Assembly: GCA_965240465.1 (NCBI GenBank)
Contig: OZ251219.1
Location: 64,001 to 128,000, forward strand
From: a bacterium
GTDB lineage: Bacteria; SAR324; JACQKK01
Length of the DNA: 64,000 nt
Direction: 5' to 3'
Part shown: positions 1 through 64,000 of the stretch, piece by piece
Layout of the letters: the number at the start of each line of letters is the position of its first letter
Numbering within the stretch: position 1 is the first letter of the stretch
The notes under the pieces: generated by a model
Database searches by the model: none
Told to the model about the DNA's origin: nothing
What the model saw: the letters and a program-made list of their open reading frames with translations, nothing else
Translations under genes and position numbers: made by a program

Positions 1-2
1 CT

Positions 3-266
3 GGAATTCCTCTCGGACCATTGGCAAAAGTACTTGATATATCCTTAAAAACTTTGCGTGAACTTAACCCCCAATTACTTCAAGACACCGTCCCCCCAAA
101 ATCCCTCCCCGAAAATGAAAGCTACTCGCTTCGCATTCCAAAAGGAAAAACACCCTACCTCTTAAAAAAACTCAATGCCGAATATCAATCATCATGGGTA
201 CTCCATTACGACAATTCCAAAACCGAGTTCCCGATAAATCAGTTTGTAGTACTCAGCTCACAATAA
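3..266 (+). CDS. C-terminal part of an MltD-like lytic transglycosylase (5'-truncated by window edge)
   Basis: Frame open back to the window start; 'LAKVLDISLKTLRELNPQLLQDTVPP..YSLRIP' resembles the LysM-like region of MltD-family enzymes. Confidence 0.6.
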   Translation, partial: GIPLGPLAKVLDISLKTLRELNPQLLQDTVPPKSLPENESYSLRIPKGKTPYLLKKLNAEYQSSWVLHYDNSKTEFPINQFVVLSSQ

Positions 267-303
267 TAATCCCTCTTCTTTTCCAGAAATCAATGCAACG
301 CTA

Positions 304-1338
304 ATGGCACAATACTTCATCAAAAGGCTACTGATAATTGCACCTACTTTCATTGGTATTTCCTTGATGACTTTCTTAGTAGTCAACCTCGCACCAGGAG
401 GACCCATTGAGCAAACACTACGAGAAATTCGTTTTGGCAGTGCCGGAATCGGACAAGCAGGCGATACCAACAACATTGCTAATCAAGGTGTTTCTCAGGA
501 AGTAATTGAACAGCTAAAAAAGCAATACGGTTTTGATAAACCTCTCATAGTCCGTTATTTAATATGGATCTCTAGCCTCGTTAGGCTGGATTTCGGCGAC
601 TCATTCATTCATGATGAGTCAGTCATAAGCGTGGTTAGAAGCAAGTTTCCTGTATCTCTGATGTTTGGCGTTACTTCACTGATACTCACTTATTTGATAT
701 GTATCCCACTAGGAGTAATTAAAGCTGTCCGCGATGGTAGCTGGTTTGATTCATCTTCTTCCGTCCTAGTTTTTGTCGGTTACGCCACTCCCTCCCTAAT
801 GCTGGGCATCTTACTGATCGTACTATTTGGCGGTGGAACCTTCTTCAACTGGTTTCCCATCTCGGGGACCGTGTCAGACCTACACGATATCTTATCCCTC
901 CCAGAACGCATCTGGGACCGTATCCACCATTCTATCCTGCCCCTAATAAGCTATCTAGCAGGCAATTTCGCTGCCCTTACCCTGTTGATGAAAAACTCCT
1001 ACCTTGAAGAAATCCAAAAACCGTATGTTATGACAGCTCGTTCAAAAGGACTCAGCGAAGTGGTCATTCGCTACCGTCATGCTCTTAGAAATGCACTTAT
1101 TCCCATTGTAACCGGGCTGGGAGGCTTTCTGGGGGTTTTCTTTGTAGGCAATTTGTTCATTGAGCAAATTTTTAGCCTAGACGGAATAGGCTTGCTGTTT
1201 TACAGTTCACTATTGGCACGCGACTACCCTGTTGTCCTGGGAATCTTGAGCATGACAAGCATAATACTGCTAATTGGAAATGTAATTAGTGACTTCTTTT
1301 ATACTCTAGTTGACCCCCGCATTGATTTTAACAAATAG
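304..1338 (+). CDS. Peptide ABC transporter permease, YejB/OppB family
   Basis: N-terminal 'YFIKRLL..LAPGGPIE', EAA-type loop 'YVMTARSKGLSE', C-terminal 'VDPRIDF'. Confidence 0.9.
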   Translation: MAQYFIKRLLIIAPTFIGISLMTFLVVNLAPGGPIEQTLREIRFGSAGIGQAGDTNNIANQGVSQEVIEQLKKQYGFDKPLIVRYLIWISSLVRLDFGDSFIHDESVISVVRSKFPVSLMFGVTSLILTYLICIPLGVIKAVRDGSWFDSSSSVLVFVGYATPSLMLGILLIVLFGGGTFFNWFPISGTVSDLHDILSLPERIWDRIHHSILPLISYLAGNFAALTLLMKNSYLEEIQKPYVMTARSKGLSEVVIRYRHALRNALIPIVTGLGGFLGVFFVGNLFIEQIFSLDGIGLLFYSSLLARDYPVVLGILSMTSIILLIGNVISDFFYTLVDPRIDFNK

Positions 1339-1352
1339 AATTTCTGTATTAT

Positions 1353-2420
1353 TTGTCCCGACCGTATCTTATAAGATTGCATGCTATGGCTTTTAAGCTA
1401 AACCCCCTCACTCTTGCACATATCACCGCTTTTCGTAAGCGAAAGCTTTCTTGGTATTCCCTGATCGCGATTATAGCCATATTTTCATTATCTTTGGGGG
1501 CTGAATTGTTAGTGAATAACCGCCCTGTGGTGATGAATTGGCAAAGCAAATTGTATTTTCCCGTTTTCAAGCAATACAACCCCGATGAGTTTGGACAAGA
1601 AGGAACATTTGTAACCGATTATCGCGAGATTCCATTCTCTGAAGAAGATTGGGCGATTTGGCCGTTGGTACGCTGGGGACCCCTTGAATCTGATCTCAGT
1701 TTGGAATTTTTCCCTTCTCCGCCCAGTAGTAAGCACTTGCTTGGCGTAGATGACAAAGGTCGCGATTTGCTGGCCCGTCTGTTGTATGGATTTCGCATTG
1801 CCATGACATTTGCCCTGGGAGTGTGGTTGATGTCGTTTTCCATTGGCATGTTTGCTGGAGCTGTGCAGGGTTACTTTGGTGGACGAGTAGATTTCTACGG
1901 CCAACGATTATCTGAAATTTGGAGTTCAGTACCTACATTTTTTCTCCTGATCACTATCAGTTCAATCTTTACCCCTAATGTTTTTATTCTAGCCGTGTTG
2001 TTTGCCATTTTTGGCTGGACGGTCATTGCCCAATATCAACGGGCTGAGTTTCTAAATCTCCGCCGCCGCGAGTTCATAGAAGCAGCTCGCGTGGCTGGTG
2101 CAAGCCCCTGGCGAATAATATGGAGACACGTAATGCCTAATGCCATTACTCCAATTGTTACATTCACACCCTTCGCCATAGCTGGCGGAATTACCGGTAT
2201 CGCTGCTCTAGACTACCTAGGTTTCGGACTTCAACCTCCTGCTCCCAGTTGGGGCGAATTACTACGCCAAGCCCTACAACATTTTTCCACTGCCTGGTGG
2301 ATTTCCGTCTATACCGTTGGATGCATGTTCGGCGTGTTATTGCTACTTGTCTTTATCAACGAAGGTGCCCGTGAAGCATTTGACCCCCGGAAGCTTTATC
2401 ACGACAGCAATTCTTCTTAA
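1353..2420 (+). CDS. Peptide ABC transporter permease, YejE/OppC family (true start may be ATG ~1386)
   Basis: 'HLLGVDDKGRDLLARLLYGFR', 'EFIEAARVAGAS', 'PSWGELL', 'EAFDPR'. Confidence 0.9.
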   Translation: MSRPYLIRLHAMAFKLNPLTLAHITAFRKRKLSWYSLIAIIAIFSLSLGAELLVNNRPVVMNWQSKLYFPVFKQYNPDEFGQEGTFVTDYREIPFSEEDWAIWPLVRWGPLESDLSLEFFPSPPSSKHLLGVDDKGRDLLARLLYGFRIAMTFALGVWLMSFSIGMFAGAVQGYFGGRVDFYGQRLSEIWSSVPTFFLLITISSIFTPNVFILAVLFAIFGWTVIAQYQRAEFLNLRRREFIEAARVAGASPWRIIWRHVMPNAITPIVTFTPFAIAGGITGIAALDYLGFGLQPPAPSWGELLRQALQHFSTAWWISVYTVGCMFGVLLLLVFINEGAREAFDPRKLYHDSNSS

Positions 2421-2438
2421 AGCCCCCTGTTAGACCCA

Positions 2439-4364
2439 CTAAGACCTGCTACTAGCATGCGAGCGATCATCGGTGTGAGCCTCATGCCACGACTGATACG
2501 CCGCCTGCACCACTTGCTCCACCGTCAAACCTGCCTCACGCATTTGTTCTTCCAATCCGCCAAAGGGTATAAATCTATCTGGCAACCCCATGACCCTAAC
2601 GGGACGCTGGATATTCTCCCTTGCAAACAGTGCTAAAAGGGACTCACCAAAGCCCCCTTGAACAGTATTGTACTCTATGGTCAATACGGCTGCTGCTTGT
2701 TTTGCTTGAGCAAGTAGCATACCCTCATCCAAGGGTTTGATAAAGCGTGCATTCACAACCGAACAGGGAATATCTAATTCCTTAGCAACTTGACAGGCTG
2801 TACTAACTGTGGCCCCTATGCCTATCAGTAACAAGCAACCCCGCTGAGATTTTTGTAGCAGTTCTGCCTCACCAATGGGAATGGGAGTAAGTGTGGAAGG
2901 TAGAGACATGGCCAGAGTTTCGCCTCTAGGATAACGCATGGCAATGGGTCCCTGATTGTAACGGTGGGCAGAGAGCATCATGCGACGCATTTCCTGTTCG
3001 TTGCGAGGGGCCATGTGGACAAAATTAGGGATGAGGCGAAGATAACTGAGATCAAACACGCCATGATGAGTAGGTCCGTCAGAACCGACCAAGCCACCTC
3101 TATCCATCATGATACGCACCGGCAATTTTTGCAGGGCGATATCATGAATCAGCTGATCAAAGGCTCGCTGTGAGAAAGTAGAATAAATTGTAACGAACGG
3201 CTTCAGACCGCCGATGCTCATACCCGCTGCACTACAATAGGCATTAGATTCTGCGATTCCCACGTCTATCACCCGCTGAGGATACTTTTCAGCAACCTTG
3301 CCGAGCCCTGTGTTACTGAGCATGGCAGCTGTAATGGCTACTACTTTAGGGTCTTCATCCATAATAGCAAGCATGCCTTCTGTATAAATGTTGGTCCATG
3401 TCTTAGTAGCAGGGGTAGAAATAATAGGCATGTTCTTGGTTTGTTTCTGAGGAGAAACTGCGTGAGACGCGAAGGTATTTTCCACTTTTTTACCCAATCC
3501 CTTCCCCTTAACAGTTTGTACATGCAAAACCACCGTTTCAGGTAACTTCTTTACATGCCCTATAATCTCTATCAAGGCCTCAAGATTGTGTCCGTCCACA
3601 GGGCCAAAATAATGCAGTCCCATAGATTCAAACCACGCTGCTTTATCGCTAGCGTAATCTTTTACAGAGCGTTCTATGTGTTTAAGGCTTTTTAATATCT
3701 CCTCACCAAATGGAGCTTTCTTACCAAATCTTTTTATTTCCTTGCGTAGCAAATTATATGAATTAGAGATAGTAATGCGAGTAACAGTTCTGGCACAAAA
3801 TCCTACATTGCTGTCAATGCTCATTCCATTATCATTGAAAATAACCAGTAGTTTGGGCTTGAGAGCCCCAGCTAGATGCAAAGCTTCATATGCCAATCCT
3901 CCCGTCATGGCACCATCACCAATTACAGCCATCACGTGATGGTTTTGCTTCCTTAGGTCGCGCGCAATGGCCATCCCCAAGGCTGCCGAGATAGAAGTAG
4001 AAGCATGTCCCGCACCCATGTGATCGTAGGGACTTTCGCTACGCTCCAAAAACTTGCACATGCCTCCCCATTGACCATAGCGATGAAAACGATTGGCACG
4101 ACCTGTCAGCAATTTATACACATGCCCCTGATGCCCAACATCCCAAGCGATACGGTCTTGCAGGAAATCAAAGTGGCGAAACAATGATAGTGTCAATTCT
4201 ACCACACCCAAGGATGCCCCCAAGTGCCCGCCAGTCTTGTGAATAGCGTCTATCAAAAACGCGCGAGCCTCTATCACCAAAGGTCTTAATTCCTCTGAGG
4301 TCATCTGGCGCAAATTTGCAGGATCACTAAAGCTAGCGAGATGGGGGTAGATTTGTTCATCCAT
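2439..4364 (-). CDS. dxs: 1-deoxy-D-xylulose-5-phosphate synthase
   Basis: 'GGHLGASLGVVEL', 'WDVGHQ', TPP motif 'GDGAMTGG..NDN', 'DRGGLVGSDGPTHHGVFD'. Confidence 0.97.
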   Translation of the reverse strand: MDEQIYPHLASFSDPANLRQMTSEELRPLVIEARAFLIDAIHKTGGHLGASLGVVELTLSLFRHFDFLQDRIAWDVGHQGHVYKLLTGRANRFHRYGQWGGMCKFLERSESPYDHMGAGHASTSISAALGMAIARDLRKQNHHVMAVIGDGAMTGGLAYEALHLAGALKPKLLVIFNDNGMSIDSNVGFCARTVTRITISNSYNLLRKEIKRFGKKAPFGEEILKSLKHIERSVKDYASDKAAWFESMGLHYFGPVDGHNLEALIEIIGHVKKLPETVVLHVQTVKGKGLGKKVENTFASHAVSPQKQTKNMPIISTPATKTWTNIYTEGMLAIMDEDPKVVAITAAMLSNTGLGKVAEKYPQRVIDVGIAESNAYCSAAGMSIGGLKPFVTIYSTFSQRAFDQLIHDIALQKLPVRIMMDRGGLVGSDGPTHHGVFDLSYLRLIPNFVHMAPRNEQEMRRMMLSAHRYNQGPIAMRYPRGETLAMSLPSTLTPIPIGEAELLQKSQRGCLLLIGIGATVSTACQVAKELDIPCSVVNARFIKPLDEGMLLAQAKQAAAVLTIEYNTVQGGFGESLLALFARENIQRPVRVMGLPDRFIPFGGLEEQMREAGLTVEQVVQAAYQSWHEAHTDDRSHASSRS

Positions 4365-4703
4365 CAGCGATTTTATCCTAGTACAAGGCTGTACTTATTT
4401 AGACCAGCTGAGGACATATCTTGTACTTTCATCATGTCTGCATATTTGAGTTATTTTTCTAGAATATGGTCAGTGTGTTTAATTGTATCATTACTGTGGT
4501 GAGTTCAACCCTGCATGAATACCATACATAACAGTAATTCACCCATAGTTTATAACTCTAAAAAATCATGTTCTTGATGAATTTATCAAAGCGATACACT
4601 TCAAATTTTATGTTGTCCATTCATCCTTGTGGCCAGGGTCAAGAGCAACAACCTAGCATGCATTTAATTTAATTTTTGCAACAAAATTACGAAATACAAA
4701 GGT

Positions 4704-5618
4704 ATGAATCAGTTGGAGAATTTGGACAGTATTGCCCATTTGGTTGCTATGTTCTTGCACACCGAGGACGGTCTTTGGGATGTGTTACTCCACACACCTG
4801 AACAATCACAAAAATTACGGATGCTACACAGCTTTCAAGACCGCAATCATAAATTGTGCTTACCCCAAAAACCTCACGAAAAAAAATTATTAAGTTGTAT
4901 TACAGAAACGGAGCGGCCATGGGTCATAGACTCAATAGAACGTATCCGCGTTGCTCCTCCATTGTGGGTGAGCATCATTGCCCATCCCGAACCATATTTG
5001 TTCTCCCGTGCCGCTAAGGGGGATGCCGTAGCTGAGCACGCCTTTACAGACTTATTGCAGCACGATGATCTGCGTCCTGCTTATCAACTAAACCATGTAT
5101 GGTCGGTATTGATACCACTACTGAAACTATTACTGAAGCCAATGCTGAGAAGCAAACTTAAGCCAAGATTGAACTCCTTGCTAAGAGCTGATAGCACCAC
5201 TGGAATTTGGGTTCATCCCCAAGCTGTAGTGCATGCCAGTAGTCATGGTGGAATTGGTGTGCAAGTGGAACAAGGGGCATCAGTAGCTGCTAATGTGCGT
5301 TTGGATGGAGCAACCATTCTAGAACAGCACTGTCTTCCCCCTTCTTTGCTAGGACGAGAAACAACAGTAGGAGAGAATGTCCGTCTGCATGCCATCGTGG
5401 AAACAGGGGCTCGCATAAACCCTGGCATTGCCATTGGTCCTGGTAGCAATCTGATTCTTGAACACCATTCAAATGTTCACAAAAGTATCACCAGCTACTG
5501 CAATTTGCCGTGTATTCCCGCATACCATCACGCCTTTCAGGCATTTCCCCCGCTTAACGAGGGTGGATTCCACAGTCGTGTATTAGTAAAACCCTTGGCT
5601 AGCCAACAAATTTCTTAA
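4704..5618 (+). CDS. Hexapeptide-repeat (left-handed beta-helix) protein, divergent DapD-like
   Basis: C-terminal half has hexapeptide periodicity (VQVEQGASVAANVRL..TTVGENVRL..IVETGARINPGIAIGPG); N-terminal half unrecognised. Confidence 0.5.
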   Translation: MNQLENLDSIAHLVAMFLHTEDGLWDVLLHTPEQSQKLRMLHSFQDRNHKLCLPQKPHEKKLLSCITETERPWVIDSIERIRVAPPLWVSIIAHPEPYLFSRAAKGDAVAEHAFTDLLQHDDLRPAYQLNHVWSVLIPLLKLLLKPMLRSKLKPRLNSLLRADSTTGIWVHPQAVVHASSHGGIGVQVEQGASVAANVRLDGATILEQHCLPPSLLGRETTVGENVRLHAIVETGARINPGIAIGPGSNLILEHHSNVHKSITSYCNLPCIPAYHHAFQAFPPLNEGGFHSRVLVKPLASQQIS

Positions 5619-5712
5619 CCTACCACCGTAAAACAATGTCCTGGAAAATATAAAAAATCCTTTATTATCATAATGATAGCCCAATTTTTGCTTTTCAAAT
5701 GATAGGAAAGAC

Positions 5713-5742
5713 TTGACATATAGAGTAATGGCTTGTTATTAT
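5713..5742 (+). promoter_or_regulatory. Sigma70-type promoter for the small ORF at 5871
   Basis: TTGACA (5713-5718), 18-bp spacer, TG-n-TATTAT (-10 at 5737-5742). Confidence 0.55.
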
Positions 5743-5870
5743 GTTAGCAGTTAGTCATTTATAGTGCTAACGGATTGCGGGGAAGAATCCATCAACAAAA
5801 TAGTCCTAAAATAATGAATCCATCAGAATCAGACTAACGAGGTGAGTATTATAAGAAATAAGGAGAAACC

Positions 5871-6056
5871 ATGAAAACAAGAACGTATCCTATTGAAGCT
5901 GAAGTGAAAACGGCCATCAAAAAATTTATTTCCCAAGGTGGATTTATTCACCGATTGCCATTTGAAAAAAGAATCTGCCCTAATATGGTAGGGAGTCGCT
6001 TCGGCATGTACGAAAATCCACTGCATGAGCTAAACGCCAGCAATACCACGTGCTAG
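5871..6056 (+). CDS. Small protein (61 aa), possibly SutA-like RNA polymerase-binding motif
   Basis: Strong RBS AAGGAG just upstream of ATG, own promoter; motif 'AIKKFISQGGFIHRLP'. Confidence 0.6.
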   Translation: MKTRTYPIEAEVKTAIKKFISQGGFIHRLPFEKRICPNMVGSRFGMYENPLHELNASNTTC

Positions 6057-6113
6057 AAAGAAGCAACGCGGTAGAAATGACAGTTACAAAAAGACGTATC
6101 TTGAGAAATGTGA

Positions 6114-9100
6114 TTAAGAACAACCCAGTGAATTGCCACAATTCAAGCACCGATAACAAGCACCGTTTCTCACGGTAAGATGTCCACAGTTGTCACAGAT
6201 TGGAGCATCTCCCATAATTTCTCCCATCTGTTGATTAAGATTACTGGTAGCAGAAGAGGTATTTGACAAGGCAGATGCTTCGCTTCCTCCCATAACAACC
6301 TGAGGAATATTTTGTACAAAATCACGACGGCCTAGGTATTTAATAGCTAAAATACGGAATATAAAGTCTAAAATGGAAGTAGCATTGTGAACATCTGGGT
6401 GATCGGTAAAGCCACAGGGATCAAAGCGAGTAAAACAGAACATCTGAACATATTTTTCCAATGGCACGCCGTATTGAAGTCCCACAGAGATGGCTTGGGC
6501 AAAACTGTTCATCATGCTACGATAGGCGGCACCTTCCTTGTACATATCAATAAAAATTTCACCCAGCTTGTCATTTTCGTACTCGCCGGTTCGTAGGAAT
6601 AATTTATGTCCAGCAACTTGGGCTTCCAAAGTAGTACCCTTTCTTTCACGGGGCATTTTTCTCCGAGAACCCCAGTCGGTTTGGAGTTCCCTCAACATTT
6701 CCGAATCAGAACCATTGTTTTTTGCATCAATACCATTGGTGCTGAGAGGCTGCGAACTCTTGCTACCATCACGATAAACTGCCACAGATTTAATTCCGTA
6801 TTTCCAGGCTTGCACGTATAGATTTTCTATTTCTTCTACAGTAGTTTCATTAGGCACATTAACTGTTTTCGAGATAGCCCCAGAAATAAAAGGTTGTACA
6901 GCAGCCATCATTTTAATGTGTGCCATCGGCTTTAAGAAACGTTTGCCGTGTTTGCCGCAACGGTTAGCACAATCAAAGATAGGGATGTGATCTTCGCTGA
7001 TGTGAGGGGCAGTTTCTATGGTTTCTGAGCCATTAATACGCATCAATGCAGCTTGGATATTATCATCAGAAACTTTGCGTTCCTTAAGCGATGAGGGAGA
7101 TATATGGGGAGTGAAATCACTCCAATTATTGTTGGAAAAGATGGATTTTTCTGCTTCAGAAATTTCATCTTTTGTAAAGCCCATTTCTTGCAGCTTATCG
7201 TTACTCCAAAAGCTAGTCAGACTGGCAGTTCCCAGAACGTGAGTAATCATTTCATCAATGTGTTCTTTGGAATAACCCAGACCTTCAAGGGTACCAGAAA
7301 CACTTTGATTGACAATTTTTATATAGCCCCCTCCAGCCAATTTCTTCCATTTCACCAAAGCAAAGTCTGGTTCTATACCAGTGGTGTCACAGTCCATCAA
7401 GAGTCCGATAGTACCTGTAGGTGCCAGCACGGTCATCTGTGAATTGCGATAACCATGAGATTTCCCCATGATATCAGCTCTTTCCCATGCTTGTTGGGCT
7501 GCTTCCAGCAGCAGAGCAGGACATGTTTGAGAGTTTATCTTGTCAACCGCTTTACGATGTTTATTTATAACTTGCATCATAGGTTGACGATTATCCCGAA
7601 ATCCTTCAAAAGCCCCTCGCACAGATGCCAATTCGGCACTAACTGCATACGCTTCACCAGAGACGATGGCCGTAATAGCCGCAGCGATGCTACGGGATTC
7701 TTCGGAATCATACGATAAGCCCTGGCTCATTAACAGTGTCCCCAGATTGGCGTAGCCCAACCCCAGCGGACGATATTTATGACTATTAGTCGCAATATCT
7801 GCAGTGGGATAAGAACTAAAATCCACCAGAATTTCCATAGCCGTTGCAAACACCCGCACTGCATGCCTTAAGCCTTTGAGATCAAATTCCCCTGTTTTGG
7901 TATTATAAAAATGTAGCAAATTTATAGATGCCAAATTGCAGGCGGTGTCATCTAAGAACATGAACTCAGAACAAGGATTAGATGCATAAATGCGATCTGT
8001 TTTAGGGCAGGTGTGCCAATTGTTGATAGTGGTATCAAATTGTACCCCAGGGTCACCACAGACCCACGCAGCTTGGGCAACAGAACGCATCAACTCACGT
8101 GCTTGGTAGGTTTTGTGAATATCATCCGTGGTTCGCAGGCGAGTTTGCCAATTTTCATTTTTTTGATAGGCCTTCATGAAAGCATCATTCATACGCACTG
8201 AGTTATTGGAATTCTGACCAGAAACAGTGTGATATGCACCTCCATGAGCATCAGGGTTCATCCCCTGAGAGATAAGGATATGGGCCTTCTTTTCCTCTGC
8301 AACCTTCCAACCAATGAATTCTTCTATTTCAGGATGGTCCATATCCAAGCAGACCATCTTGGCTGCCCGACGAGTAGTACCACCAGATTTAGTAGCTCCT
8401 GCACCTTTGTCAAATACTTCCAAGAATGACAACAATCCCGATGAAGTCCCCCCCCCAGAAAGATGCTCGTGGCTACTTCTCAGCTTAGAAAAATTGGTAC
8501 CTGTTCCCGAACCAAACTTAAACACCCGAGCTTCTTTGCCGAGCAATTCAAAAATAGACCTCAGATCATCTTCCACTCGCTGAATAAAACACGCCGAACA
8601 CTGCGGATTCGCATAAGAGTCCTCTATGCAAACTGCCTCTTGTTGATATTCATCCCAGTGGTAATTACCAGGACTACCACTGATGCCATAACTATGATGT
8701 AACCCGCAGTTAAACCACACTGGAGAATTGAATGCTCCATGTTGATTTACCAATAAATAAGTGAGTTCTTCCTCAAATATGCACTCATCGTGATCAGAGT
8801 GAAATATGTCACACTGACCACCTTGCTCGGCAATGGTATGTGCCACTCTACGCACCAATTGTCTTACCGAGGTCTCTGTTCCTTCCCCCGGCACCCCCGC
8901 CTTGCAAAAATATTTAGAAACGGCAATATCGGTGGCCAGCATACTCCAAGAAGCAGGCACATCTACATCTTTCATCTCAAAAACTACCGTTCCATCAGGT
9001 TCTGTAATAACTGAACGTCGCTTCTCCCATTTCACTTCATCTAAGGGAGGTCTGCCATCAGAAGTAAAATGACGGAAAAACCTCAGCCGTTTAGGCTCTT

Positions 9101-9155
9101 TATCTTCCAGCGGCATGCGTACCACTTTTTTAGATTGCTGTGGTTTGGCACTCAC
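6114..9155 (-). CDS. nrdJ: Vitamin B12-dependent (class II) ribonucleotide reductase with fused TSCPD domain and C-terminal Cys cluster
   Basis: 'FNSPVWFN', 'QCSACFI', 'SNPCSEF..TACNLAS', 'APTGTI', 'ISKTVN', 'YRDGSK', C-terminal CxxC..CxxCGxSxGCS; GTG start with GGAGG RBS. Confidence 0.96.
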   Translation of the reverse strand: MSAKPQQSKKVVRMPLEDKEPKRLRFFRHFTSDGRPPLDEVKWEKRRSVITEPDGTVVFEMKDVDVPASWSMLATDIAVSKYFCKAGVPGEGTETSVRQLVRRVAHTIAEQGGQCDIFHSDHDECIFEEELTYLLVNQHGAFNSPVWFNCGLHHSYGISGSPGNYHWDEYQQEAVCIEDSYANPQCSACFIQRVEDDLRSIFELLGKEARVFKFGSGTGTNFSKLRSSHEHLSGGGTSSGLLSFLEVFDKGAGATKSGGTTRRAAKMVCLDMDHPEIEEFIGWKVAEEKKAHILISQGMNPDAHGGAYHTVSGQNSNNSVRMNDAFMKAYQKNENWQTRLRTTDDIHKTYQARELMRSVAQAAWVCGDPGVQFDTTINNWHTCPKTDRIYASNPCSEFMFLDDTACNLASINLLHFYNTKTGEFDLKGLRHAVRVFATAMEILVDFSSYPTADIATNSHKYRPLGLGYANLGTLLMSQGLSYDSEESRSIAAAITAIVSGEAYAVSAELASVRGAFEGFRDNRQPMMQVINKHRKAVDKINSQTCPALLLEAAQQAWERADIMGKSHGYRNSQMTVLAPTGTIGLLMDCDTTGIEPDFALVKWKKLAGGGYIKIVNQSVSGTLEGLGYSKEHIDEMITHVLGTASLTSFWSNDKLQEMGFTKDEISEAEKSIFSNNNWSDFTPHISPSSLKERKVSDDNIQAALMRINGSETIETAPHISEDHIPIFDCANRCGKHGKRFLKPMAHIKMMAAVQPFISGAISKTVNVPNETTVEEIENLYVQAWKYGIKSVAVYRDGSKSSQPLSTNGIDAKNNGSDSEMLRELQTDWGSRRKMPRERKGTTLEAQVAGHKLFLRTGEYENDKLGEIFIDMYKEGAAYRSMMNSFAQAISVGLQYGVPLEKYVQMFCFTRFDPCGFTDHPDVHNATSILDFIFRILAIKYLGRRDFVQNIPQVVMGGSEASALSNTSSATSNLNQQMGEIMGDAPICDNCGHLTVRNGACYRCLNCGNSLGCS

Positions 9156-9345
9156 GAAAAACCTCCTTGTCTTTCAATATAATTTGCAAAAAATTAAAGA
9201 TGGACTACCACAAACCAGCTACTAAGCCAGAATTGGATGTTTAATTACAAGACTTAGTATGGATGCAAGACATCTTGTCTACCTATCACTACTCATCAAG
9301 AATGGCTGAAAAAAATATTCTGGCAGGTCCGTACTTAGAACTGAA

Positions 9346-9420
9346 ACCCAGGGTGTAACAGACACCCGATACCCAAGATATAACAGGCATCCGATACCCA
9401 AGATATAACAGGCACCCAGC
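9346..9420. repeat. Three tandem ~25-bp repeats in the nrdJ/lpxD divergent intergenic region
   Basis: acccagggtgtaacagacacccgat / acccaagatataacaggcatccgat / acccaagatataacaggcacccagc. Confidence 0.85.
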
Positions 9421-9652
9421 ATAAGCAATTAAAAAAAAATCACCTGAGTTACTTAAATTTAAAGGATTAGAAACTATCTCTATAAATTCCAAGTACAACA
9501 ATGGTAACTCCCTCACATAAATAGCCATAATTCTTTGACTACCAGACCAAAAGTGCTTTTTTATTAAAAAATATGCTGGTGTATGCTACATTTTGCTACC
9601 AGTTTTATTGAGACAAAATCTGTATAAAAATGTCTTCCACTAGGAGTATTCA

Positions 9653-10744
9653 ATGCCTGAGCATTCATCTCTTATGCCTCCTTTGGCAACGAAAAGCCTG
9701 CGAGAAATTTTGGATTTCCTGGGTGGCAACACACGCTTAGAAGGAAATGATGACTGGAAGGTAAAGGGGGTCAACAGCCTAGAAGAAGCCGGGCCACAAG
9801 ATTTATCCTTTTGTGTTGGAGCAACATTTGCCAAGAAGCTAGCTACCAGTCGAGCGGGTTGTGTGATGCTACCCATCGGGATGCCTACTCCTAAGTCCTC
9901 CAATTACATACGCTGTGAGAATCCTAAAGCATCATTTGCACGGGTGTTGGGCTGGTTATATCAGCCATTACAACCAAAGGCGGGAATTCATCGGGATGCA
10001 TGGATTGATGAAAATGCGATAATTGACCCTTCGGCCAGCGTGATGGCTGGTGTATATGTAGGTGCTCACAGCGAGATTGGGGCTAATTGTATTCTATACC
10101 CTGGGGTGGTGGTAATGGAATATTGCCATCTGGGTCGTGGATGTATTCTACATCCTCGGGTAACCCTGAGAGAACAAACGGTGTTGGGAAGTAATGTTAT
10201 CTTGCATGCAGGAGTGGTACTGGGTGGCGATGGACACGGATATATACGTGAAAAGGACGGGCATCTGAAAATGCCTCAGGTGGGACGGGTAGTGATAGAA
10301 GATGGAGTAGATATCGGTTCATTAAGCAATGTTGATAGAGCTACCTTGGGAGTCACCAAAGTGGGTGCGGGTAGCAAAATAGATTCATTGGTGCATGTGG
10401 GACACAATGTTGTTTTGGGCAAGCGAGTAATGATACTTGGAAATTCAGCACTAGCAGGAGGTACAATACTTGAAGATGACGTAATCATAGGGGGATCCAG
10501 CGGTATTTTGCCAAGCTGTAGGATAGGCCAAGGTAGCATTGTGCATCCCTATACTCTGGTTACTAAAAATCTGCCTAAGAAATCAGATGTCTATGGCATT
10601 CCCGCCAGACCCCTCAAGGAAGAATTTCGTCGTCAGGCACACATAAGTCAATTGGATAAACTACAACAAAAAATTAAGGCTATGGAAAAGAAATTGTGCC
10701 GTTTATCTGCCATTATATCAAAATCCAAAATTAGCACGGACTAA
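9653..10744 (+). CDS. lpxD: UDP-3-O-(3-hydroxyacyl)glucosamine N-acyltransferase
   Basis: N-terminal uridine-binding domain 'VNSLEEAGPQDLSF', hexapeptide repeats, 'KMPQVGRVVIED', 'VDRATLG', 'KIDSLVHVGHNV'. Confidence 0.93.
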   Translation: MPEHSSLMPPLATKSLREILDFLGGNTRLEGNDDWKVKGVNSLEEAGPQDLSFCVGATFAKKLATSRAGCVMLPIGMPTPKSSNYIRCENPKASFARVLGWLYQPLQPKAGIHRDAWIDENAIIDPSASVMAGVYVGAHSEIGANCILYPGVVVMEYCHLGRGCILHPRVTLREQTVLGSNVILHAGVVLGGDGHGYIREKDGHLKMPQVGRVVIEDGVDIGSLSNVDRATLGVTKVGAGSKIDSLVHVGHNVVLGKRVMILGNSALAGGTILEDDVIIGGSSGILPSCRIGQGSIVHPYTLVTKNLPKKSDVYGIPARPLKEEFRRQAHISQLDKLQQKIKAMEKKLCRLSAIISKSKISTD

Positions 10745-10781
10745 GCCATATCTTGTCAACAGCCGAGCAAGTACGGCATAC

Positions 10782-11702
10782 ATGGACAGACATTTTTCTT
10801 ATGCCAAGGATAACATGGACGCCAATAGCATCACCGGTTTCGGAGTAGCCACGTTAACACCCTTCACTGCCAGCGGTGAGGTAGATATGGTTGCCCTGGA
10901 ACGTCATACCAAGTTTTTGATCAAAGGAGGAGCACAGTTTTTAGTTTCCTGCGGCACCACTGGAGAAATACCCACTTTATCTTGGGCTGAACAAGAAAAA
11001 ATCATCTCCCTCGTCCTAAAGATAGCCGATGGCCAAGTACCGGTGGTGGTAGGTTGCACCTCCAATAACACTCGCTCACTGATAATCTCTGCCAAACAAA
11101 TTGCAGATCTAGGGGTACGGTGGATAATGTCAGCTACTCCTTATTACAACAAACCTACCCAAGAGGGGATTTATCAACATTTTAAGGCCTTGCGAGAAGA
11201 AACAGGATTGGCAGTGATGGCATATAATATCCCCACCCGTACTGCAGGTGAAATCCTTCCTGATACAATCCAACGCCTCGCAGAGGATGATCTTATTTTT
11301 GCCCTCAAAGATGCCTCAGCCAATCTCACTCGGATACAAAAAACTTGCTCATTGTGTAGCAATCTGCGAGTGTTTTCCGGCGATGATGCCCTCTCTGCGG
11401 CAATTGTTGCGGTCGGGGGACAAGGAGTGGTGTCAGTAGTAGGAAATTTAGTACCACAATTGTTGCGTGCTTGGATCGATGCCCTTATGCGAGAAGATTT
11501 CTCTGCTGCTCGCAAAAAATTGCAACCCCTACTATCCCTGTTTGAAGCCTGCTTTTTGGAAAGCAGTCCCATTCCCGTAAAATTTGGTGCCGAAATACTG
11601 GGCTTAATGCACTCACGAGTACGCCTTCCGCTGACAATTGCCTCCCTTTCCACCCAAGCTAAAATGCAACAAACCCTACAGCCCTTAAAGGAAAACCTCT
11701 AA
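10782..11702 (+). CDS. dapA: 4-hydroxy-tetrahydrodipicolinate synthase (start may be ATG 10815)
   Basis: 'TPF', 'GTTGE', 'PYYNKPTQEG', 'YNIPTRT', 'LKDAS', 'SGDD', 'PIPVK'. Confidence 0.93.
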   Translation: MDRHFSYAKDNMDANSITGFGVATLTPFTASGEVDMVALERHTKFLIKGGAQFLVSCGTTGEIPTLSWAEQEKIISLVLKIADGQVPVVVGCTSNNTRSLIISAKQIADLGVRWIMSATPYYNKPTQEGIYQHFKALREETGLAVMAYNIPTRTAGEILPDTIQRLAEDDLIFALKDASANLTRIQKTCSLCSNLRVFSGDDALSAAIVAVGGQGVVSVVGNLVPQLLRAWIDALMREDFSAARKKLQPLLSLFEACFLESSPIPVKFGAEILGLMHSRVRLPLTIASLSTQAKMQQTLQPLKENL

Positions 11703-11759
11703 TTGGATTTTCTCCATCCCACCTACGACACTGCCCACAACCACTACCTATCTTCCTCC

Positions 11760-12578
11760 CTAACGGCGGCGGATACGCATGGAGTCGGTACGTTTTGATT
11801 TTCTAGTACGGAAACCCTTGGTAGGTTTACCCCAAGCAGTCACTGGATCCCGACCTCCAGAAGTTTTTCCCTCTCCACCACCATGGGGATGGTCTACTGG
11901 GTTCATGGCTACTCCCCGCACAGTAGGACGAATCCCTAACCAGCGTTTTCTGCCTGCTTTTCCCAAATTAATGTTGGCGTGATCTGCATTACTAACCTCA
12001 CCAATAGTAGCCATACAGCGTAACAGTATTTTCCTGATCTCTCCTGAACGCAGACGCATTTGGGCATATTTTTCACCTTTGGCAGTCAATACCGCAGATG
12101 TACCTGCTCCTCGGGCTAATTGACCTCCTTTGCCCGGCTTTAACTCCACATTGTGTACCACGGAACCAAGAGGAATATGGCTCAAAGGCAAGGCATTGCC
12201 TACCCGAATTTCTGAATCTTCGCCTGAAGTAATGGGACTTCCCACCGTCAGTCCTTTTGGAGTTAAAATATAGCGTTTATCTCCATCAGCATATGAAACC
12301 AGCGAAATATAAGCCGACCGATTGGGATCATATTCCACAGTGAGCAGCTTGGCAGGAACACCGAGCTTGTTGCGTTTGAAGTCAATGATGCGATAGCGGC
12401 GTTTATGTCCTCCTCCATGGTGGCGTACTGTAATACGCCCCGTGTTATTGCGACCGCCTGTTTTACTTAGCGGTGCTAGCAGGGGCTTGTATGGCTTATC
12501 AGTGGTTATTTCCTCAAAGGTGGAGCCACTCATGTCCCTGCGTCCTGGGGAAGTAGGATTGTAGCGGCGAATACCCAT
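11760..12578 (-). CDS. rplB: 50S ribosomal protein L2
   Basis: '[13 protein letters not shown]', 'EYDPNRSA', '[17 protein letters not shown]'. Confidence 0.99.
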
Positions 12579-12649
12579 GTTTTGTTTAATTAGGAATAGG
12601 ACAGCAAAAAATATAAAATATAGACACTGTGCAAAAAGAGCAACAAAGT

Positions 12650-12943
12650 TTAAGCCCCTTCAAAGTACTCAATTTTATCACCCTTTTTCATGGTGATGAC
12701 GGCTTTTTTCCAATCGGGGCGACGGCCTTTATGCCGTCCTAGACGTTTTTCCTTACCACGTACACGCAGTGTAGCCACCTTTTGCACACTGATCTTAAAT
12801 TCCTTTTCAAGAGATTTTTTAATCTCTAGTTTATTGGCATCTAGAGCCACCCGAAAAGTTACTTGGTTAAACTTTTCTTTCTGAGATAGGCCTTTCTCAG
12901 AAAGCAGGGCTGATTTGATGATACGAATTAATGGCTTTGTCAT
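12650..12943 (-). CDS. rplW: 50S ribosomal protein L23
   Basis: '[13 protein letters not shown]', 'WKKAVIT'. Confidence 0.96.
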
Positions 12944-13590
12944 GCTGCCAGTCTTTCTTGCAAGATTTCCATAGCTTTACGAGAAATAATAAGGTGTGGA
13001 TGCTGCATCAGTTTGACAACATTCAATCTGGCGGGGACGATAAGTTCAACCCCTGGAAGGTTGGCACTGGCACGCAGGAGGTTTTTTGAGGGGTTATCTA
13101 CTACAATAAGAGCTCTTGGTGTCTGCTGTTCTTTCAGCCAGCCTACAAAATCTTTTGTCTTATGAGATGCGGGAGAAACATCATCAATCAGGTGCAATTT
13201 TTTGCTCTCGGCACAAGCAACAAGGGCTGCACGCAATATTTGCTTACGCTCTTTTTTGTTCATTTTGATTTCATAAGAACGCGGTTTAGGACCATGAGCT
13301 ACTCCGCCTCCACGCCTATGAGGAGCTTTGCCACTACCCATACGAGCACGACCAGTACCTTTCTGCTTGTACGCCTTACGTCCTGTGCCAGAAACAGCAT
13401 TACGAGAAAGACAAGAATGCGTACCTTGACGCTCACGCACACTATGATACACCACAGCCTGCTTTAACAAATGAGGCTTTAAGGAATCTTCCAGCCAACT
13501 TGCAGGAAGCTCAACCTTGGGATCGCCAGGGGCCTTCATAGTAGTTTCTCCCGAAACTTTTGCTTTGGTATCTTCTGTTTTTACGGTCAT
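12940..13590 (-). CDS. rplD: 50S ribosomal protein L4
   Basis: 'RQGTH..VSGTGRKAYKQKGTGRARMGS..GGGVAHGPKPR'. Confidence 0.97.
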   Translation of the reverse strand: MTVKTEDTKAKVSGETTMKAPGDPKVELPASWLEDSLKPHLLKQAVVYHSVRERQGTHSCLSRNAVSGTGRKAYKQKGTGRARMGSGKAPHRRGGGVAHGPKPRSYEIKMNKKERKQILRAALVACAESKKLHLIDDVSPASHKTKDFVGWLKEQQTPRALIVVDNPSKNLLRASANLPGVELIVPARLNVVKLMQHPHLIISRKAMEILQERLAA

Positions 13591-13629
13591 GAGAAAAAGA
13601 TCGTGTTAAAAAACCTGCAGATAGACAAC

Positions 13630-13941
13630 TTAAATTTGCGTCATGCTGATATCCACCCCAGCAGACGTTTCAAGCCGTTGCAGAGCATCCATTGTTTGTC
13701 GGTTAGGTTCAATAATAAACATTAGGCGTTTATGGGTTCGGCTTTCAAATTGTTCACGAGATTTCTTATCAACGTGGGGAGAACGCAACACGGTATAAAT
13801 GCGGCGCATGGTAGGAAGAGGTATCGGACCCTCTACTTCAGCCCCTGTACGTTTGACAGTATTCACAATTTCTTTCACTGCTTTGTCTAGCAAGGCATGG
13901 TCATAGGCTTTGAAACGCATTTTAATACGATTTATGGCCAT
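13630..13941 (-). CDS. rpsJ: 30S ribosomal protein S10
   Basis: 'KAYDHALLD', 'GPIPLPT', '[14 protein letters not shown]'. Confidence 0.99.
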
Positions 13942-13994
13942 GTTTCACCCAATGGCAATTGTGCAGTAATCATTGTTTAATTTCTTTCAGTGTG

Positions 13995-15194
13995 TCACTC
14001 GATTACCTCAGACACCACTCCAGAACCAATAGTACGGCTACCTTCACGGATGGCAAATCGTAGCTCTTTTTCCAAAGCAATGGGTGTAATCAATTCCACT
14101 GAGACTTCCACGCTATCACCGGGCATCACCATTTCAGTTCCCTCGGGTAACTGCACCATCCCTGTGACGTCGGTAGTACGAAAATAAAACTGGGGGCGGT
14201 AGTTTTTAAAGAAAGGGGTGTGTCGTCCGCCTTCATCTTTGGTCAGCACATAAACTTGGCCTATGAATTTTGTGTGAGGAGTTACGCTCCCCGGCTTGGC
14301 AAGCACCTGTCCGCGTTCAATTTCTTCCCGCTTAGTCCCTCGCAACAGTATGCCGACATTATCACCTGCACGACCTTCATCAAGCAATTTGCGGAACATT
14401 TCTACTCCTGTTACCACAGTGCTGACGGTATCTTTAATACCCACTATTTCCACTGTTTCGCCCACTTTTACAATACCACGCTCCACCCGTCCAGTAGCCA
14501 CAGTGCCACGCCCTGAGATAGAGAACACATCTTCCACAGGTAGAAGGAAAGGTTTTTCAATATCACGCTTAGGCTCTGGAATAAAACTATCCAATTGACC
14601 CATTAAATCCAGAATGCTCTTGTATTCATCGGCATTGATGTCTTCGCTCTTAGATTCCAGAGCTTTCAAGGCAGAACCTCTTACGATAGGGATTTTATCG
14701 CCTGAGAACTCATATTTAGTGAGTAGTTCTCTTACTTCCAGCTCCACCAGGTCCAGCAATTCTTTGTCATCAACTTGATCTACCTTATTCATAAACACCA
14801 CAATGTGAGGCACACCCACTTGACGTGCCAGCAGGATGTGCTCACGGGTTTGAGGCATGGGGCCGTCCGCAGCAGAGACCACTAGGATTGCACCATCCAT
14901 TTGGGCAGCACCGGTGATCATATTCTTCACGTAGTCAGCATGTCCTGGGCAATCCACGTGTGCGTAGTGACGAATATCTGTTTGATATTCTACGTGAGAC
15001 ACAGCAATTGTGATGCCGCGTGCCTTTTCTTCTGGGGCTTTATCAATTTGTTCAAACGCAGAAAATTCAGCTAGTTTTTTAAGAGATAGCACCTTGGTAA
15101 TAGCAGCCGTGAGAGAAGTTTTCCCGTGGTCTACATGCCCGATGGTGCCAACGTTAATATGAGGTTTGGAACGATCAAACTTTTCTTTAGACAT
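13995..15194 (-). CDS. tuf: Elongation factor Tu
   Basis: 'GHVDHGKT', '[15 protein letters not shown]', 'NKVD'. Confidence 0.99.
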
Positions 15195-15413
15195 GGGTAG
15201 AGCTCTATTTTACTAAAAACAAAAAACGGTTAATGCAAACCAAAACAACGCCGATAAAGCCTCTGGATGCCAACTTACCTGATAGTAGTGTAAGAGCCAG
15301 TAGTACAAGTGGCTACGGTGTCATAGAACGTAACACAATGCAAGTGTTTATAACGCAATTTATTTCTGCTCAGCAAAAAATAATACTGAATATAAAATCT
15401 TCGATTTTACCTA

Positions 15414-17501
15414 TTAGCTAGCTTTGTACGTAGCCACCTGTTCTAGAACTGAAGTAGGCACTGGGTTATAGTGATGGAACTGCATGGTGTAATTGGCACG
15501 TCCTTGGGTCATGGAGCGTAATTGAGTGGAATAGCCAAACATTTCCCCCAGGGGGACTTCAGCCCTAATTACCTGTGCACCACTGCGTTCCTCCATTCCT
15601 TTAACCTTGCCACGGCGGCTACTGAGATCGCCCATCACATCGCCCATGTATTCTTGAGGGACAACCACCTCCACATCCATCACTGGCTCTAGAAGCACTG
15701 GTTTTGCACGCTTTACACCATTTTTAAGGGCTATAGAAGCACAAATCTTAAAAGCGATCTCTGATGAGTCCACTTCGTGAAAAGAACCATCTTTCAGTAC
15801 TACCTTCATATCTACCATGGGATATCCTGCCAGTACTCCGTTATTCATGGCTTCACGTAATCCCTTTTCCACAGCAGGAATATATTCCTTAGGTATTGCA
15901 CCTCCCACAATGCGACTTTCAAACTCAAAGCCCAAGCCAGGCTCCAATGGTTCTATACTCATCAACACATGGGCATACTGACCACGACCACCAGTCTGCT
16001 TAACATACTTGTTCTCCACTTCAGTCTCTTTAGTGATGGTTTCCCTATAAGCCACCTGAGGTTTACCCACATCGCCCTCCACTTTAAATTCACGCATTAG
16101 TCGATCAACTATGATCTCCAAATGCAACTCTCCCATACCAGATATAATAGTTTGATTAGACTCCACATCTGTTTTCACCCGAAAGGAGGGGTCTTCCTGT
16201 GCCAATTTCTGTAGGGCAACGCTCATTTTTTCATAATCGGCCTTGGTTTTAGGTTCTAGAGCTACATCAATCACGGGAGCTGGAAATTCTATTTTTTCTA
16301 GCAATATTGGTTGCTCAACCGAAGAAAGAGTATCACCAGTATTAGCACTAGAAAGACCAATGGCAGCTGCGATATCGCCTGCATATATTTCCCTTACTTC
16401 TTCTCTCTTGTTGGCGTGCATACGCATTATACGCCCTACGCGGTCTTTTTTCTGACGAGTAGAATTAAAAGTCCGCATGCCCTGCTGTAGAACCCCAGAA
16501 TAAACTCGTAAAAAAGTGAGCTGCCCCACATAAGGATCAGTCATAACCTTAAAAGCCAGGGCCGAAAGAGGGGCATCATCTTGAGGTGGGCGGTTTGCCT
16601 TTTCTCCCTTAGCATCTTCACCGACCACATCACCAACATCTATAGGAGAGGGCAAATACTTGACCACCGCATCCAGTAACATTTGCACACCCTTGTTCTT
16701 AAAGGCACTTCCGCAAAGCACTGGAGTTATCTTACCACTAAGCGTTGCCTTACGAATGGCGCGCTCAATTTCTGCAGATTCAAGAGGTTTTTCTTCCAAA
16801 ATTTTCTCAGTGAGAGCATCATCAAACTCAGAAACAGCATCCAGCATACACTCTCGGGCTTCTTCTGCTGCATCTTTGAGATCGGAAGGAACATCTTTTA
16901 CTTCAAATTTGGCACCTAAGGTATCATCAATGAAATAGATAGCCTTCATGGTGACCAAATTCACCATACCCTGAAATAAAGCTTCACTCCCAATAGGAAT
17001 CTGCAAAGCCAATGGACGAGCATTAAGACGCTCGCGAATGGTCTTGATGGAATGATCGAAATCAGAACCTACGCGATCCATCTTGTTGATAAAACAAATG
17101 CGAGGAACATTGTATTTATCAGCCTGCCGCCAGACCGTTTCCGATTGCGGCTCTACACCATTTACAGCGTCAAAAACAGCTACAGCACCATCTAGCACGC
17201 GCAAGGAACGTTCCACCTCAATGGTGAAATCTACATGGCCAGGAGTGTCAATGATATTGATATAATAATTTTCCTTATCTATTTGCCACTGACAAAAAGT
17301 AGCCGCAGAGGTAATCGTAATCCCACGCTCTTGCTCTTGCTCCATCCAATCCATGGTGGAGGCACCATCGTGGACTTCGCCCATTTTGTGGCTACGCCCG
17401 GTGTAATAAAGAATACGTTCAGTAGTGGTGGTTTTACCAGCATCAATGTGTGCCATAATGCCAATGTTGCGATAACGTTCTAAGGGATATTGTCTTGGCA
17501 C
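15414..17501 (-). CDS. fusA: Elongation factor G (GTG start at 17501, after AAGGAA)
   Basis: '[21 protein letters not shown]', 'DTPGHVDF', 'GMGELHL'. Confidence 0.99.
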
Positions 17502-17533
17502 TGTAGTTGTTTCCTTAGAATCGAAAAGCAGGT

Positions 17534-18007
17534 CTACCAACGATAGTGGGCAAACGCTCTATTAGATTCGGCCATGCGGTGGATATCTTCTTTTTTGCGC
17601 ATAGAATTCCCACGCTTGTGGAAAGCATCCAGCAATTCAGCAGATAATTTTTCTTGCATAGAACGCCCTTTACGCTGAATTGCGTTTTGGATAATCCAGC
17701 GGATACTTAATGCTTGGCGACGTTCTGGCCTTACCTCAACAGGCACCTGATAGGTAGAACCTCCTACCCGTCGTGATTTTACTTCCACGGTGGGTTTAAC
17801 ATTCTCAACCGCGGTCTGCACCAACTCCAAAACATGAGTGCGGGATTCCTTGCGTTTTAAATCTTCCATAGCCCGATACAGAATTCCCTGTGCGACACCC
17901 TTTTTGCCATCATTCATCAAGGCATTGATGAATTTGCTGATCAATTCATCCCGATAGATAGGGTCTGGGGGGATGTTTCGTGGTTCTGTGCGTCTTCTAC
18001 GAGACAT
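17534..18007 (-). CDS. rpsG: 30S ribosomal protein S7
   Basis: '[15 protein letters not shown]', '[13 protein letters not shown]'. Confidence 0.99.
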
Positions 18008-18079
18008 GAATAGGGCACTATAAAAAGGATAAAAATTGCTAATAAATTTTATTGAACAGGGGGAAAAGAAAAATTACCT

Positions 18080-18451
18080 CTACTTGCTACGCTTAGCACC
18101 GTATTTAGAGCGTCCTTGCTTACGATTTTCAGGGGCGGTAGTATCCAAAGTCCCCCGTACCATGTGGTAACGAACCCCTGGCAGATCCTTCACTCGTCCA
18201 CCTCTAATCAGTACCACAGAGTGCTCTTGCAGATTGTGTCCAATACCGGGGATGTAGCTATTTACTTCCATCCCATTAGTTAATCTAACCCGTGCAACCT
18301 TACGCAACGCAGAATTAGGTTTTTTTGGAGTGGTGGTATAAACTCTCACGCAAACTCCACGCTTCTGCGGACAAGATTCTAAAGCAGGAGTATCTGTCTT
18401 GGTGGGTTTGTTCTTGCGTCCTTTGCGCACCATTTGGTTTAAGGTTGGCAT
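18080..18451 (-). CDS. rpsL: 30S ribosomal protein S12
   Basis: '[11 protein letters not shown]', '[12 protein letters not shown]'. Confidence 0.99.
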
Positions 18452-18744
18452 ACGATGATCTTTCTTGGTCTTGTTATCAATTCCTGCTTAATAATTATTG
18501 CCTAATATTTACTGTTTGGTCACCGCCATTTAATAGATCTTGCCTATATACCAATTTCTACAAATCCTTTTATGCCAAGGACAACAGCAGATGCTAGCAA
18601 ATAAATATCCTTTATGCAATGCACAAAATGCAAGAGAATTGAGCGTAAAAAACAGCTTTGATTATTGATTATGAAGCCTTCTTTCATGCAACATGATTTG
18701 AAGACATATATATTAGCCAAGATTGAAATGAGTAAATATTAAAA

Positions 18745-20694
18745 ATGGTGTTAAAAAATCAAAGGATTGAGGGATGGGGCCAAGATAAGAATTTACGTAA
18801 AGAGGGGGTGCGGTGGATGGTGTTGGTGGCATTGTTATTGGGTCTTCCGTGGTTGAGGCTACAAGATGGGAGTCAGAGTGGCGAGTTAGTATTGTATCCC
18901 TTGCACTTCCTATTAGGGGGGTTATTTTTGCTACAGGCGATATTTTTGTGGAGAAGAAACTGCCTAGGTATACCTCGTCGGGCAGTGTTATGGGCAATGG
19001 GATCATTGTTGCTACTGTTGCTGTTTATGTTAACGACACTGTTGTGGGAAAAACAGTGGGCGACAGCAGCAGTGTTGTCGACTGCAATAATAGCTAATCT
19101 GGGTTGGGGGGCAGTAGCTTTTCAGTGTGGTATGAGAACTAAGAATGGATTACAATTTGGTACGATCGCTTTTTTACTGCTTTTGGGAGGGCTTGTTTTG
19201 GGAGGGCTACAGTGGATGGGTACTCAATTGTGGCCTTGGGCTTGTAATGTGCTTCCTTGTCTAGCTGGTAGAGAGCATCTACCACGGCGTTTTATGGGAG
19301 GATTTGTCGGTGCGGACCAATATTTACTGTTTTTGGTAGTTTTGCTACCCGCGTGGGGAAATGTTTTGTTTGGTTGGTTCCGCCAATCGCTGGTAACCGG
19401 GCGTTTCTTGTTATTATTGACCTTTGTGTTGGTAGTAGGAGTGACTGTTCTGCTGGCAATGTCCTTGGTGATGGCAGTATTTTTGTTGCTGTGCTGGCTG
19501 ATATTACACTGGATATTGAAGCTGATGGGAGAATCTAGAGATGTACAGCTACTGGGAGGCATGGTTTTATTGATTTTAGCTGGAGGGCTGTGGGTTTATC
19601 AGGTAGTCCCGGGTTATGCTGATCATTTTCCTTTGGTAGAAACTACTTTGCGGCATGGACGTGAGGCAAAATTGGTGGTGCTTAATGAAGAATTTCCCTT
19701 AAAAGCAACTCGATATGGTCCCATTGAGGTAGAGCTGGAATTAACAAATACTGGCCGGCTAAACCTAGGCACCCAGGCAGAAGCTCCCGTACGAATAATG
19801 GCTAGAGTACTGGTGGAAGAACCACCCGGTAACAACCATCTTACAGAGACGATATTGTTGCAACCATTGTTGTTATCAAAGCCTCTTTTAACGGGCGAGC
19901 AGCTTAGATTGCCAGTACATGTCACACTACCAAATTGGGCGGAGCGTGGACATATGGAATTTTTACTGGATAACGGTGATGGGTCCGTGGTTCGTCTTGC
20001 CAAAGACTCAAAAACCTATATTAGCTTTGAATTACCGGGTGGAAAATCTACTCTTCTCACTAAAGAAAATAACGTAGGCACCATCATGGCACAAGCATGG
20101 CAACCATTGCGAGAAAAAGAGGTGAAAATGATGCAAAGAACAAACACTCTCACCTTAGAAACCCTAGCACGCGATACTATAGACACCATTTTATTCGCCC
20201 CTTTTTTAGGCATCGGCAGTCTTAGTAAAATCAAGCCAGTAGATGAACGAGGGCCATTTTTATTACGTTTGTTTAGGGGTTTCGGCTTAGTGGGACTAAT
20301 ACTGGCACTTTGGACACCATCCTTGCTGTTATTTTACGTATGGCAAGCCTTCCGACTTAGAGACTCAAAAAACAATGGATTGTCGCCGCTTTTAATGGGA
20401 ATTTCTGTGATAATATTGTCGGTAGCAGGATTATTTTCGGCCAGCGTGGGGAATTATCATATGCTGTGGGCACTCAGCCTGCACTTGGGGTACGTACAAG
20501 GAAGAGCTGTTGCTTCAATCCCCAACAGGGGAGCAATAAATTACTCGGAGATGTTGTTACCAAGACCATGGCAACAGGTATCTGTCCGGGTCATTAAGGG
20601 GCTGTACTCATACGTTCCATTCCTTCGCAAGAGATTCCATGTTCGCCTGTGGAAATTGCTCACTGGCCGGCAACACAACAAAAACAAGAAATAA
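18745..20694 (+). CDS. Polytopic membrane protein, O-antigen ligase-like with inserted Ig-like periplasmic domain
   Basis: About 12 hydrophobic segments; 'RFMGGF', 'PFLGIG', 'GLVGLIL' in WaaL-like order; beta-rich insert 'IEVELELTNTG..LPVHVTLP'. Confidence 0.5.
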   Translation: MVLKNQRIEGWGQDKNLRKEGVRWMVLVALLLGLPWLRLQDGSQSGELVLYPLHFLLGGLFLLQAIFLWRRNCLGIPRRAVLWAMGSLLLLLLFMLTTLLWEKQWATAAVLSTAIIANLGWGAVAFQCGMRTKNGLQFGTIAFLLLLGGLVLGGLQWMGTQLWPWACNVLPCLAGREHLPRRFMGGFVGADQYLLFLVVLLPAWGNVLFGWFRQSLVTGRFLLLLTFVLVVGVTVLLAMSLVMAVFLLLCWLILHWILKLMGESRDVQLLGGMVLLILAGGLWVYQVVPGYADHFPLVETTLRHGREAKLVVLNEEFPLKATRYGPIEVELELTNTGRLNLGTQAEAPVRIMARVLVEEPPGNNHLTETILLQPLLLSKPLLTGEQLRLPVHVTLPNWAERGHMEFLLDNGDGSVVRLAKDSKTYISFELPGGKSTLLTKENNVGTIMAQAWQPLREKEVKMMQRTNTLTLETLARDTIDTILFAPFLGIGSLSKIKPVDERGPFLLRLFRGFGLVGLILALWTPSLLLFYVWQAFRLRDSKNNGLSPLLMGISVIILSVAGLFSASVGNYHMLWALSLHLGYVQGRAVASIPNRGAINYSEMLLPRPWQQVSVRVIKGLYSYVPFLRKRFHVRLWKLLTGRQHNKNKK

Positions 20695-21689
20695 TGTTCT
20701 TCAGTTTTAATAATTTTTTTATGGTCAGCTCCAAAAGTACATTCAAAAACCCCTCTGAGACTTCTATTTCTCGCCCGCATCAAAAGATGGCACACAACAA
20801 AAAAACATCCTCGCAGTCGCCTTTGGCATCATCTTCTGCACCTTCAGAATATCCAAAATCTAAGGGAAAACAGCGTCGCTGGCTACACATTTGGCTACCT
20901 AAGGCTCAAAAAGAAGCACGGCTCGGGATAGAACAGCTGGGCAAGACCAGCATCAACTGGCTGGAAGAAACTGGAGCTTTGGGCCTACAATTTATACAGA
21001 CATTCCGCTTGGCTTTTTGCCCACCATATCGCTGGAAGCTGTTGTTTAAACAAATGGAATTCATTGGTAATAAATCACTAGGAATAGTTGTACTGAGTGG
21101 TCTATTTACGGGCATGGTACTCACTTTTCAAAGTTATCGTTCGCTACGTGAATTCGGTTCAGAATCCATCGTAGGCGGACTGGTGGCTGTATCTATGGTA
21201 AGAGAACTGGGACCCGTACTATCGGCTTTGATGGTCAATGCCCGAGCTGGATCGGCCATTGCAGCCGAAGTAGCTTCCATGAGAGTGACTGAGCAAATTG
21301 ATGCCTTACTAGCCATGGCGGTTAATCCTATCCAGTACCTAATTACACCTAGGGTGCTGGCAGGCTTGATCATGATGCCAATGCTGACAGTAATTGCAGA
21401 TTTAACCGGCCTGATGGGTAGCTATCTAGTGGGAGTATTGCTACTGAAGGTGGACCCTGGAATCTTTGTTACAAAAATCAGAGATTTTCTAAGCTTTAGC
21501 GACATCTTGCAGGGATCCTTTAAGGCAGCTGTGTTTGGGATTACTTTAACTCAGGTAGGCTGTTTTAATGGCTACCATACCCATGGCGGTGCAGAAGGAG
21601 TAGGGCGGGCAACTACTAAAGCGGTGGTAGTATCATCAGTTTTGATATTGATGTTTGATTATTTAATTACTGTTTTTTGGCAATCTTAA
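20694..21689 (+). CDS. mlaE: MlaE-family lipid asymmetry ABC permease (start uncertain, long hydrophilic N-terminus)
   Basis: 'RELGPVLSALMVNARAGSAIAAEVASMRVTEQIDAL', 'GGAEGVGRATTKAVV'. Confidence 0.92.
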   Translation: MFFSFNNFFMVSSKSTFKNPSETSISRPHQKMAHNKKTSSQSPLASSSAPSEYPKSKGKQRRWLHIWLPKAQKEARLGIEQLGKTSINWLEETGALGLQFIQTFRLAFCPPYRWKLLFKQMEFIGNKSLGIVVLSGLFTGMVLTFQSYRSLREFGSESIVGGLVAVSMVRELGPVLSALMVNARAGSAIAAEVASMRVTEQIDALLAMAVNPIQYLITPRVLAGLIMMPMLTVIADLTGLMGSYLVGVLLLKVDPGIFVTKIRDFLSFSDILQGSFKAAVFGITLTQVGCFNGYHTHGGAEGVGRATTKAVVVSSVLILMFDYLITVFWQS

Positions 21690-21819
21690 TGCATAACCAA
21701 TATTGTTACACTAATAGCACCAGTCCCTTAGGACTATTTCGCTAGTTATTTTATATTGTCTTTAGGTTAAAACGTAGACTTACCTCAGGGTAATCCAAAC
21801 AGCTAAAGGAAGCTTATTT

Positions 21820-23400
21820 GTGAATCGTTTATCTGTGGAACTCAAGGTTGGCCTACTCATCCTCTCAGGGATGTTGATAACGGTATACGCTTCTGTGGCG
21901 GTGACGGGCTGGCGTCCTGGGCAGGGAGATACTTATACATTGTTTGCCAATGTTGAAAATGCTTCTGGATTGCTACCTGGTTCGCCAGTACAGGTAGCTG
22001 GAGTACGGGTTGGAAAGGTGGACGATATTTCCTTAGACGGCAATGAAGCCCGCATGAGGCTAAATTTGTTCAGTCGCTATGTTACTTATTCTGATGCCGA
22101 AATTTCCATTAGATCATTGGGGATTTTGGGCGATAAATATGTGAACCTAAATCTGGGCAGTAAATCAGCAACTCCGTTACCTCCTGGGGGTGAAATTTCG
22201 TTGATAGGTCCCAATACGGGATTAGAAAACCTAGTGAGTAGTATTAGTAATATTGTGTCTGATGTTAGTAATGTCACCAGTGCCCTGCAGGACTCGTTCG
22301 GAAGTAAGCGCGGCCGCAAAAGATTGGAGGCAGTTATGGAAAATATTTCTTTTGCCACTGAAAACATTCACAACATAACCAAAGTTACTAACCAACAAAT
22401 AGAATACATTTTATTCAATCTGCGTGAATTCACGGATAATGTTAACCGCATTTCCAAAGATAATGAAGATGACATCCGTCGTTTAGTAAAGGGATTCGCC
22501 ACATTTGGTGAACAACTGGCCAACATCTCTTCAGCCAATCGCAAGGAAATTGACTCTATCATTCAAAATGTAGAAATATTCTCAGGTGCCCTAGCTGAAA
22601 ACGGACCCAGTATCATACGCGATCTCCGCTTGTTGCTAACCAACAATCGCCAAAAAATTGCTGAAACTGTGGATAACATTAACAACGCTTTTATTCATCT
22701 GGAGGATGCCATGGTGCATGTGGAATCCATCTCAGCTAAGCTAGACGAAGGCGAAGGCACCTTTGGGCGGTTGATTAATGATGACACCACCGTCAACAAC
22801 CTAGACTCAGCTTTGTCTGGAGCTAGCAATTTCTTTGGAAGTACTGGTCGCTTAAAACTGGATGTAGGAGGCCATGTAGAGTACCTTACCCAGGCAGGTA
22901 GCTACAAATCCTTCATTGATCTGCGCTTGAGACCTTTGAAAGACCGCTTTTATGAAATTCAGCTGGTAAAGGACCCTAGAGGCTCCAAAAGAAAGAAGAC
23001 CACTTACACCACTGAAAACGAAGTCACCACTAAAAAGGAAGAAGAAACAACCACAGAAGATATGGAGCTATCTATCAGTATAGGCCAACGCTACTATGAT
23101 ACCATCATACAAGGCGGACTAATAGAAAACTCATTCGGTATCAACCTGCAACAACTATTTGGCCGCCGAGACCAATTCAGTCTGGGAACAAGCATTTGGG
23201 ACTTAGAACGCGATGAAGGAGCTCATCTCAAGCTATATGGTATCTGGCGTGCATTATCTAATACTTTCCTAATTGCAGGGCAAGACGACGTCATCAATAA
23301 CCAACCTGACCAAGTTAATCCTTTTGTCGGGGTAGGCATCCACTTCAATGAGGACTCTCTGCGTCCTTTGGTAGGCACCATAGGGGGGCTAGGACAATAA
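21820..23400 (+). CDS. MCE/MlaD-family protein with long helical region and beta-rich C-terminus
   Basis: 'ELKVG', 'ASGLLPGSPVQVAGVRVGKV', 'GILGDKYVNL', 'GEGTFGRLIND'. Confidence 0.88.
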   Translation: MNRLSVELKVGLLILSGMLITVYASVAVTGWRPGQGDTYTLFANVENASGLLPGSPVQVAGVRVGKVDDISLDGNEARMRLNLFSRYVTYSDAEISIRSLGILGDKYVNLNLGSKSATPLPPGGEISLIGPNTGLENLVSSISNIVSDVSNVTSALQDSFGSKRGRKRLEAVMENISFATENIHNITKVTNQQIEYILFNLREFTDNVNRISKDNEDDIRRLVKGFATFGEQLANISSANRKEIDSIIQNVEIFSGALAENGPSIIRDLRLLLTNNRQKIAETVDNINNAFIHLEDAMVHVESISAKLDEGEGTFGRLINDDTTVNNLDSALSGASNFFGSTGRLKLDVGGHVEYLTQAGSYKSFIDLRLRPLKDRFYEIQLVKDPRGSKRKKTTYTTENEVTTKKEEETTTEDMELSISIGQRYYDTIIQGGLIENSFGINLQQLFGRRDQFSLGTSIWDLERDEGAHLKLYGIWRALSNTFLIAGQDDVINNQPDQVNPFVGVGIHFNEDSLRPLVGTIGGLGQ

Positions 23401-23482
23401 CCTTCAGCAACCATCTGCACATTTATTCCACTTTCTCACCACTATCTTCTTCAACTAAAATAGCATTTGAAAAAAGATACGG

Positions 23483-23893
23483 ATGTCATCTTCACAACAC
23501 CCACCTACGCCTATAAGTATGGTGCTAAAAACCGTGCTGGATAGTCCAGAACACTACCGTACTCTCATCTTCCAGGTAATTTGTGACCACTGGAATACCA
23601 TCGTCAACAATCCAGATATTGTACGCTCCTCTGCACCCATTAAATTAGTCAAAGGTACTCTGTTTATAGGCTCTACCAACCCCACCTGGACATATGAACT
23701 CCAGCTCATGCAACCACACCTGTCGCAAGCGATCCAAAAACTATGTGGCTCGCAGAGCATCAAAGCATTTCGCTTCCAGCACGTTTCTCAACTACCTAAA
23801 AAAACCACTTCCCTGCCCACAGCAGTTGCCATCCAGCTTTCCAACTCCGCCAAAAAACACTTTCAGCAACTCCGAGTACAACTGCGTTCATAA
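23483..23893 (+). CDS. DciA/DUF721 family helicase-loading factor
   Basis: 'HWNTIV..SAPIKLVKGTLFIGSTNPTWTYELQLM' matches the DUF721 pattern. Confidence 0.75.
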   Translation: MSSSQHPPTPISMVLKTVLDSPEHYRTLIFQVICDHWNTIVNNPDIVRSSAPIKLVKGTLFIGSTNPTWTYELQLMQPHLSQAIQKLCGSQSIKAFRFQHVSQLPKKTTSLPTAVAIQLSNSAKKHFQQLRVQLRS

Positions 23894-23988
23894 CTACCAA
23901 GTCAATGGTAAATTGTAGTCAACCATATTTTTGTAGAAAAAATAATGGCAAGGCCAATTGTACAAAGCAATGAGGCATTTTTTAATGA

Positions 23989-24828
23989 TTGTTGATGTTA
24001 GATGCACACACTCACTTAATAGACCATTCCTTTGCAAATGACCTTCCCCTGGTTTTGCAAGCTTCCGCTAAGGCAGGAGTACGAGGAATCGTGGTGGTCG
24101 GACAGAATGCAGATGAAAATGAGAAGGTGTTAAATTTGGTAAAGCAACAGGCAAGCAAGAACACAAATCTTCCTTTTTTGTTGCCTTTTCTGGGTTTCCA
24201 TCCCGATTTGTTTGCTGATTCCAAGCCTCTGCCTACCAAGCAAGATTGGGAGAGGGTAATCTTGCAAATTGAACATCACGCAAATGAGATAAAAGGAAGG
24301 GGAGGAATAGGCGAGGTAGGATTAGATGATTTTGTTTGCCGCACAAGGGAAAGAAGGCATCTGCAACGTGAAGCATTTGAGCAATTAGTACACGTGGCAA
24401 TTAATCTTGGACTGCCATTGAATGTTCATTCACGAAGCTGCGGCAAGCGGACTCTGGAACTGCTACTAAGGATGGGTGCTAAACAGGTACTGATGCATGC
24501 CTTTGACGGCAAAGCAGGACACGCAATGCTAGGAGCCGAAATGGGGTACGTTTTTTCGGTACCTGCAACGGTGATACATTCTGAACAGAAGCAAAGGATG
24601 GTAAGGGCATTGCCATTGCATGCCTTAGCCTTAGAAACCGATAGCCCTGCTTTAGGACCACTAGCAGGTGAACGCAATACTCCGATGAATGTATGTATTG
24701 TCCGGGATTGCCTAGCTAAATTAAAGCATCTCACTGCAACAGAAATAACCTATGTCACCACCCAAAACATTCAGCGAGTCTTTGCCCTCTCATTCCAAGG
24801 GAAACCAGACCAGCAAGCAACAAATTGA
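23989..24828 (+). CDS. TatD-family nuclease (TATDN3-like subtype)
   Basis: 'DAHTH', 'GFHP', 'IGEVGLD', 'NVHSR', 'MHAF', 'LETDSP'. Confidence 0.92.
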   Translation: MLMLDAHTHLIDHSFANDLPLVLQASAKAGVRGIVVVGQNADENEKVLNLVKQQASKNTNLPFLLPFLGFHPDLFADSKPLPTKQDWERVILQIEHHANEIKGRGGIGEVGLDDFVCRTRERRHLQREAFEQLVHVAINLGLPLNVHSRSCGKRTLELLLRMGAKQVLMHAFDGKAGHAMLGAEMGYVFSVPATVIHSEQKQRMVRALPLHALALETDSPALGPLAGERNTPMNVCIVRDCLAKLKHLTATEITYVTTQNIQRVFALSFQGKPDQQATN

Positions 24829-24913
24829 TAATCGCATTACCCAGCAAGATGCGTCTTCAACCGAAAAGAGAAAGGCGGCACTCCCCTGCATAGTAATCAA
24901 TGCTCGCGGAGGA

Positions 24914-25429
24914 ATGATATTTCGGATACGTGCGTTTGAAAGAAAAGACATAGACAGCCTCTATTTTTTAATGCATCGCTGTTGTCCACCTAAATTGATG
25001 CCGTCGTTTGAACAATTGCTTCACTTGTTATTACAGCCGAATTCAGCTGTATTGGTCGCTCAGCTGATACAGGGAGATTCATTCGGTTTGGCGGGAGGGG
25101 TACTCGTTTGCTGGGATAAAAGTGGCTCTGTGATGGAATTATGCTGGTGTGGAACACATGAACATTTTCGCCGTCGTGGATTAGGAAGAGGAATGATGAA
25201 AGTGGTAAAAGATCTGGCCATTCGCCAAGGATTGCAGGAATTGGTGAAGGGAATAGAAAAAGAAAACCAAACAGGCCAAGATTTCTTAACAGCCCTAGGT
25301 TTTCATGATAGCAACCACGAACATCCTGTGCTCTGGGGAAAAATTAAGGGACATGCATGGCGGCTAAAACTATCTGCTTCAGCTTCTTCTACGGCACAGA
25401 TTCATGATAAGAAAAAAAGCAAAGGATAA
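24914..25429 (+). CDS. GNAT-family acetyltransferase (start uncertain)
   Basis: Acetyl-CoA motif 'HFRRRGLGRGMM' and 'N..G..FL..LGF'. Confidence 0.8.
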   Translation: MIFRIRAFERKDIDSLYFLMHRCCPPKLMPSFEQLLHLLLQPNSAVLVAQLIQGDSFGLAGGVLVCWDKSGSVMELCWCGTHEHFRRRGLGRGMMKVVKDLAIRQGLQELVKGIEKENQTGQDFLTALGFHDSNHEHPVLWGKIKGHAWRLKLSASASSTAQIHDKKKSKG

Positions 25430-25432
25430 TGC

Positions 25433-26233
25433 ATGAAATCCTGTGGCATCATCACATTGACAACCGATTTTGGCGACAATGACGGCTTTGTAGGAGCCAT
25501 GCGAGGACGTTTATTACGATTAGCCCCTCAAGCACTTGTTTATGATATCAGCCATAACAATCCCCCCCAAGATATTTATGCCGCCGCTTGGTGTTTGCGT
25601 CGTGCTGCCCCTGAGTGGCCACAGGGAACTATTCATATGGCAGTAGTAGATCCAGAAGTAGGATCTGATAGGGAAGCTCTCGCTATTTGCTCACCTCAAG
25701 GATGGTTTATTGGCCCCGATAACGGGGTACTCACTCTGGCAGCAGAACACCAAGGCATCTCGCAAGTATGGGCTATAGACAGGCAAGCTTTGTCACCTAA
25801 TAATTCCAAGGAAAAAACAACCACCTTTGACGGCCTCAATCTATTTGTTCCCCTCGCAGTAAAATTACTACAAGGTACTGCTCTGAGTTCCCTTGGACAA
25901 GAAATAGAAGACTATAACCGCATTAAGCTTACTAACCCGATAAAAAGGGGTAATTGGCTAATAGGACACGCATTATTACCAGATCGCTTTGGTAACTGTA
26001 TTACGGACATAACCCGCGAAGACCTACCTCAGCTGAGGCAAATCCAAACCATTCAATGTGGTAAAAATTATGCTCGTACCTGCACTCATTACAGCGAGCT
26101 ATTAAAGAAAGATGAGGTGGGAGCTTTATTCAATAGCAGCGGATACTTAGAATTAGCTATATTCTGCAAATCTGTTTGGAAACACTGGAATCTGCATCAA
26201 GGGGCTGAAATTCAAATACAACTAGAATCCTAA
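25433..26233 (+). CDS. SAM hydroxide adenosyltransferase (DUF62; chlorinase/fluorinase superfamily)
   Basis: 'ITLTTDFG', 'DISH', 'VVDPEVG', 'GPDNG', 'DRFGN', 'NSSGYLELA'. Confidence 0.88.
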   Translation: MKSCGIITLTTDFGDNDGFVGAMRGRLLRLAPQALVYDISHNNPPQDIYAAAWCLRRAAPEWPQGTIHMAVVDPEVGSDREALAICSPQGWFIGPDNGVLTLAAEHQGISQVWAIDRQALSPNNSKEKTTTFDGLNLFVPLAVKLLQGTALSSLGQEIEDYNRIKLTNPIKRGNWLIGHALLPDRFGNCITDITREDLPQLRQIQTIQCGKNYARTCTHYSELLKKDEVGALFNSSGYLELAIFCKSVWKHWNLHQGAEIQIQLES

Positions 26234-26252
26234 CCACAGGCAAGTTATCCAT

Positions 26253-27272
26253 ATGGCATCACCTTTATTTCCTTCAGCTATCTTTCCCGCTGTTCGCAAG
26301 CGGAGATTGCGTGAAAACCCAACCTTGCGTTGTATGGTGCGTGAAAATAATCTTCAGGCTAGCCAGCTTATTCTCCCCTTGTTTGTGGTTCATGGAAAAC
26401 AAATACGTAAAATAATTGCTTCTATGCCAGAGGTGTTTCGCCTTTCTGTCGACCAAATTGCTAAAGAAGCTACCCGGGCATGGAAGGTAGGCATCAAGTC
26501 AGTAATCTTATTCGGTGTTCCTGAGAAAAAAGATGAACAAGGACGCCATGCCACCGACCCCGAGGGACTCATTCCTCAAGCCATCAGAGCCATAAAATTG
26601 CAATTGCCTGACATGGTAGTCATCACCGATGTTTGTCTTTGTGAGTGGCTATCTCACGGACACTGCGGCTTGGTAAAACAAGAACGCGTTCTTAACGATG
26701 CTACTTTGCCTGTACTCAATAGAATGGCTTTGGCACACGCTAGAGCTGGGGCTGACATGGTAGCCCCTTCGGATATGATGGATGGACGCGTGGAAGCAAT
26801 GAGAAAGTACTTGGACAAAGAAGGGGCCTCTCACATTCCAATAATGTCCTATTCTGCAAAATTTGCGTCTTCCTTTTATGGTCCATTTCGGGATGCCGCA
26901 GGAGGCAGCCCACAATTTGGCGACCGTTCTTCTTATCAAATGGATGTCGCCAACGGACGTGAAGCTGTTCACGAAGTTTTGTTAGACGTAGCTGAAGCTG
27001 CAGACATAGTGATGATCAAGCCAGCACTGCCTTGTTTGGACGTGATCCGCTCGGTGAGAGAGCTAGTGCTACTACCTTTGGCTGCCTATCAAGTTAGCGG
27101 TGAGTACGCCATGATCTGGGCTGCCGCAGAAAAAGGCTGGTTGGATTTAGAAAAAGCAATGCTAGAAACACTACTAGCCATCCGTAGGGCGGGAGCAGAT
27201 TTAATCCTGACCTACTTTGCCATCCGTGCGGCAGTTGTACTAAATAAAGAAGGCAAGCAATCCAAACCCTAG
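26253..27272 (+). CDS. hemB: Porphobilinogen synthase (Zn-binding type)
   Basis: 'DVCLCEWLSHGHCG', 'APSDMMDGR', 'YGPFRDA', 'AYQVSGEY'. Confidence 0.97.
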   Translation: MASPLFPSAIFPAVRKRRLRENPTLRCMVRENNLQASQLILPLFVVHGKQIRKIIASMPEVFRLSVDQIAKEATRAWKVGIKSVILFGVPEKKDEQGRHATDPEGLIPQAIRAIKLQLPDMVVITDVCLCEWLSHGHCGLVKQERVLNDATLPVLNRMALAHARAGADMVAPSDMMDGRVEAMRKYLDKEGASHIPIMSYSAKFASSFYGPFRDAAGGSPQFGDRSSYQMDVANGREAVHEVLLDVAEAADIVMIKPALPCLDVIRSVRELVLLPLAAYQVSGEYAMIWAAAEKGWLDLEKAMLETLLAIRRAGADLILTYFAIRAAVVLNKEGKQSKP

Positions 27273-27317
27273 AAAGGGAGGTTCTTCACCTCTGGCAAAT
27301 AACCCCTGTCTTCCTAA

Positions 27318-27677
27318 TTAATTGCACTGAATAACAACTGCGTCATATTCCCACATCTCTCCAGAGCCATAATCTTCCAGGGCATAAATGAATAAATTTA
27401 AAGCATTCAGCCAGAATAGACTAGAAACCTTTACAGGCACCACGGTAGAAGTAGCACAACCTTTTGTACTAGTAGAAATAATTAGGTCATTACGGTTACG
27501 GGATATTTTTACATCGCCAGGGCCACTGAATGAATACCCATTCACCTTGCCCACAAAAGGCTTACCGTTAGACGAAGTAATACTGACGGTTTGCAAATTT
27601 GAATTAAATAAGGTTGCACAAGAAGAACCAAGCAACATAACAAATACAGCTACTAAAGCGGTGAGTTTTAATTTCAT
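27318..27677 (-). CDS. Small lipoprotein, tandem paralog 2
   Basis: Signal peptide with lipobox-like 'LGSSC'; 98/119 aa identical to neighbour (hand count). Confidence 0.8.
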   Translation of the reverse strand: MKLKLTALVAVFVMLLGSSCATLFNSNLQTVSITSSNGKPFVGKVNGYSFSGPGDVKISRNRNDLIISTSTKGCATSTVVPVKVSSLFWLNALNLFIYALEDYGSGEMWEYDAVVIQCN

Positions 27678-27690
27678 TTATTTCTCCTAA

Positions 27691-28050
27691 TTAGTTGCAC
27701 TGAATAACAACTGCGTCATATTCCCACATCTCTCCAGAGGCATAATCATCCAGGGCAGCAATGAATAAATTTAAAGCATTCAGCCAGAATATACTAGAAA
27801 CCTTTGCAGCCACCACGGTAGAAGCAACACAACCCTTTGTACTAGTATTAATAACTAAGTCATTACGGCTACGAGACACTTTTACCTGACCAGGGCCACT
27901 GAATGAATACCCATTCACCTTGCCCACAAAAGGCTTATTGTTTGATGCAGCAATACTGACGGTTTGCAAATTTGAATTAAATAAGGTTGCACAAGAAGAA
28001 CTAAACAACATAACAAATACAGTTGTTAAAGCCGTGAGTGTTAATTTCAT
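27691..28050 (-). CDS. Small lipoprotein, tandem paralog 1
   Basis: Signal peptide ending 'FSSSC'; same length and two further conserved Cys. Confidence 0.8.
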   Translation of the reverse strand: MKLTLTALTTVFVMLFSSSCATLFNSNLQTVSIAASNNKPFVGKVNGYSFSGPGQVKVSRSRNDLVINTSTKGCVASTVVAAKVSSIFWLNALNLFIAALDDYASGEMWEYDAVVIQCN

Positions 28051-28150
28051 TTTTCTGCCTACTAGATAGATAATTTAACCCCCAGCAACAGGAGGAGTAC
28101 TCTGTGACCGCTACAGCATTGCAAAAACAATGTCAATAAATACATTCTTG

Positions 28151-28369
28151 CTATTTTTCGCGATAAGTAATTCTTCCCCGGCTAAGGTCATAAGGGGAAA
28201 CCTGCACTTTTACCTTATCCCCAGGCAAAATGCGAATGTAATGCATACGCATCTTACCTGAAATATGAGCTAACAGCTTATGGCCGTTTTCCAGCTCTAC
28301 TCTGAACATAGCATTAGGCAAAGATTCTTGTACAGTTCCTGCCATTTCAACGTGGTCTTCTTTGCTCAA
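28151..28369 (-). CDS. infA: Translation initiation factor IF-1 (TTG start)
   Basis: '[33 protein letters not shown]'. Confidence 0.98.
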
Positions 28370-28476
28370 ATGATGTTCCTAACTGGCAAACGAAAACGAA
28401 CCCCCACCGATCAAAGCATACCCAGCTATCAAAAAACAACCTCTAAGCCGAGTACGCTACTATGAATGACTAGAAT

Positions 28477-29130
28477 TTATGGTGAAATACCTTCAAAAAG
28501 CACTGCGATGCGTTCACTGACCTTATCCAACGAGCCATCTGCTTGAACAGTACGCAATAGTCCTTGCTGTTGATAAAACATTTTCAACGGCGAGGTGCTT
28601 TCTTGGTAAGCATCCAGACGGGTTTGCACGTTATCTGGATGATCATCTACCCTTTGGATTATGGTCGTTCGGCAAACTGGACAGGTATCTTTTTGTGGTG
28701 GAGGGTTAAATTCCACATGCCATTCGCCGTGGCCGTTGGGGCAGATCCTTCTACCAGATAATCGTTTCAACAGTAGATCTTGGTCCAGTTCAAAACTAAC
28801 CACAAAATCTAGAGATTTTTTCAGAGATGCTAATTTTTCCCCCATGGCTTCTGCTTGGGGAATTGTGCGGGGAAAGCCATCCAGAATGAATCCCAATGAA
28901 GCACTAGATTGCTGAATTCTATCTAAAATTAGATCAATCACAATTCTATCGGGTACTAGGAGGCCGCTGTCTAAAAACTTTTCTACCTCAATACCCAGAG
29001 GAGTTTTTTGTTTAATGGCTTCTCTCAAAAAATCGCCCGCAGACAATTGAGGGACACCAAAGCGCTTTTGCATACATTTGGCTTGGGTACCCTTTCCAGA
29101 TCCTGGTGGTCCTAAGAAGATCGTTCGCAT
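28477..29130 (-). CDS. adk: Adenylate kinase
   Basis: 'GPPGSGKGTQ', 'LDGFPRT', LID domain. Confidence 0.97.
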   Translation of the reverse strand: MRTIFLGPPGSGKGTQAKCMQKRFGVPQLSAGDFLREAIKQKTPLGIEVEKFLDSGLLVPDRIVIDLILDRIQQSSASLGFILDGFPRTIPQAEAMGEKLASLKKSLDFVVSFELDQDLLLKRLSGRRICPNGHGEWHVEFNPPPQKDTCPVCRTTIIQRVDDHPDNVQTRLDAYQESTSPLKMFYQQQGLLRTVQADGSLDKVSERIAVLFEGISP

Positions 29131-29178
29131 GGATTTTCAGCATATGTAAGGACAGAAAATTAACAGGCAGGAGATTAT

Positions 29179-30507
29179 TTATACCCTAAGGGTTCGCATT
29201 CCTGTTCGTTTTTTTCCTTTTTGCAGAAATCCGTCATAATTACGGTTAAGCAGGAAGGATTCCAATTGACGCATAGTATCTATGCCCACTCCAACTACAA
29301 TTAACAAAGCTGTGCCGCCAAAGAAAAAAGGAACATTAAGCAGATTAAATAGAATAACGGGCATCACACAAATGGTGGCTAAATAGATAGCACCTCCGAA
29401 AGTTATACGGGTGAGAACATGGTTGATATACTCGGCAGTTTTTTCACCAGGACGTATACCAGGGATATAGCCCCCAAAGCGTTTCATTTCATCTGATATT
29501 TTAACCGGGTTGAATTGAATAGCGGTGTAGAAATAACAGAAAAAGAAAATCATTATCACATATAGAAAATTATATAAAAAAGCGGTGGGAGAAAGTTGAG
29601 TGCTAATTTTCTGTACCCATGGGGCTTGAATAAAACTAGTGATGGTGGCAGGAAAAGCCAGTATTGAAGAAGCAAAAATAGGAGGAATAACACCCGCAGA
29701 ATTAATTTTCAGAGGGAGATGAGAGCTTTGACCTGCCATTACTTGTCTTCCTTGCTGCCTTTTGGCGTACTGGACGGTAATTTTGCGGATGGAGGTTTCC
29801 ATAAATATGATGGCAAAAACAACTGCAATCATAATCACTCCAATGGGGATAAGAATAATTGCACTGATCTCACCTGCTTGAACAAGACGTAAGGTATTCA
29901 ATATAGCAGTGGGGATAGAAGCCACAATTCCTGCAAAAATAATCATTGAAATGCCATTGCCGATTCCACGTTCGTTAATTTGCTCTCCGATCCACATTAA
30001 GAAAGCAGTGCCTGCAGTGAGAGTAATAACTGTTAGTAGTCTGAACCCCCAAATTGGCATCTCATCCAAGACAACAGGCACTCCCGTAGGAGCCGACATA
30101 CTTTGTAGCCCAACAGAAATGCCGAAGCTTTGCACTAAACTAAGCCCAATAGTGCTGTAGCGGGTGTAGCGGGTAATTTTCCTACGTCCAAGTTCTCCCT
30201 CACGGCTTAGTCTTTCTAGGTACGGAAAAACCACTGTGAATAGCTGTATGATGATAGACGCACTGATATAGGGAACGACCCCCAATGCAAATATTGTGAG
30301 TCTTTGCAAAGCACCGCCCGAGAAGAGATCAAAAAAATCAAAAATCCCTCCTGCCTGAGATTGGAAAAAAGCGGCCATGGCTTGTCTATCAATTCCTGGG
30401 GTGGGAATGTGTGCGCCAAGGCGGAAAACCATCAGCATCAAAAATACAAATATGATTCTGTTTCGCAGTTCTTCAATGCGAAGCACATCTCTAAAGGGAC
30501 CCAGCAT
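29179..30507 (-). CDS. secY: Preprotein translocase SecY
   Basis: 'IFALGVVPYISASII', 'GIGNGISMII', 'IPGIRPG', 'FGGTALLIVV'. Confidence 0.99.
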   Translation of the reverse strand: MLGPFRDVLRIEELRNRIIFVFLMLMVFRLGAHIPTPGIDRQAMAAFFQSQAGGIFDFFDLFSGGALQRLTIFALGVVPYISASIIIQLFTVVFPYLERLSREGELGRRKITRYTRYSTIGLSLVQSFGISVGLQSMSAPTGVPVVLDEMPIWGFRLLTVITLTAGTAFLMWIGEQINERGIGNGISMIIFAGIVASIPTAILNTLRLVQAGEISAIILIPIGVIMIAVVFAIIFMETSIRKITVQYAKRQQGRQVMAGQSSHLPLKINSAGVIPPIFASSILAFPATITSFIQAPWVQKISTQLSPTAFLYNFLYVIMIFFFCYFYTAIQFNPVKISDEMKRFGGYIPGIRPGEKTAEYINHVLTRITFGGAIYLATICVMPVILFNLLNVPFFFGGTALLIVVGVGIDTMRQLESFLLNRNYDGFLQKGKKRTGMRTLRV

Positions 30508-30548
30508 ACTTAATTTCTAGAAAGTAGGTTATTGGAAGAAGGATATGT

Positions 30549-31046
30549 CTATTTTTTATTAGACTCTTGTTGTAGGGATTTTTTAGTAGTTGGAAGTGCT
30601 TTTTTTATCACAATTGCTTGACCACCTGCAGCCTTAATTTTTTCTACCGCGGCACCGCTAAAATTATGAACATTGATGGTAATAGGTTGAGTGATATTCC
30701 CCATTGCCAAAAGCTTGACAGGTCGCTTGAGATTGCGGATAACACGGGCGTTTTGGAGATCTTGGGGGTGAATTTCTTTTTTGTTTACGAGATCTACATG
30801 CTGAAGGGTTCTGAGGTTGATGACCCAGTATCTAGTACGAAATAGGTGGTTATTAAAACCTCGTCTGGGGAGGCGTCTTCGCAGGGGAGTTTGTCCGCCT
30901 TCAAAGCCGGGAGCTACAGTACCTCTTGCGTGCTGGCCTTTTTGTCCTCTACCGCAGGTTTTACCGAGGGTGCTGGCACGTCCTCTACCTTTGCGTTGGG
31001 ATTTTTTTGTAGATGCGGGGGTGTTTCTTAAATTATGAAGTTCCAT
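30549..31046 (-). CDS. rplO: 50S ribosomal protein L15
   Basis: 'GKTCGRGQKGQ', 'FEGGQTPL.RRLP.RGF'. Confidence 0.97.
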   Translation of the reverse strand: MELHNLRNTPASTKKSQRKGRGRASTLGKTCGRGQKGQHARGTVAPGFEGGQTPLRRRLPRRGFNNHLFRTRYWVINLRTLQHVDLVNKKEIHPQDLQNARVIRNLKRPVKLLAMGNITQPITINVHNFSGAAVEKIKAAGGQAIVIKKALPTTKKSLQQESNKK

Positions 31047-31093
31047 GGTCTAATAAAGTATGCGGTTTAGATGTCTATGATTTTACAGATTTT

Positions 31094-31495
31094 TCACTTG
31101 TCTACTTTTGGGGTTGCCTTTGCTATTTTGGCACCAGTAGCTTGCTTGGCAGTGCCTCCCTTAGTAGTTGCCTTTTTGTTAGTCTCTTTTTCTGGAGAAC
31201 TTTTCTTAGGAGCATATTTTTTTTGATTAGATGCCCTTTGCGTTTGCATTTTTTTTAAAGTTTCCACTTTGGTAGAAACTTGTTCACTAGCAACTTTTGC
31301 ACCACTAGATACAGCTTCTCCTGTAACTTCTACCAGATGGCGTACCTTAAACAGCATCCCCTGTATTTGAGGAGTGTCCGTTATCTCTCTAATCTGATTA
31401 ATGCGATTCAATCCCAGTGATTTTAGGGTCTCTTTTTGCTGCTTGGCAAACCCGATAGCACTTTTTGTGAGCTTGATGCGAAGCTTTTTTTTCAT
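31094..31495 (-). CDS. rpmD: 50S ribosomal protein L30 with ~75-aa Lys/Ala/Thr-rich C-terminal tail
   Basis: First ~58 aa are L30 ('[30 protein letters not shown]'); position between rpsE and rplO. Confidence 0.93.
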
Positions 31496-31530
31496 TGTTT
31501 GTAACTGTAATATAATGTAATAAAGGCAAC

Positions 31531-32364
31531 CTAAGTAGCAGATGTTTTAGCAGACTGTCGCAAACGATCTTCTGAAAAACCGCGTCGCTCTGCAATTTCC
31601 TTGAAAGTTTTTAATTCATAGAGTGCCCCCAGTGCGGCCTTCACGGAGTTATATGGATTGTTGCTACCCAGAGTTTTCACGCTGATATCGTGAATACCCA
31701 CCGCTTCCACTACAGCACGCAACACCCCAGATGAAATAATACCTCGCCCTGGCTGGCAAGGCTTAATTACAACCCTACTGGCACCAAAAGAAGCCCGCAC
31801 CGCATGCGGCACAGTCCGCCCATGAATGGCTACTTTTCTCATGTTGTGGGAGGCCTTTTGCACCCCTTTGCGTACGGCATCGGTGATTTCATTAGCTTTA
31901 CCTAGGGCACTCCCCACTTTCCCTTGACCATCTCCCACCACCACTAGAGCATTAAAACTAAACCGTCGCCCGCCCTTCACCACTTTAGCCACCCTATTAA
32001 TTTTAATCACTTTTTCTATCAACTCAGGTACATCATCTGAAACACTAAGTCCAGAAACATCCATACCTTTTCCCAGAGCAGGCCCTTTGCCCGCGGTTCC
32101 TAATTTTCCGACTACGGCATCTCCGGCTATTTTCTTTTGTTCAGCTACCGTTTTTTTAGATGGCAATGTTTTGGCTAATGTCGCTTTAGTAGCAATTTCT
32201 TTGGCAACAGCCTTCTTCTTGGCTACTATTGCTTTAACTGCTGCTGCTTTGACTATAGCTTCCTGAGCCGCCGCCTTATCCTTGGTGACTGCATCCTCTT
32301 CAGCCCTATCAACAGCATTTTTTTCTGCTACAGATTTAGATTTATTATCTTCGCTCATGTTCAA
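31531..32364 (-). CDS. rpsE: 30S ribosomal protein S5 with ~110-aa N-terminal extension
   Basis: '[24 protein letters not shown]', 'LGSNNPYN'. Confidence 0.96.
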
Positions 32365-32433
32365 ATTACTCTAGACAAAATGTAATAAATAGCTATCAGT
32401 GTTTATATTTTACACCAAAAATCTACAAACTAG

Positions 32434-32805
32434 TTACAATTGCAAGCCTTCTTTTCTAGCAGCTTCTGCCAGAGCCTTCACCCGCCCATGATACAAGTTA
32501 CCATTGCGATCAAACACTGCTTTAGAAATACCTTTCTGTTTTAGGCGTTTGGCAATCGTCTCTCCTATCAGGCTGGCAGCTTGGGTGTTGCCTGTTTTAT
32601 TGGACATTTGAACCCGTAAATCCTTATCTACAGTAGAAGCAGAAGCCACAGTCTTTCCGTGGACATCGTCGACGGCTTGAACATAGATATGTTGTAGTGA
32701 ACGGAATACACTTAAACGCGGCCGCGAGGCAATTCCTGATATCTTTTTGCGAACTCGCCATTTACGTCTTTGTCTTCTAAATAGTTTGCTGAAAGAATGT
32801 GTCAT
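32434..32805 (-). CDS. rplR: 50S ribosomal protein L18
   Basis: 'RPRLSVFRS', '[18 protein letters not shown]'. Confidence 0.98.
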
Positions 32806-32913
32806 GGATCCTTATGGGGTAAAAGATTTAACGGTCTAAAAATATGCCTGCTAAGTTTGGTTATCGTAGGAAGTTATCAGGCTTAAAGGGCGATAAAAAA
32901 GGTATGTTTGAAA

Positions 32914-33459
32914 TCATTTTTTGCCAGATTTTCCAGCTTTTCTCAGAATACGTTCACCCTCGTAGCTAACACCCTTACCCAGGTATGGCTCTGGTGGACG
33001 CCAAGCACGAATCTGGGCTGCAAATTGCCCTATACTAACCAAATTATCTCCAGAAAGAGTAATCAGGGTGTTATTGCTTTCTGTTTTTGCCGAAACCCCT
33101 TGAGGTAATTCCAACTTAACAGGGTGAGAATATCCTAAGCTTAATTCTAGGTAATTACCACTCGCAGCCGCACGATAGCCAACTCCTATCAATTTGAGCC
33201 TGCGAGTGAACCCCTCTGAAACTCCTTTAACCATGTTAGCTAACACGGACCTAGTAGTACCCATCATAGCTCGCGCACGGAGGTTGTTTTGATAATCAGC
33301 ACGCAAATGAAGTTGTTGATCTAGTTGCTCTACGGCAACCAAGGGATGCAAATTCATGTGCTGCTCACCCTTGGGACCTTTTACAGATACTGTCCTTCCG
33401 CCACACTCCACATCTACCCCTTCGGGAAGGGGGATGGGCTGTTTTCCTACTCGGGACAT
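32914..33459 (-). CDS. rplF: 50S ribosomal protein L6
   Basis: 'MSRVGKQPI', 'GVGYRA', 'RPPEPYLGKG'. Confidence 0.98.
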   Translation of the reverse strand: MSRVGKQPIPLPEGVDVECGGRTVSVKGPKGEQHMNLHPLVAVEQLDQQLHLRADYQNNLRARAMMGTTRSVLANMVKGVSEGFTRRLKLIGVGYRAAASGNYLELSLGYSHPVKLELPQGVSAKTESNNTLITLSGDNLVSIGQFAAQIRAWRPPEPYLGKGVSYEGERILRKAGKSGKK

Positions 33460-33545
33460 GTTGTTTTGCTCAAAATATTGGTGCCTTAAATAAATTCTCT
33501 TAAAAAATTTACAGATTCAATCAGCTGTCTAGATACTGGAACAAT

Positions 33546-33947
33546 CTACCAAAATTCGCATAGGATTTCTCCACCCATTTTTTGAAAACGGCATTCGGCA
33601 TCTGTAAGTAAGCCTTTGGAAGTAGTGACAATGGCAATTCCTTGCCCATTGAAAACTAAGGGCATATGCTGAGCACCATGATACTTACGCAAACCAGGTT
33701 TGCTGACACGCTTCAAGCCCCGAATCACACTTTCACCAGCTGAGGTATACTTAAGGTTCAATTGAATTAAAGGGTGCTGGCGTCCATCTTTAGTAAGCTT
33801 CCAGCTATTGATGAATCCTTCGGTTTCCAGCACGCATGCTATTTGTTTTTTCATGCCAGAAAGAGGTGCTTCTACTCGCTTTTGTTCACGCATTATCGCA
33901 TTACGAATGCGAGTAAGAAAATCAGCGATGGGGTCATTCATGGACAT
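33546..33947 (-). CDS. rpsH: 30S ribosomal protein S8
   Basis: 'DPIADFLTRIRNA', 'RVSKPGLR', 'TSKG'. Confidence 0.98.
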   Translation of the reverse strand: MSMNDPIADFLTRIRNAIMREQKRVEAPLSGMKKQIACVLETEGFINSWKLTKDGRQHPLIQLNLKYTSAGESVIRGLKRVSKPGLRKYHGAQHMPLVFNGQGIAIVTTSKGLLTDAECRFQKMGGEILCEFW

Positions 33948-34010
33948 AGGATTATTCTTGTTAGAAAAATAAATCGGAATAAAATATTATTTTAAGAAAT
34001 ATGAAAACAA

Positions 34011-34196
34011 TTACCAGCTTGATTTTGTGATACCCGGTAGCCGTCCTTGAAGAGCCAATTTACGGAAACAAAGCCGACAAACTCCGAATTTCCTCATAAA
34101 GCTACGGGCTCGACCACATTGTCCACAGCGATTATAGGCACGGGAACTAAACTTTGCAGGGCGGCGGGCTTTAGCGATAAGACTCTTTTTTGCCAT
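34011..34196 (-). CDS. rpsN: 30S ribosomal protein S14, short Zn-binding type
   Basis: 61 aa, '[21 protein letters not shown]'. Confidence 0.97.
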
Positions 34197-34296
34197 AAAA
34201 ATTTCCTTAATAATATGCAGTGATGATCCACAGAATTTTGCAAAATAAACCAGACTAAAATTGCTTATAATTTGTCAAAGGTCAAAATATAAGAGA

Positions 34297-34866
34297 CTAC
34301 TGCCTACGAAAGGGAAGTCCCAATAATTCCAGCAATCTGAGGCCTTCCTGGTTGGTAAGGGCAGTGGTATGAAAAGTAATGTTCATGCCACGTATGCCTT
34401 CAATATCATCAAAATCTAGTTCAGGGAATATCAATTGTTCTTTCAAACCGATAGTGTAATTTCCATTGCCATCAAAACTTTTGCGAGGGACGCCTCTAAA
34501 ATCTCTTACTTGAGGCAAAGCAATGGTTAACAGCTTATCAAGAAAGTACCACATGCGTTCTCGCCTTAAAGTGACCATCATGCCGATGGGCATGCCTGTT
34601 CTAATCTTGAAAGATGCAATGGATTTTTTGGCACGGGTTAGCACCGGTTTTTGCCCCGCAATTCGCGTCAGTTCTTTTTGCACGTGATCCAGAACTTTGG
34701 CATTGTGGGACGCCTCACCAGCACCCACATTGAGGGTAACTTTCACCACGGCTGGAGTTTGGCTGGGGTTGTCATAATCAAATTCTTTTACCATAGCTGG
34801 AAATACCTGCTTGAGATATTTCTCAGCTAACCTAGGTTTATTAATTTTTCTGGAAGCAACTGCCAT
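34297..34866 (-). CDS. rplE: 50S ribosomal protein L5
   Basis: 'IAGQKPV', 'RDFRG', 'FDGNGNY', 'EQLIFPE'. Confidence 0.98.
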
Positions 34867-34904
34867 GGACGAAATAAGAAAATAAAGAAAGTTAATAAAA
34901 ATAC

Positions 34905-35162
34905 TTAATTTTTTAACAACACCTTAACATTTGAAATATGTACGGGCGATTCTATAGGGAAAATGCCCCCTTTTTCTCCTTGACTGCGAGGTTTACTGTG
35001 TCGCTTACAAAGGTTGATACCCTCTATGATGACGGTGTGTTGCCTTACATTAATGCGTTGGACCTTACCTGTCTTCCCCTTGTCCTTGCCAGTGATGACT
35101 TGGACTTCATCGCCAATGCGAAAGGGTCTTTTACTCAGCGGAGGTTGTTTGGTAATAGGCAT
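34905..35162 (-). CDS. rplX: 50S ribosomal protein L24 (short, 85 aa)
   Basis: KOW motif '[18 protein letters not shown]', 'ESPVHISNV'. Confidence 0.96.
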
Positions 35163-35244
35163 TAGAACAAAGGGCGATAATAAGGTTGAGCAACTTAGAT
35201 AAAACTTTGTTAAGCAAAAAATCCATTATCAGTGGAATTAGACA

Positions 35245-35613
35245 CTAAATAACTTCTGGTGCTAGGGATACTATTTTCATAAAGCGCTTAGCTCTCAATT
35301 CCCGGGCTACAGGACCAAAAATACGGGTACCAATGGGCTCTCGCTTGGGATCAATCAGCACAGCAGCATTCTCATCAAATTTAATGTAAGAGCCATCCTG
35401 TCGTCCTACTTCTTTTGCCGTGCGTACAACTACCGCACGTACCACCGAACCCGTTTTGATGCGGCTATTAGGTACAGCCTCGCGTACAGAAGCTACTACT
35501 ACATCGCCCAAGAAAGCGTATCTTCTTTTTGAACCACCCAGCACCTTTATGCACATCAGCAGGGTAGCACCAGTGTTATCAGCAACTTTCAGACGGGACT
35601 GTACTTGTATCAT
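35245..35613 (-). CDS. rplN: 50S ribosomal protein L14
   Basis: 'VADNTGA', '[12 protein letters not shown]', 'KIVSLAPEV'. Confidence 0.99.
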
Positions 35614-35616
35614 TGA

Positions 35617-35922
35617 TTATCCTGTTGGCTGAATATCTTTAGATTTTTGGGTAGAAATGAGCACCTTGATAAGTCGCCAGCGTTTGGTACGACTCAGAGA
35701 ACGACATTCCATAATGCTGACAGTATCACCCACTTGGCACTCATTATTTTCATCGTGGGCGTGATAGCGTTTGCTACGGCGGATAGTCTTTTTATAAAGA
35801 GGATGAACGGTTATTCTTTCCACCCGTACCACAATAGATTTATCCATGCTGTTGCTGACAACGGTGCCTCGCCTGGTTTTTCGCGTCAGGCGTTCTGTAG
35901 CATTACTTTTTATTTGAGACAT
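35617..35922 (-). CDS. rpsQ: 30S ribosomal protein S17
   Basis: '[14 protein letters not shown]', 'HPLYKK', 'AHDENN'. Confidence 0.97.
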
Positions 35923-36115
35923 CTTTGATTTCTTGTTCTCTTATCAGGGTTTTTATACGGGCGATGCTACGACGTAACTTAGGGATCTGGCTAGTATCGG
36001 TTTGCTGCCCTACAGACTTGCTACAACATGCCTGAAATAGTTGTTTTTCACTTTTATCCAGCAAAGATTTGATATCTGAAATGGACATATCCCTCAATTT
36101 TCCAATTTTTTCCAT
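35903..36115 (-). CDS. rpmC: 50S ribosomal protein L29
   Basis: Position and '[10 protein letters not shown]'. Confidence 0.92.
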
Positions 36116-36137
36116 GAACTATCCATTCTAGGTTACG

Positions 36138-36545
36138 CTAAACCCGGCTGAGCACATTACAAGCAAATGGTAATTTATAAGAAGCAGCCCGCAAAGCAGC
36201 CACAGCAATTGATTTTTCCACACCGTCCATTTCAAACAACACCCGACCCGGCTTTATTTTTGCCGACCAGTGATCAACAGCACCCTTACCGCTTCCCATA
36301 CGAACTTCTGCAGGGCGTTGGGTAATGGGCTTGTCGGGGAAAATGGTAATCCAAATTTTACCCTTTCTTTTTATCTGCCGTGCCAAAGTGCGTCGTACTG
36401 CTTCTATTTGTCTCGCAGTCATCATGCCAGATTGGGCTGCTTGCAACCCATAAGCCCCGAAGTACAACTTGTTGGCTCGCTGGGCTTTCCCGCGCAGGCG
36501 ACCCTTCATTTGTTTTCTAAATTTGGTGCGTTTAGGCATTAACAT
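36138..36545 (-). CDS. rplP: 50S ribosomal protein L16 (ATG at 36545)
   Basis: '[12 protein letters not shown]', 'EVRMGSGKG', 'YKLP'. Confidence 0.98.
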
Positions 36546-36555
36546 AACAGATTCA

Positions 36556-37242
36556 TCAACTAGTCTTGTTATCGGCAGCAGGATCACCAGGACGACGGCG
36601 GAAGGCGGCACGCGGCTGGTTATGTTCTTCTCCCTTGTAAATCCACACTTTTACCCCTATGATGCCGAAAGTGGTGGCCGCCTCTGCGGTGCCATAATCA
36701 ATGTTGATCCGCAAGGTATGTAGAGGAATACGCCCTTCACGCACCCACTCGCACCGAGACATCTCTGCTCCATTTAAGCGGCCCGACACCATTATTTTGC
36801 ACCCCTGTACGTTCAAACGCATGGTGTTGGCCAAAGTTCTGCGAATAGCCCGACGAAATGTAACTCGCCTTTCCAGCTGACCAGCGATATTCTCTGCTAC
36901 CAGTTGAGCGTCAATATCCGGGCGACGCACTTCCTTGATATTCACCTTTACCCGACATTTAGCCAACTGGGTTAGCTGGAGCTTGAGAACATCGGCAGAT
37001 TCGCCCTTGCGACCAATGATAATCCCTGGCCGAGAGGCATGAATATTAACAGTCATCTGCTGAGAGGTGTGTTCGGTCTCTACCCGAGAAATACCGGCAT
37101 TCTTATGGTGTTTGCGAATGTATTTCTCTATACCAAGATCAATATTAAGTAACCTGGCGTAATCACTTTCAGCAAACCACTTACTCTGCCACTGTTTTGT
37201 AAGGCTTAGACGCATGCCTATAGGATGTACTTTTTGACCCAT
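36556..37242 (-). CDS. rpsC: 30S ribosomal protein S3 (ATG at 37242)
   Basis: '[11 protein letters not shown]', '[10 protein letters not shown]', 'GRIPLHTLR'. Confidence 0.98.
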
Positions 37243-37244
37243 AA

Positions 37245-37748
37245 CTAACCCACCTTCAGGGTTACATGGCAGGAACGCTTCCGGATTGGAGCCGATCTTC
37301 CATATGCTCTGGCTCGCCATCGCTTTAGTGTGCGGCCCTGATTGACGAAAATACACTTTATTTTTAACTGTTCCAATTTTACACTTCCACCGCTACTTCG
37401 TTCTGCATTGGAAATAGCTGACTTCAAAAGATTTTTCACTGCTGGGCTTGATCCTTTTTTCACATTATCCAAAATTCCCAGTGCCTGTACCACATTCTGA
37501 TTGCGAATCAACCCTGCAACCAATCGCACCTTGCGAGGAGAAGTGTGGAAATTACGCAATACTGCCCGATACAAAACACCAGTAGAAGTTTCGGCAACCT
37601 GAGGTATTTGCTCAGAAATGGTTTTTTTATTGGCTTTTCTATCCGCGTCTCTTTGCTCCACGGATGCTTTTACAACGGCCTTATTGAGAGGATCTTTCGG
37701 GTTCGCCTTAGTACCGTCTGATCTGATATGAGGGGGTTTTGCATTCAT
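37245..37748 (-). CDS. rplV: 50S ribosomal protein L22 with N-terminal extension
   Basis: 'SPRKVRLVAGLIR', 'LKSAISNA', 'RARAYGR'. Confidence 0.95.
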   Translation of the reverse strand: MNAKPPHIRSDGTKANPKDPLNKAVVKASVEQRDADRKANKKTISEQIPQVAETSTGVLYRAVLRNFHTSPRKVRLVAGLIRNQNVVQALGILDNVKKGSSPAVKNLLKSAISNAERSSGGSVKLEQLKIKCIFVNQGRTLKRWRARAYGRSAPIRKRSCHVTLKVG

Positions 37749-37762
37749 GGCAATTTTTAGGT

Positions 37763-38047
37763 TTAGCGCCTCTGGGCACGGGCATCTGATTTAGTGGTAT
37801 GGCCACGATAAGTACGAGTAGGAGCAAATTCCCCTAGCTTATGACCAACCATATTCTCGGTAACAGACACCGGTATAAATTTGCGTCCATCATAGACAGC
37901 TAAATTCAAGCCCACAAAATCAGGCAACACCATGGAACGTCTGGACCAAGTACGAATCAAGCGTCTTTCATTGGTTTCCTTAGCACGCAAAGCCTTGGCC
38001 AACAAGTGTTGGTCTACAAAAGGTCCTTTTTTTAATGATCTTGGCAT
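37763..38047 (-). CDS. rpsS: 30S ribosomal protein S19 (ATG at 38047)
   Basis: '[12 protein letters not shown]', 'TWSRRS', '[11 protein letters not shown]'. Confidence 0.99.
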
Positions 38048-38372
38048 AATAAAAAAAAAAATCACTAATTAATAATCATTTGAACTCAAAACAAAAAATG
38101 CGTGCCAGATCGTCTATTCAAAATACCTGCTAGTGCAACTCTGGGATCACATCCCCTAAGTGTAGACCATAACTCACCTCGTTTGGCAACAAAAAACGTT
38201 AGAGATTATGTATTATCCCGCAAGAATAAATTGACTTTTTGTATTGTAGGTTATATCGGTGGTAGGGAAGGATGCTTGTTTTGGAAGGGTGTCAATTTGA
38301 GATTAGATAAAAATTGGCAATAAAGAAGCATAGCAAGAAAGTTTAACGGACGCTTAACAAGGAAGTACAGCA

Positions 38373-39608
38373 ATGCGTCAACGAGATTTAGTTGTAGCAG
38401 GATTAGATATAGGCACAACAAAGGTGTGTGCGTTGGCGGCAGAGGTGACCGTAGCAGGGGATTTGCGTGCGATAGGTTTTGGGCAGGTTCCCTCCGATGG
38501 GATGCGTAAGGGAGTGGTGGTAAATATAGAAAAAGCGGTGGGGGCAGTGCGTGGTGCAGTAACAGAATGTGGGCGTATGTGTGGCTCACCATTAAAGAGT
38601 GTTTATGTAGGCATAGCAGGTCAGCATGTTCAAGGAACAAATGAGCACGGCATGGTAGCAGTACAAAATGGCACAATTTCAGAAGATGATATTCGTAGAA
38701 CTATAGAGTCAGCACAAGCTATCAGCATTCCATCGGACCGAGAAGTTTTGCATATTCTGCCTCGGGATTTTATTGTAGATGACCAAGATGGAGTTCAAAG
38801 TCCATTGGGAATGTCAGGGATACGCTTGGAAGTGGATGTACATATTGTCACATGCGCGGCTACCAGCGGGCAAAATATTGTGAAGTGCTGTAACTCAGCC
38901 GGTTTAGAGGTAGCTGACATTGCATTGGAGCCCCTGGCTAGTGCGGGTGCAGTATTGAGTAAGGATGAAAAGGAATTAGGGGTGGTGTTATTAGATATCG
39001 GCGGCGGAACAACGGACATGGTAGTGTATTCAGGTGGCAACCTTGTCCACACGGCAGTCTTGGCAGTAGGGGGGAATCACATAACGCACGATGTGGCCAT
39101 TGGTTTGTGTACACCATTGCCAGAAGCAGAGCTGATTAAGCATGAACACGGGGTCGCTATGCGCAACATGGTGCCGTCTTATGACACCATACAGGTACCG
39201 TCTGTAGGAGGTAGACGGGAGCGTAATATGGACAGGCGAGTGTTGGCGATCGTAATTGAAGAGCGATTATGTGAGATTTTTGAATTGGTGGATGCAGAGA
39301 TTCGCCGAGCAGGATGTTACGGTATGATTGCCTCAGGAGTAGTTTTAACAGGGGGATGTGCACTACTAGAGGGGATTGATGATTTGGCACATAAAGTGAT
39401 GGAACTTCCTGCACGGGTAGGTTATCCACGTAGGATTAGTGGCCTAGATGATATGATTCATTCGCCCGCCTACGCCACAGTTACCGGATTGTTGCATTAT
39501 GCCCAAGGAAATGGTGATTCTCGCAAGTACCCTTTTATGATGCGTGAACCACATTTCTTTGGACGCATGACTCGTAATGTGCGGCATTGGATGGACGATT
39601 TGTTTTAG
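38373..39608 (+). CDS. ftsA: Cell division protein FtsA
   Basis: 'GLDIGTTKV', 'PLGMSGIRLEV', 'DIGGGTT', 'GVVLTGG'. Confidence 0.98.
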   Translation: MRQRDLVVAGLDIGTTKVCALAAEVTVAGDLRAIGFGQVPSDGMRKGVVVNIEKAVGAVRGAVTECGRMCGSPLKSVYVGIAGQHVQGTNEHGMVAVQNGTISEDDIRRTIESAQAISIPSDREVLHILPRDFIVDDQDGVQSPLGMSGIRLEVDVHIVTCAATSGQNIVKCCNSAGLEVADIALEPLASAGAVLSKDEKELGVVLLDIGGGTTDMVVYSGGNLVHTAVLAVGGNHITHDVAIGLCTPLPEAELIKHEHGVAMRNMVPSYDTIQVPSVGGRRERNMDRRVLAIVIEERLCEIFELVDAEIRRAGCYGMIASGVVLTGGCALLEGIDDLAHKVMELPARVGYPRRISGLDDMIHSPAYATVTGLLHYAQGNGDSRKYPFMMREPHFFGRMTRNVRHWMDDLF

Positions 39609-39638
39609 TAGGTATGTTTTCCCAGTAATAACAGGAGT

Positions 39639-41012
39639 TTGAGTGATATGTCAGCAGGGATGCAGATTCAAGACATCAAAGAACATAGTGTACATGCCCC
39701 TTTGATTAAGGTGGTAGGAATTGGAGGCGGAGGTGGCAATGCCGTCAATCGCATGATGGAAGCTGGCCTTGATTCAGTTGATTTCGTAGTAGGTAACACT
39801 GATCTACAAGATCTAAATGCTTCTCATGCTCCATATAAGATACAGTTTGGTCCAAAATGTACTCGGGGGTTGGGTGCAGGTTCAAAACCGAATTTGGGTC
39901 GCGAGGCGGCGGTGGAAGATTTGAATAGCATTAAGGAATGTTTAAGAGGGGCTGATATGGTGTTCATCACTGCCGGTTTGGGGGGAGGCACGGGTTCTGG
40001 AGCGACACCGGTAGTAGCTGAAGTAGCTAGTGAGCTTAATTGTCTCACTGTATGTGTGGTGACAAAGCCATTTCGTTTTGAAGGGGCTGCTCGTTGTCGT
40101 AATGCGGAGGAAAGCATTGTCCAAATTAGAAAGCACGTGGACACTTTGATTGTAATTCCCAATGATAATCTCTTGGGTCTTTCGGGTAAAGAGACTTCTA
40201 TTTTAGAGGCTTTCAGCATGGCAGATGATGTTTTGCGGGTGGCTATCCAGGGCATTTCTGACCTTATTACAAAAGATGCCCTCATCAATTTAGATTTTGC
40301 GGATGTTCGTACTGTAATGGGTGGAATGGGGCAAGCGATTATGGGTATTGGAGTAGGAGAAGGAGAAAATAGGGCTCTGGAAGCCGCAGAAAAAGCCATC
40401 CACAGCCCCTTGCTGGATGATTGCCGCATTGATGGAGCAAAGGGAATTTTGATTAATGTCTCGGGTTCCGCCAGTCTAGGCATACTGGAAGCAAATGAAG
40501 CAGTGAGCTACATCACCGAATTAGCAGATAAAGATGCCAATGTGATTTTTGGGGCCAACATTAAGCCTGATATGCCTGAAGAGAAACTGGAAGTGACCGT
40601 AATTGCCACAGGATTTGATAGTACCAAAGATCAGAAAACGGGAACTGCTGAAGCGGGGCCTGTTTATTATCTAGGGACAGATAAAAACAGCAGATCGGAA
40701 AGATTAGAAAATGTGGAAGATCATCATTCTCACCTGGGCGAATTGAAGTCTGTGCCAGACAGCTTAGCTGAAGAGCATTTGGCCTTCGTTGACAAGGAGA
40801 ATGTCAGTGAAATTCTTGAAGCGGATAAAGATGCTACGGCAAGTGTGTCTGATATTGCTTGCCAAGCAGAGGATAAAGGTGCCGCTGAAGCTCCACTGGA
40901 AACTGAGCCCAGCATTCCTTCTAGTTATCAAAACGATGACAACCAAAACTTGTATGCAAATAATCTGGATGTTCCTGCTTTTATCCGCCGTCGCAACCAC
41001 CGTGTACGGTAG
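39639..41012 (+). CDS. ftsZ: Cell division protein FtsZ with long acidic linker
   Basis: 'VVGIGGGGGNAV', tubulin signature 'GGGTGSG', 'INLDFAD', C-terminal 'LDVPAFIRR'. Confidence 0.98.
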   Translation: MSDMSAGMQIQDIKEHSVHAPLIKVVGIGGGGGNAVNRMMEAGLDSVDFVVGNTDLQDLNASHAPYKIQFGPKCTRGLGAGSKPNLGREAAVEDLNSIKECLRGADMVFITAGLGGGTGSGATPVVAEVASELNCLTVCVVTKPFRFEGAARCRNAEESIVQIRKHVDTLIVIPNDNLLGLSGKETSILEAFSMADDVLRVAIQGISDLITKDALINLDFADVRTVMGGMGQAIMGIGVGEGENRALEAAEKAIHSPLLDDCRIDGAKGILINVSGSASLGILEANEAVSYITELADKDANVIFGANIKPDMPEEKLEVTVIATGFDSTKDQKTGTAEAGPVYYLGTDKNSRSERLENVEDHHSHLGELKSVPDSLAEEHLAFVDKENVSEILEADKDATASVSDIACQAEDKGAAEAPLETEPSIPSSYQNDDNQNLYANNLDVPAFIRRRNHRVR

Positions 41013-41162
41013 AATCAAGTTAATTAGAAAATAGCTTGATAAGCTAAAAAAGAAATGAACCAAAAAATAGTTAATAAGTATAGCAGTTTTGTAGATAGGT
41101 ATTTTGCCTAGACTAGGATATTTTTGATGAAGGTGAATGAAAACCATGTTTTCATCCGCTGA

Positions 41163-42164
41163 ATGCTAGTGAAGTATCCTGTAAATGGAAAGATAAAAAT
41201 TATGATTATGTCTTGGCACCTGCGTTTGTGTTTGAGGTTGGGGTTAAGGTTGGGCATATGGGGAATTTTGCTGAGCGTGTTTGCTGTAATGTTGTGGCAG
41301 CTGCTGTGGATATGGCTGGCAGTTCCGTTGGTAGGGGGGACGCTATTGGTTGGTTTATGGGAGGCATGGCGGTTGATGCATCAGCATGGGAGTGGTAGGT
41401 TGAAGGGGTGGGTGTATGGAGCATTTAAGGGAGCGGCAATGAGTGGGCTGGCGTTTTATGCTTCGTTTTTGATGTCGCGACCAGAGTGGTTCTGGCCTTT
41501 GCTGTTGGCATTGGTTGCTGGGAGTTGTGGAGGGTATCGAAAATATCGGCTGAGCGGGTTAAAACATTATTTGCTTAGCTGGGGTCTGGGTGTTGTAGTT
41601 GGTGGAGCGTGGGCTTGGGTATTACTGAGCTTGTTACCATGGTTGGTATTTGTATTAGGGTTGTGGAGTGTGGGATGGCTATGGTGGTGGATTTTGTTAC
41701 CCAAGCTATTAGCTCGTAGCTGGGTGCGAGTACTAAATGGACCCTTAGAGGACATGTGTTATCCGCTGCGGGGCGAGCTAATAAAGATTGGTGCGGATGC
41801 AGATAACCACGTGGTGTTGGAGAATTACGCTAGAGTTTACCCTTTTCATGGCTGTGTATCTAGTTCTAAAGGATGCTATAGGCTGATAGGTGACCAACAG
41901 AGGAGCGAAGTATTGGTTAATTATCGTCAGTTTGCACAGCATAAATTAGAGAGTGGAGATTTACTTAAGTTGGGTGACGCACTGCTTCAAGTGGGAGGCA
42001 AGCTACCAACAGAAGATTCTGTCCCGGCAAGACAGAAAAATCGGGGGAGATATGGAAGGAACAGAAGTTCCCGTTATAGAGGTAGGCACAGCAGGGGACA
42101 AGATGCTGCTAGAGAGTACGGCAGAGGACGTCGGACACAAGGGTTTAGAAGCAGTAATAAGTAA
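41163..42164 (+). CDS. Membrane protein with C-terminal FHA-like domain and Arg/Gly-rich tail
   Basis: About 6 TM segments, then 'VLNGPLE..YPL..IKIG..H..VLVN...LESGDLLKLG'. Confidence 0.7.
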   Translation: MLVKYPVNGKIKIMIMSWHLRLCLRLGLRLGIWGILLSVFAVMLWQLLWIWLAVPLVGGTLLVGLWEAWRLMHQHGSGRLKGWVYGAFKGAAMSGLAFYASFLMSRPEWFWPLLLALVAGSCGGYRKYRLSGLKHYLLSWGLGVVVGGAWAWVLLSLLPWLVFVLGLWSVGWLWWWILLPKLLARSWVRVLNGPLEDMCYPLRGELIKIGADADNHVVLENYARVYPFHGCVSSSKGCYRLIGDQQRSEVLVNYRQFAQHKLESGDLLKLGDALLQVGGKLPTEDSVPARQKNRGRYGRNRSSRYRGRHSRGQDAAREYGRGRRTQGFRSSNK

Positions 42165-42209
42165 ATTGCTGAGGTCAGTTATGACACCTTTTTTATATTA
42201 AGTTAGGTT

Positions 42210-43259
42210 TTGGTGATGAATGTTTTGTTAATAAGAATAATAAATATAGCTGCATATTTGAAGATTATTAATTGGAGGATTACAGGGATATTTGCAGTAA
42301 CAATGTTGCTCCCTAAGCAGGTGATGGCAACAGACAGTTTTAGTGCATCAATTTCAATGGAAGTAGTCATAATACTCCTATCTTTGCTGGGGCTTGTTAT
42401 ATGCTGGATATGCTTTCGGCAAGGATGGAACATAAAAAATATGCAAAGTCCTGGGTTGGAGGTTATTTCTCCTACTGAGAAGCGTCATTTTTTGTCGCTT
42501 CCGCAATTACCATGTAACTTGGAATTTATTTCCCAGCGGTTGAAATATTCGCAACTGCGTATTTCTGGGGGCTTAAATCGGGTACTGATGAAGAAGGACC
42601 CACGGGGAAATGTGATGTTGGAAGACAAAAACAATCGCAGTGTTATGTTGCACAATCGCCGTCGACTGGAACACATAAAATTGCTGATATATGATGTGCT
42701 GGATTTTGGTGAAATTACTCTAATGTATCGTGATTCCAATCTTGAAGCACATTCTAAGGAGGCATCAAGCCTGATATCAAAATTTATGGCAATGCTCAGA
42801 TCAAAGTCTACTGTGTACAAGGCTCCCAACCAATGGTCTGTCAGTAAAAAGTCTATCGCAGAGCCAACAGCTACAGGAATATCTTTTTGTCAACCGTTGA
42901 TGCCTATGCCAAAGCAAGCACCTTCGTTTATTTCTACGAGGAATCGAGAACAAGTATTCTTCATTACCAAAAATGTGGTGTTTATTGGTAGCTCTTCTAT
43001 CAACGATTTAGTATTGAAATCCCCAGATGTAGCTCTCAAGCATGCCAAACTGGAGCGTGTCAGTGACCGTTACAAGTTGGTACAACTGAGCCCTCGTGCT
43101 CACATTACCATCAACAGACGACGGGTGGAGCAAGGATATCTTAGGGCCGGAGACGAAGTGTATTTTGAAGGAACAGGCTTTATTTTTCGCTCCGAAACCA
43201 GTACTCAGGATCCAAAAGAAAAAAATACAAGTGATAAAGGCCATGTTCTAGCATCGTAG
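42210..43259 (+). CDS. Membrane-anchored protein with tandem FHA-like domains (start uncertain)
   Basis: TM helix; 'HNRRRLEHIKLLIYDVLDFGE' and 'VFIGSS..NDLVL..H..INRRRVEQGYLRAGDEVYF'. Confidence 0.7.
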   Translation: MVMNVLLIRIINIAAYLKIINWRITGIFAVTMLLPKQVMATDSFSASISMEVVIILLSLLGLVICWICFRQGWNIKNMQSPGLEVISPTEKRHFLSLPQLPCNLEFISQRLKYSQLRISGGLNRVLMKKDPRGNVMLEDKNNRSVMLHNRRRLEHIKLLIYDVLDFGEITLMYRDSNLEAHSKEASSLISKFMAMLRSKSTVYKAPNQWSVSKKSIAEPTATGISFCQPLMPMPKQAPSFISTRNREQVFFITKNVVFIGSSSINDLVLKSPDVALKHAKLERVSDRYKLVQLSPRAHITINRRRVEQGYLRAGDEVYFEGTGFIFRSETSTQDPKEKNTSDKGHVLAS

Positions 43260-43434
43260 GTATTGACACCTCGGTAATCACAGTCGTAGATGGCTTCTAG
43301 TAGTGTTCGGTTCAGCTAAAAACTTACCACCCGTAGCACAGTTCCATAAGAATCACTGGCTGGATATTGTTGCCAATTCCCACTGAAAACCATAATCTGC
43401 TCGTTTTTGAGCGGAGATCGTGCCTGTGGCTGGG

Positions 43435-43908
43435 TTATTTGCTGTCTTGCTCTTCTAAATCTTGAACACCTTCCAGTTGTTCTTCATAAAATGAGCGTCC
43501 CATGAGTCTTTCCTGTTGTTGCTGAAATTCCAAGCTATAGAGAGTGAGCGGCATCAGTAGCAACCTACGAGGATTGATAACCTCATCAGTTCCTTCACAA
43601 AGGCCATAGGTACCTTGAGCCATACGATCAAATGCTTCTTCAATATGTTGCAAGCGGCGCAAATGGCGTTGATGCATAATCAAGTTCATTTCTCTATCAC
43701 GTTCCTCAGAAGCATGGTCTAGGGCATCTCCGACCTCCTTGCCTACGTTTTCGGGAAACTCGCTGTGCAGATGATTATTTATCACCTGTTCGCTGTCAGC
43801 ACGCATCTTTTCAAGCTTGGCAATAATTTCACGTAACACATCCGCATCTAAGTGCTGGAGGTTATATACAGGGGGAGTATTGATCCTGGTGGCTTTCTGC
43901 TTGTCCAT
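43435..43908 (-). CDS. dksA: DksA/TraR family RNA polymerase-binding protein, single-Cys type
   Basis: Coiled-coil tip 'DALDHA' (DxxDxA); 'GTYGLCEGTDEVINPRRL..P.TLYSLE'. Confidence 0.85.
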   Translation of the reverse strand: MDKQKATRINTPPVYNLQHLDADVLREIIAKLEKMRADSEQVINNHLHSEFPENVGKEVGDALDHASEERDREMNLIMHQRHLRRLQHIEEAFDRMAQGTYGLCEGTDEVINPRRLLLMPLTLYSLEFQQQQERLMGRSFYEEQLEGVQDLEEQDSK

Positions 43909-44258
43909 ATAATCTGCTTCCTTTGCGTTAGGTAATCAAAAAATCACTGAAAAAATAAATGCTGGTAATGTATTTTTATCAATACTATCAAATCACGCTT
44001 CCAAACGGTGCCAATGTAGCCTACAGACAGGCACCATCGGTCCCAATCCACAACGGAATCCTACCATATTCTTCCTTGATAAGATAGGTCTTTATTTATA
44101 TCTGTATTAAAGATACTCCTAATCCCCCAGCTACATAGATTATTTTAGACGGCAGAGTTTCAACGCAGAAAATGCAACACCTTAAAAACATCGGTAGTCT
44201 CTAGAATCAGTATGATGAATAATAAAAATTGATGAGATGCTTTCCAAAAACCGGCAAT

Positions 44259-46364
44259 CTAACCAAAGAATACCTGAAACAACCCCTCTCCAAAACTATG
44301 AGCAAAAACCAGACTAACAATGGCCTGTAGCTTTATAAGGATATTCAAAGAAGGTCCGGAGGTATCTTTGAGTGGATCACCAACTGTATCTCCAATGACA
44401 GCAGCCGCATGAGCATCGGATCCTTTGCCACCCAAATGTCCTTGCTCAATTAATTTTTTAGCATTGTCCCACGCACCACCCGCATTAACTGATGAGGTAG
44501 CTAGTACCACCCCTGAGGCAAGGCTACCTATCAACAAACCTGCCAGAGGCTCCACTCCAAATAAAAAACCTACCGCCAGAGGAACCAGCAATACTTGGAT
44601 GGCAGGGACAATCATATTTCTTAAGGCTGATTTAGTGGCTATATCCACGCAACGGCGGTAGTTGGGAAGAACGGTGGAAGTTTCTTCTTCTTCCCCATCA
44701 TCATCTTCTTCTGTTGATACATTTTTAAGACCAGGGATGGTAGCAAACTGGCGGCGTGATTCGTTAATAAGTTCTTTGGCAGTACGTCCTACAGCTCTGA
44801 GCATCATGGAAGTAAAGGAGAATGGTAGCATGGCACCGATCACCAGCAGGGAAATGACGCTTGGTTTTAGAATATCAAGGGTATCAATACCTGAGCGTAC
44901 CAAGAAGGCAAATATCAGTGCTAAAGAAGTCAGTGCGGCAGATCCGATGGCAAATCCTTTACCTACCGCGGCAGTGGTATTACCCGCGGCATCAAGGGCA
45001 TCGGTGCGGCGGCGTACGACACTGTCCATGCTCGCCATTTGAGCAATGCCTCCAGCATTATCCGCAACGGGACCAAAAGCATCAATGGTGAGGGTCATGA
45101 TAATTGCCCCCAGCATGCCGATAGCCGACAGTGCTATTCCGTACATTCCTGCCGCAGAAAAACCTATGAAAACTGTGATACCCAACAGGATCACGGGAAT
45201 TACGCTACTACGATGACCGAGTGCCATACCAATCACGATGTTTGTAGCGGCACCAGTACGGGAAGCAGAAGCTATTTCACGAACCGGACGTTTGTGGGAG
45301 GAGGTGTAAAATTCAGTTACGATGCCAATCAGCAAACCTGATAACAATCCGCTTAGCACCGATAAATAAACTCCCATTCGTGAGATATTTTTCACCCCTA
45401 TGACAAATTCTTCTGGCAAAGAAAAAAGAGTTACTATCAAAGTCACAAAGGCCATCAAGACAGTTGAGGCAAACAAAGAGAATTTCAAGGCAGATTCTGC
45501 TCTGCGTGCTGTGTTAGCACGTACAAAAAAAGCAACTACCAAGGCCACGGGCACCCCAAAAGCAGTGAGAGTAATGGGGTAAAGCAGTGCTAATTCGGTA
45601 GAAAAAATGGTAGCTCCAATTACTAAGGCAGCACAGGTGCTCTCTGTGATAGAACCAAATAAATCGGCACCCATGCCAGCTACATCACCTACGTTATCAC
45701 CCACATTATCTGCAATTACAGCGGGATTGCGAGGATCATCTTCAGGGATGTTCTGTTCAATTTTGCCTACTAAATCGGCACTCATATCGGCAGCTTTGGT
45801 AAAAATCCCTCCGCCTACACGGGCAAACAACGCTATGCTGGAGCCTCCTAAAGCAAATCCTGCTATAGCTTCCATCAAGTGCCTAGTATCTTTGATGAAT
45901 GGTTTATATAAAAGGTACATGATTATCAGGCCCAGCAGGGCAATGCCCACCAGACCAAAACCCATTACTGCACCAGATTGGAATGCTCTACGAAAAGCTA
46001 ATCTCAGCGAACGCCTAGCAGCAACAGCAGTCCGAATATTGCCCTCGGTAGCAGCTCGCATACCCAACCATCCCGCCCCAATAGAGCAAAATGCCCCTAC
46101 AGCAAATGAAAATGCAGAGCCAAAATCTACCACCAGAAACACTAGTAAGCCAAACCCTATGATAAATACCAGCATGTGACGAAATTCTCGTTTTAGAAAT
46201 GCTTGTGATCCTAAAGAAATGGCTCCAGAAATTTGAACCATTCGTTCTGCCTGAGATTTGGGGATGCCTTTGGTTGGATCTTGCTTTATGACCTGCCTCA
46301 GAAAAACAAAGGCCGTCAGCAGTGACAATAATCCCAAGATAACAATAGTTGTTTCAACAGACAT
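44259..46364 (-). CDS. hppA: Membrane-integral ion-pumping pyrophosphatase
   Basis: '[27 protein letters not shown]', 'DNVGDNVGD', 'GGAWDNAKK', '[14 protein letters not shown]'. Confidence 0.96.
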
Positions 46365-46605
46365 GGAGTTTCCTTTTGGTTAGTAAGATAATAATAAAAA
46401 TCGCTGGACAAAAATACTCATATTTTGAAAATATTAAAAAGCCGTAGATATAGCCAGCTACGAGAATCATGCCATGAAAAATTATACGGCTTATGCGGAA
46501 AAAATAAAAACATTTTTTGAAAATCAACTTAACTTGGATATTATATGGGCAATAGTGTTTAGTGTCTAGTTTCTTTTTCGGTGACTTTCTAATATTTAGT
46601 GAGTA

Positions 46606-47370
46606 TTGGGTATGAAAATTGATTTATCAAAGTGTGTGGTTATGTGGCAGCAGGTAAAGTTGAAACTTATAGTATTGGTTAACATGGGAGTACTTTACCT
46701 ATTGGCAGTGACAATAGCAGGGACGATAGGGACTACAGGATGCTCTACAGCACGGAAACGGTATAAGGCAAATACTGTACGCAGTTTGTTGAAGTATCGT
46801 GATAATGAGACAGCTAGGTTATTTAAGCGTACTCATCGGAGTGGAAATTTGTACATTAATTTTCGTCCTGCTCTAGAATTAGATGCGGTTTTTATGGATA
46901 GACGACTACGTGAGGTGACTGTAAAGCGTTATGTGGATAATTTTTTGTTGTCTAAGAAGCAGAGTGACGTGTTGCATGCAGAACAAGTAAAGGCCTTTGA
47001 TAATATCATTGAGATGTTGGTGTTTGTGTACGAAGGAAACAACAAGCGTAGTAATCTGACCAATGATGATTCTCCATGGCGAATTCTTCTGAGAGATGAT
47101 GACGGACGACTGCACCCTCCCACGGAGATAAAGCAGTTGAAAAAAAATAGTTCACAATATCAGTTACTAGAGAAAAATTTTACGGTTTTAGACCGTTGGA
47201 CGCAGGTGTACCAAATAACATTTACCAAGTTGGCAAAGGGTGTTTTGAGCCAGCAATTGGGAGATCAGCCATTTGAGCTGATATTTACAGGCATCAAAGG
47301 CTCAGTAACGTTGAGTTGGAAAGATCTGTCCTTATTCTATCGTCTGGATGGTTCTAACTCTAAAACTTAA
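46606..47370 (+). CDS. Hypothetical lipoprotein (start probably further downstream)
   Basis: Hydrophobic stretch ending 'GTTGC' followed by soluble domain. Confidence 0.6.
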   Translation: MGMKIDLSKCVVMWQQVKLKLIVLVNMGVLYLLAVTIAGTIGTTGCSTARKRYKANTVRSLLKYRDNETARLFKRTHRSGNLYINFRPALELDAVFMDRRLREVTVKRYVDNFLLSKKQSDVLHAEQVKAFDNIIEMLVFVYEGNNKRSNLTNDDSPWRILLRDDDGRLHPPTEIKQLKKNSSQYQLLEKNFTVLDRWTQVYQITFTKLAKGVLSQQLGDQPFELIFTGIKGSVTLSWKDLSLFYRLDGSNSKT

Positions 47371-47657
47371 ACAGATGGACAATTGGAGAAAAATTACACA
47401 TCAATTTCTCGCGTGTGCTATGCTTCGTTGGTTAAGTAGAAAATTAAATTTTCTTGTATTTTTTCTTGTATATTGTATAAAAGCGTAGTACCGAGTACAG
47501 ACACTCAAGGAGTACAGATTGGTTTTCGTGTTTCTTGAGGCTATTTTTTAATGTTGTTTTTATTTGTAGGTTTTTTTGTTATCATGTAGCCTAATGGCAT
47601 GAAGCAGATGTCTGCAATATGCGTGTTCAGCAAGATTCCGTTTTGGAGTAAATAATT

Positions 47658-49508
47658 ATGGTTCGAGATACTATTACCCGTGGTCCCAATCTCATACATC
47701 CTGAGAAACCCAGTGCTGTTGGCTCGCGCAACAGTCTTAATCGGGATAATCGCAATGAATATGAGGAATCTAAGCTCCTTATTGATGAAGAAGTGGACAA
47801 GACACTCAACCACATCCACGCCAAACTTCCACCTGAGGTTTTGGAAAAATTGGACATCATGGGTAGCATCAAGTCCAAGTTACACAATTACTTCAACCAG
47901 AACTTCCAGAATATGTACAACCGCTATCTCACCACCATGGAGGATGAGCTTTCCAAAAAAGTTCGTGATTTGGTAGATAAGGAGGAATATCGTTCCCTCA
48001 ACCGTTATACTCCACGAGAAATTTCAGAAATTCTAGACAAAATAGGCGGCTTGGAGAAATTCAACACCGGTGAAATGGAAAAGTCCGTTGTCAATATTTA
48101 TGGTCACCTTCAAGGACACATCCAGCGCGGCATGTATGAACTGGAAAATGAAACTAATGCCTTGTTGCGACAAAAATCAGATGTGGGTGCTTTCGTCCGT
48201 GGTGAAAATGCTTATGCCATCGCCAAGTGTTCTTTCAAGAACAATTTCTACAGGCCGAAAAATGTGATGGATGTGAAACTGGCTATCAACATTCTGGATT
48301 CAGAGCTGATTAGCCCTATTTACCACTATCAAATTCCTACTGAAACCATCATCAAGGATGTCATTAGCAAGCACGTCCATGAACTAATTGAACGCGAAGT
48401 GGAAGAGCTCAACACTACCCTCATAGATGAAGGGAAAGAGGAACTTACCACCACCGAGTCCATGTTTGAAAAAATAAAGGCTCTTGACAATTACCTGGAT
48501 GATGACACAGAAAATGAGCAGTCTAAGCGGTACCAGTTTGTCGCTAAGCGTTTCATGGATCGTATTGAAGGCCTGCAGGCTGAGGTAGATCCTGACGATT
48601 ATGATCCTCTTAATGTACGTGAAAGTATTCAGGGTGTAATCGATAACGAGAACATTCGTAACCGAGGGTTCAATACCGCTATTAATAACCTCACTGCCGT
48701 TTTGGACACATCTCGCATGGGTTACCAACACGTAGAAAACTTCAAAAATGCCCGTCAGGCTGTTGTTCGTGAGTACGAAGATACTGATGTTACCAATCTT
48801 CCTGATGAGCGCTACGCTGTTCGCCTTTCATACTATGATGCTGAGCAAGTACGTTCCATGCGTAATGCGTACGATGTCCAAATGCAAGAGATGCAAGCCG
48901 AGATTGTTAAAGTCTATGATGTGGTAAATATTCTATATGAAGACTACAAAGGTCGCACAGGCAAAAGAGACTACGATGATATCGCTCGCCATTATGCAGA
49001 GAAAAATAAAAAGACTGGCGGAATTTTAAGGTGGTTCTCTACTGAGCTGGAAGAAGAAGAGGTTACTCCTAAGCTATGGAATGAAATAACTTTCGTTCCA
49101 CCAAAAAGTACCATCGTTGAGGAAAGTAATCGCACTGATGTCCATCTGATTGAAGAACTCAGAAAGCGTATCTTTGAAAGTCGTAAGAAAGTGGCAGGTA
49201 TATTTGGTAATCACTATCCTGCTGATCGTAATATTGTTGATACCCGTATCAGCTTTATGGAAAGCCAGTTCGAAGAGTTTGAGTCTAGGGTGAACCCTTA
49301 TCACATCCTTCCTGGTCTGGTACTGGAAATTGATATTACCTCAGTTAAGAGAAAACGCACTACCATGCTATCCATGGCTAATGTACTTAATGAGTTCCTT
49401 TATTCAGTCTCTAAAGGTTTCCAAGATACCGCTTTTGCTGAATTCTCCCGCAGACGCTCTACTGTTCGTGAGGATATTGCTCAGACCTTTGATAGAAGTA
49501 CAGAGTAA
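47658..49508 (+). CDS. cfpA: Cytoplasmic filament protein CfpA homologue
   Basis: Recalled Treponema CfpA blocks: 'HPEKPSAVGSRNSL', 'NYFNQN.QNM.NRY', 'KFNTGE.EKSVVN.YGHLQGHIQRG', 'RQK.DVGAF.RGENAY', 'INILDSELISPI', 'IRNRGFNTA', 'FSRRRSTVR'; GGAG RBS. Confidence 0.85.
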   Translation: MVRDTITRGPNLIHPEKPSAVGSRNSLNRDNRNEYEESKLLIDEEVDKTLNHIHAKLPPEVLEKLDIMGSIKSKLHNYFNQNFQNMYNRYLTTMEDELSKKVRDLVDKEEYRSLNRYTPREISEILDKIGGLEKFNTGEMEKSVVNIYGHLQGHIQRGMYELENETNALLRQKSDVGAFVRGENAYAIAKCSFKNNFYRPKNVMDVKLAINILDSELISPIYHYQIPTETIIKDVISKHVHELIEREVEELNTTLIDEGKEELTTTESMFEKIKALDNYLDDDTENEQSKRYQFVAKRFMDRIEGLQAEVDPDDYDPLNVRESIQGVIDNENIRNRGFNTAINNLTAVLDTSRMGYQHVENFKNARQAVVREYEDTDVTNLPDERYAVRLSYYDAEQVRSMRNAYDVQMQEMQAEIVKVYDVVNILYEDYKGRTGKRDYDDIARHYAEKNKKTGGILRWFSTELEEEEVTPKLWNEITFVPPKSTIVEESNRTDVHLIEELRKRIFESRKKVAGIFGNHYPADRNIVDTRISFMESQFEEFESRVNPYHILPGLVLEIDITSVKRKRTTMLSMANVLNEFLYSVSKGFQDTAFAEFSRRRSTVREDIAQTFDRSTE

Positions 49509-49534
49509 TCGAATTTCTTACATTATCTCAATAC

Positions 49535-49573
49535 AAAAATCCCGCCTTCTTAAACAGAAGGCGGGATTTTTTT
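49535..49573. terminator. Bidirectional intrinsic terminator between cfpA and gnd
   Basis: aaaaatcccgccttct-taaac-agaaggcgggattttt: perfect stem with A/T tracts on both sides. Confidence 0.9.
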
Positions 49574-49681
49574 GGTGTCGCATCATTCCAGTGATAAAAT
49601 ATATATACGGGAAGGGCATCAGAAACACTGCCGCATTACGTCAGCAAATTTTCATTAAATTTTCATTTGCATAGTGGGTAA

Positions 49682-51112
49682 CTAATTATTCCATTTAGTA
49701 TGAAAATTCCCAGTTTTATCTAATCTTTGGTAAGTATGAGCACCAAATAAGTCGCGCTGGGCTTGGATGATGTAAGCCGGAAGACGTTTGGCATGCAGAG
49801 CGTCGTAGTAGGAGAGTGCAGAAAATATGGCCGCCAGTGGGTTACCTTTTTGTAGGGCAACCGCAACAAAATTACGCCAAGGGGGTTGCCTTTTTTTAAC
49901 TTCTTTGTAGAAATAAGCATCCATCAGCAAATTTTCCAGTTGCGGTTGTTGAGAAAAAGCATGCTGAATACTATCCAGAAGTCGTGCTCGGATAATGCAA
50001 CCTGCCGTCCAAATACCTGCAATCTTTGATAGAGGAAGTTTCCACCCAAATTCCTTAGAGGCCATGTGCAATAATGACATTCCCTGAGCATAACAGCATA
50101 CTTTAGAACAAAATAGGGCTTCTTGGGCTTGCTTAATAAGAGTGTCATCGGTAATGACATCGGTCTCGTCAGCTGTTTTTCTTACAGTTTTTGCATTAAG
50201 TAACTGGGAGGCTCTTTGTCTCAGATCAAATTGAGCACTCATCAAACGTGAATCTACCGCCGCAGCAATGGTGGGAACACATGCTCCTCTGGCAAGAGCA
50301 TCCTTCACCGTCCAGATGCCTGTACCTTTCATAGGTGCAATGTCCTTTATCATTTCTACTAGCAGGCGATCCTTATCACAATTGTCTGGTTGACGTAGCA
50401 CTCGCGCTGTGATTTCAACCAAAAATGATTCCAATTGGCCTTTATTCCAATCTTCAAATGTATCAGCCAACCGAGCGGGGCCTTGCGTGTCAATTAACAC
50501 ATCGCAAATTTCTGCAATTAACTGCATATCCGCATATTCAATGCCATTATGAACCATTTTTACATAATGCCCGGCTCCACCAGGCCCCATGTATTCTACA
50601 CAAGCACCATGGCTTCCCACAGCTGCAATGCATTCTAGTAACGGTGCCAATTCTTGATACGCGGTTTTGTCTCCGCCTGGCATCAGGCTAGGGCCTTTGA
50701 GAGCTCCTTCTTCACCTCCGCTCACCCCACACCCAATAAAGCGCAATCCCTTGGATATCATTCTTTGTTCACGGTTGTTGGTATCTACATAAAAAGAATT
50801 TCCACATTCTATAATCACATCATCCTTATCCAGACGTTGGCTGAGATCTTCTAACACTGCTTCAGTAGCTTGACCTGCAGGCACCAAAACAAAAATTTTC
50901 CGCGGTCTACTAAGCTTCTTCAGTAGACTATTGTAATCTTTGGCAGTATCCAAAAGGTTGTTGCTGTTAGCATAGCGGTGAGCAAATGAGTCCACCGTAG
51001 CAACAGAACGAGAAATTCCTACCCCTGATATTCCATTGTTGGCAAAGTTACGAAGTAAATTCGCACCCATTACCCCCAAACCAACCATCCCTATTTGATA
51101 TGGCTCACTCAT
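49682..51112 (-). CDS. gnd: 6-phosphogluconate dehydrogenase, decarboxylating (ATG at 51112)
   Basis: 'GLGVMG', 'GVSGGEEGA', 'GHYVKMVHNGIEY', 'QAQRDLFGAHTY'. Confidence 0.97.
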   Translation of the reverse strand: MSEPYQIGMVGLGVMGANLLRNFANNGISGVGISRSVATVDSFAHRYANSNNLLDTAKDYNSLLKKLSRPRKIFVLVPAGQATEAVLEDLSQRLDKDDVIIECGNSFYVDTNNREQRMISKGLRFIGCGVSGGEEGALKGPSLMPGGDKTAYQELAPLLECIAAVGSHGACVEYMGPGGAGHYVKMVHNGIEYADMQLIAEICDVLIDTQGPARLADTFEDWNKGQLESFLVEITARVLRQPDNCDKDRLLVEMIKDIAPMKGTGIWTVKDALARGACVPTIAAAVDSRLMSAQFDLRQRASQLLNAKTVRKTADETDVITDDTLIKQAQEALFCSKVCCYAQGMSLLHMASKEFGWKLPLSKIAGIWTAGCIIRARLLDSIQHAFSQQPQLENLLMDAYFYKEVKKRQPPWRNFVAVALQKGNPLAAIFSALSYYDALHAKRLPAYIIQAQRDLFGAHTYQRLDKTGNFHTKWNN

Positions 51113-51169
51113 GTTTTCAGTGTCATTTGTTGATTTTTTAGGAACAGTTCTTGAGTTCAAGGACAAAAA

Positions 51170-51253
51170 TGCCGAGGGCGGGGGTCGAACCCGCACTCTC
51201 GTGAGAGAACTGGATTTTGAGCCCAGCGCGTCTGCCAGTTTCGCCACCTCGGC
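51170..51253 (-). tRNA. tRNA-Leu(CAA)
   Basis: GCCGAGG..CTGGG-CT-CAA-AA-TCCAG, long variable arm, GGTTCGA, ..CCTCGGC-A; no encoded CCA. Confidence 0.96.
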
Positions 51254-51255
51254 CT

Positions 51256-51900
51256 TTAAGCAACACGAGCTTTAGGCTTGGTAAGGGTAGAGGTGTGCTT
51301 ATCTGTTGTCAAGCTTGAGAGTGGCTTTCTAAAAAATAGATTGTCAAAGCCATGACGCCCCAGGGTGTCTAGGACAGCTACTGCGGTTTTGATAGAGTCT
51401 CGGTTGACCAAAGGCACGCTTAAATGAGCTTGTTGATATTGGGGCTGACGTTCTTCAAACAAGCAGGTGATATAATCCCGCCATTCTTCATTGGTCTGTT
51501 GTTTGTTGTTAATCAGGGGACGGTGGCTGTTGCGTTTTAAGCGAGTAAAAAGGGTGTTGAGGTCTGCTTCCAAATATACGACTGTTCCTGCTTTCCGCAG
51601 TATCTCCATTCCGCATGGGTTGATGGGCATGCCACCACCAGTAGCTACCACATGTTTTTCAAGATACAGAAAACGATTCATCATTTTAAGTTCTATTTTA
51701 CGGAAAAATGCTTCTCCATGAGTAAGGAATATATCGGCTATGGACATGTTGAGGGTGTCCTCGATCAGTTGGTCTGTGTCTATAAAGTGATATTTAAGCT
51801 GGCGGGATATATATTTTCCCACAGTGCTTTTCCCTGAAGTCATAAATCCAGTTATCAAGATATTACTGGATTTCGTATTAATGTAGCTCAACTGTGTCAT
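51256..51900 (-). CDS. aroK: Shikimate kinase
   Basis: 'GFMTSGKSTVG', 'DTD', 'GEAFFR', 'ATGGG', 'RPL'. Confidence 0.93.
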   Translation of the reverse strand: MTQLSYINTKSSNILITGFMTSGKSTVGKYISRQLKYHFIDTDQLIEDTLNMSIADIFLTHGEAFFRKIELKMMNRFLYLEKHVVATGGGMPINPCGMEILRKAGTVVYLEADLNTLFTRLKRNSHRPLINNKQQTNEEWRDYITCLFEERQPQYQQAHLSVPLVNRDSIKTAVAVLDTLGRHGFDNLFFRKPLSSLTTDKHTSTLTKPKARVA

Positions 51901-53096
51901 GGTGCACTATGTAGCATCGAAGATTGTGAGTGTCTGGGATGAGTATTTTTATTGCTTAGTAATGGTGGATGCCCGGTGGTTTGGTAAGGAGACTCAATCC
52001 ATCCGCCCCCCAGCAAGTGATGGCGATCATAGAATACTACTGCTTGTCCTGGAGTGATAGCCCTGACTGGATCATGGAAGCGTACTTTTACTCGGCTGTG
52101 AGGTTGAGGAATAACAAGTGCTGGTTGCGGTTTGTGAGAATAACGTACCTTGGCTTCCACGGTAAAAGGATATCTAGGAGGTTCACAAGAAACCCAATTT
52201 ACTCGTTTAACGGATAAGCTTTTTGAGAACAAGGCTTCTTCTGCTCCCAGTACTACTTCTTGGGTATGTGGTTTAATATCTACCACAAACATGGGACCGT
52301 TGCTATTTATTCCCAGGTGCCGTCTTTGTCCGATAGTGAAATAGGCAATGCCAGGGTGCATGCCAAGGAATGACCCTTCCATGTCCACAAGAGCACCAGG
52401 CATGCTGGGGAGCGATTCTTTTTTGAGGAAACTACGATAATCTTTTGAGATGAAACATATTTCTTGGCTTTCAGGCTTGTCCCATGTTTTAATTTTAAGG
52501 CGGTGAGCGATGTCTCTTACCGTGGACTTACTAATTTCTGCCAGGGGGAAGAGCAGCCAAGGTAGCTCTTTCCTTAGGGTAGTGAAGAGGAAATAAGTTT
52601 GGTCCTTATGGGTATCGTAGGGACGAGAGAGTTTCCAACCGCTGGATATATGTTCCAGACGGGCATAATGCCCAGTAGCCAGGTAAGAACATCCGAATTG
52701 ACGAGCCTGAGATAATAGCAACCCGTGTTTGATGGAGTCATTGCACATCACGCAAGGATTGGGAGTCAACCCATGTTGATAATCACTAATAAAATTATCA
52801 ATTACTTGCTCACGGAAAGATTTTATATGGTTAACAACATAAAATGGGATTCCCAGCTGGGAACAGACTCTGCGAGCATCCAGGGAGTCATCCACAGAAC
52901 AGCATTTTTTGTTGCTCTTTTCAGATTCTGGAATGTCGTGCAATTTCATGTGAATGCCGATTACATCCCAGCCTTGTTCCACCAACAAGGCTGCCGCCAC
53001 CGAAGAATCCACTCCTCCACTCATGGCTACCGCCACACGTCCTGAGGATTTATCAATATCGGTAGCAGGAGAAACAACCATGGTTTTCAGTAACAC
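51897..53096 (-). CDS. mnmA: tRNA-specific 2-thiouridylase
   Basis: 'AMSGGVDSSV', 'TPNPCVMCN', 'ATGHYA', 'KDQTYFL', 'ESQEICF', 'TPGQ'. Confidence 0.97.
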   Translation of the reverse strand: MLLKTMVVSPATDIDKSSGRVAVAMSGGVDSSVAAALLVEQGWDVIGIHMKLHDIPESEKSNKKCCSVDDSLDARRVCSQLGIPFYVVNHIKSFREQVIDNFISDYQHGLTPNPCVMCNDSIKHGLLLSQARQFGCSYLATGHYARLEHISSGWKLSRPYDTHKDQTYFLFTTLRKELPWLLFPLAEISKSTVRDIAHRLKIKTWDKPESQEICFISKDYRSFLKKESLPSMPGALVDMEGSFLGMHPGIAYFTIGQRRHLGINSNGPMFVVDIKPHTQEVVLGAEEALFSKSLSVKRVNWVSCEPPRYPFTVEAKVRYSHKPQPALVIPQPHSRVKVRFHDPVRAITPGQAVVFYDRHHLLGGGWIESPYQTTGHPPLLSNKNTHPRHSQSSMLHSAP

Positions 53097-53142
53097 AAAA
53101 TTAGTAATGCAAGATTGAAAATATAATAAAAACCAACCAGCA

Positions 53143-54225
53143 TTACAATGAATTTAGCAAAACACTCTCATAAATTTGTATATTTGATCTTTTTCTGAGT
53201 TTTGTCAGCCATTTTTGATAGCTTTGTGTTTGTCGTGCAAGCACCATGATTCTACGAATTTGAGGCCGCGATTGGGCATAGGTCAACAAGCGTGCGGGGT
53301 GTTTTTTTTCCAATCGGAATAGATGAAAACCCATCTGGGTACGCACCGGTTGTCCTCCAGGATTTGTTTCTCCAATATTTTTTAGAGAAAACACCATTCC
53401 ATCAAATTCAACCGGCAACACCCCTCTTTCTACCAAACCTAAATCTCCACCCAAATTGCGATCAGGAGTAGTGGAGTACTTGCGTGCCAATTGGGCAAAA
53501 TCGGATCCTAAATGCAACTGCCGTAGCACATTATCATACAATCTTTTTGTCCCCACGGCGATATGCCTTGCTTGGCGCATTTCCGATTGGCGAAACCCAT
53601 GTAGATTACGTTGATAATACAAGCGCATTTCTTTCTCAGAAATAGGAATATTATTAAGTACTTCTTGATTAACCAGCTTTTCATGTAGCAACCGCTTGCG
53701 GACATGCTCTCTCCAGCTACGTTGCATTTCTATAGGTACAAAATTAGACGGCTGAACACCATATTCACCACCCAAGAGTTTTTTTAACATTTCATCCAGA
53801 TCCACGTCTGTAATATGCAATCCCCTACTACGAGCCTCCTGACTCAGAAGTCTATCATCAATCAGCTTATTTAATATCAACTTCGCTAATGTTTGCTTTT
53901 CTTCCTTATTACTAGTCAGCAAATGTTCCCAATGCGTAGAAGAATATTGATATGCTTTTTCATACTCTCCAAAATAAATAGACTCGTTGTTAACCGTGGC
54001 CACTAACTTACTGGTGGAAGAACTTAATTTCTGCTTTCCATAACGTGGCTTGCTGACTCCCACCCATACCACCAACAAAAGAAACATCCCAATCGTTAAA
54101 AACAGAAGTCTAAGTCTACGCCGTGGCCAGCCTTTACTTTGCTTACTTGTGCCAAGAATCAGTCTAGATGATTTAGCTTCCTTTTCTATCAGCTTATTTT
54201 TCATCTCATTCTTTTTCATAGTCAT
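53143..54225 (-). CDS. SurA/PrsA-like chaperone with parvulin PPIase domain
   Basis: TM anchor, 'VATVN', 'ARHI', 'FAQLARKYS..GGDLG', 'T.MGFHL'. Confidence 0.88.
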   Translation of the reverse strand: MTMKKNEMKNKLIEKEAKSSRLILGTSKQSKGWPRRRLRLLFLTIGMFLLLVVWVGVSKPRYGKQKLSSSTSKLVATVNNESIYFGEYEKAYQYSSTHWEHLLTSNKEEKQTLAKLILNKLIDDRLLSQEARSRGLHITDVDLDEMLKKLLGGEYGVQPSNFVPIEMQRSWREHVRKRLLHEKLVNQEVLNNIPISEKEMRLYYQRNLHGFRQSEMRQARHIAVGTKRLYDNVLRQLHLGSDFAQLARKYSTTPDRNLGGDLGLVERGVLPVEFDGMVFSLKNIGETNPGGQPVRTQMGFHLFRLEKKHPARLLTYAQSRPQIRRIMVLARQTQSYQKWLTKLRKRSNIQIYESVLLNSL

Positions 54226-54324
54226 ACCATTAAGCTACAATAGAACTGCTAATCTTCATTATGTTATAATTTCAACCCTGACACCAAATATTTAGACATA
54301 AAAAGGATACTATCTTTATGCCGT

Positions 54325-54494
54325 ATTGCTTAGAAGATGTTTGTTGTTCGTAAAGTTGGTATTATATCAATCAATGTTTGACTGTATCTGCTTGGCAGGA
54401 ATAGGGATCATGGCGTTAACAAAAGATTATCCATAGACGACAGATGCAGTCAAATATCCAATGACGTGCCAAAACAACCTAAAGATTGAGCAAT
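54325..54494 (+). ncRNA. Candidate structured RNA (rod-like, 6S-RNA-like)
   Basis: Four nested helices with G-U pairs that work only on the + strand; see finding. Confidence 0.45.
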
Positions 54495-54511
54495 TATTAA
54501 CACTGAATGCA

Positions 54512-54610
54512 GGAGATGGATGAGTCACTGGTGGGCTCCCCGGGCTTCAAACCCGTGTGCGAGATGCTAACCCCGTCTTGGGTGGGTTCGATTCCCACAC
54601 ATCTCCGCCA
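54512..54610 (+). tRNA. selC: tRNA-Sec(UCA)
   Basis: GGAGATG..CATCTCC-G-CCA; anticodon arm CGGG-CT-TCA-AA-CCCG; long variable arm; GTGGG-TTCGATT-CCCAC; 99 nt; G73. Confidence 0.95.
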
Positions 54611-54650
54611 TGTTTTTGGTGGATGTCATTATTACCAGTTGTGATTATGA

Positions 54651-55268
54651 TCAGGCTTTGGTCTTATTCCAGCGTATTTTTAATTCCTGGTCGTAGCCAG
54701 GGTGAGTAGCACAAAGCAGAGTGTGTGCGTACAACTGTATATTTTTGGATTTCATCATTTTGAAAGCCGTCTCAATATTGTGATCAAAGAGTGGTTCTGG
54801 AGAAGGAAGGGTAGCCTGTTGATGAGCCGAGTGAACAAATTCCAAGTAAATATTAAAATCTGTAGCTGGCATGTCAAGACTTTGGGAAACTGAACGAAGT
54901 AAATCAATTTCCTCATCAGCTAACACGCCGTCAGCCATCGCCATTCCCATCAGATCTAACATTAGACTAACTGTCAGACCCGAATCGCTCATTCTTTTTT
55001 CAATCTTGTCGCGATTTCCAAGTTCTTCTTGCTGAGCAATATCCATAATTTTTTTGCCTTGGGATTCATCCAGTTCAAAGTCTTTTATCCAGCGTTTTAG
55101 CAGGCTATTCTCCTTAGGGTCCAAGGTTCCGTCGCTACTGGCAATGCTTGCCACCAGCATTAGATATTCTTTCCTAGTATCAACAGGGAGATCCGACATA
55201 TTAGGCATGCCAGAAAAAACATTCAATTTTATTCGTCTACGATGTTTTTGTTTATCGAGCCAGTCCAT
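54651..55268 (-). CDS. TerB-like protein
   Basis: Duplicated 'A.SDG.L...E' and 'AMADGVLADEE' helix motifs. Confidence 0.75.
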   Translation of the reverse strand: MDWLDKQKHRRRIKLNVFSGMPNMSDLPVDTRKEYLMLVASIASSDGTLDPKENSLLKRWIKDFELDESQGKKIMDIAQQEELGNRDKIEKRMSDSGLTVSLMLDLMGMAMADGVLADEEIDLLRSVSQSLDMPATDFNIYLEFVHSAHQQATLPSPEPLFDHNIETAFKMMKSKNIQLYAHTLLCATHPGYDQELKIRWNKTKA

Positions 55269-56394
55269 AACTAATCACTCTGACTTTATGTTGAAAATAT
55301 AGTTGAAGCACAAGGTTACCGGCGAGTAGAGCAAAATAATCTGCTTTTTTCAAGGACAATCTTACCCAATGGTATCTATATTGTCCAGCGTTTTGCTTGG
55401 CTTGATAGCGACCAAAATCTACTACTGCCATCCGCTGGTCCCCCCCAATGTATAGGAAGCGAGGCAAAAAGTCACTATATTTTGTATTTACTGGGCGGGC
55501 AGAGTTTGAGCTAAGAATTAAGGAATAGCTGGAGTTGGCAGTGGGTTGGTAAGTAGAGAATTTGGTATTGGCATCTTTAATAGCTTGTCTGTGTTGAATT
55601 ATAGAAGGAAACTGTTTGTCCACGGTACCGAATTTTCCGCTAAGATCGGCTACTGTGGGAGCACCGTAATCAGCCAATTTTAGGCTAATCGTATTCGCCG
55701 CTTTGGAAGAAAGAGATTTTTGTTCATTACTGGGGGTGGAGTAGAATACATTATTTAATGGAGTTTGGGTAAGGTAGACGACAACTGAATTTAGAGAATA
55801 GAGGCTTAGCTGTTCTGGAGGGATCTTATACAGTAAATCTTCTACAAAAAATATTCCTGTCGATGGGCTAAGGATGGCCTCTATGGTTCTTCCTGGAATT
55901 GGAGTATTGATTTTTACGATTAGTTGTACGGTGTCAGAGTTATTGAGTGATTTACGGAAGTTTTTTGTAAGTTCAATGTCTATTTGTCCAGCTATCAGTA
56001 TTTTTGTCCATTTATTTAATTCTTGGCGAGCTTCTACGAGGTCAGGTTTTTGTAGCAAGGTATATTCAAGCCGAGCGTAAGCTTTATGCAGTTTTTCTTG
56101 AGTAAGATAACGAAGGTAAGCCTTAAAGTTCTCAGGAGCAGCTTTTTGATTTACCCGTACCAATGATTCCTTAAAACGACTATTACGCGGTTTTCTTGCT
56201 ACCGCGTGCTGATAGGCAACAGAAGCCTCCTCAAAGCGTTGTTCTTTTTCCAGCTTTAATCCTTCGCGATAATGCTCCGCACAACCGGAGATTAATAAGG
56301 ACCAGGCAAATAAATACAGCCCCTGTTTCCTAAACCGTAGTTTATGATAGCTAGTCTGTAGCAGGAAAAAGCGGATAATTAGGAGCTTCATCAA
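55252..56394 (-). CDS. Hypothetical TPR-like lipoprotein (start uncertain, overlaps guaB end)
   Basis: Lipobox 'LLISGC' followed by TPR-like 'YREGL..E....FEEA..AY..A..RKP.N'. Confidence 0.6.
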   Translation of the reverse strand: MMKLLIIRFFLLQTSYHKLRFRKQGLYLFAWSLLISGCAEHYREGLKLEKEQRFEEASVAYQHAVARKPRNSRFKESLVRVNQKAAPENFKAYLRYLTQEKLHKAYARLEYTLLQKPDLVEARQELNKWTKILIAGQIDIELTKNFRKSLNNSDTVQLIVKINTPIPGRTIEAILSPSTGIFFVEDLLYKIPPEQLSLYSLNSVVVYLTQTPLNNVFYSTPSNEQKSLSSKAANTISLKLADYGAPTVADLSGKFGTVDKQFPSIIQHRQAIKDANTKFSTYQPTANSSYSLILSSNSARPVNTKYSDFLPRFLYIGGDQRMAVVDFGRYQAKQNAGQYRYHWVRLSLKKADYFALLAGNLVLQLYFQHKVRVISYGLAR

Positions 56395-57868
56395 TAACAT
56401 GGACGTCATGTACGTGACTTTCACGTAGGCCATAATTGGTCATACGAACAAAGCGGGTACGTTTATACAAAGAAGGAATATCAGTAGCCCCCACATATCC
56501 CATGCCAGCACGAACTCCTCCCAGACATTGGTGAATGCTCTCAGACAAAGGACCTCTATATGGCACGCGACTTTCTACACCCTCAGGCACCAATTTGCCA
56601 GATTCTACTCCCATTGAATTTTCTTGCTCCTGAACATTTTCTTTATCTTGCTCTTGAAAATAGCGATCCCGAGAACCTTGATTCATCGCAGATAATGACC
56701 CCATACCACGATACTTCTTGTAACGACGACCTTTGTATAATATCACCTGACCGGGAGTTTCATCTGTGCCTGCAAACAAATTACCTAGCATCACGCTATC
56801 CGCACCTGCTGCCAGTGCCTTAACAATATCTCCTGAATATTTAATTCCCCCATCTGAAACCACAGGAACCTCTTGAGAACGGGACACCGAAACCACCGCT
56901 TGAATAGCTGTTAACTGCGGCATACCCACACCAGTAACCACCCGAGTGGTACAAATTGAACCCCCACCCACCCCCACCTTTATAGCATCTACACCAATCT
57001 TTAACAATTCCTCCGCTGCCTCAGCCGTGGCAATATTACCCACCATTAACTCCAAGTCAGGGTATTTCGTACGGATTTCCTTAGTTACTTTCAACACCTT
57101 TTCTGAATGACCGTGGGCAGTATCCAAAACAATCAAATCAACTCCTGCAGACACCAACGCCTCGACTCGCAACATAACCTCCTTGCCCGGTCCTACCGCA
57201 GCTCCCACCCGTAGACGACCTTTACTGTCCTTGCAAGAATTCGGATAAAGACGAGCTTTTTCAATGTCCTTCACCGTAATCATTCCCACTAGTTCGTATT
57301 CATCATTGACAACCAATAGCTTTTCAATGCGGTGCTTGTGCAAAAGCATCTTGGAATCATTCAAGTTAATATTATTCTTCACGGTCACCAGATTGTCTTT
57401 ACCTTTAGTCATCAATGCTGAAACCGACTGACTAGCATTGGTCTCAAAGCGTAAATCACGATTAGTGAGAATACCCACCAATACCTTACCTCTGGTAACA
57501 GGAACGCCAGATATGCGGTAACGATTCATCAACTCTAAAGCCTTACTAATAGGGGCATCAGGATCAATGGTGATGGGATCCGAAATCATACCGCTTTCAG
57601 AACGTTTAACTAAGTCTACTTGTCTGGCTTGTTTTTCAATTTCCATGTTTTTATGAATCACTCCTATGCCTCCCTCCTGAGCCAGACAGATTGCCGTCCT
57701 ATATTCGGTTACGGTGTCCATAGCAGCACTTAACAAAGGAATGTTGATATCTATGTTTCTGCTGAGGCGGGTGTGTAGATTGACTTGCTGAGGAAGTACG
57801 GAAGACGCCTCCGGAACAAGGATGACATCATCAAAGGTCAAACCTTCTTCTATACGTTCGGTAAGCAT
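56351..57868 (-). CDS. guaB: Inosine-5'-monophosphate dehydrogenase
   Basis: 'LTFDDV', 'SAAMDTVT', 'GSICTTR', 'YRGMGS', 'ESHVHDV', CBS pair. Confidence 0.98.
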
Positions 57869-58102
57869 ATGCTAGACTGGAGCCTTAAAATAACAGGTTG
57901 AGGAAAGCGAATGAAATATCATGGATTAGAAAGTAGTTGTAAAAATGCAGGCACACAAAATATCGTGCTTCAAACAACCATCAAACACGAAATGAACATA
58001 AATAGTCCTCAATATACACCTATAAGTACCACCCCTGATTGTATTATACCCACTATTCATAATGCAACTTATGGTGCTCATGATAGTTTGTAGGATGATA
58101 TT

Positions 58103-61100
58103 TTGGGAGTAAATTTGGTGAAACAGGAGTTCAGAGTCAGGAAGGAAAAATTATTACAGGAGGACATGGGGAAGGTTGCAAAAGTAATACAAAAATTATC
58201 TCATCAAAATACAGTAGAGGTAGGAGGACTAACACCAGAAGCCCATGCTTGGTGGCTGCAGCAATTAGCTGAATCTGCTAGCACACAACATTTGTGGATA
58301 GTGACGGATTCTTTTAGCCGTGCCCAGCAATTGAGGAAAGATTTGACATTTTTTTCACATACTGCAGGCAATCATAGAAACTCACGAGAGGTTTTTGCAT
58401 TTCCCCATTGGGACACTATGCCATTTGAGTTTTTTTCTCCTTCTCAAGAGGTTATGGCTCAGCGTTTGACAGCCATTGATACCATACAGCAAGGAACCAC
58501 GACACTAGGAGTAACCTCTGTACAAGGCTGGATGCAGGCTACATTGCCTAAGAAAGTAATCACAGACAGTGCCTTCACCTTATCTATAAATCAGCAAGTG
58601 GAGCGTAAATGGTTGCTCGAGAAATTGATAAATAGTGGCTATACACGAGTGGAACTAGTGGAGGCGGTAGGGGAATTTTCTGTAAGAGGTCATTTGGTAG
58701 ATGTTTTTTCTCCTCAGCAAAAGCACCCATTGCGTTTAGATTTCTTTGATGACGAAATCAAAACCATGCGTCTGTTTAATGCCGCCTCACAAGTAAGCCT
58801 GACAGAAGTAGCAGAACAACGCATTCTTCCCGCCCGTGAGGCTTATTTAAATCCCACCAGTGCAAAACTAGCCATGATGTATTTGCGTCAACATAAAGCA
58901 CAAATCAATCCTCAGTGGTATCAGCAATTGTGGTCGCAACTGGAAGATGGATCTCCTTTTGCGGGCTGTGAGCAACTTATATCCCTCTACCATGGAAAAT
59001 CCGAGTGGCTACATCAATATTTACCGTTGCAGTCGCTGGTGGTTTTGGAAGAGCCCGAGTCCGTGTGGAGGTCTGCCCAAGCATTTGAAGCAGACTTTAT
59101 GCGCGAAGCTGAGCATGCCCAACAGAAAGGTCTGATGCTTTTTTCTCCAGAGACCATGTTTTTAAGTACGTCTCAATTAAAAAAGAGCTGGGAGTCTCAC
59201 AAAACAGTGCTGGTGCGTGCATTGATGAGCTCTCATAAACAAACTGAGTCTATCAATGTACTTACTGCAGACAATAATTCACTAAGGTTGCATGCTATGG
59301 AAACGCCGACAAGAGGCACAGACAAAAAATCATCCTTGCATGTGGATACCACAAAATTAGCCAAGCTGATGGATAAGTGGCAAAGTGAGGGTTCTCGCAT
59401 CCTGTTGGCTACATATTCTGGGGTGGCAGCCGAGCGCTTCCAAAAAAATCTGAAGGCTTGTGGGTTATCGGCTAAGCTTTGTCAGGCGAATGAAGAATCG
59501 GTGTTGTCTGCTTGGAGGAACCCCTACAAATCACCTTCTCAAGGCAAGTCATGGGAAATATTGTTACTGAATAAAACACCCAGTAAAGGATTTCGTCTAC
59601 TGGATGAAAATGGTAATACCCGATTTTGTCTTATTACCGAATCTGAATGGCTAGGAGAAACAAGACCTTTACGACCTAAACCTCAGAGTGGTAACAACAA
59701 CAGAAACTTTGCAACCACCATAGCTGAATTACAATCAGGGCAACTGGTGGTACATGTGGATTATGGTATCGGTCGCTATCAAGGATTGAAAAAATTAACC
59801 GTAGAGAACATAGATAGTGAATGCTTGGAGATAAATTATGCTACCGGAGGAAAGATCTATGTTCCCGTATCGCGTCTTCATTTGGTGCAAAAATATGTAG
59901 GCTCCGCCGGCGAAGATCCCCCGTTGAATAAACTAGGAGATGGCAGATGGCAACGCACCTGCTCACTAGCAAGAAAAGTAGTACAAGACATGGCACGTAG
60001 GCTAGTGGATGTTCAAGCGGCTCGCCAAGCACACACAGGTCCTATGTTTTTGCCTTCTTCATCTTTGCTAGATGAATTTTCACAAGGATTCCAATTTCAA
60101 GAAACCCCAGACCAACAAAAAGCCATTGAAGAGGTTCTCAAAGATCTAGCACAAAGACAGCCCATGGACAGACTAGTCTGTGGGGAAGTGGGCTTTGGTA
60201 AAACAGAGGTCGCTATGCGGGCTGCTTTTGCCGTAACCATAGAAAATGGACAAGTGATGTTACTCTGCCCAACAACTGTTTTGGCTCAACAGCATTACAC
60301 TAATTTTCACCAACGCTTTCACCATCTGGGAATACGAGTAGAAATCTTGAGCCGTTTTGTGCAACCTAAACAGCAAAAAAAAACCTTAAGAGAATTTCAA
60401 AACAGTGAAATTGATATCCTTATCGGCACCCACCGTCTGCTCTCCAAAGACGTCAAAATCCCTGAAAATCTTGGACTATTAGTGATAGATGAAGAACAAC
60501 GCTTTGGAGTTATCCACAAAGAGCGGATTAAAACATTGAGAACAAATATTAACATTCTTACTCTCTCTGCCACTCCGATTCCCAGAACACTACACATGTC
60601 TATGATGGGAATTAGAGACCTCAGCCTCATAAGTACTCCTCCGCATAATAGACTATCCGTACGTACCCGCATTGCTCGCTATAGCGAGCACATAATACGT
60701 GAATGCATAGAACGCGAAATCAGGCGTGATGGGCAAGCATTTTTTCTACACAATAGGGTGGAAAGTATTTATTCCCAAGCCCGATACATAAAAAATCTGT
60801 TGCCCGACATTTATATGGAAATAGCCCATGGGCAAATGCCAGAATCTAAATTAGAGACCACAATGCAGGAATTCGTGGCAGGACGTATTCAATTACTGGT
60901 TTGCACAGCTATAATTGAATCAGGCTTGGATATTCCTCGTGCTAATACCATAATTATTAATCAAGCGGAAAACTTTGGTCTAGCACAATTGCACCAACTG
61001 CGCGGCAGAGTAGGACGTTCTCATAAGCAGGGCTACGCTTGGCTACTTACCCATCCCACAAAACCTCTACAAATCCAAGCACGCAAGAGATTAAACCTGC

Positions 61101-61726
61101 TACAAGAATTTAGTGCCTTGGGAGCCGGCTTTCGCATTGCCACCCATGATCTAGAAATACGAGGAGCAGGTAATCTATTGGGAGCAGAGCAAACTGGTCA
61201 TATGCACAAAGTTGGGTTGGAACTTTTCACTAAAATGGTCACAGAAACAGTAGCCATTTTGAAAGGAAAAACCACCACCACTCGTTGCCGCTTAGAACTT
61301 CCATTTTCCTATCTCTTGCCAGAAACATATGTTATTGGGACTAGACAACGCTTGGAAATATACAAACGACTCGCAGAAATAAGCCACCTAGAAGAACTGT
61401 GGCAACTACGACAAGAAATGGAAGATCGTTTCGGAATGCCCATTGAGGAAACTAATAACCTATTCACCATGGTACAAGTTCGCTTGTGTGCAGAATCCTA
61501 TGGTATAGGCTATCTCAAGGCAGATCAGCATATCCTTAAAGCCCGCTTTAGACAACCAGAACGCATCAACATGCAGGCCCTCATGGCATTGATTAAAGAT
61601 CACGATAATCCTTTGCAACTTCAACCAGAAAACTGGCTCATTCTAGGTCCCATGCCTGTAACCCCTGTTGTTTTATTGGATGAGCTGGAAACATTATCTA
61701 ATTTCATTCAGCCCCAAGTAGCTTAG
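58103..61726 (+). CDS. mfd: Transcription-repair coupling factor (start uncertain; ATG 58166 alternative)
   Basis: 'GEFSVRG', RID 'VVHVDYGIGRY', 'ETPDQ', 'GFGKTEVA', 'DEEQRFG', 'SATPIPRT', 'QLRGRVGR', 'DLEIRGAG'. Confidence 0.97.
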   Translation: MGVNLVKQEFRVRKEKLLQEDMGKVAKVIQKLSHQNTVEVGGLTPEAHAWWLQQLAESASTQHLWIVTDSFSRAQQLRKDLTFFSHTAGNHRNSREVFAFPHWDTMPFEFFSPSQEVMAQRLTAIDTIQQGTTTLGVTSVQGWMQATLPKKVITDSAFTLSINQQVERKWLLEKLINSGYTRVELVEAVGEFSVRGHLVDVFSPQQKHPLRLDFFDDEIKTMRLFNAASQVSLTEVAEQRILPAREAYLNPTSAKLAMMYLRQHKAQINPQWYQQLWSQLEDGSPFAGCEQLISLYHGKSEWLHQYLPLQSLVVLEEPESVWRSAQAFEADFMREAEHAQQKGLMLFSPETMFLSTSQLKKSWESHKTVLVRALMSSHKQTESINVLTADNNSLRLHAMETPTRGTDKKSSLHVDTTKLAKLMDKWQSEGSRILLATYSGVAAERFQKNLKACGLSAKLCQANEESVLSAWRNPYKSPSQGKSWEILLLNKTPSKGFRLLDENGNTRFCLITESEWLGETRPLRPKPQSGNNNRNFATTIAELQSGQLVVHVDYGIGRYQGLKKLTVENIDSECLEINYATGGKIYVPVSRLHLVQKYVGSAGEDPPLNKLGDGRWQRTCSLARKVVQDMARRLVDVQAARQAHTGPMFLPSSSLLDEFSQGFQFQETPDQQKAIEEVLKDLAQRQPMDRLVCGEVGFGKTEVAMRAAFAVTIENGQVMLLCPTTVLAQQHYTNFHQRFHHLGIRVEILSRFVQPKQQKKTLREFQNSEIDILIGTHRLLSKDVKIPENLGLLVIDEEQRFGVIHKERIKTLRTNINILTLSATPIPRTLHMSMMGIRDLSLISTPPHNRLSVRTRIARYSEHIIRECIEREIRRDGQAFFLHNRVESIYSQARYIKNLLPDIYMEIAHGQMPESKLETTMQEFVAGRIQLLVCTAIIESGLDIPRANTIIINQAENFGLAQLHQLRGRVGRSHKQGYAWLLTHPTKPLQIQARKRLNLLQEFSALGAGFRIATHDLEIRGAGNLLGAEQTGHMHKVGLELFTKMVTETVAILKGKTTTTRCRLELPFSYLLPETYVIGTRQRLEIYKRLAEISHLEELWQLRQEMEDRFGMPIEETNNLFTMVQVRLCAESYGIGYLKADQHILKARFRQPERINMQALMALIKDHDNPLQLQPENWLILGPMPVTPVVLLDELETLSNFIQPQVA

Positions 61727-61851
61727 CTGTGGTGGTTTATCATTCTGGTATTTATACCCTATATGCAATAGATATATCGGGATATTGCCTTTACACAAGG
61801 TACTGCTTGACATCAGCAAGTTAATTGCGATGGAATACTCCCTAGTAGTAT

Positions 61852-61924
61852 GGGGATGTAGCTCAGCTGGGAGAGCACGACGCTGGCAGCGTCGGGGTCA
61901 GGGGTTCGAGCCCCCTCATCTCCA
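61852..61924 (+). tRNA. tRNA-Ala(GGC)
   Basis: GGGGATG..CATCTCC-A with G3-U70; CGACG-CT-GGC-AG-CGTCG; no encoded CCA. Confidence 0.96.
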
Positions 61925-61969
61925 TGCACATTGTGGCTGATTGTACTATTTTTTATAAGGTATTTTCCG

Positions 61970-62197
61970 ATGAGTAAAAGATGTCAAATTACCGGGAAAC
62001 GTGGTCTAGCAGGAAACCGGGTTTCTCATGCAAAAAATAGAAGTCGCCATGTGCAGCAACTGAATCTGCATAAAAAACGTGTTTGGGTAGAAGAAAAGAA
62101 ACGCTGGGTGACAGTGCGTATCAGTTCACAAGGACTACGCATTTTACAACGGAAGGGAGCATTTCAAACCTTGAAAGAAGCAGGCTTGATTGACTAG
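61970..62197 (+). CDS. rpmB: 50S ribosomal protein L28
   Basis: 'MSKRCQITGK...GNRVSHA.N...NL'. Confidence 0.95.
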   Translation: MSKRCQITGKRGLAGNRVSHAKNRSRHVQQLNLHKKRVWVEEKKRWVTVRISSQGLRILQRKGAFQTLKEAGLID

Positions 62198-62272
62198 CCT
62201 TATCCTGATGACCTGGTAGCACCGGACTGAGTATTGCACTGATAGCAAGTATCTTGTTTTGCCTGTTTAACA

Positions 62273-63040
62273 CTAGACCATGCTGTTAATTAATTTTACC
62301 AGTGGGGAGAGCAATCCATGGATTTGCTGATGGGAGTAGCCTCGCTGTAATTCATAGGTGAGTAGCAAAAGCGGGGGATTAGTATGACGAGCATAGCTTC
62401 CCAGCGAACCTGGCGTAGGGTATCCGATGGATCTTTTTAAGGGAACTTTGGCTGAAGTACAGAAGCACTTAATAGCCTGCTGGGTGTCTGTGGTCAGCGT
62501 TTGGAGGGGTCTTTCTATTTCCAGTAGAGTTTCTTTGTAGCTGTGCAAGCTCAAGATAGTGGTAGCACGAGAAAGCTTGAGAGCTTTCAAAAGGGCCTGA
62601 TTTTCGGGTTCTGAAGATGGTTTGTCACCGGGTGGATAGCGTGAATTGAGGGGTTCAGGAGACCAGTCTGGGGTAGGTAGATTACGATTAAGGTCTACGT
62701 TACGTTGATTCCATCGTTGATGAAGTAGTGTGCCATCGGGATTCAAGCAGGGCAGTATGCATATATGTGGAACATAATGCAATAGCAGTTGTGCTAGTAG
62801 CATGCCTTCATGTTCATCGCCGTGGACGCCCGCCAGTACCAATAGGGGAGAGTATCTGTTGACACCAAACAGTTTGATGGTCTGTCCCAAAACAGAGAAA
62901 CCTACTTTACGGCTACTGACGGATAAGGCTTTATTCCAAGTGGGTGGTTCAATTAAGAGTGGCATGGGTATCAATTTGGAAGTCAAATTGGTTTTTGACT
63001 CAGATGTTGATGTCACAGCAGTAACTTTTTTGACAGGCAT
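62273..63040 (-). CDS. mpaA: Murein peptide amidase A-like Zn carboxypeptidase (M14)
   Basis: 'GVHGDE', 'LNPDG', 'VDLNRN', 'SEPEN', 'LSLH', 'GYPTPGSLGSY', 'TYEL'. Confidence 0.85.
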   Translation of the reverse strand: MPVKKVTAVTSTSESKTNLTSKLIPMPLLIEPPTWNKALSVSSRKVGFSVLGQTIKLFGVNRYSPLLVLAGVHGDEHEGMLLAQLLLHYVPHICILPCLNPDGTLLHQRWNQRNVDLNRNLPTPDWSPEPLNSRYPPGDKPSSEPENQALLKALKLSRATTILSLHSYKETLLEIERPLQTLTTDTQQAIKCFCTSAKVPLKRSIGYPTPGSLGSYARHTNPPLLLLTYELQRGYSHQQIHGLLSPLVKLINSMV

Positions 63041-63352
63041 GTTCTAACAAAGTAAGAAAGCGAAAAACAAAAAAACCTATTATAGATTCTCTTACAAATA
63101 CGATGAACTAAGCAAAAAACAAAGATTTACTAGAATCAGACTAACGAAATTACATAAGAATCCATAGCTGTCCTTCACTTGATTTAAGTTCTTTGTTGGA
63201 AGTGGGTACTTAATAGAATTTACTGTAAGTCTCGAGCATCACTGGTGAGCATGAAGCTATTATTCTCTTACTTTTGAGTGCTATGCTGGTAACTATACCC
63301 AAATAACAAGACTTAGTAGCTGGTTTGTTGATAGAAGGAAGAGAAAATTATC

Positions 63353-63814
63353 ATGGCTGAAAAACAAAAATGGCTACAGGATATTCTTAAGAAAGGAAAT
63401 AGGTTGCTGGCCCAAATGTCCCCTTACGCCAATGACGTAGGAGAACACGTGCGAGGTATATTTGGTTCTTCCCCCAGTGAGATATTAGAGCGTGCTGGTG
63501 ACAAAGGACGCTCCATGCGTATGCGTATCATGCAACGGGATTTGGAGCATCAACTGGGTAGGATCTATATCAGGATAGGAAAGTTAGCTTGTAGAAATAT
63601 AAGCGAGGATAAAAATAAAAAAGGTAAGCATGGATTCAGTGAAATGATGCTGTCAGAAATAGTGACCGCAGAAGATGTCCTAAAACAGTTGGATCTCTTG
63701 CGTAAAGAAGCTGAACGAGTGTCTAGAGAAAGGACTACCGGGGCTAAAAAGCAATCTAGTCAAATAGTAAAACCAGGCTTAAAACAAAAAATTAAGAGAC
63801 AAGATGTAAAATAA
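63353..63814 (+). CDS. Hypothetical coiled-coil protein
   Basis: Purine-rich RBS region, 153-aa helical charged ORF; no recognised family. Confidence 0.65.
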   Translation: MAEKQKWLQDILKKGNRLLAQMSPYANDVGEHVRGIFGSSPSEILERAGDKGRSMRMRIMQRDLEHQLGRIYIRIGKLACRNISEDKNKKGKHGFSEMMLSEIVTAEDVLKQLDLLRKEAERVSRERTTGAKKQSSQIVKPGLKQKIKRQDVK

Positions 63815-63830
63815 GAGCATTAAAATCCGA

Positions 63831-63914
63831 GCCGACGTGGTGGAATTGGTAGACACGCTGTCTTGAGGGGGCAGTGGGAGAAATCTCGTGGGAGTTCAAG
63901 TCTCCCCGTCGGCA
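63831..63914 (+). tRNA. tRNA-Leu(GAG)
   Basis: GCCGACG..CGTCGGC-A; CTGTC-TT-GAG-GG-GGCAG; long variable arm; no encoded CCA. Confidence 0.96.
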
Positions 63915-64000
63915 TGATGCTGGAATATTTTTATGGGTTATTATTTTTGACAATGCTGGGAAAGTCTGTCTAGTTCTTCTTGAATAATAGAGGATTCTAA

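Follow-up and report, generated by a model that had tools for sequence, protein, structure and literature searches.

CfpA of Treponema builds the cytoplasmic filament ribbon beneath the inner membrane, and a phenotype in division and nucleoid segregation is associated with it. The known genes include TP0748 of T. pallidum and those encoding CfpA in T. denticola and T. phagedenis. The protein has so far been treated as a spirochaete peculiarity that belongs to helical, endoflagellate cells. According to one account, CfpA is 'found exclusively in spirochaetes' (PMC2776988), which matches the remark in a preliminary description of the locus studied here that the protein is usually regarded as specific to that group; reviews place CfpA with crescentin, FilP, and Scc among the bacterial intermediate-filament-like proteins (PMC6599971).

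The gene described here, cfpA1, lies in a stretch of 64,000 nucleotides (the window) from a SAR324 genome. Its product is similar to Treponema CfpA in acidity and core length and is homologous to it across ~605 profile positions; as in Treponema, the gene stands alone and is apparently well expressed. It differs in its SAR324 host, in having three paralogues where spirochaetes mostly have one, in the absence of a basic tail, and in its retention in genomes where FlhA was not found. Like crescentin, FilP, and Scc, CfpA1 is an acidic, largely helical, putatively cytoskeletal protein without a nucleotide-binding domain, but it has no sequence relation to them, and its moderate-confidence model combines helices with six strands and is not a single rod. 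Overall, we consider it probable that a SAR324 chromosome encodes a genuine CfpA with a putative role in filament formation, putatively regulated through a gene cassette, and that an ancient move between phyla lies behind its distribution.

A literature search for CfpA together with SAR324 found no paper linking the two. The listings and abstracts retrieved for CfpA and cytoplasmic filaments concerned treponemes or the cytoskeleton, with none found on non-spirochaetes, and listings for the SAR324 cytoskeleton yielded nothing relevant. NCBI protein names include 'cytoplasmic filament protein CfpA [SAR324 cluster bacterium]' and '[Deltaproteobacteria bacterium]'; the naming of proteins from SAR324 metagenome-assembled genomes (MAGs) as CfpA is already part of the NCBI pipeline, and the presence of CfpA in SAR324 is in itself less of a novelty than it may seem. 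The label 'cytochrome C oxidase subunit II' persists on some homologs, and the finding corrects database names of this kind.

CfpA in the SAR324 Phylum

The host genome is a single 1.599-Mb contig, and its GTDB phylum comprises 88 species genomes. The MAGs of the host's own family include some with the NCBI titles SAR324 cluster, Candidatus Lambdaproteobacteria, or Deltaproteobacteria, in keeping with the preliminary view of a SAR324/Deltaproteobacteria-like host. Genomes reached through loci with such titles are members of this family, as shown by matches at identical places (G002 and G013, G003 and G012, and G004 and G016 are each one genome), and the Spirochaetota sample (401 genomes) forms a separate group larger than the host phylum. 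The host is a member of the SAR324 phylum and not a spirochaete.

CfpA1 is a 72-kDa protein with a pI of 5.24 (110 D+E versus 86 K+R), as expected from the first reading of its ORF as an acidic protein of 616 residues. It scores 877.5 bits against the NCBIfam profile NF040882 (cfpA_ASD; cut-off 500), in an alignment that runs from end to end (residues 6–611 on profile positions 2–603 of 605), and shares 53–64% identity with proteins from MAGs labelled Treponema or Spirochaetota (53–58% for Treponema-labelled sequences alone). An identical protein (P0156) carries a precomputed PF27473.1 assignment, which was also present on 120 of 120 relatives among the matches listed. The identification as CfpA proposed in the preliminary description holds, and by its sequence the window ORF is a genuine full-length member of the family. 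A Pfam-A search with a copy lacking PF27473 gave nothing significant (best match DUF5872, E 0.043), a sequence search of the PDB gave no matches at E ≤ 1, and the ESM Atlas gave no usable match.

CfpA was found in 41 of the 88 SAR324-phylum genomes, nearly always in three copies, and in five of seven families (f1, 18/18; f2, 0/45; f3, 2/2; f4, 1/1; f5, 0/1; f6, 1/1; f7, 18/19). It occurs in 147 of the 401 sampled Spirochaetota genomes, mostly as one copy, and in none of 14 control genomes; the scan covered these two phyla and the controls, and other phyla may have CfpA. The CfpA cytoskeletal system therefore extends beyond spirochaetes.

The three paralogues of the host comprise the solo copy in the window, cfpA1, and two others that score lower against NF040882 (686 and 570 bits versus 877). 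CfpA1 is, on these profile scores, the paralogue most like spirochaete CfpA, and its conservation inside its own family (71–87%) is the highest of the three. Families f1, f3, f4, f6, and f7 have the paralogue groups in common; the three paralogues are old and have been retained in most families of the phylum other than f2.

Most spirochaete CfpA ends in a basic tail of 40–90 residues that closes with L-x-E-[LIV]. This tail, a feature noted in the present analysis and not a published criterion for CfpA, is absent from all 40 SAR324 rows (median 0 aa), as against a spirochaete median of 56 aa (90 rows); four of 85 distinct spirochaete rows are also tail-less. All three SAR324 paralogue groups lack it, so its loss is not special to CfpA1. 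If the tail is needed for treponemal function, the roles of CfpA in SAR324 and in treponemes may differ. A reading of the tail as an AT-hook was dropped, as a loose regular expression matched only 28 of the 85 distinct rows.

A search of the host genome for flagellin and FlhA found neither. Five genomes of 1.6–2.4 Mb, the host among them (G000, G010, G069, G070, and G071), have three cfpA copies each and no FlhA match was found in them; because cfpA persists where FlhA was not found, it cannot depend on periplasmic flagella. A SAR324 CfpA filament would work independently of flagella.

The cfpA1 Locus

The features of the locus are collected in Table 1. The order dksA-like gene, pyrophosphatase gene, unk254, and cfpA1 is kept across the host family. 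At nine of 16 solo-copy loci in other assemblies both the dksA-like and the pyrophosphatase gene lie upstream of cfpA1; four of the remaining seven have unk254 only, one the pyrophosphatase gene only, and two no upstream flank. By tblastn (31–67% identity), unk254 is directly 5' of cfpA1 at loci L005, L006, L008–L011, L013, L015, and L062–L064. Its product, for which neither Pfam nor NCBIfam gave a match, begins with a hydrophobic stretch, after which comes TTGC; judged by eye, this is a possible lipoprotein signal. On the 3' side, the terminator is followed by a convergent gnd.

Table 1. Features of the cfpA1 locus (window coordinates)
Feature	Position	Strand	Remarks
DksA/TraR-like protein	43435..43908	-	TIGR02420 and TIGR02890 matches weak, below cut-offs
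Membrane pyrophosphatase, V-type H(+)-translocating	44259..46364	-	TIGR01104, 807.5 bits
unk254, upstream neighbour	46606..47370	+	Conserved ORF; no known family
Intergenic region	47371..47657	+	287 nt; expected place of promoter and leader
Shine-Dalgarno-like GGAG	47646..47649	+	8 nt 5' of the cfpA1 ATG; read from sequence
cfpA1, solo CfpA paralogue	47658..49508 (stop codon included)	+	616 aa, ATG start; NF040882 match
Intrinsic terminator	49535..49573	+	Perfect 16-bp stem, 5-nt loop, T run

Genes for FtsA (38373), FtsZ (39639), and two FHA-domain proteins (41163 and 42210) lie less than 10 kb from cfpA1. The preliminary description gave this distance correctly, but the proximity is not conserved: the FHA genes are kept only at L005, in the same genus. 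A functional link of ftsAZ and the FHA proteins to cfpA1 was rejected because the neighbourhood is unconserved beyond that genus.

The terminator, described from the start as perfect, bears out that description: the hairpin at 49535–49571 folds with a dG of -26.2 kcal/mol (z -6.2), which none of 200 shuffles equalled. The T run 3' of it reaches 49573, where the preliminary description had placed the end of the locus. A and T runs beside the hairpin could make the terminator bidirectional. A consensus terminator scan of the plus strand did not detect it, probably because these flanking runs pair together. A scan for sigma-70-type promoters from 47200 to 49800 returned no sites, against 6.7 expected, and alignment of the upstream regions of seven orthologous loci, at a mean column identity of 40%, showed conservation of neither promoter nor leader, with TTGACA common to L007, L008, and L063 only. 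A candidate TATAAA was spotted by eye around 47480. That cfpA1 is transcribed alone with a long leader is plausible.

With ten ribosomal-protein and elongation factor genes from the window as the reference set, cfpA1 has a codon adaptation index (CAI) of 0.712, which places it at the 93rd percentile among 803 crude ORFs with a length of 250 aa or more (median 0.679; tuf, 0.730; fusA, 0.735). Of the four codons first put forward as marks of high expression, two are enriched: TTC makes up 65% of Phe codons (96.6th percentile) and CGT 39% of Arg codons (91.8th percentile). AAC (55th percentile) and ACC (65th percentile) show no enrichment. The contention that codon use sets the gene apart from its neighbours holds only in part, as these are mixed (dksA-like gene, 98.5; pyrophosphatase gene, 82.6; gnd, 79.1; unk254, 51.4). 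Codon bias is weak genome-wide. Together, the CAI percentile, the Shine-Dalgarno-like sequence, and the strong terminator hint at high expression of cfpA1.

A Cassette Common to Two Phyla

In both phyla, cfpA is followed by a gene for a protein of ~350 aa with an end domain modelled as HPr-like and then by one for an enzyme similar to pyruvate phosphate dikinase (PPDK). The host cassette (G000:C1:392350-400068) lies between cfpA2 and cfpA3, an arrangement also present at L042, L045, and L049. The window copy has no u177/u109 (the two parts of the middle gene) or PPDK-like gene downstream; the cassette belongs to the other two paralogues. Among Spirochaetota loci with enough downstream DNA, u109 follows cfpA in 30 of 35 and is fused to u177 in 27. 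The spirochaete locus has the same three genes as the host's other locus, but differs from the SAR324 arrangement in two respects. A second cfpA follows the PPDK-like gene in SAR324 families f1, f3, and f6, with the third copy elsewhere (the window's, in f1), and in the host's genus two ORFs in different frames, u177 and u109, take the place of the single middle gene, with an open frame of 111 aa (G000) or 117 aa (G010) against 263–484 aa for the full-length best matches of other genomes. A u109 match was found in 31 of the 88 SAR324-phylum genomes (f2, 0/45), and the best match is near a cfpA copy wherever both are listed on the same contig. Weaker second u109 matches sit away from cfpA.

The u109 domain corresponds to the last 108 residues of the ~350-aa protein. 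Sequences from the two phyla share ~60% identity over it, and its alignment has a mean column identity of 78% with an invariant NELFHNGNVEAWK block. The predicted structure (pLDDT 78.7) models as an HPr-like fold: the top five VIA matches are all HPr or NPr (Z 7.0 to 5.9, rmsd 2.3–2.8 Å over 76–78 of ~85 residues), although a common arrangement may by itself give Z values below 8, and HPr accounts for nearly all of the leading Foldseek rows (probabilities 0.96–0.99, E 5e-3 to 4e-2). By sequence, a PF00381 (HPr) search of the host genome returned nothing, Pfam gave no match to u109, and the u109 alignment profile found no HPr among PDB sequences. His17 of u109 is invariant and stands immediately before a helix (residues 20–34); on the basis of the aligned ranges, it is probably equivalent to His15 of HPr.

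The PPDK-like protein scores 404.5 bits against TIGR01828, below the cut-off of 843.45, and 18.7 bits against the ATP-binding domain model PF01326, below the threshold of 27. It retains a GGySSHAP motif that aligns to the PPDK phospho-histidine motif (alignment to 5jvn). A second, higher-scoring PPDK-family gene is present in five of five genomes; those of G081, G005, and G184 exceed the cut-off, and those of G000 and G016 score 750–784 bits.

The cassette resembles Enzyme I (EI) and HPr/NPr of the phosphotransferase system (PTS) in that a PEP-utilising enzyme with a phospho-histidine motif adjoins a small domain modelled as HPr-like. It differs from the PTS in that the enzyme derives from PPDK and not from EI, in that no sugar-transport components are linked to it, and in that the u109 domain gives no match to PF00381 and forms the C-terminal end of a ~350-aa protein. 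A PEP-dependent pair of EI-like and HPr-like proteins may regulate the CfpA filament or dock on it; because the cassette is conserved in both phyla, its two partner proteins are candidates for filament regulation or anchoring. A complex prediction for the CfpA1 and u109 domain alignments (score 0.24, mark 0.32) weighs neither way.

Ancestry and Putative Role

CfpA1 and Treponema-labelled sequences fall in one family tree, with the SAR324 clade within or beside the spirochaete rows. All CfpA rows from the SAR324 phylum form one clade (support 100 with 78 rows, 99 with 51 rows), and CfpA1 lies inside a 'solo copy' group of its own family with a support of 100. With distant family members as the root, SAR324 falls inside the spirochaetes in the best CfpA tree; the preliminary description had proposed that nesting would speak for transfer and a sister clade for antiquity, but the sister arrangement is not rejected, as constraining the spirochaetes to monophyly costs 7.44 lnL (p-AU 0.086). 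The PPDK-like tree, rooted on canonical PPDK, places SAR324 (10 rows, support 85) as sister to the spirochaetes (19 rows, 86), and the nested alternative, whose group was named after inspection of the tree, is not rejected either (p-AU 0.061).

Most likely, the module moved long ago between a spirochaete lineage and the stem of SAR324 and was then triplicated there. We put the chance that it passed from spirochaetes to SAR324 at slightly better than even. A history with no such transfer is a serious though somewhat less probable competitor, whether as sister inheritance from an older holder or as an origin in SAR324 before triplication with a later passage to a spirochaete ancestor. The reciprocal clades of the PPDK-like tree fit it, although their long SAR324 branches could be pulled to the outgroup; the AU test leaves spirochaete monophyly standing, yet the best CfpA tree puts SAR324 behind four spirochaete nodes (98, 98, 100, and 99), with a root among short branches and not where long-branch attraction would be expected to place it. 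CfpA is present in five of seven SAR324 families, compared with 147 of 401 sampled Spirochaetota genomes, a distribution that also suits an older presence in SAR324. The named divergent members (P0014, P0032, and P0094) are all labelled Spirochaetota or Spirochaetia, so known CfpA diversity centres on spirochaetes, and the spirochaete lineage with G184 is nearest to the SAR324 clade in both trees.

From membership of the family we infer that SAR324 CfpA forms filaments: CfpA1, alone or with CfpA2 and CfpA3, would polymerise in the cytoplasm, and the filaments may give order to the inside of the cell, in division or in nucleoid placement, as has been reported of Treponema. The AlphaFold2 model of CfpA1 is of moderate quality (pLDDT 75.8, pTM 0.59). 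It agrees with the early characterization of the protein as helical in being mostly helix, with helices of up to 60 residues, but it also contains six beta strands, interleaved at 188–213, 358–393, and 553–563. Foldseek returned no matches to it at E ≤ 1e-3, and the best matches of a wide VIA search (Z up to 8.0), to helical bundles and small alpha/beta domains, each covered only part of the model. With a model of moderate quality and no convincing match to a solved fold, the structure is silent on polymerisation.

The window copy stands apart from the cassette, lacks the C-terminal tail, and is not modelled as a plain coiled-coil rod, all of which would suit a diverged paralogue that forms no treponeme-type ribbon and acts as a soluble scaffold or otherwise, the cassette copies having kept the ancestral function. 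We think this improbable, since, of the three paralogues, CfpA1 comes nearest to spirochaete CfpA and is the most conserved in its family, and since the missing tail is common to all three SAR324 groups. Far less credible still is that the locus is an artefact of assembly or binning in which spirochaete DNA was misjoined to a SAR324 genome, for which no support was found beyond a GC content near cfpA1 (0.39–0.42) slightly under the window range (0.40–0.475): the genome is one contig, cfpA1 has core genes as neighbours, it occurs in the same context at at least nine independent loci and on contigs of 0.77, 0.98, and 1.7 Mb, the SAR324 copies make up a clade of their own with only 53–64% identity to spirochaete proteins, and a Logan contig, probably from the source sample, covers 43000–53000 with no differences and no joints. 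The single contig, the synteny in other assemblies, and the jointless Logan contig exclude the chimera against which the preliminary description had advised a check. Two of the listed sequencing runs, both from one sample and neither of RNA, contain this DNA and showed its continuity; in the X2 contigs a break falls at the cfpA1 terminator hairpin.

Returning to CfpA1 as a filament protein, a bolder and rather unlikely proposal is that the CfpA filament, an HPr-like phosphocarrier, and a PPDK-derived, EI-like enzyme constitute a three-part mobile module in which the PEP and energy state of the cell gates filament assembly or anchoring. Such a module would have crossed between Spirochaetota and the SAR324 stem and in SAR324 would have become three-subunit, tail-less, and flagella-free, kept even in genomes of 1.6 Mb. 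If this were true, CfpA would be a general, metabolically gated bacterial cytoskeleton and not an accessory of spirochaete shape and motility.

The SAR324 phylum offers natural variants for comparison: CfpA without the tail, a set of three paralogues, and a partner gene that is split in two. The occurrence of a conserved, triplicated CfpA in another phylum, including small genomes in which the flagellar export gene was not found, indicates that the filament has a general cell-biological role.

A CfpA homolog and its locus in a SAR324-phylum genome

The protein encoded by the solo gene cfpA1 (CfpA1) matches the NCBIfam equivalog for cytoplasmic filament protein CfpA (NF040882) end to end (877.5 bits; cut-off 500), which bears out its provisional assignment to CfpA; it has no matches in the local Pfam copy, PDB sequences, or ESM Atlas. 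The family is small (212 matches at E ≤ 1e-3 among 1.84 billion 50%-identity representatives), and a newer Pfam family (PF27473) is present on all 120 CfpA relatives listed from a collection of 5.8 billion proteins. Annotation of SAR324 proteins as CfpA already exists in databases, several of the listed relatives being named 'cytoplasmic filament protein CfpA' by NCBI under SAR324 cluster bacterium or Deltaproteobacteria bacterium. No paper mentioning CfpA together with SAR324 was found in the literature searched. Older records of homologs from SAR324, Lambdaproteobacteria, or Proteobacteria MAGs (P0175, P0179, and P0229) are labeled 'cytochrome C oxidase subunit II', evidently a mis-annotation.

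CfpA1 is acidic, as first described (pI 5.24; 110 D+E versus 86 K+R), and a GGAG lies 8 nt 5′ of its start. The 3′ hairpin of cfpA1 has no mismatch in its stem (dG −26.2 kcal/mol, z −6.2; none of 200 shuffles folds equally well), in agreement with the perfect terminator of the preliminary description. The "long leader" of that description is only a 287-nt untranscribed-looking gap, since neither a consensus scan nor alignment of orthologous upstream regions yielded an assignable promoter. Codon use typical of high expression had also been claimed; against the window's own 10 ribosomal-protein and elongation-factor genes the CAI is 0.712, the 93rd percentile among 803 crude ORFs (median 0.679; tuf 0.730), with enrichment of TTC and CGT but none of AAC or ACC.

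The host genome is a single contig of 1,599,138 bases (completeness 83.6, contamination 0.4) in a GTDB phylum of only 88 species genomes. The window carries ordinary bacterial core genes (ribosomal proteins, EF-Tu, EF-G, ftsAZ, secY, lpxD, mla, and mfd). Same-family genomes whose loci match at the same contig positions (G013, G012, and G016) carry SAR324 cluster, Candidatus Lambdaproteobacteria, or Deltaproteobacteria labels; a same-genus genome (G010) is a 1.7-Mb chromosome labeled 'bacterium'. Phylum membership and these labels identify the host as a SAR324-phylum bacterium, as had been guessed, and the Spirochaetota sample (at least 401 genomes) is a group apart. The tRNA-Sec gene shows selenocysteine use by the organism. 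The str/S10/spc ribosomal array (minus strand; 11760–18007 and 28477–38065) is broken between rplB (11760–12578) and rpsS (37763–38065): the segment from rpsS to adk is upstream of that running from rpsG-fusA-tuf to rplB, with approximately 10 kb of plus-strand genes (mlaE, mlaD, tatD, hemB, and others) between them.

A chimeric assembly at cfpA1 is contradicted by the same context in other assemblies. Among 16 solo-copy loci compared, nine have a dksA-like gene and a membrane pyrophosphatase upstream, most also with an unknown 254-aa ORF; of the remainder, four short loci have the 254-aa ORF alone, one the pyrophosphatase alone, and two no upstream flank. Some of these contigs are long (0.77, 0.98, and 1.7 Mb), and a public-run contig, probably from the source sample itself, covers window positions 43000–53000 with no difference and no joint. 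The reported proximity to ftsAZ and two FHA proteins is real, but of the loci compared only the same-genus one also has the FHA pair, gnd, aroK, and mnmA, so the closeness to ftsAZ looks incidental. The longest gnd ORF (49682–51247, minus strand) overlaps tRNA-Leu(CAA) (51170–51253, minus strand); its 6-phosphogluconate dehydrogenase match starts at residue 50, and translation therefore probably begins further inside the ORF.

Features of the window and of the second cfpA locus in the same genome (G000)
Feature	Location	Strand	Remarks
Two tandem proteins with C-terminal FHA / YscD-like domains	window 41163-43259	+	directly 3′ of ftsZ; retained only in same-genus locus L005
cfpA1 ORF	window 47658-49508	+	616 aa, ATG start; 877 bits
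Terminator hairpin of cfpA1	window 49535-49571	+	perfect 16-bp stem, then T run to 49573
tRNA-Sec	window 54512-54610	+	Rfam RF01852, 67.5 bits
Second cfpA locus, outside the window	G000:C1:392350-400068 (L138 6318-14078)		cfpA3, u177, u109, PPDK-like, cfpA2
CfpA copy in second locus	C1:392350-394236		686 bits
CfpA copy in second locus	C1:398296-400068		570 bits
Split cfpA-downstream gene	L138 11104-12115	-	u177 and u109 are two ORFs in different frames
Second PPDK-family gene	G000:C1:1245705-1247978	+	749.6 bits on TIGR01828 (cut-off 843), from profile position 106

Distribution of cfpA and a shared gene cassette

Counted as genomes with a match above the cut-off, CfpA is found in 41 of 88 SAR324-phylum genomes (15 of the 35 high-quality ones), nearly always in three copies, and in 147 of 401 sampled Spirochaetota genomes, mostly in one; 14 control genomes have none. 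By family it is present in 18/18 genomes of the host's own family (f1), 2/2 of f3, 1/1 of f4, 1/1 of f6, and 18/19 of f7, and in 0/1 of f5 and 0/45 of f2, which belongs to the same order as f1. All copies appear to have been lost from f2. The three copies in the host genome are only 40–47% identical to one another. One genome of the Spirochaetota sample (G097) also has three copies (C97:23675–25486, C69:22694–24508, and C102:30441–32243).

The two copies outside the window flank u177, u109, and an 867-aa PPDK-like protein. Beyond cfpA2 are unknown ORFs of 118, 672, and 285 aa, a T2SS-M-like gene, YceG, and a T2SS-F-like gene. At three other SAR324 loci (L042, L045, and L049) the cassette likewise lies between paired cfpA copies, and tblastn located u177, u109, and PPDK-like elements directly 3′ of cfpA in Spirochaetota. 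A survey there covered 41 loci with full cfpA, 35 of them with at least 1.6 kb downstream: the u109 domain follows cfpA in 30 of the 35, in 27 cases sharing a single frame with the u177 part (304–399 aa stop to stop), and the five loci lacking it are all Treponema-labeled, at least one being a second copy in its genome. In the SAR324 phylum u109 occurs in 31/88 genomes and in 0/45 of f2, with the best match near a cfpA copy wherever both are listed on one contig and weaker second matches elsewhere. In the host and G010 the u109 open frame spans 111 and 117 aa, and in the full-length best matches of other genomes it spans 263–484 aa, which indicates a gene split in the host's own genus.

The u109 domain is conserved more strongly than CfpA (78% mean column identity over 21 sequences from both phyla) and contains an invariant NELFHNGNVEAWK block. 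Its AlphaFold2 model (pLDDT 78.7, pTM 0.75) runs strand, helix, three strands, two helices. Foldseek puts HPr, Crh, or NPr in almost every top row (E 5e-3 to 4e-2, probability 0.96–0.99), and the five highest-ranked among 48,161 chains in VIA-align are without exception HPr/NPr (Z 7.0 to 5.9; rmsd 2.3–2.8 Å over 76–78 residues); the two aligners are independent, and both sets of scores are below the safe level for a fold match. Because of these scores, and because neither the HPr model PF00381 nor profile-to-sequence searches gave an HPr signal, u109 is called HPr-like rather than HPr. An invariant His17 just ahead of helix 20–34 may, by the register of the aligned ranges in the model, occupy the position of HPr His15.

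The PPDK-like protein scores 404.5 bits on the PPDK model TIGR01828 (cut-off 843) and aligns full length to solved PPDKs, keeping the phospho-histidine motif (GGySSHAP versus GGmTSHAA); its ATP-binding domain model reaches only 18.7 bits, below 27. A second, higher-scoring PPDK-family gene was present in all five genomes tested, above the curated cut-off in three. That of the host is below the cut-off and covers only part of the profile, so this genome may lack a fully canonical PPDK.

Phylogeny of CfpA and the PPDK-like enzyme

CfpA trees were inferred with IQ-TREE (LG+C20, quick search) from rows thinned at 78% identity for spirochetes (23 of 84 kept) and at 88% for SAR324 (38 of 42); a second tree retained 25 SAR324 rows and dropped long-branched unnamed proteins. 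The 78-row tree places every one of the 38 SAR324-phylum rows in a single clade (support 100), which also takes in six unnamed proteins; three of these six match SAR324-phylum rows exactly or almost exactly. In the 51-row tree, for which the three most distant full-length members (unnamed metagenome proteins, 27–28% identical) served as root, the SAR324 clade (support 99) lies behind four spirochete nodes (98, 98, 100, and 99), and its nearest neighbor is a six-row spirochete clade with weak support (81). This root falls among short Treponema-like branches, unlike the outcome of long-branch attraction; holding the spirochete rows together is not rejected by an AU test (delta lnL 7.44, p 0.086).

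The PPDK-like tree (32 rows, with three canonical PPDKs as root) gives sister clades (SAR324 support 85, spirochete support 86), with G184 as the first spirochete branch; forcing SAR324 with G184, a group picked post hoc, is not rejected (delta lnL 5.08, p 0.061). Nesting within spirochetes had been proposed as the mark of transfer and a sister clade as that of ancient origin: a single SAR324 clade is recovered for CfpA (99–100), SAR324 is nested for CfpA and sister for the PPDK-like enzyme, and neither alternative is rejected. The CfpA of G184 is 79–82% identical to members of the six-row clade, so both genes attach SAR324 beside the same spirochete lineage, and doubt concerns only the root. 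Named divergent members of the CfpA family are Spirochaetota-labeled.

The SAR324 clade contains at least three paralog groups common to several families; for example, the best copies in f3, f4, f6, and f7 join the host's CfpA2 in one group (support 99). The triplication is thus older than those families. Our reading of these trees is that the whole cassette was probably transferred long ago between a spirochete lineage and the SAR324 stem, and we lean slightly toward SAR324 as the recipient.

Comparison with treponemal CfpA and possible role

Spirochete CfpA carries a C-terminal tail rich in K/R/G/P (median 56 aa over 90 rows) that ends in ..L-x-E-[LIV], whereas SAR324 CfpA extends a median of 0 aa past the end of CfpA1 and has the tail motif in 0 of 40 rows. 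In most spirochete CfpA (loci L016–L137) the tail is basic and 40–90 aa long. It is also absent from 4 of 85 distinct spirochete rows, two being extra copies in G097; these two group with divergent P0014 and P0032 (NCBI: CfpA, 'Spirochaetota bacterium').

CfpA has been described in print as exclusive to spirochetes (PMC2776988). A 2019 paper groups it with IF-like proteins (PMC6599971), and a 2026 taxonomic paper depicts the filaments as running parallel to the periplasmic flagella, directly beneath the cytoplasmic membrane (PMC13398306). The AlphaFold2 model of CfpA1 (50-sequence alignment; pLDDT 75.8, pTM 0.59) has long helices interleaved with strands at 188–213, 358–393, and 553–563, and no convincing match to any solved fold by Foldseek or VIA. 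In this model the protein does not resemble a single coiled-coil rod, but the confidence is too low to support a mechanism. The CfpA mutant of T. denticola reportedly has defects in division and chromosomes. The host genome encodes MreB.

The observation of CfpA in this genome is confirmed, and its interpretation as a putative filament system in another phylum is supported. New here are a count for the whole phylum, a triplication that is conserved, SAR324 CfpA without the spirochete tail, a cassette common to both phyla whose HPr-like and EI-like pair lies between two cfpA copies in SAR324, and the retention of cfpA in small genomes with no match to a flagellar export gene. We infer that CfpA1 forms filaments, and a role may likewise be inferred for the cassette. 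FlhA is found in 76 of 88 SAR324-phylum genomes; the host genome has neither a flagellin nor an FlhA match, and in five genomes of 1.6 to 2.4 Mb (G000, G010, G069, G070, and G071; four of them single contigs) FlhA was not found and cfpA is present in three copies each. Retention of cfpA through genome reduction and without flagella argues for a core role independent of flagella.
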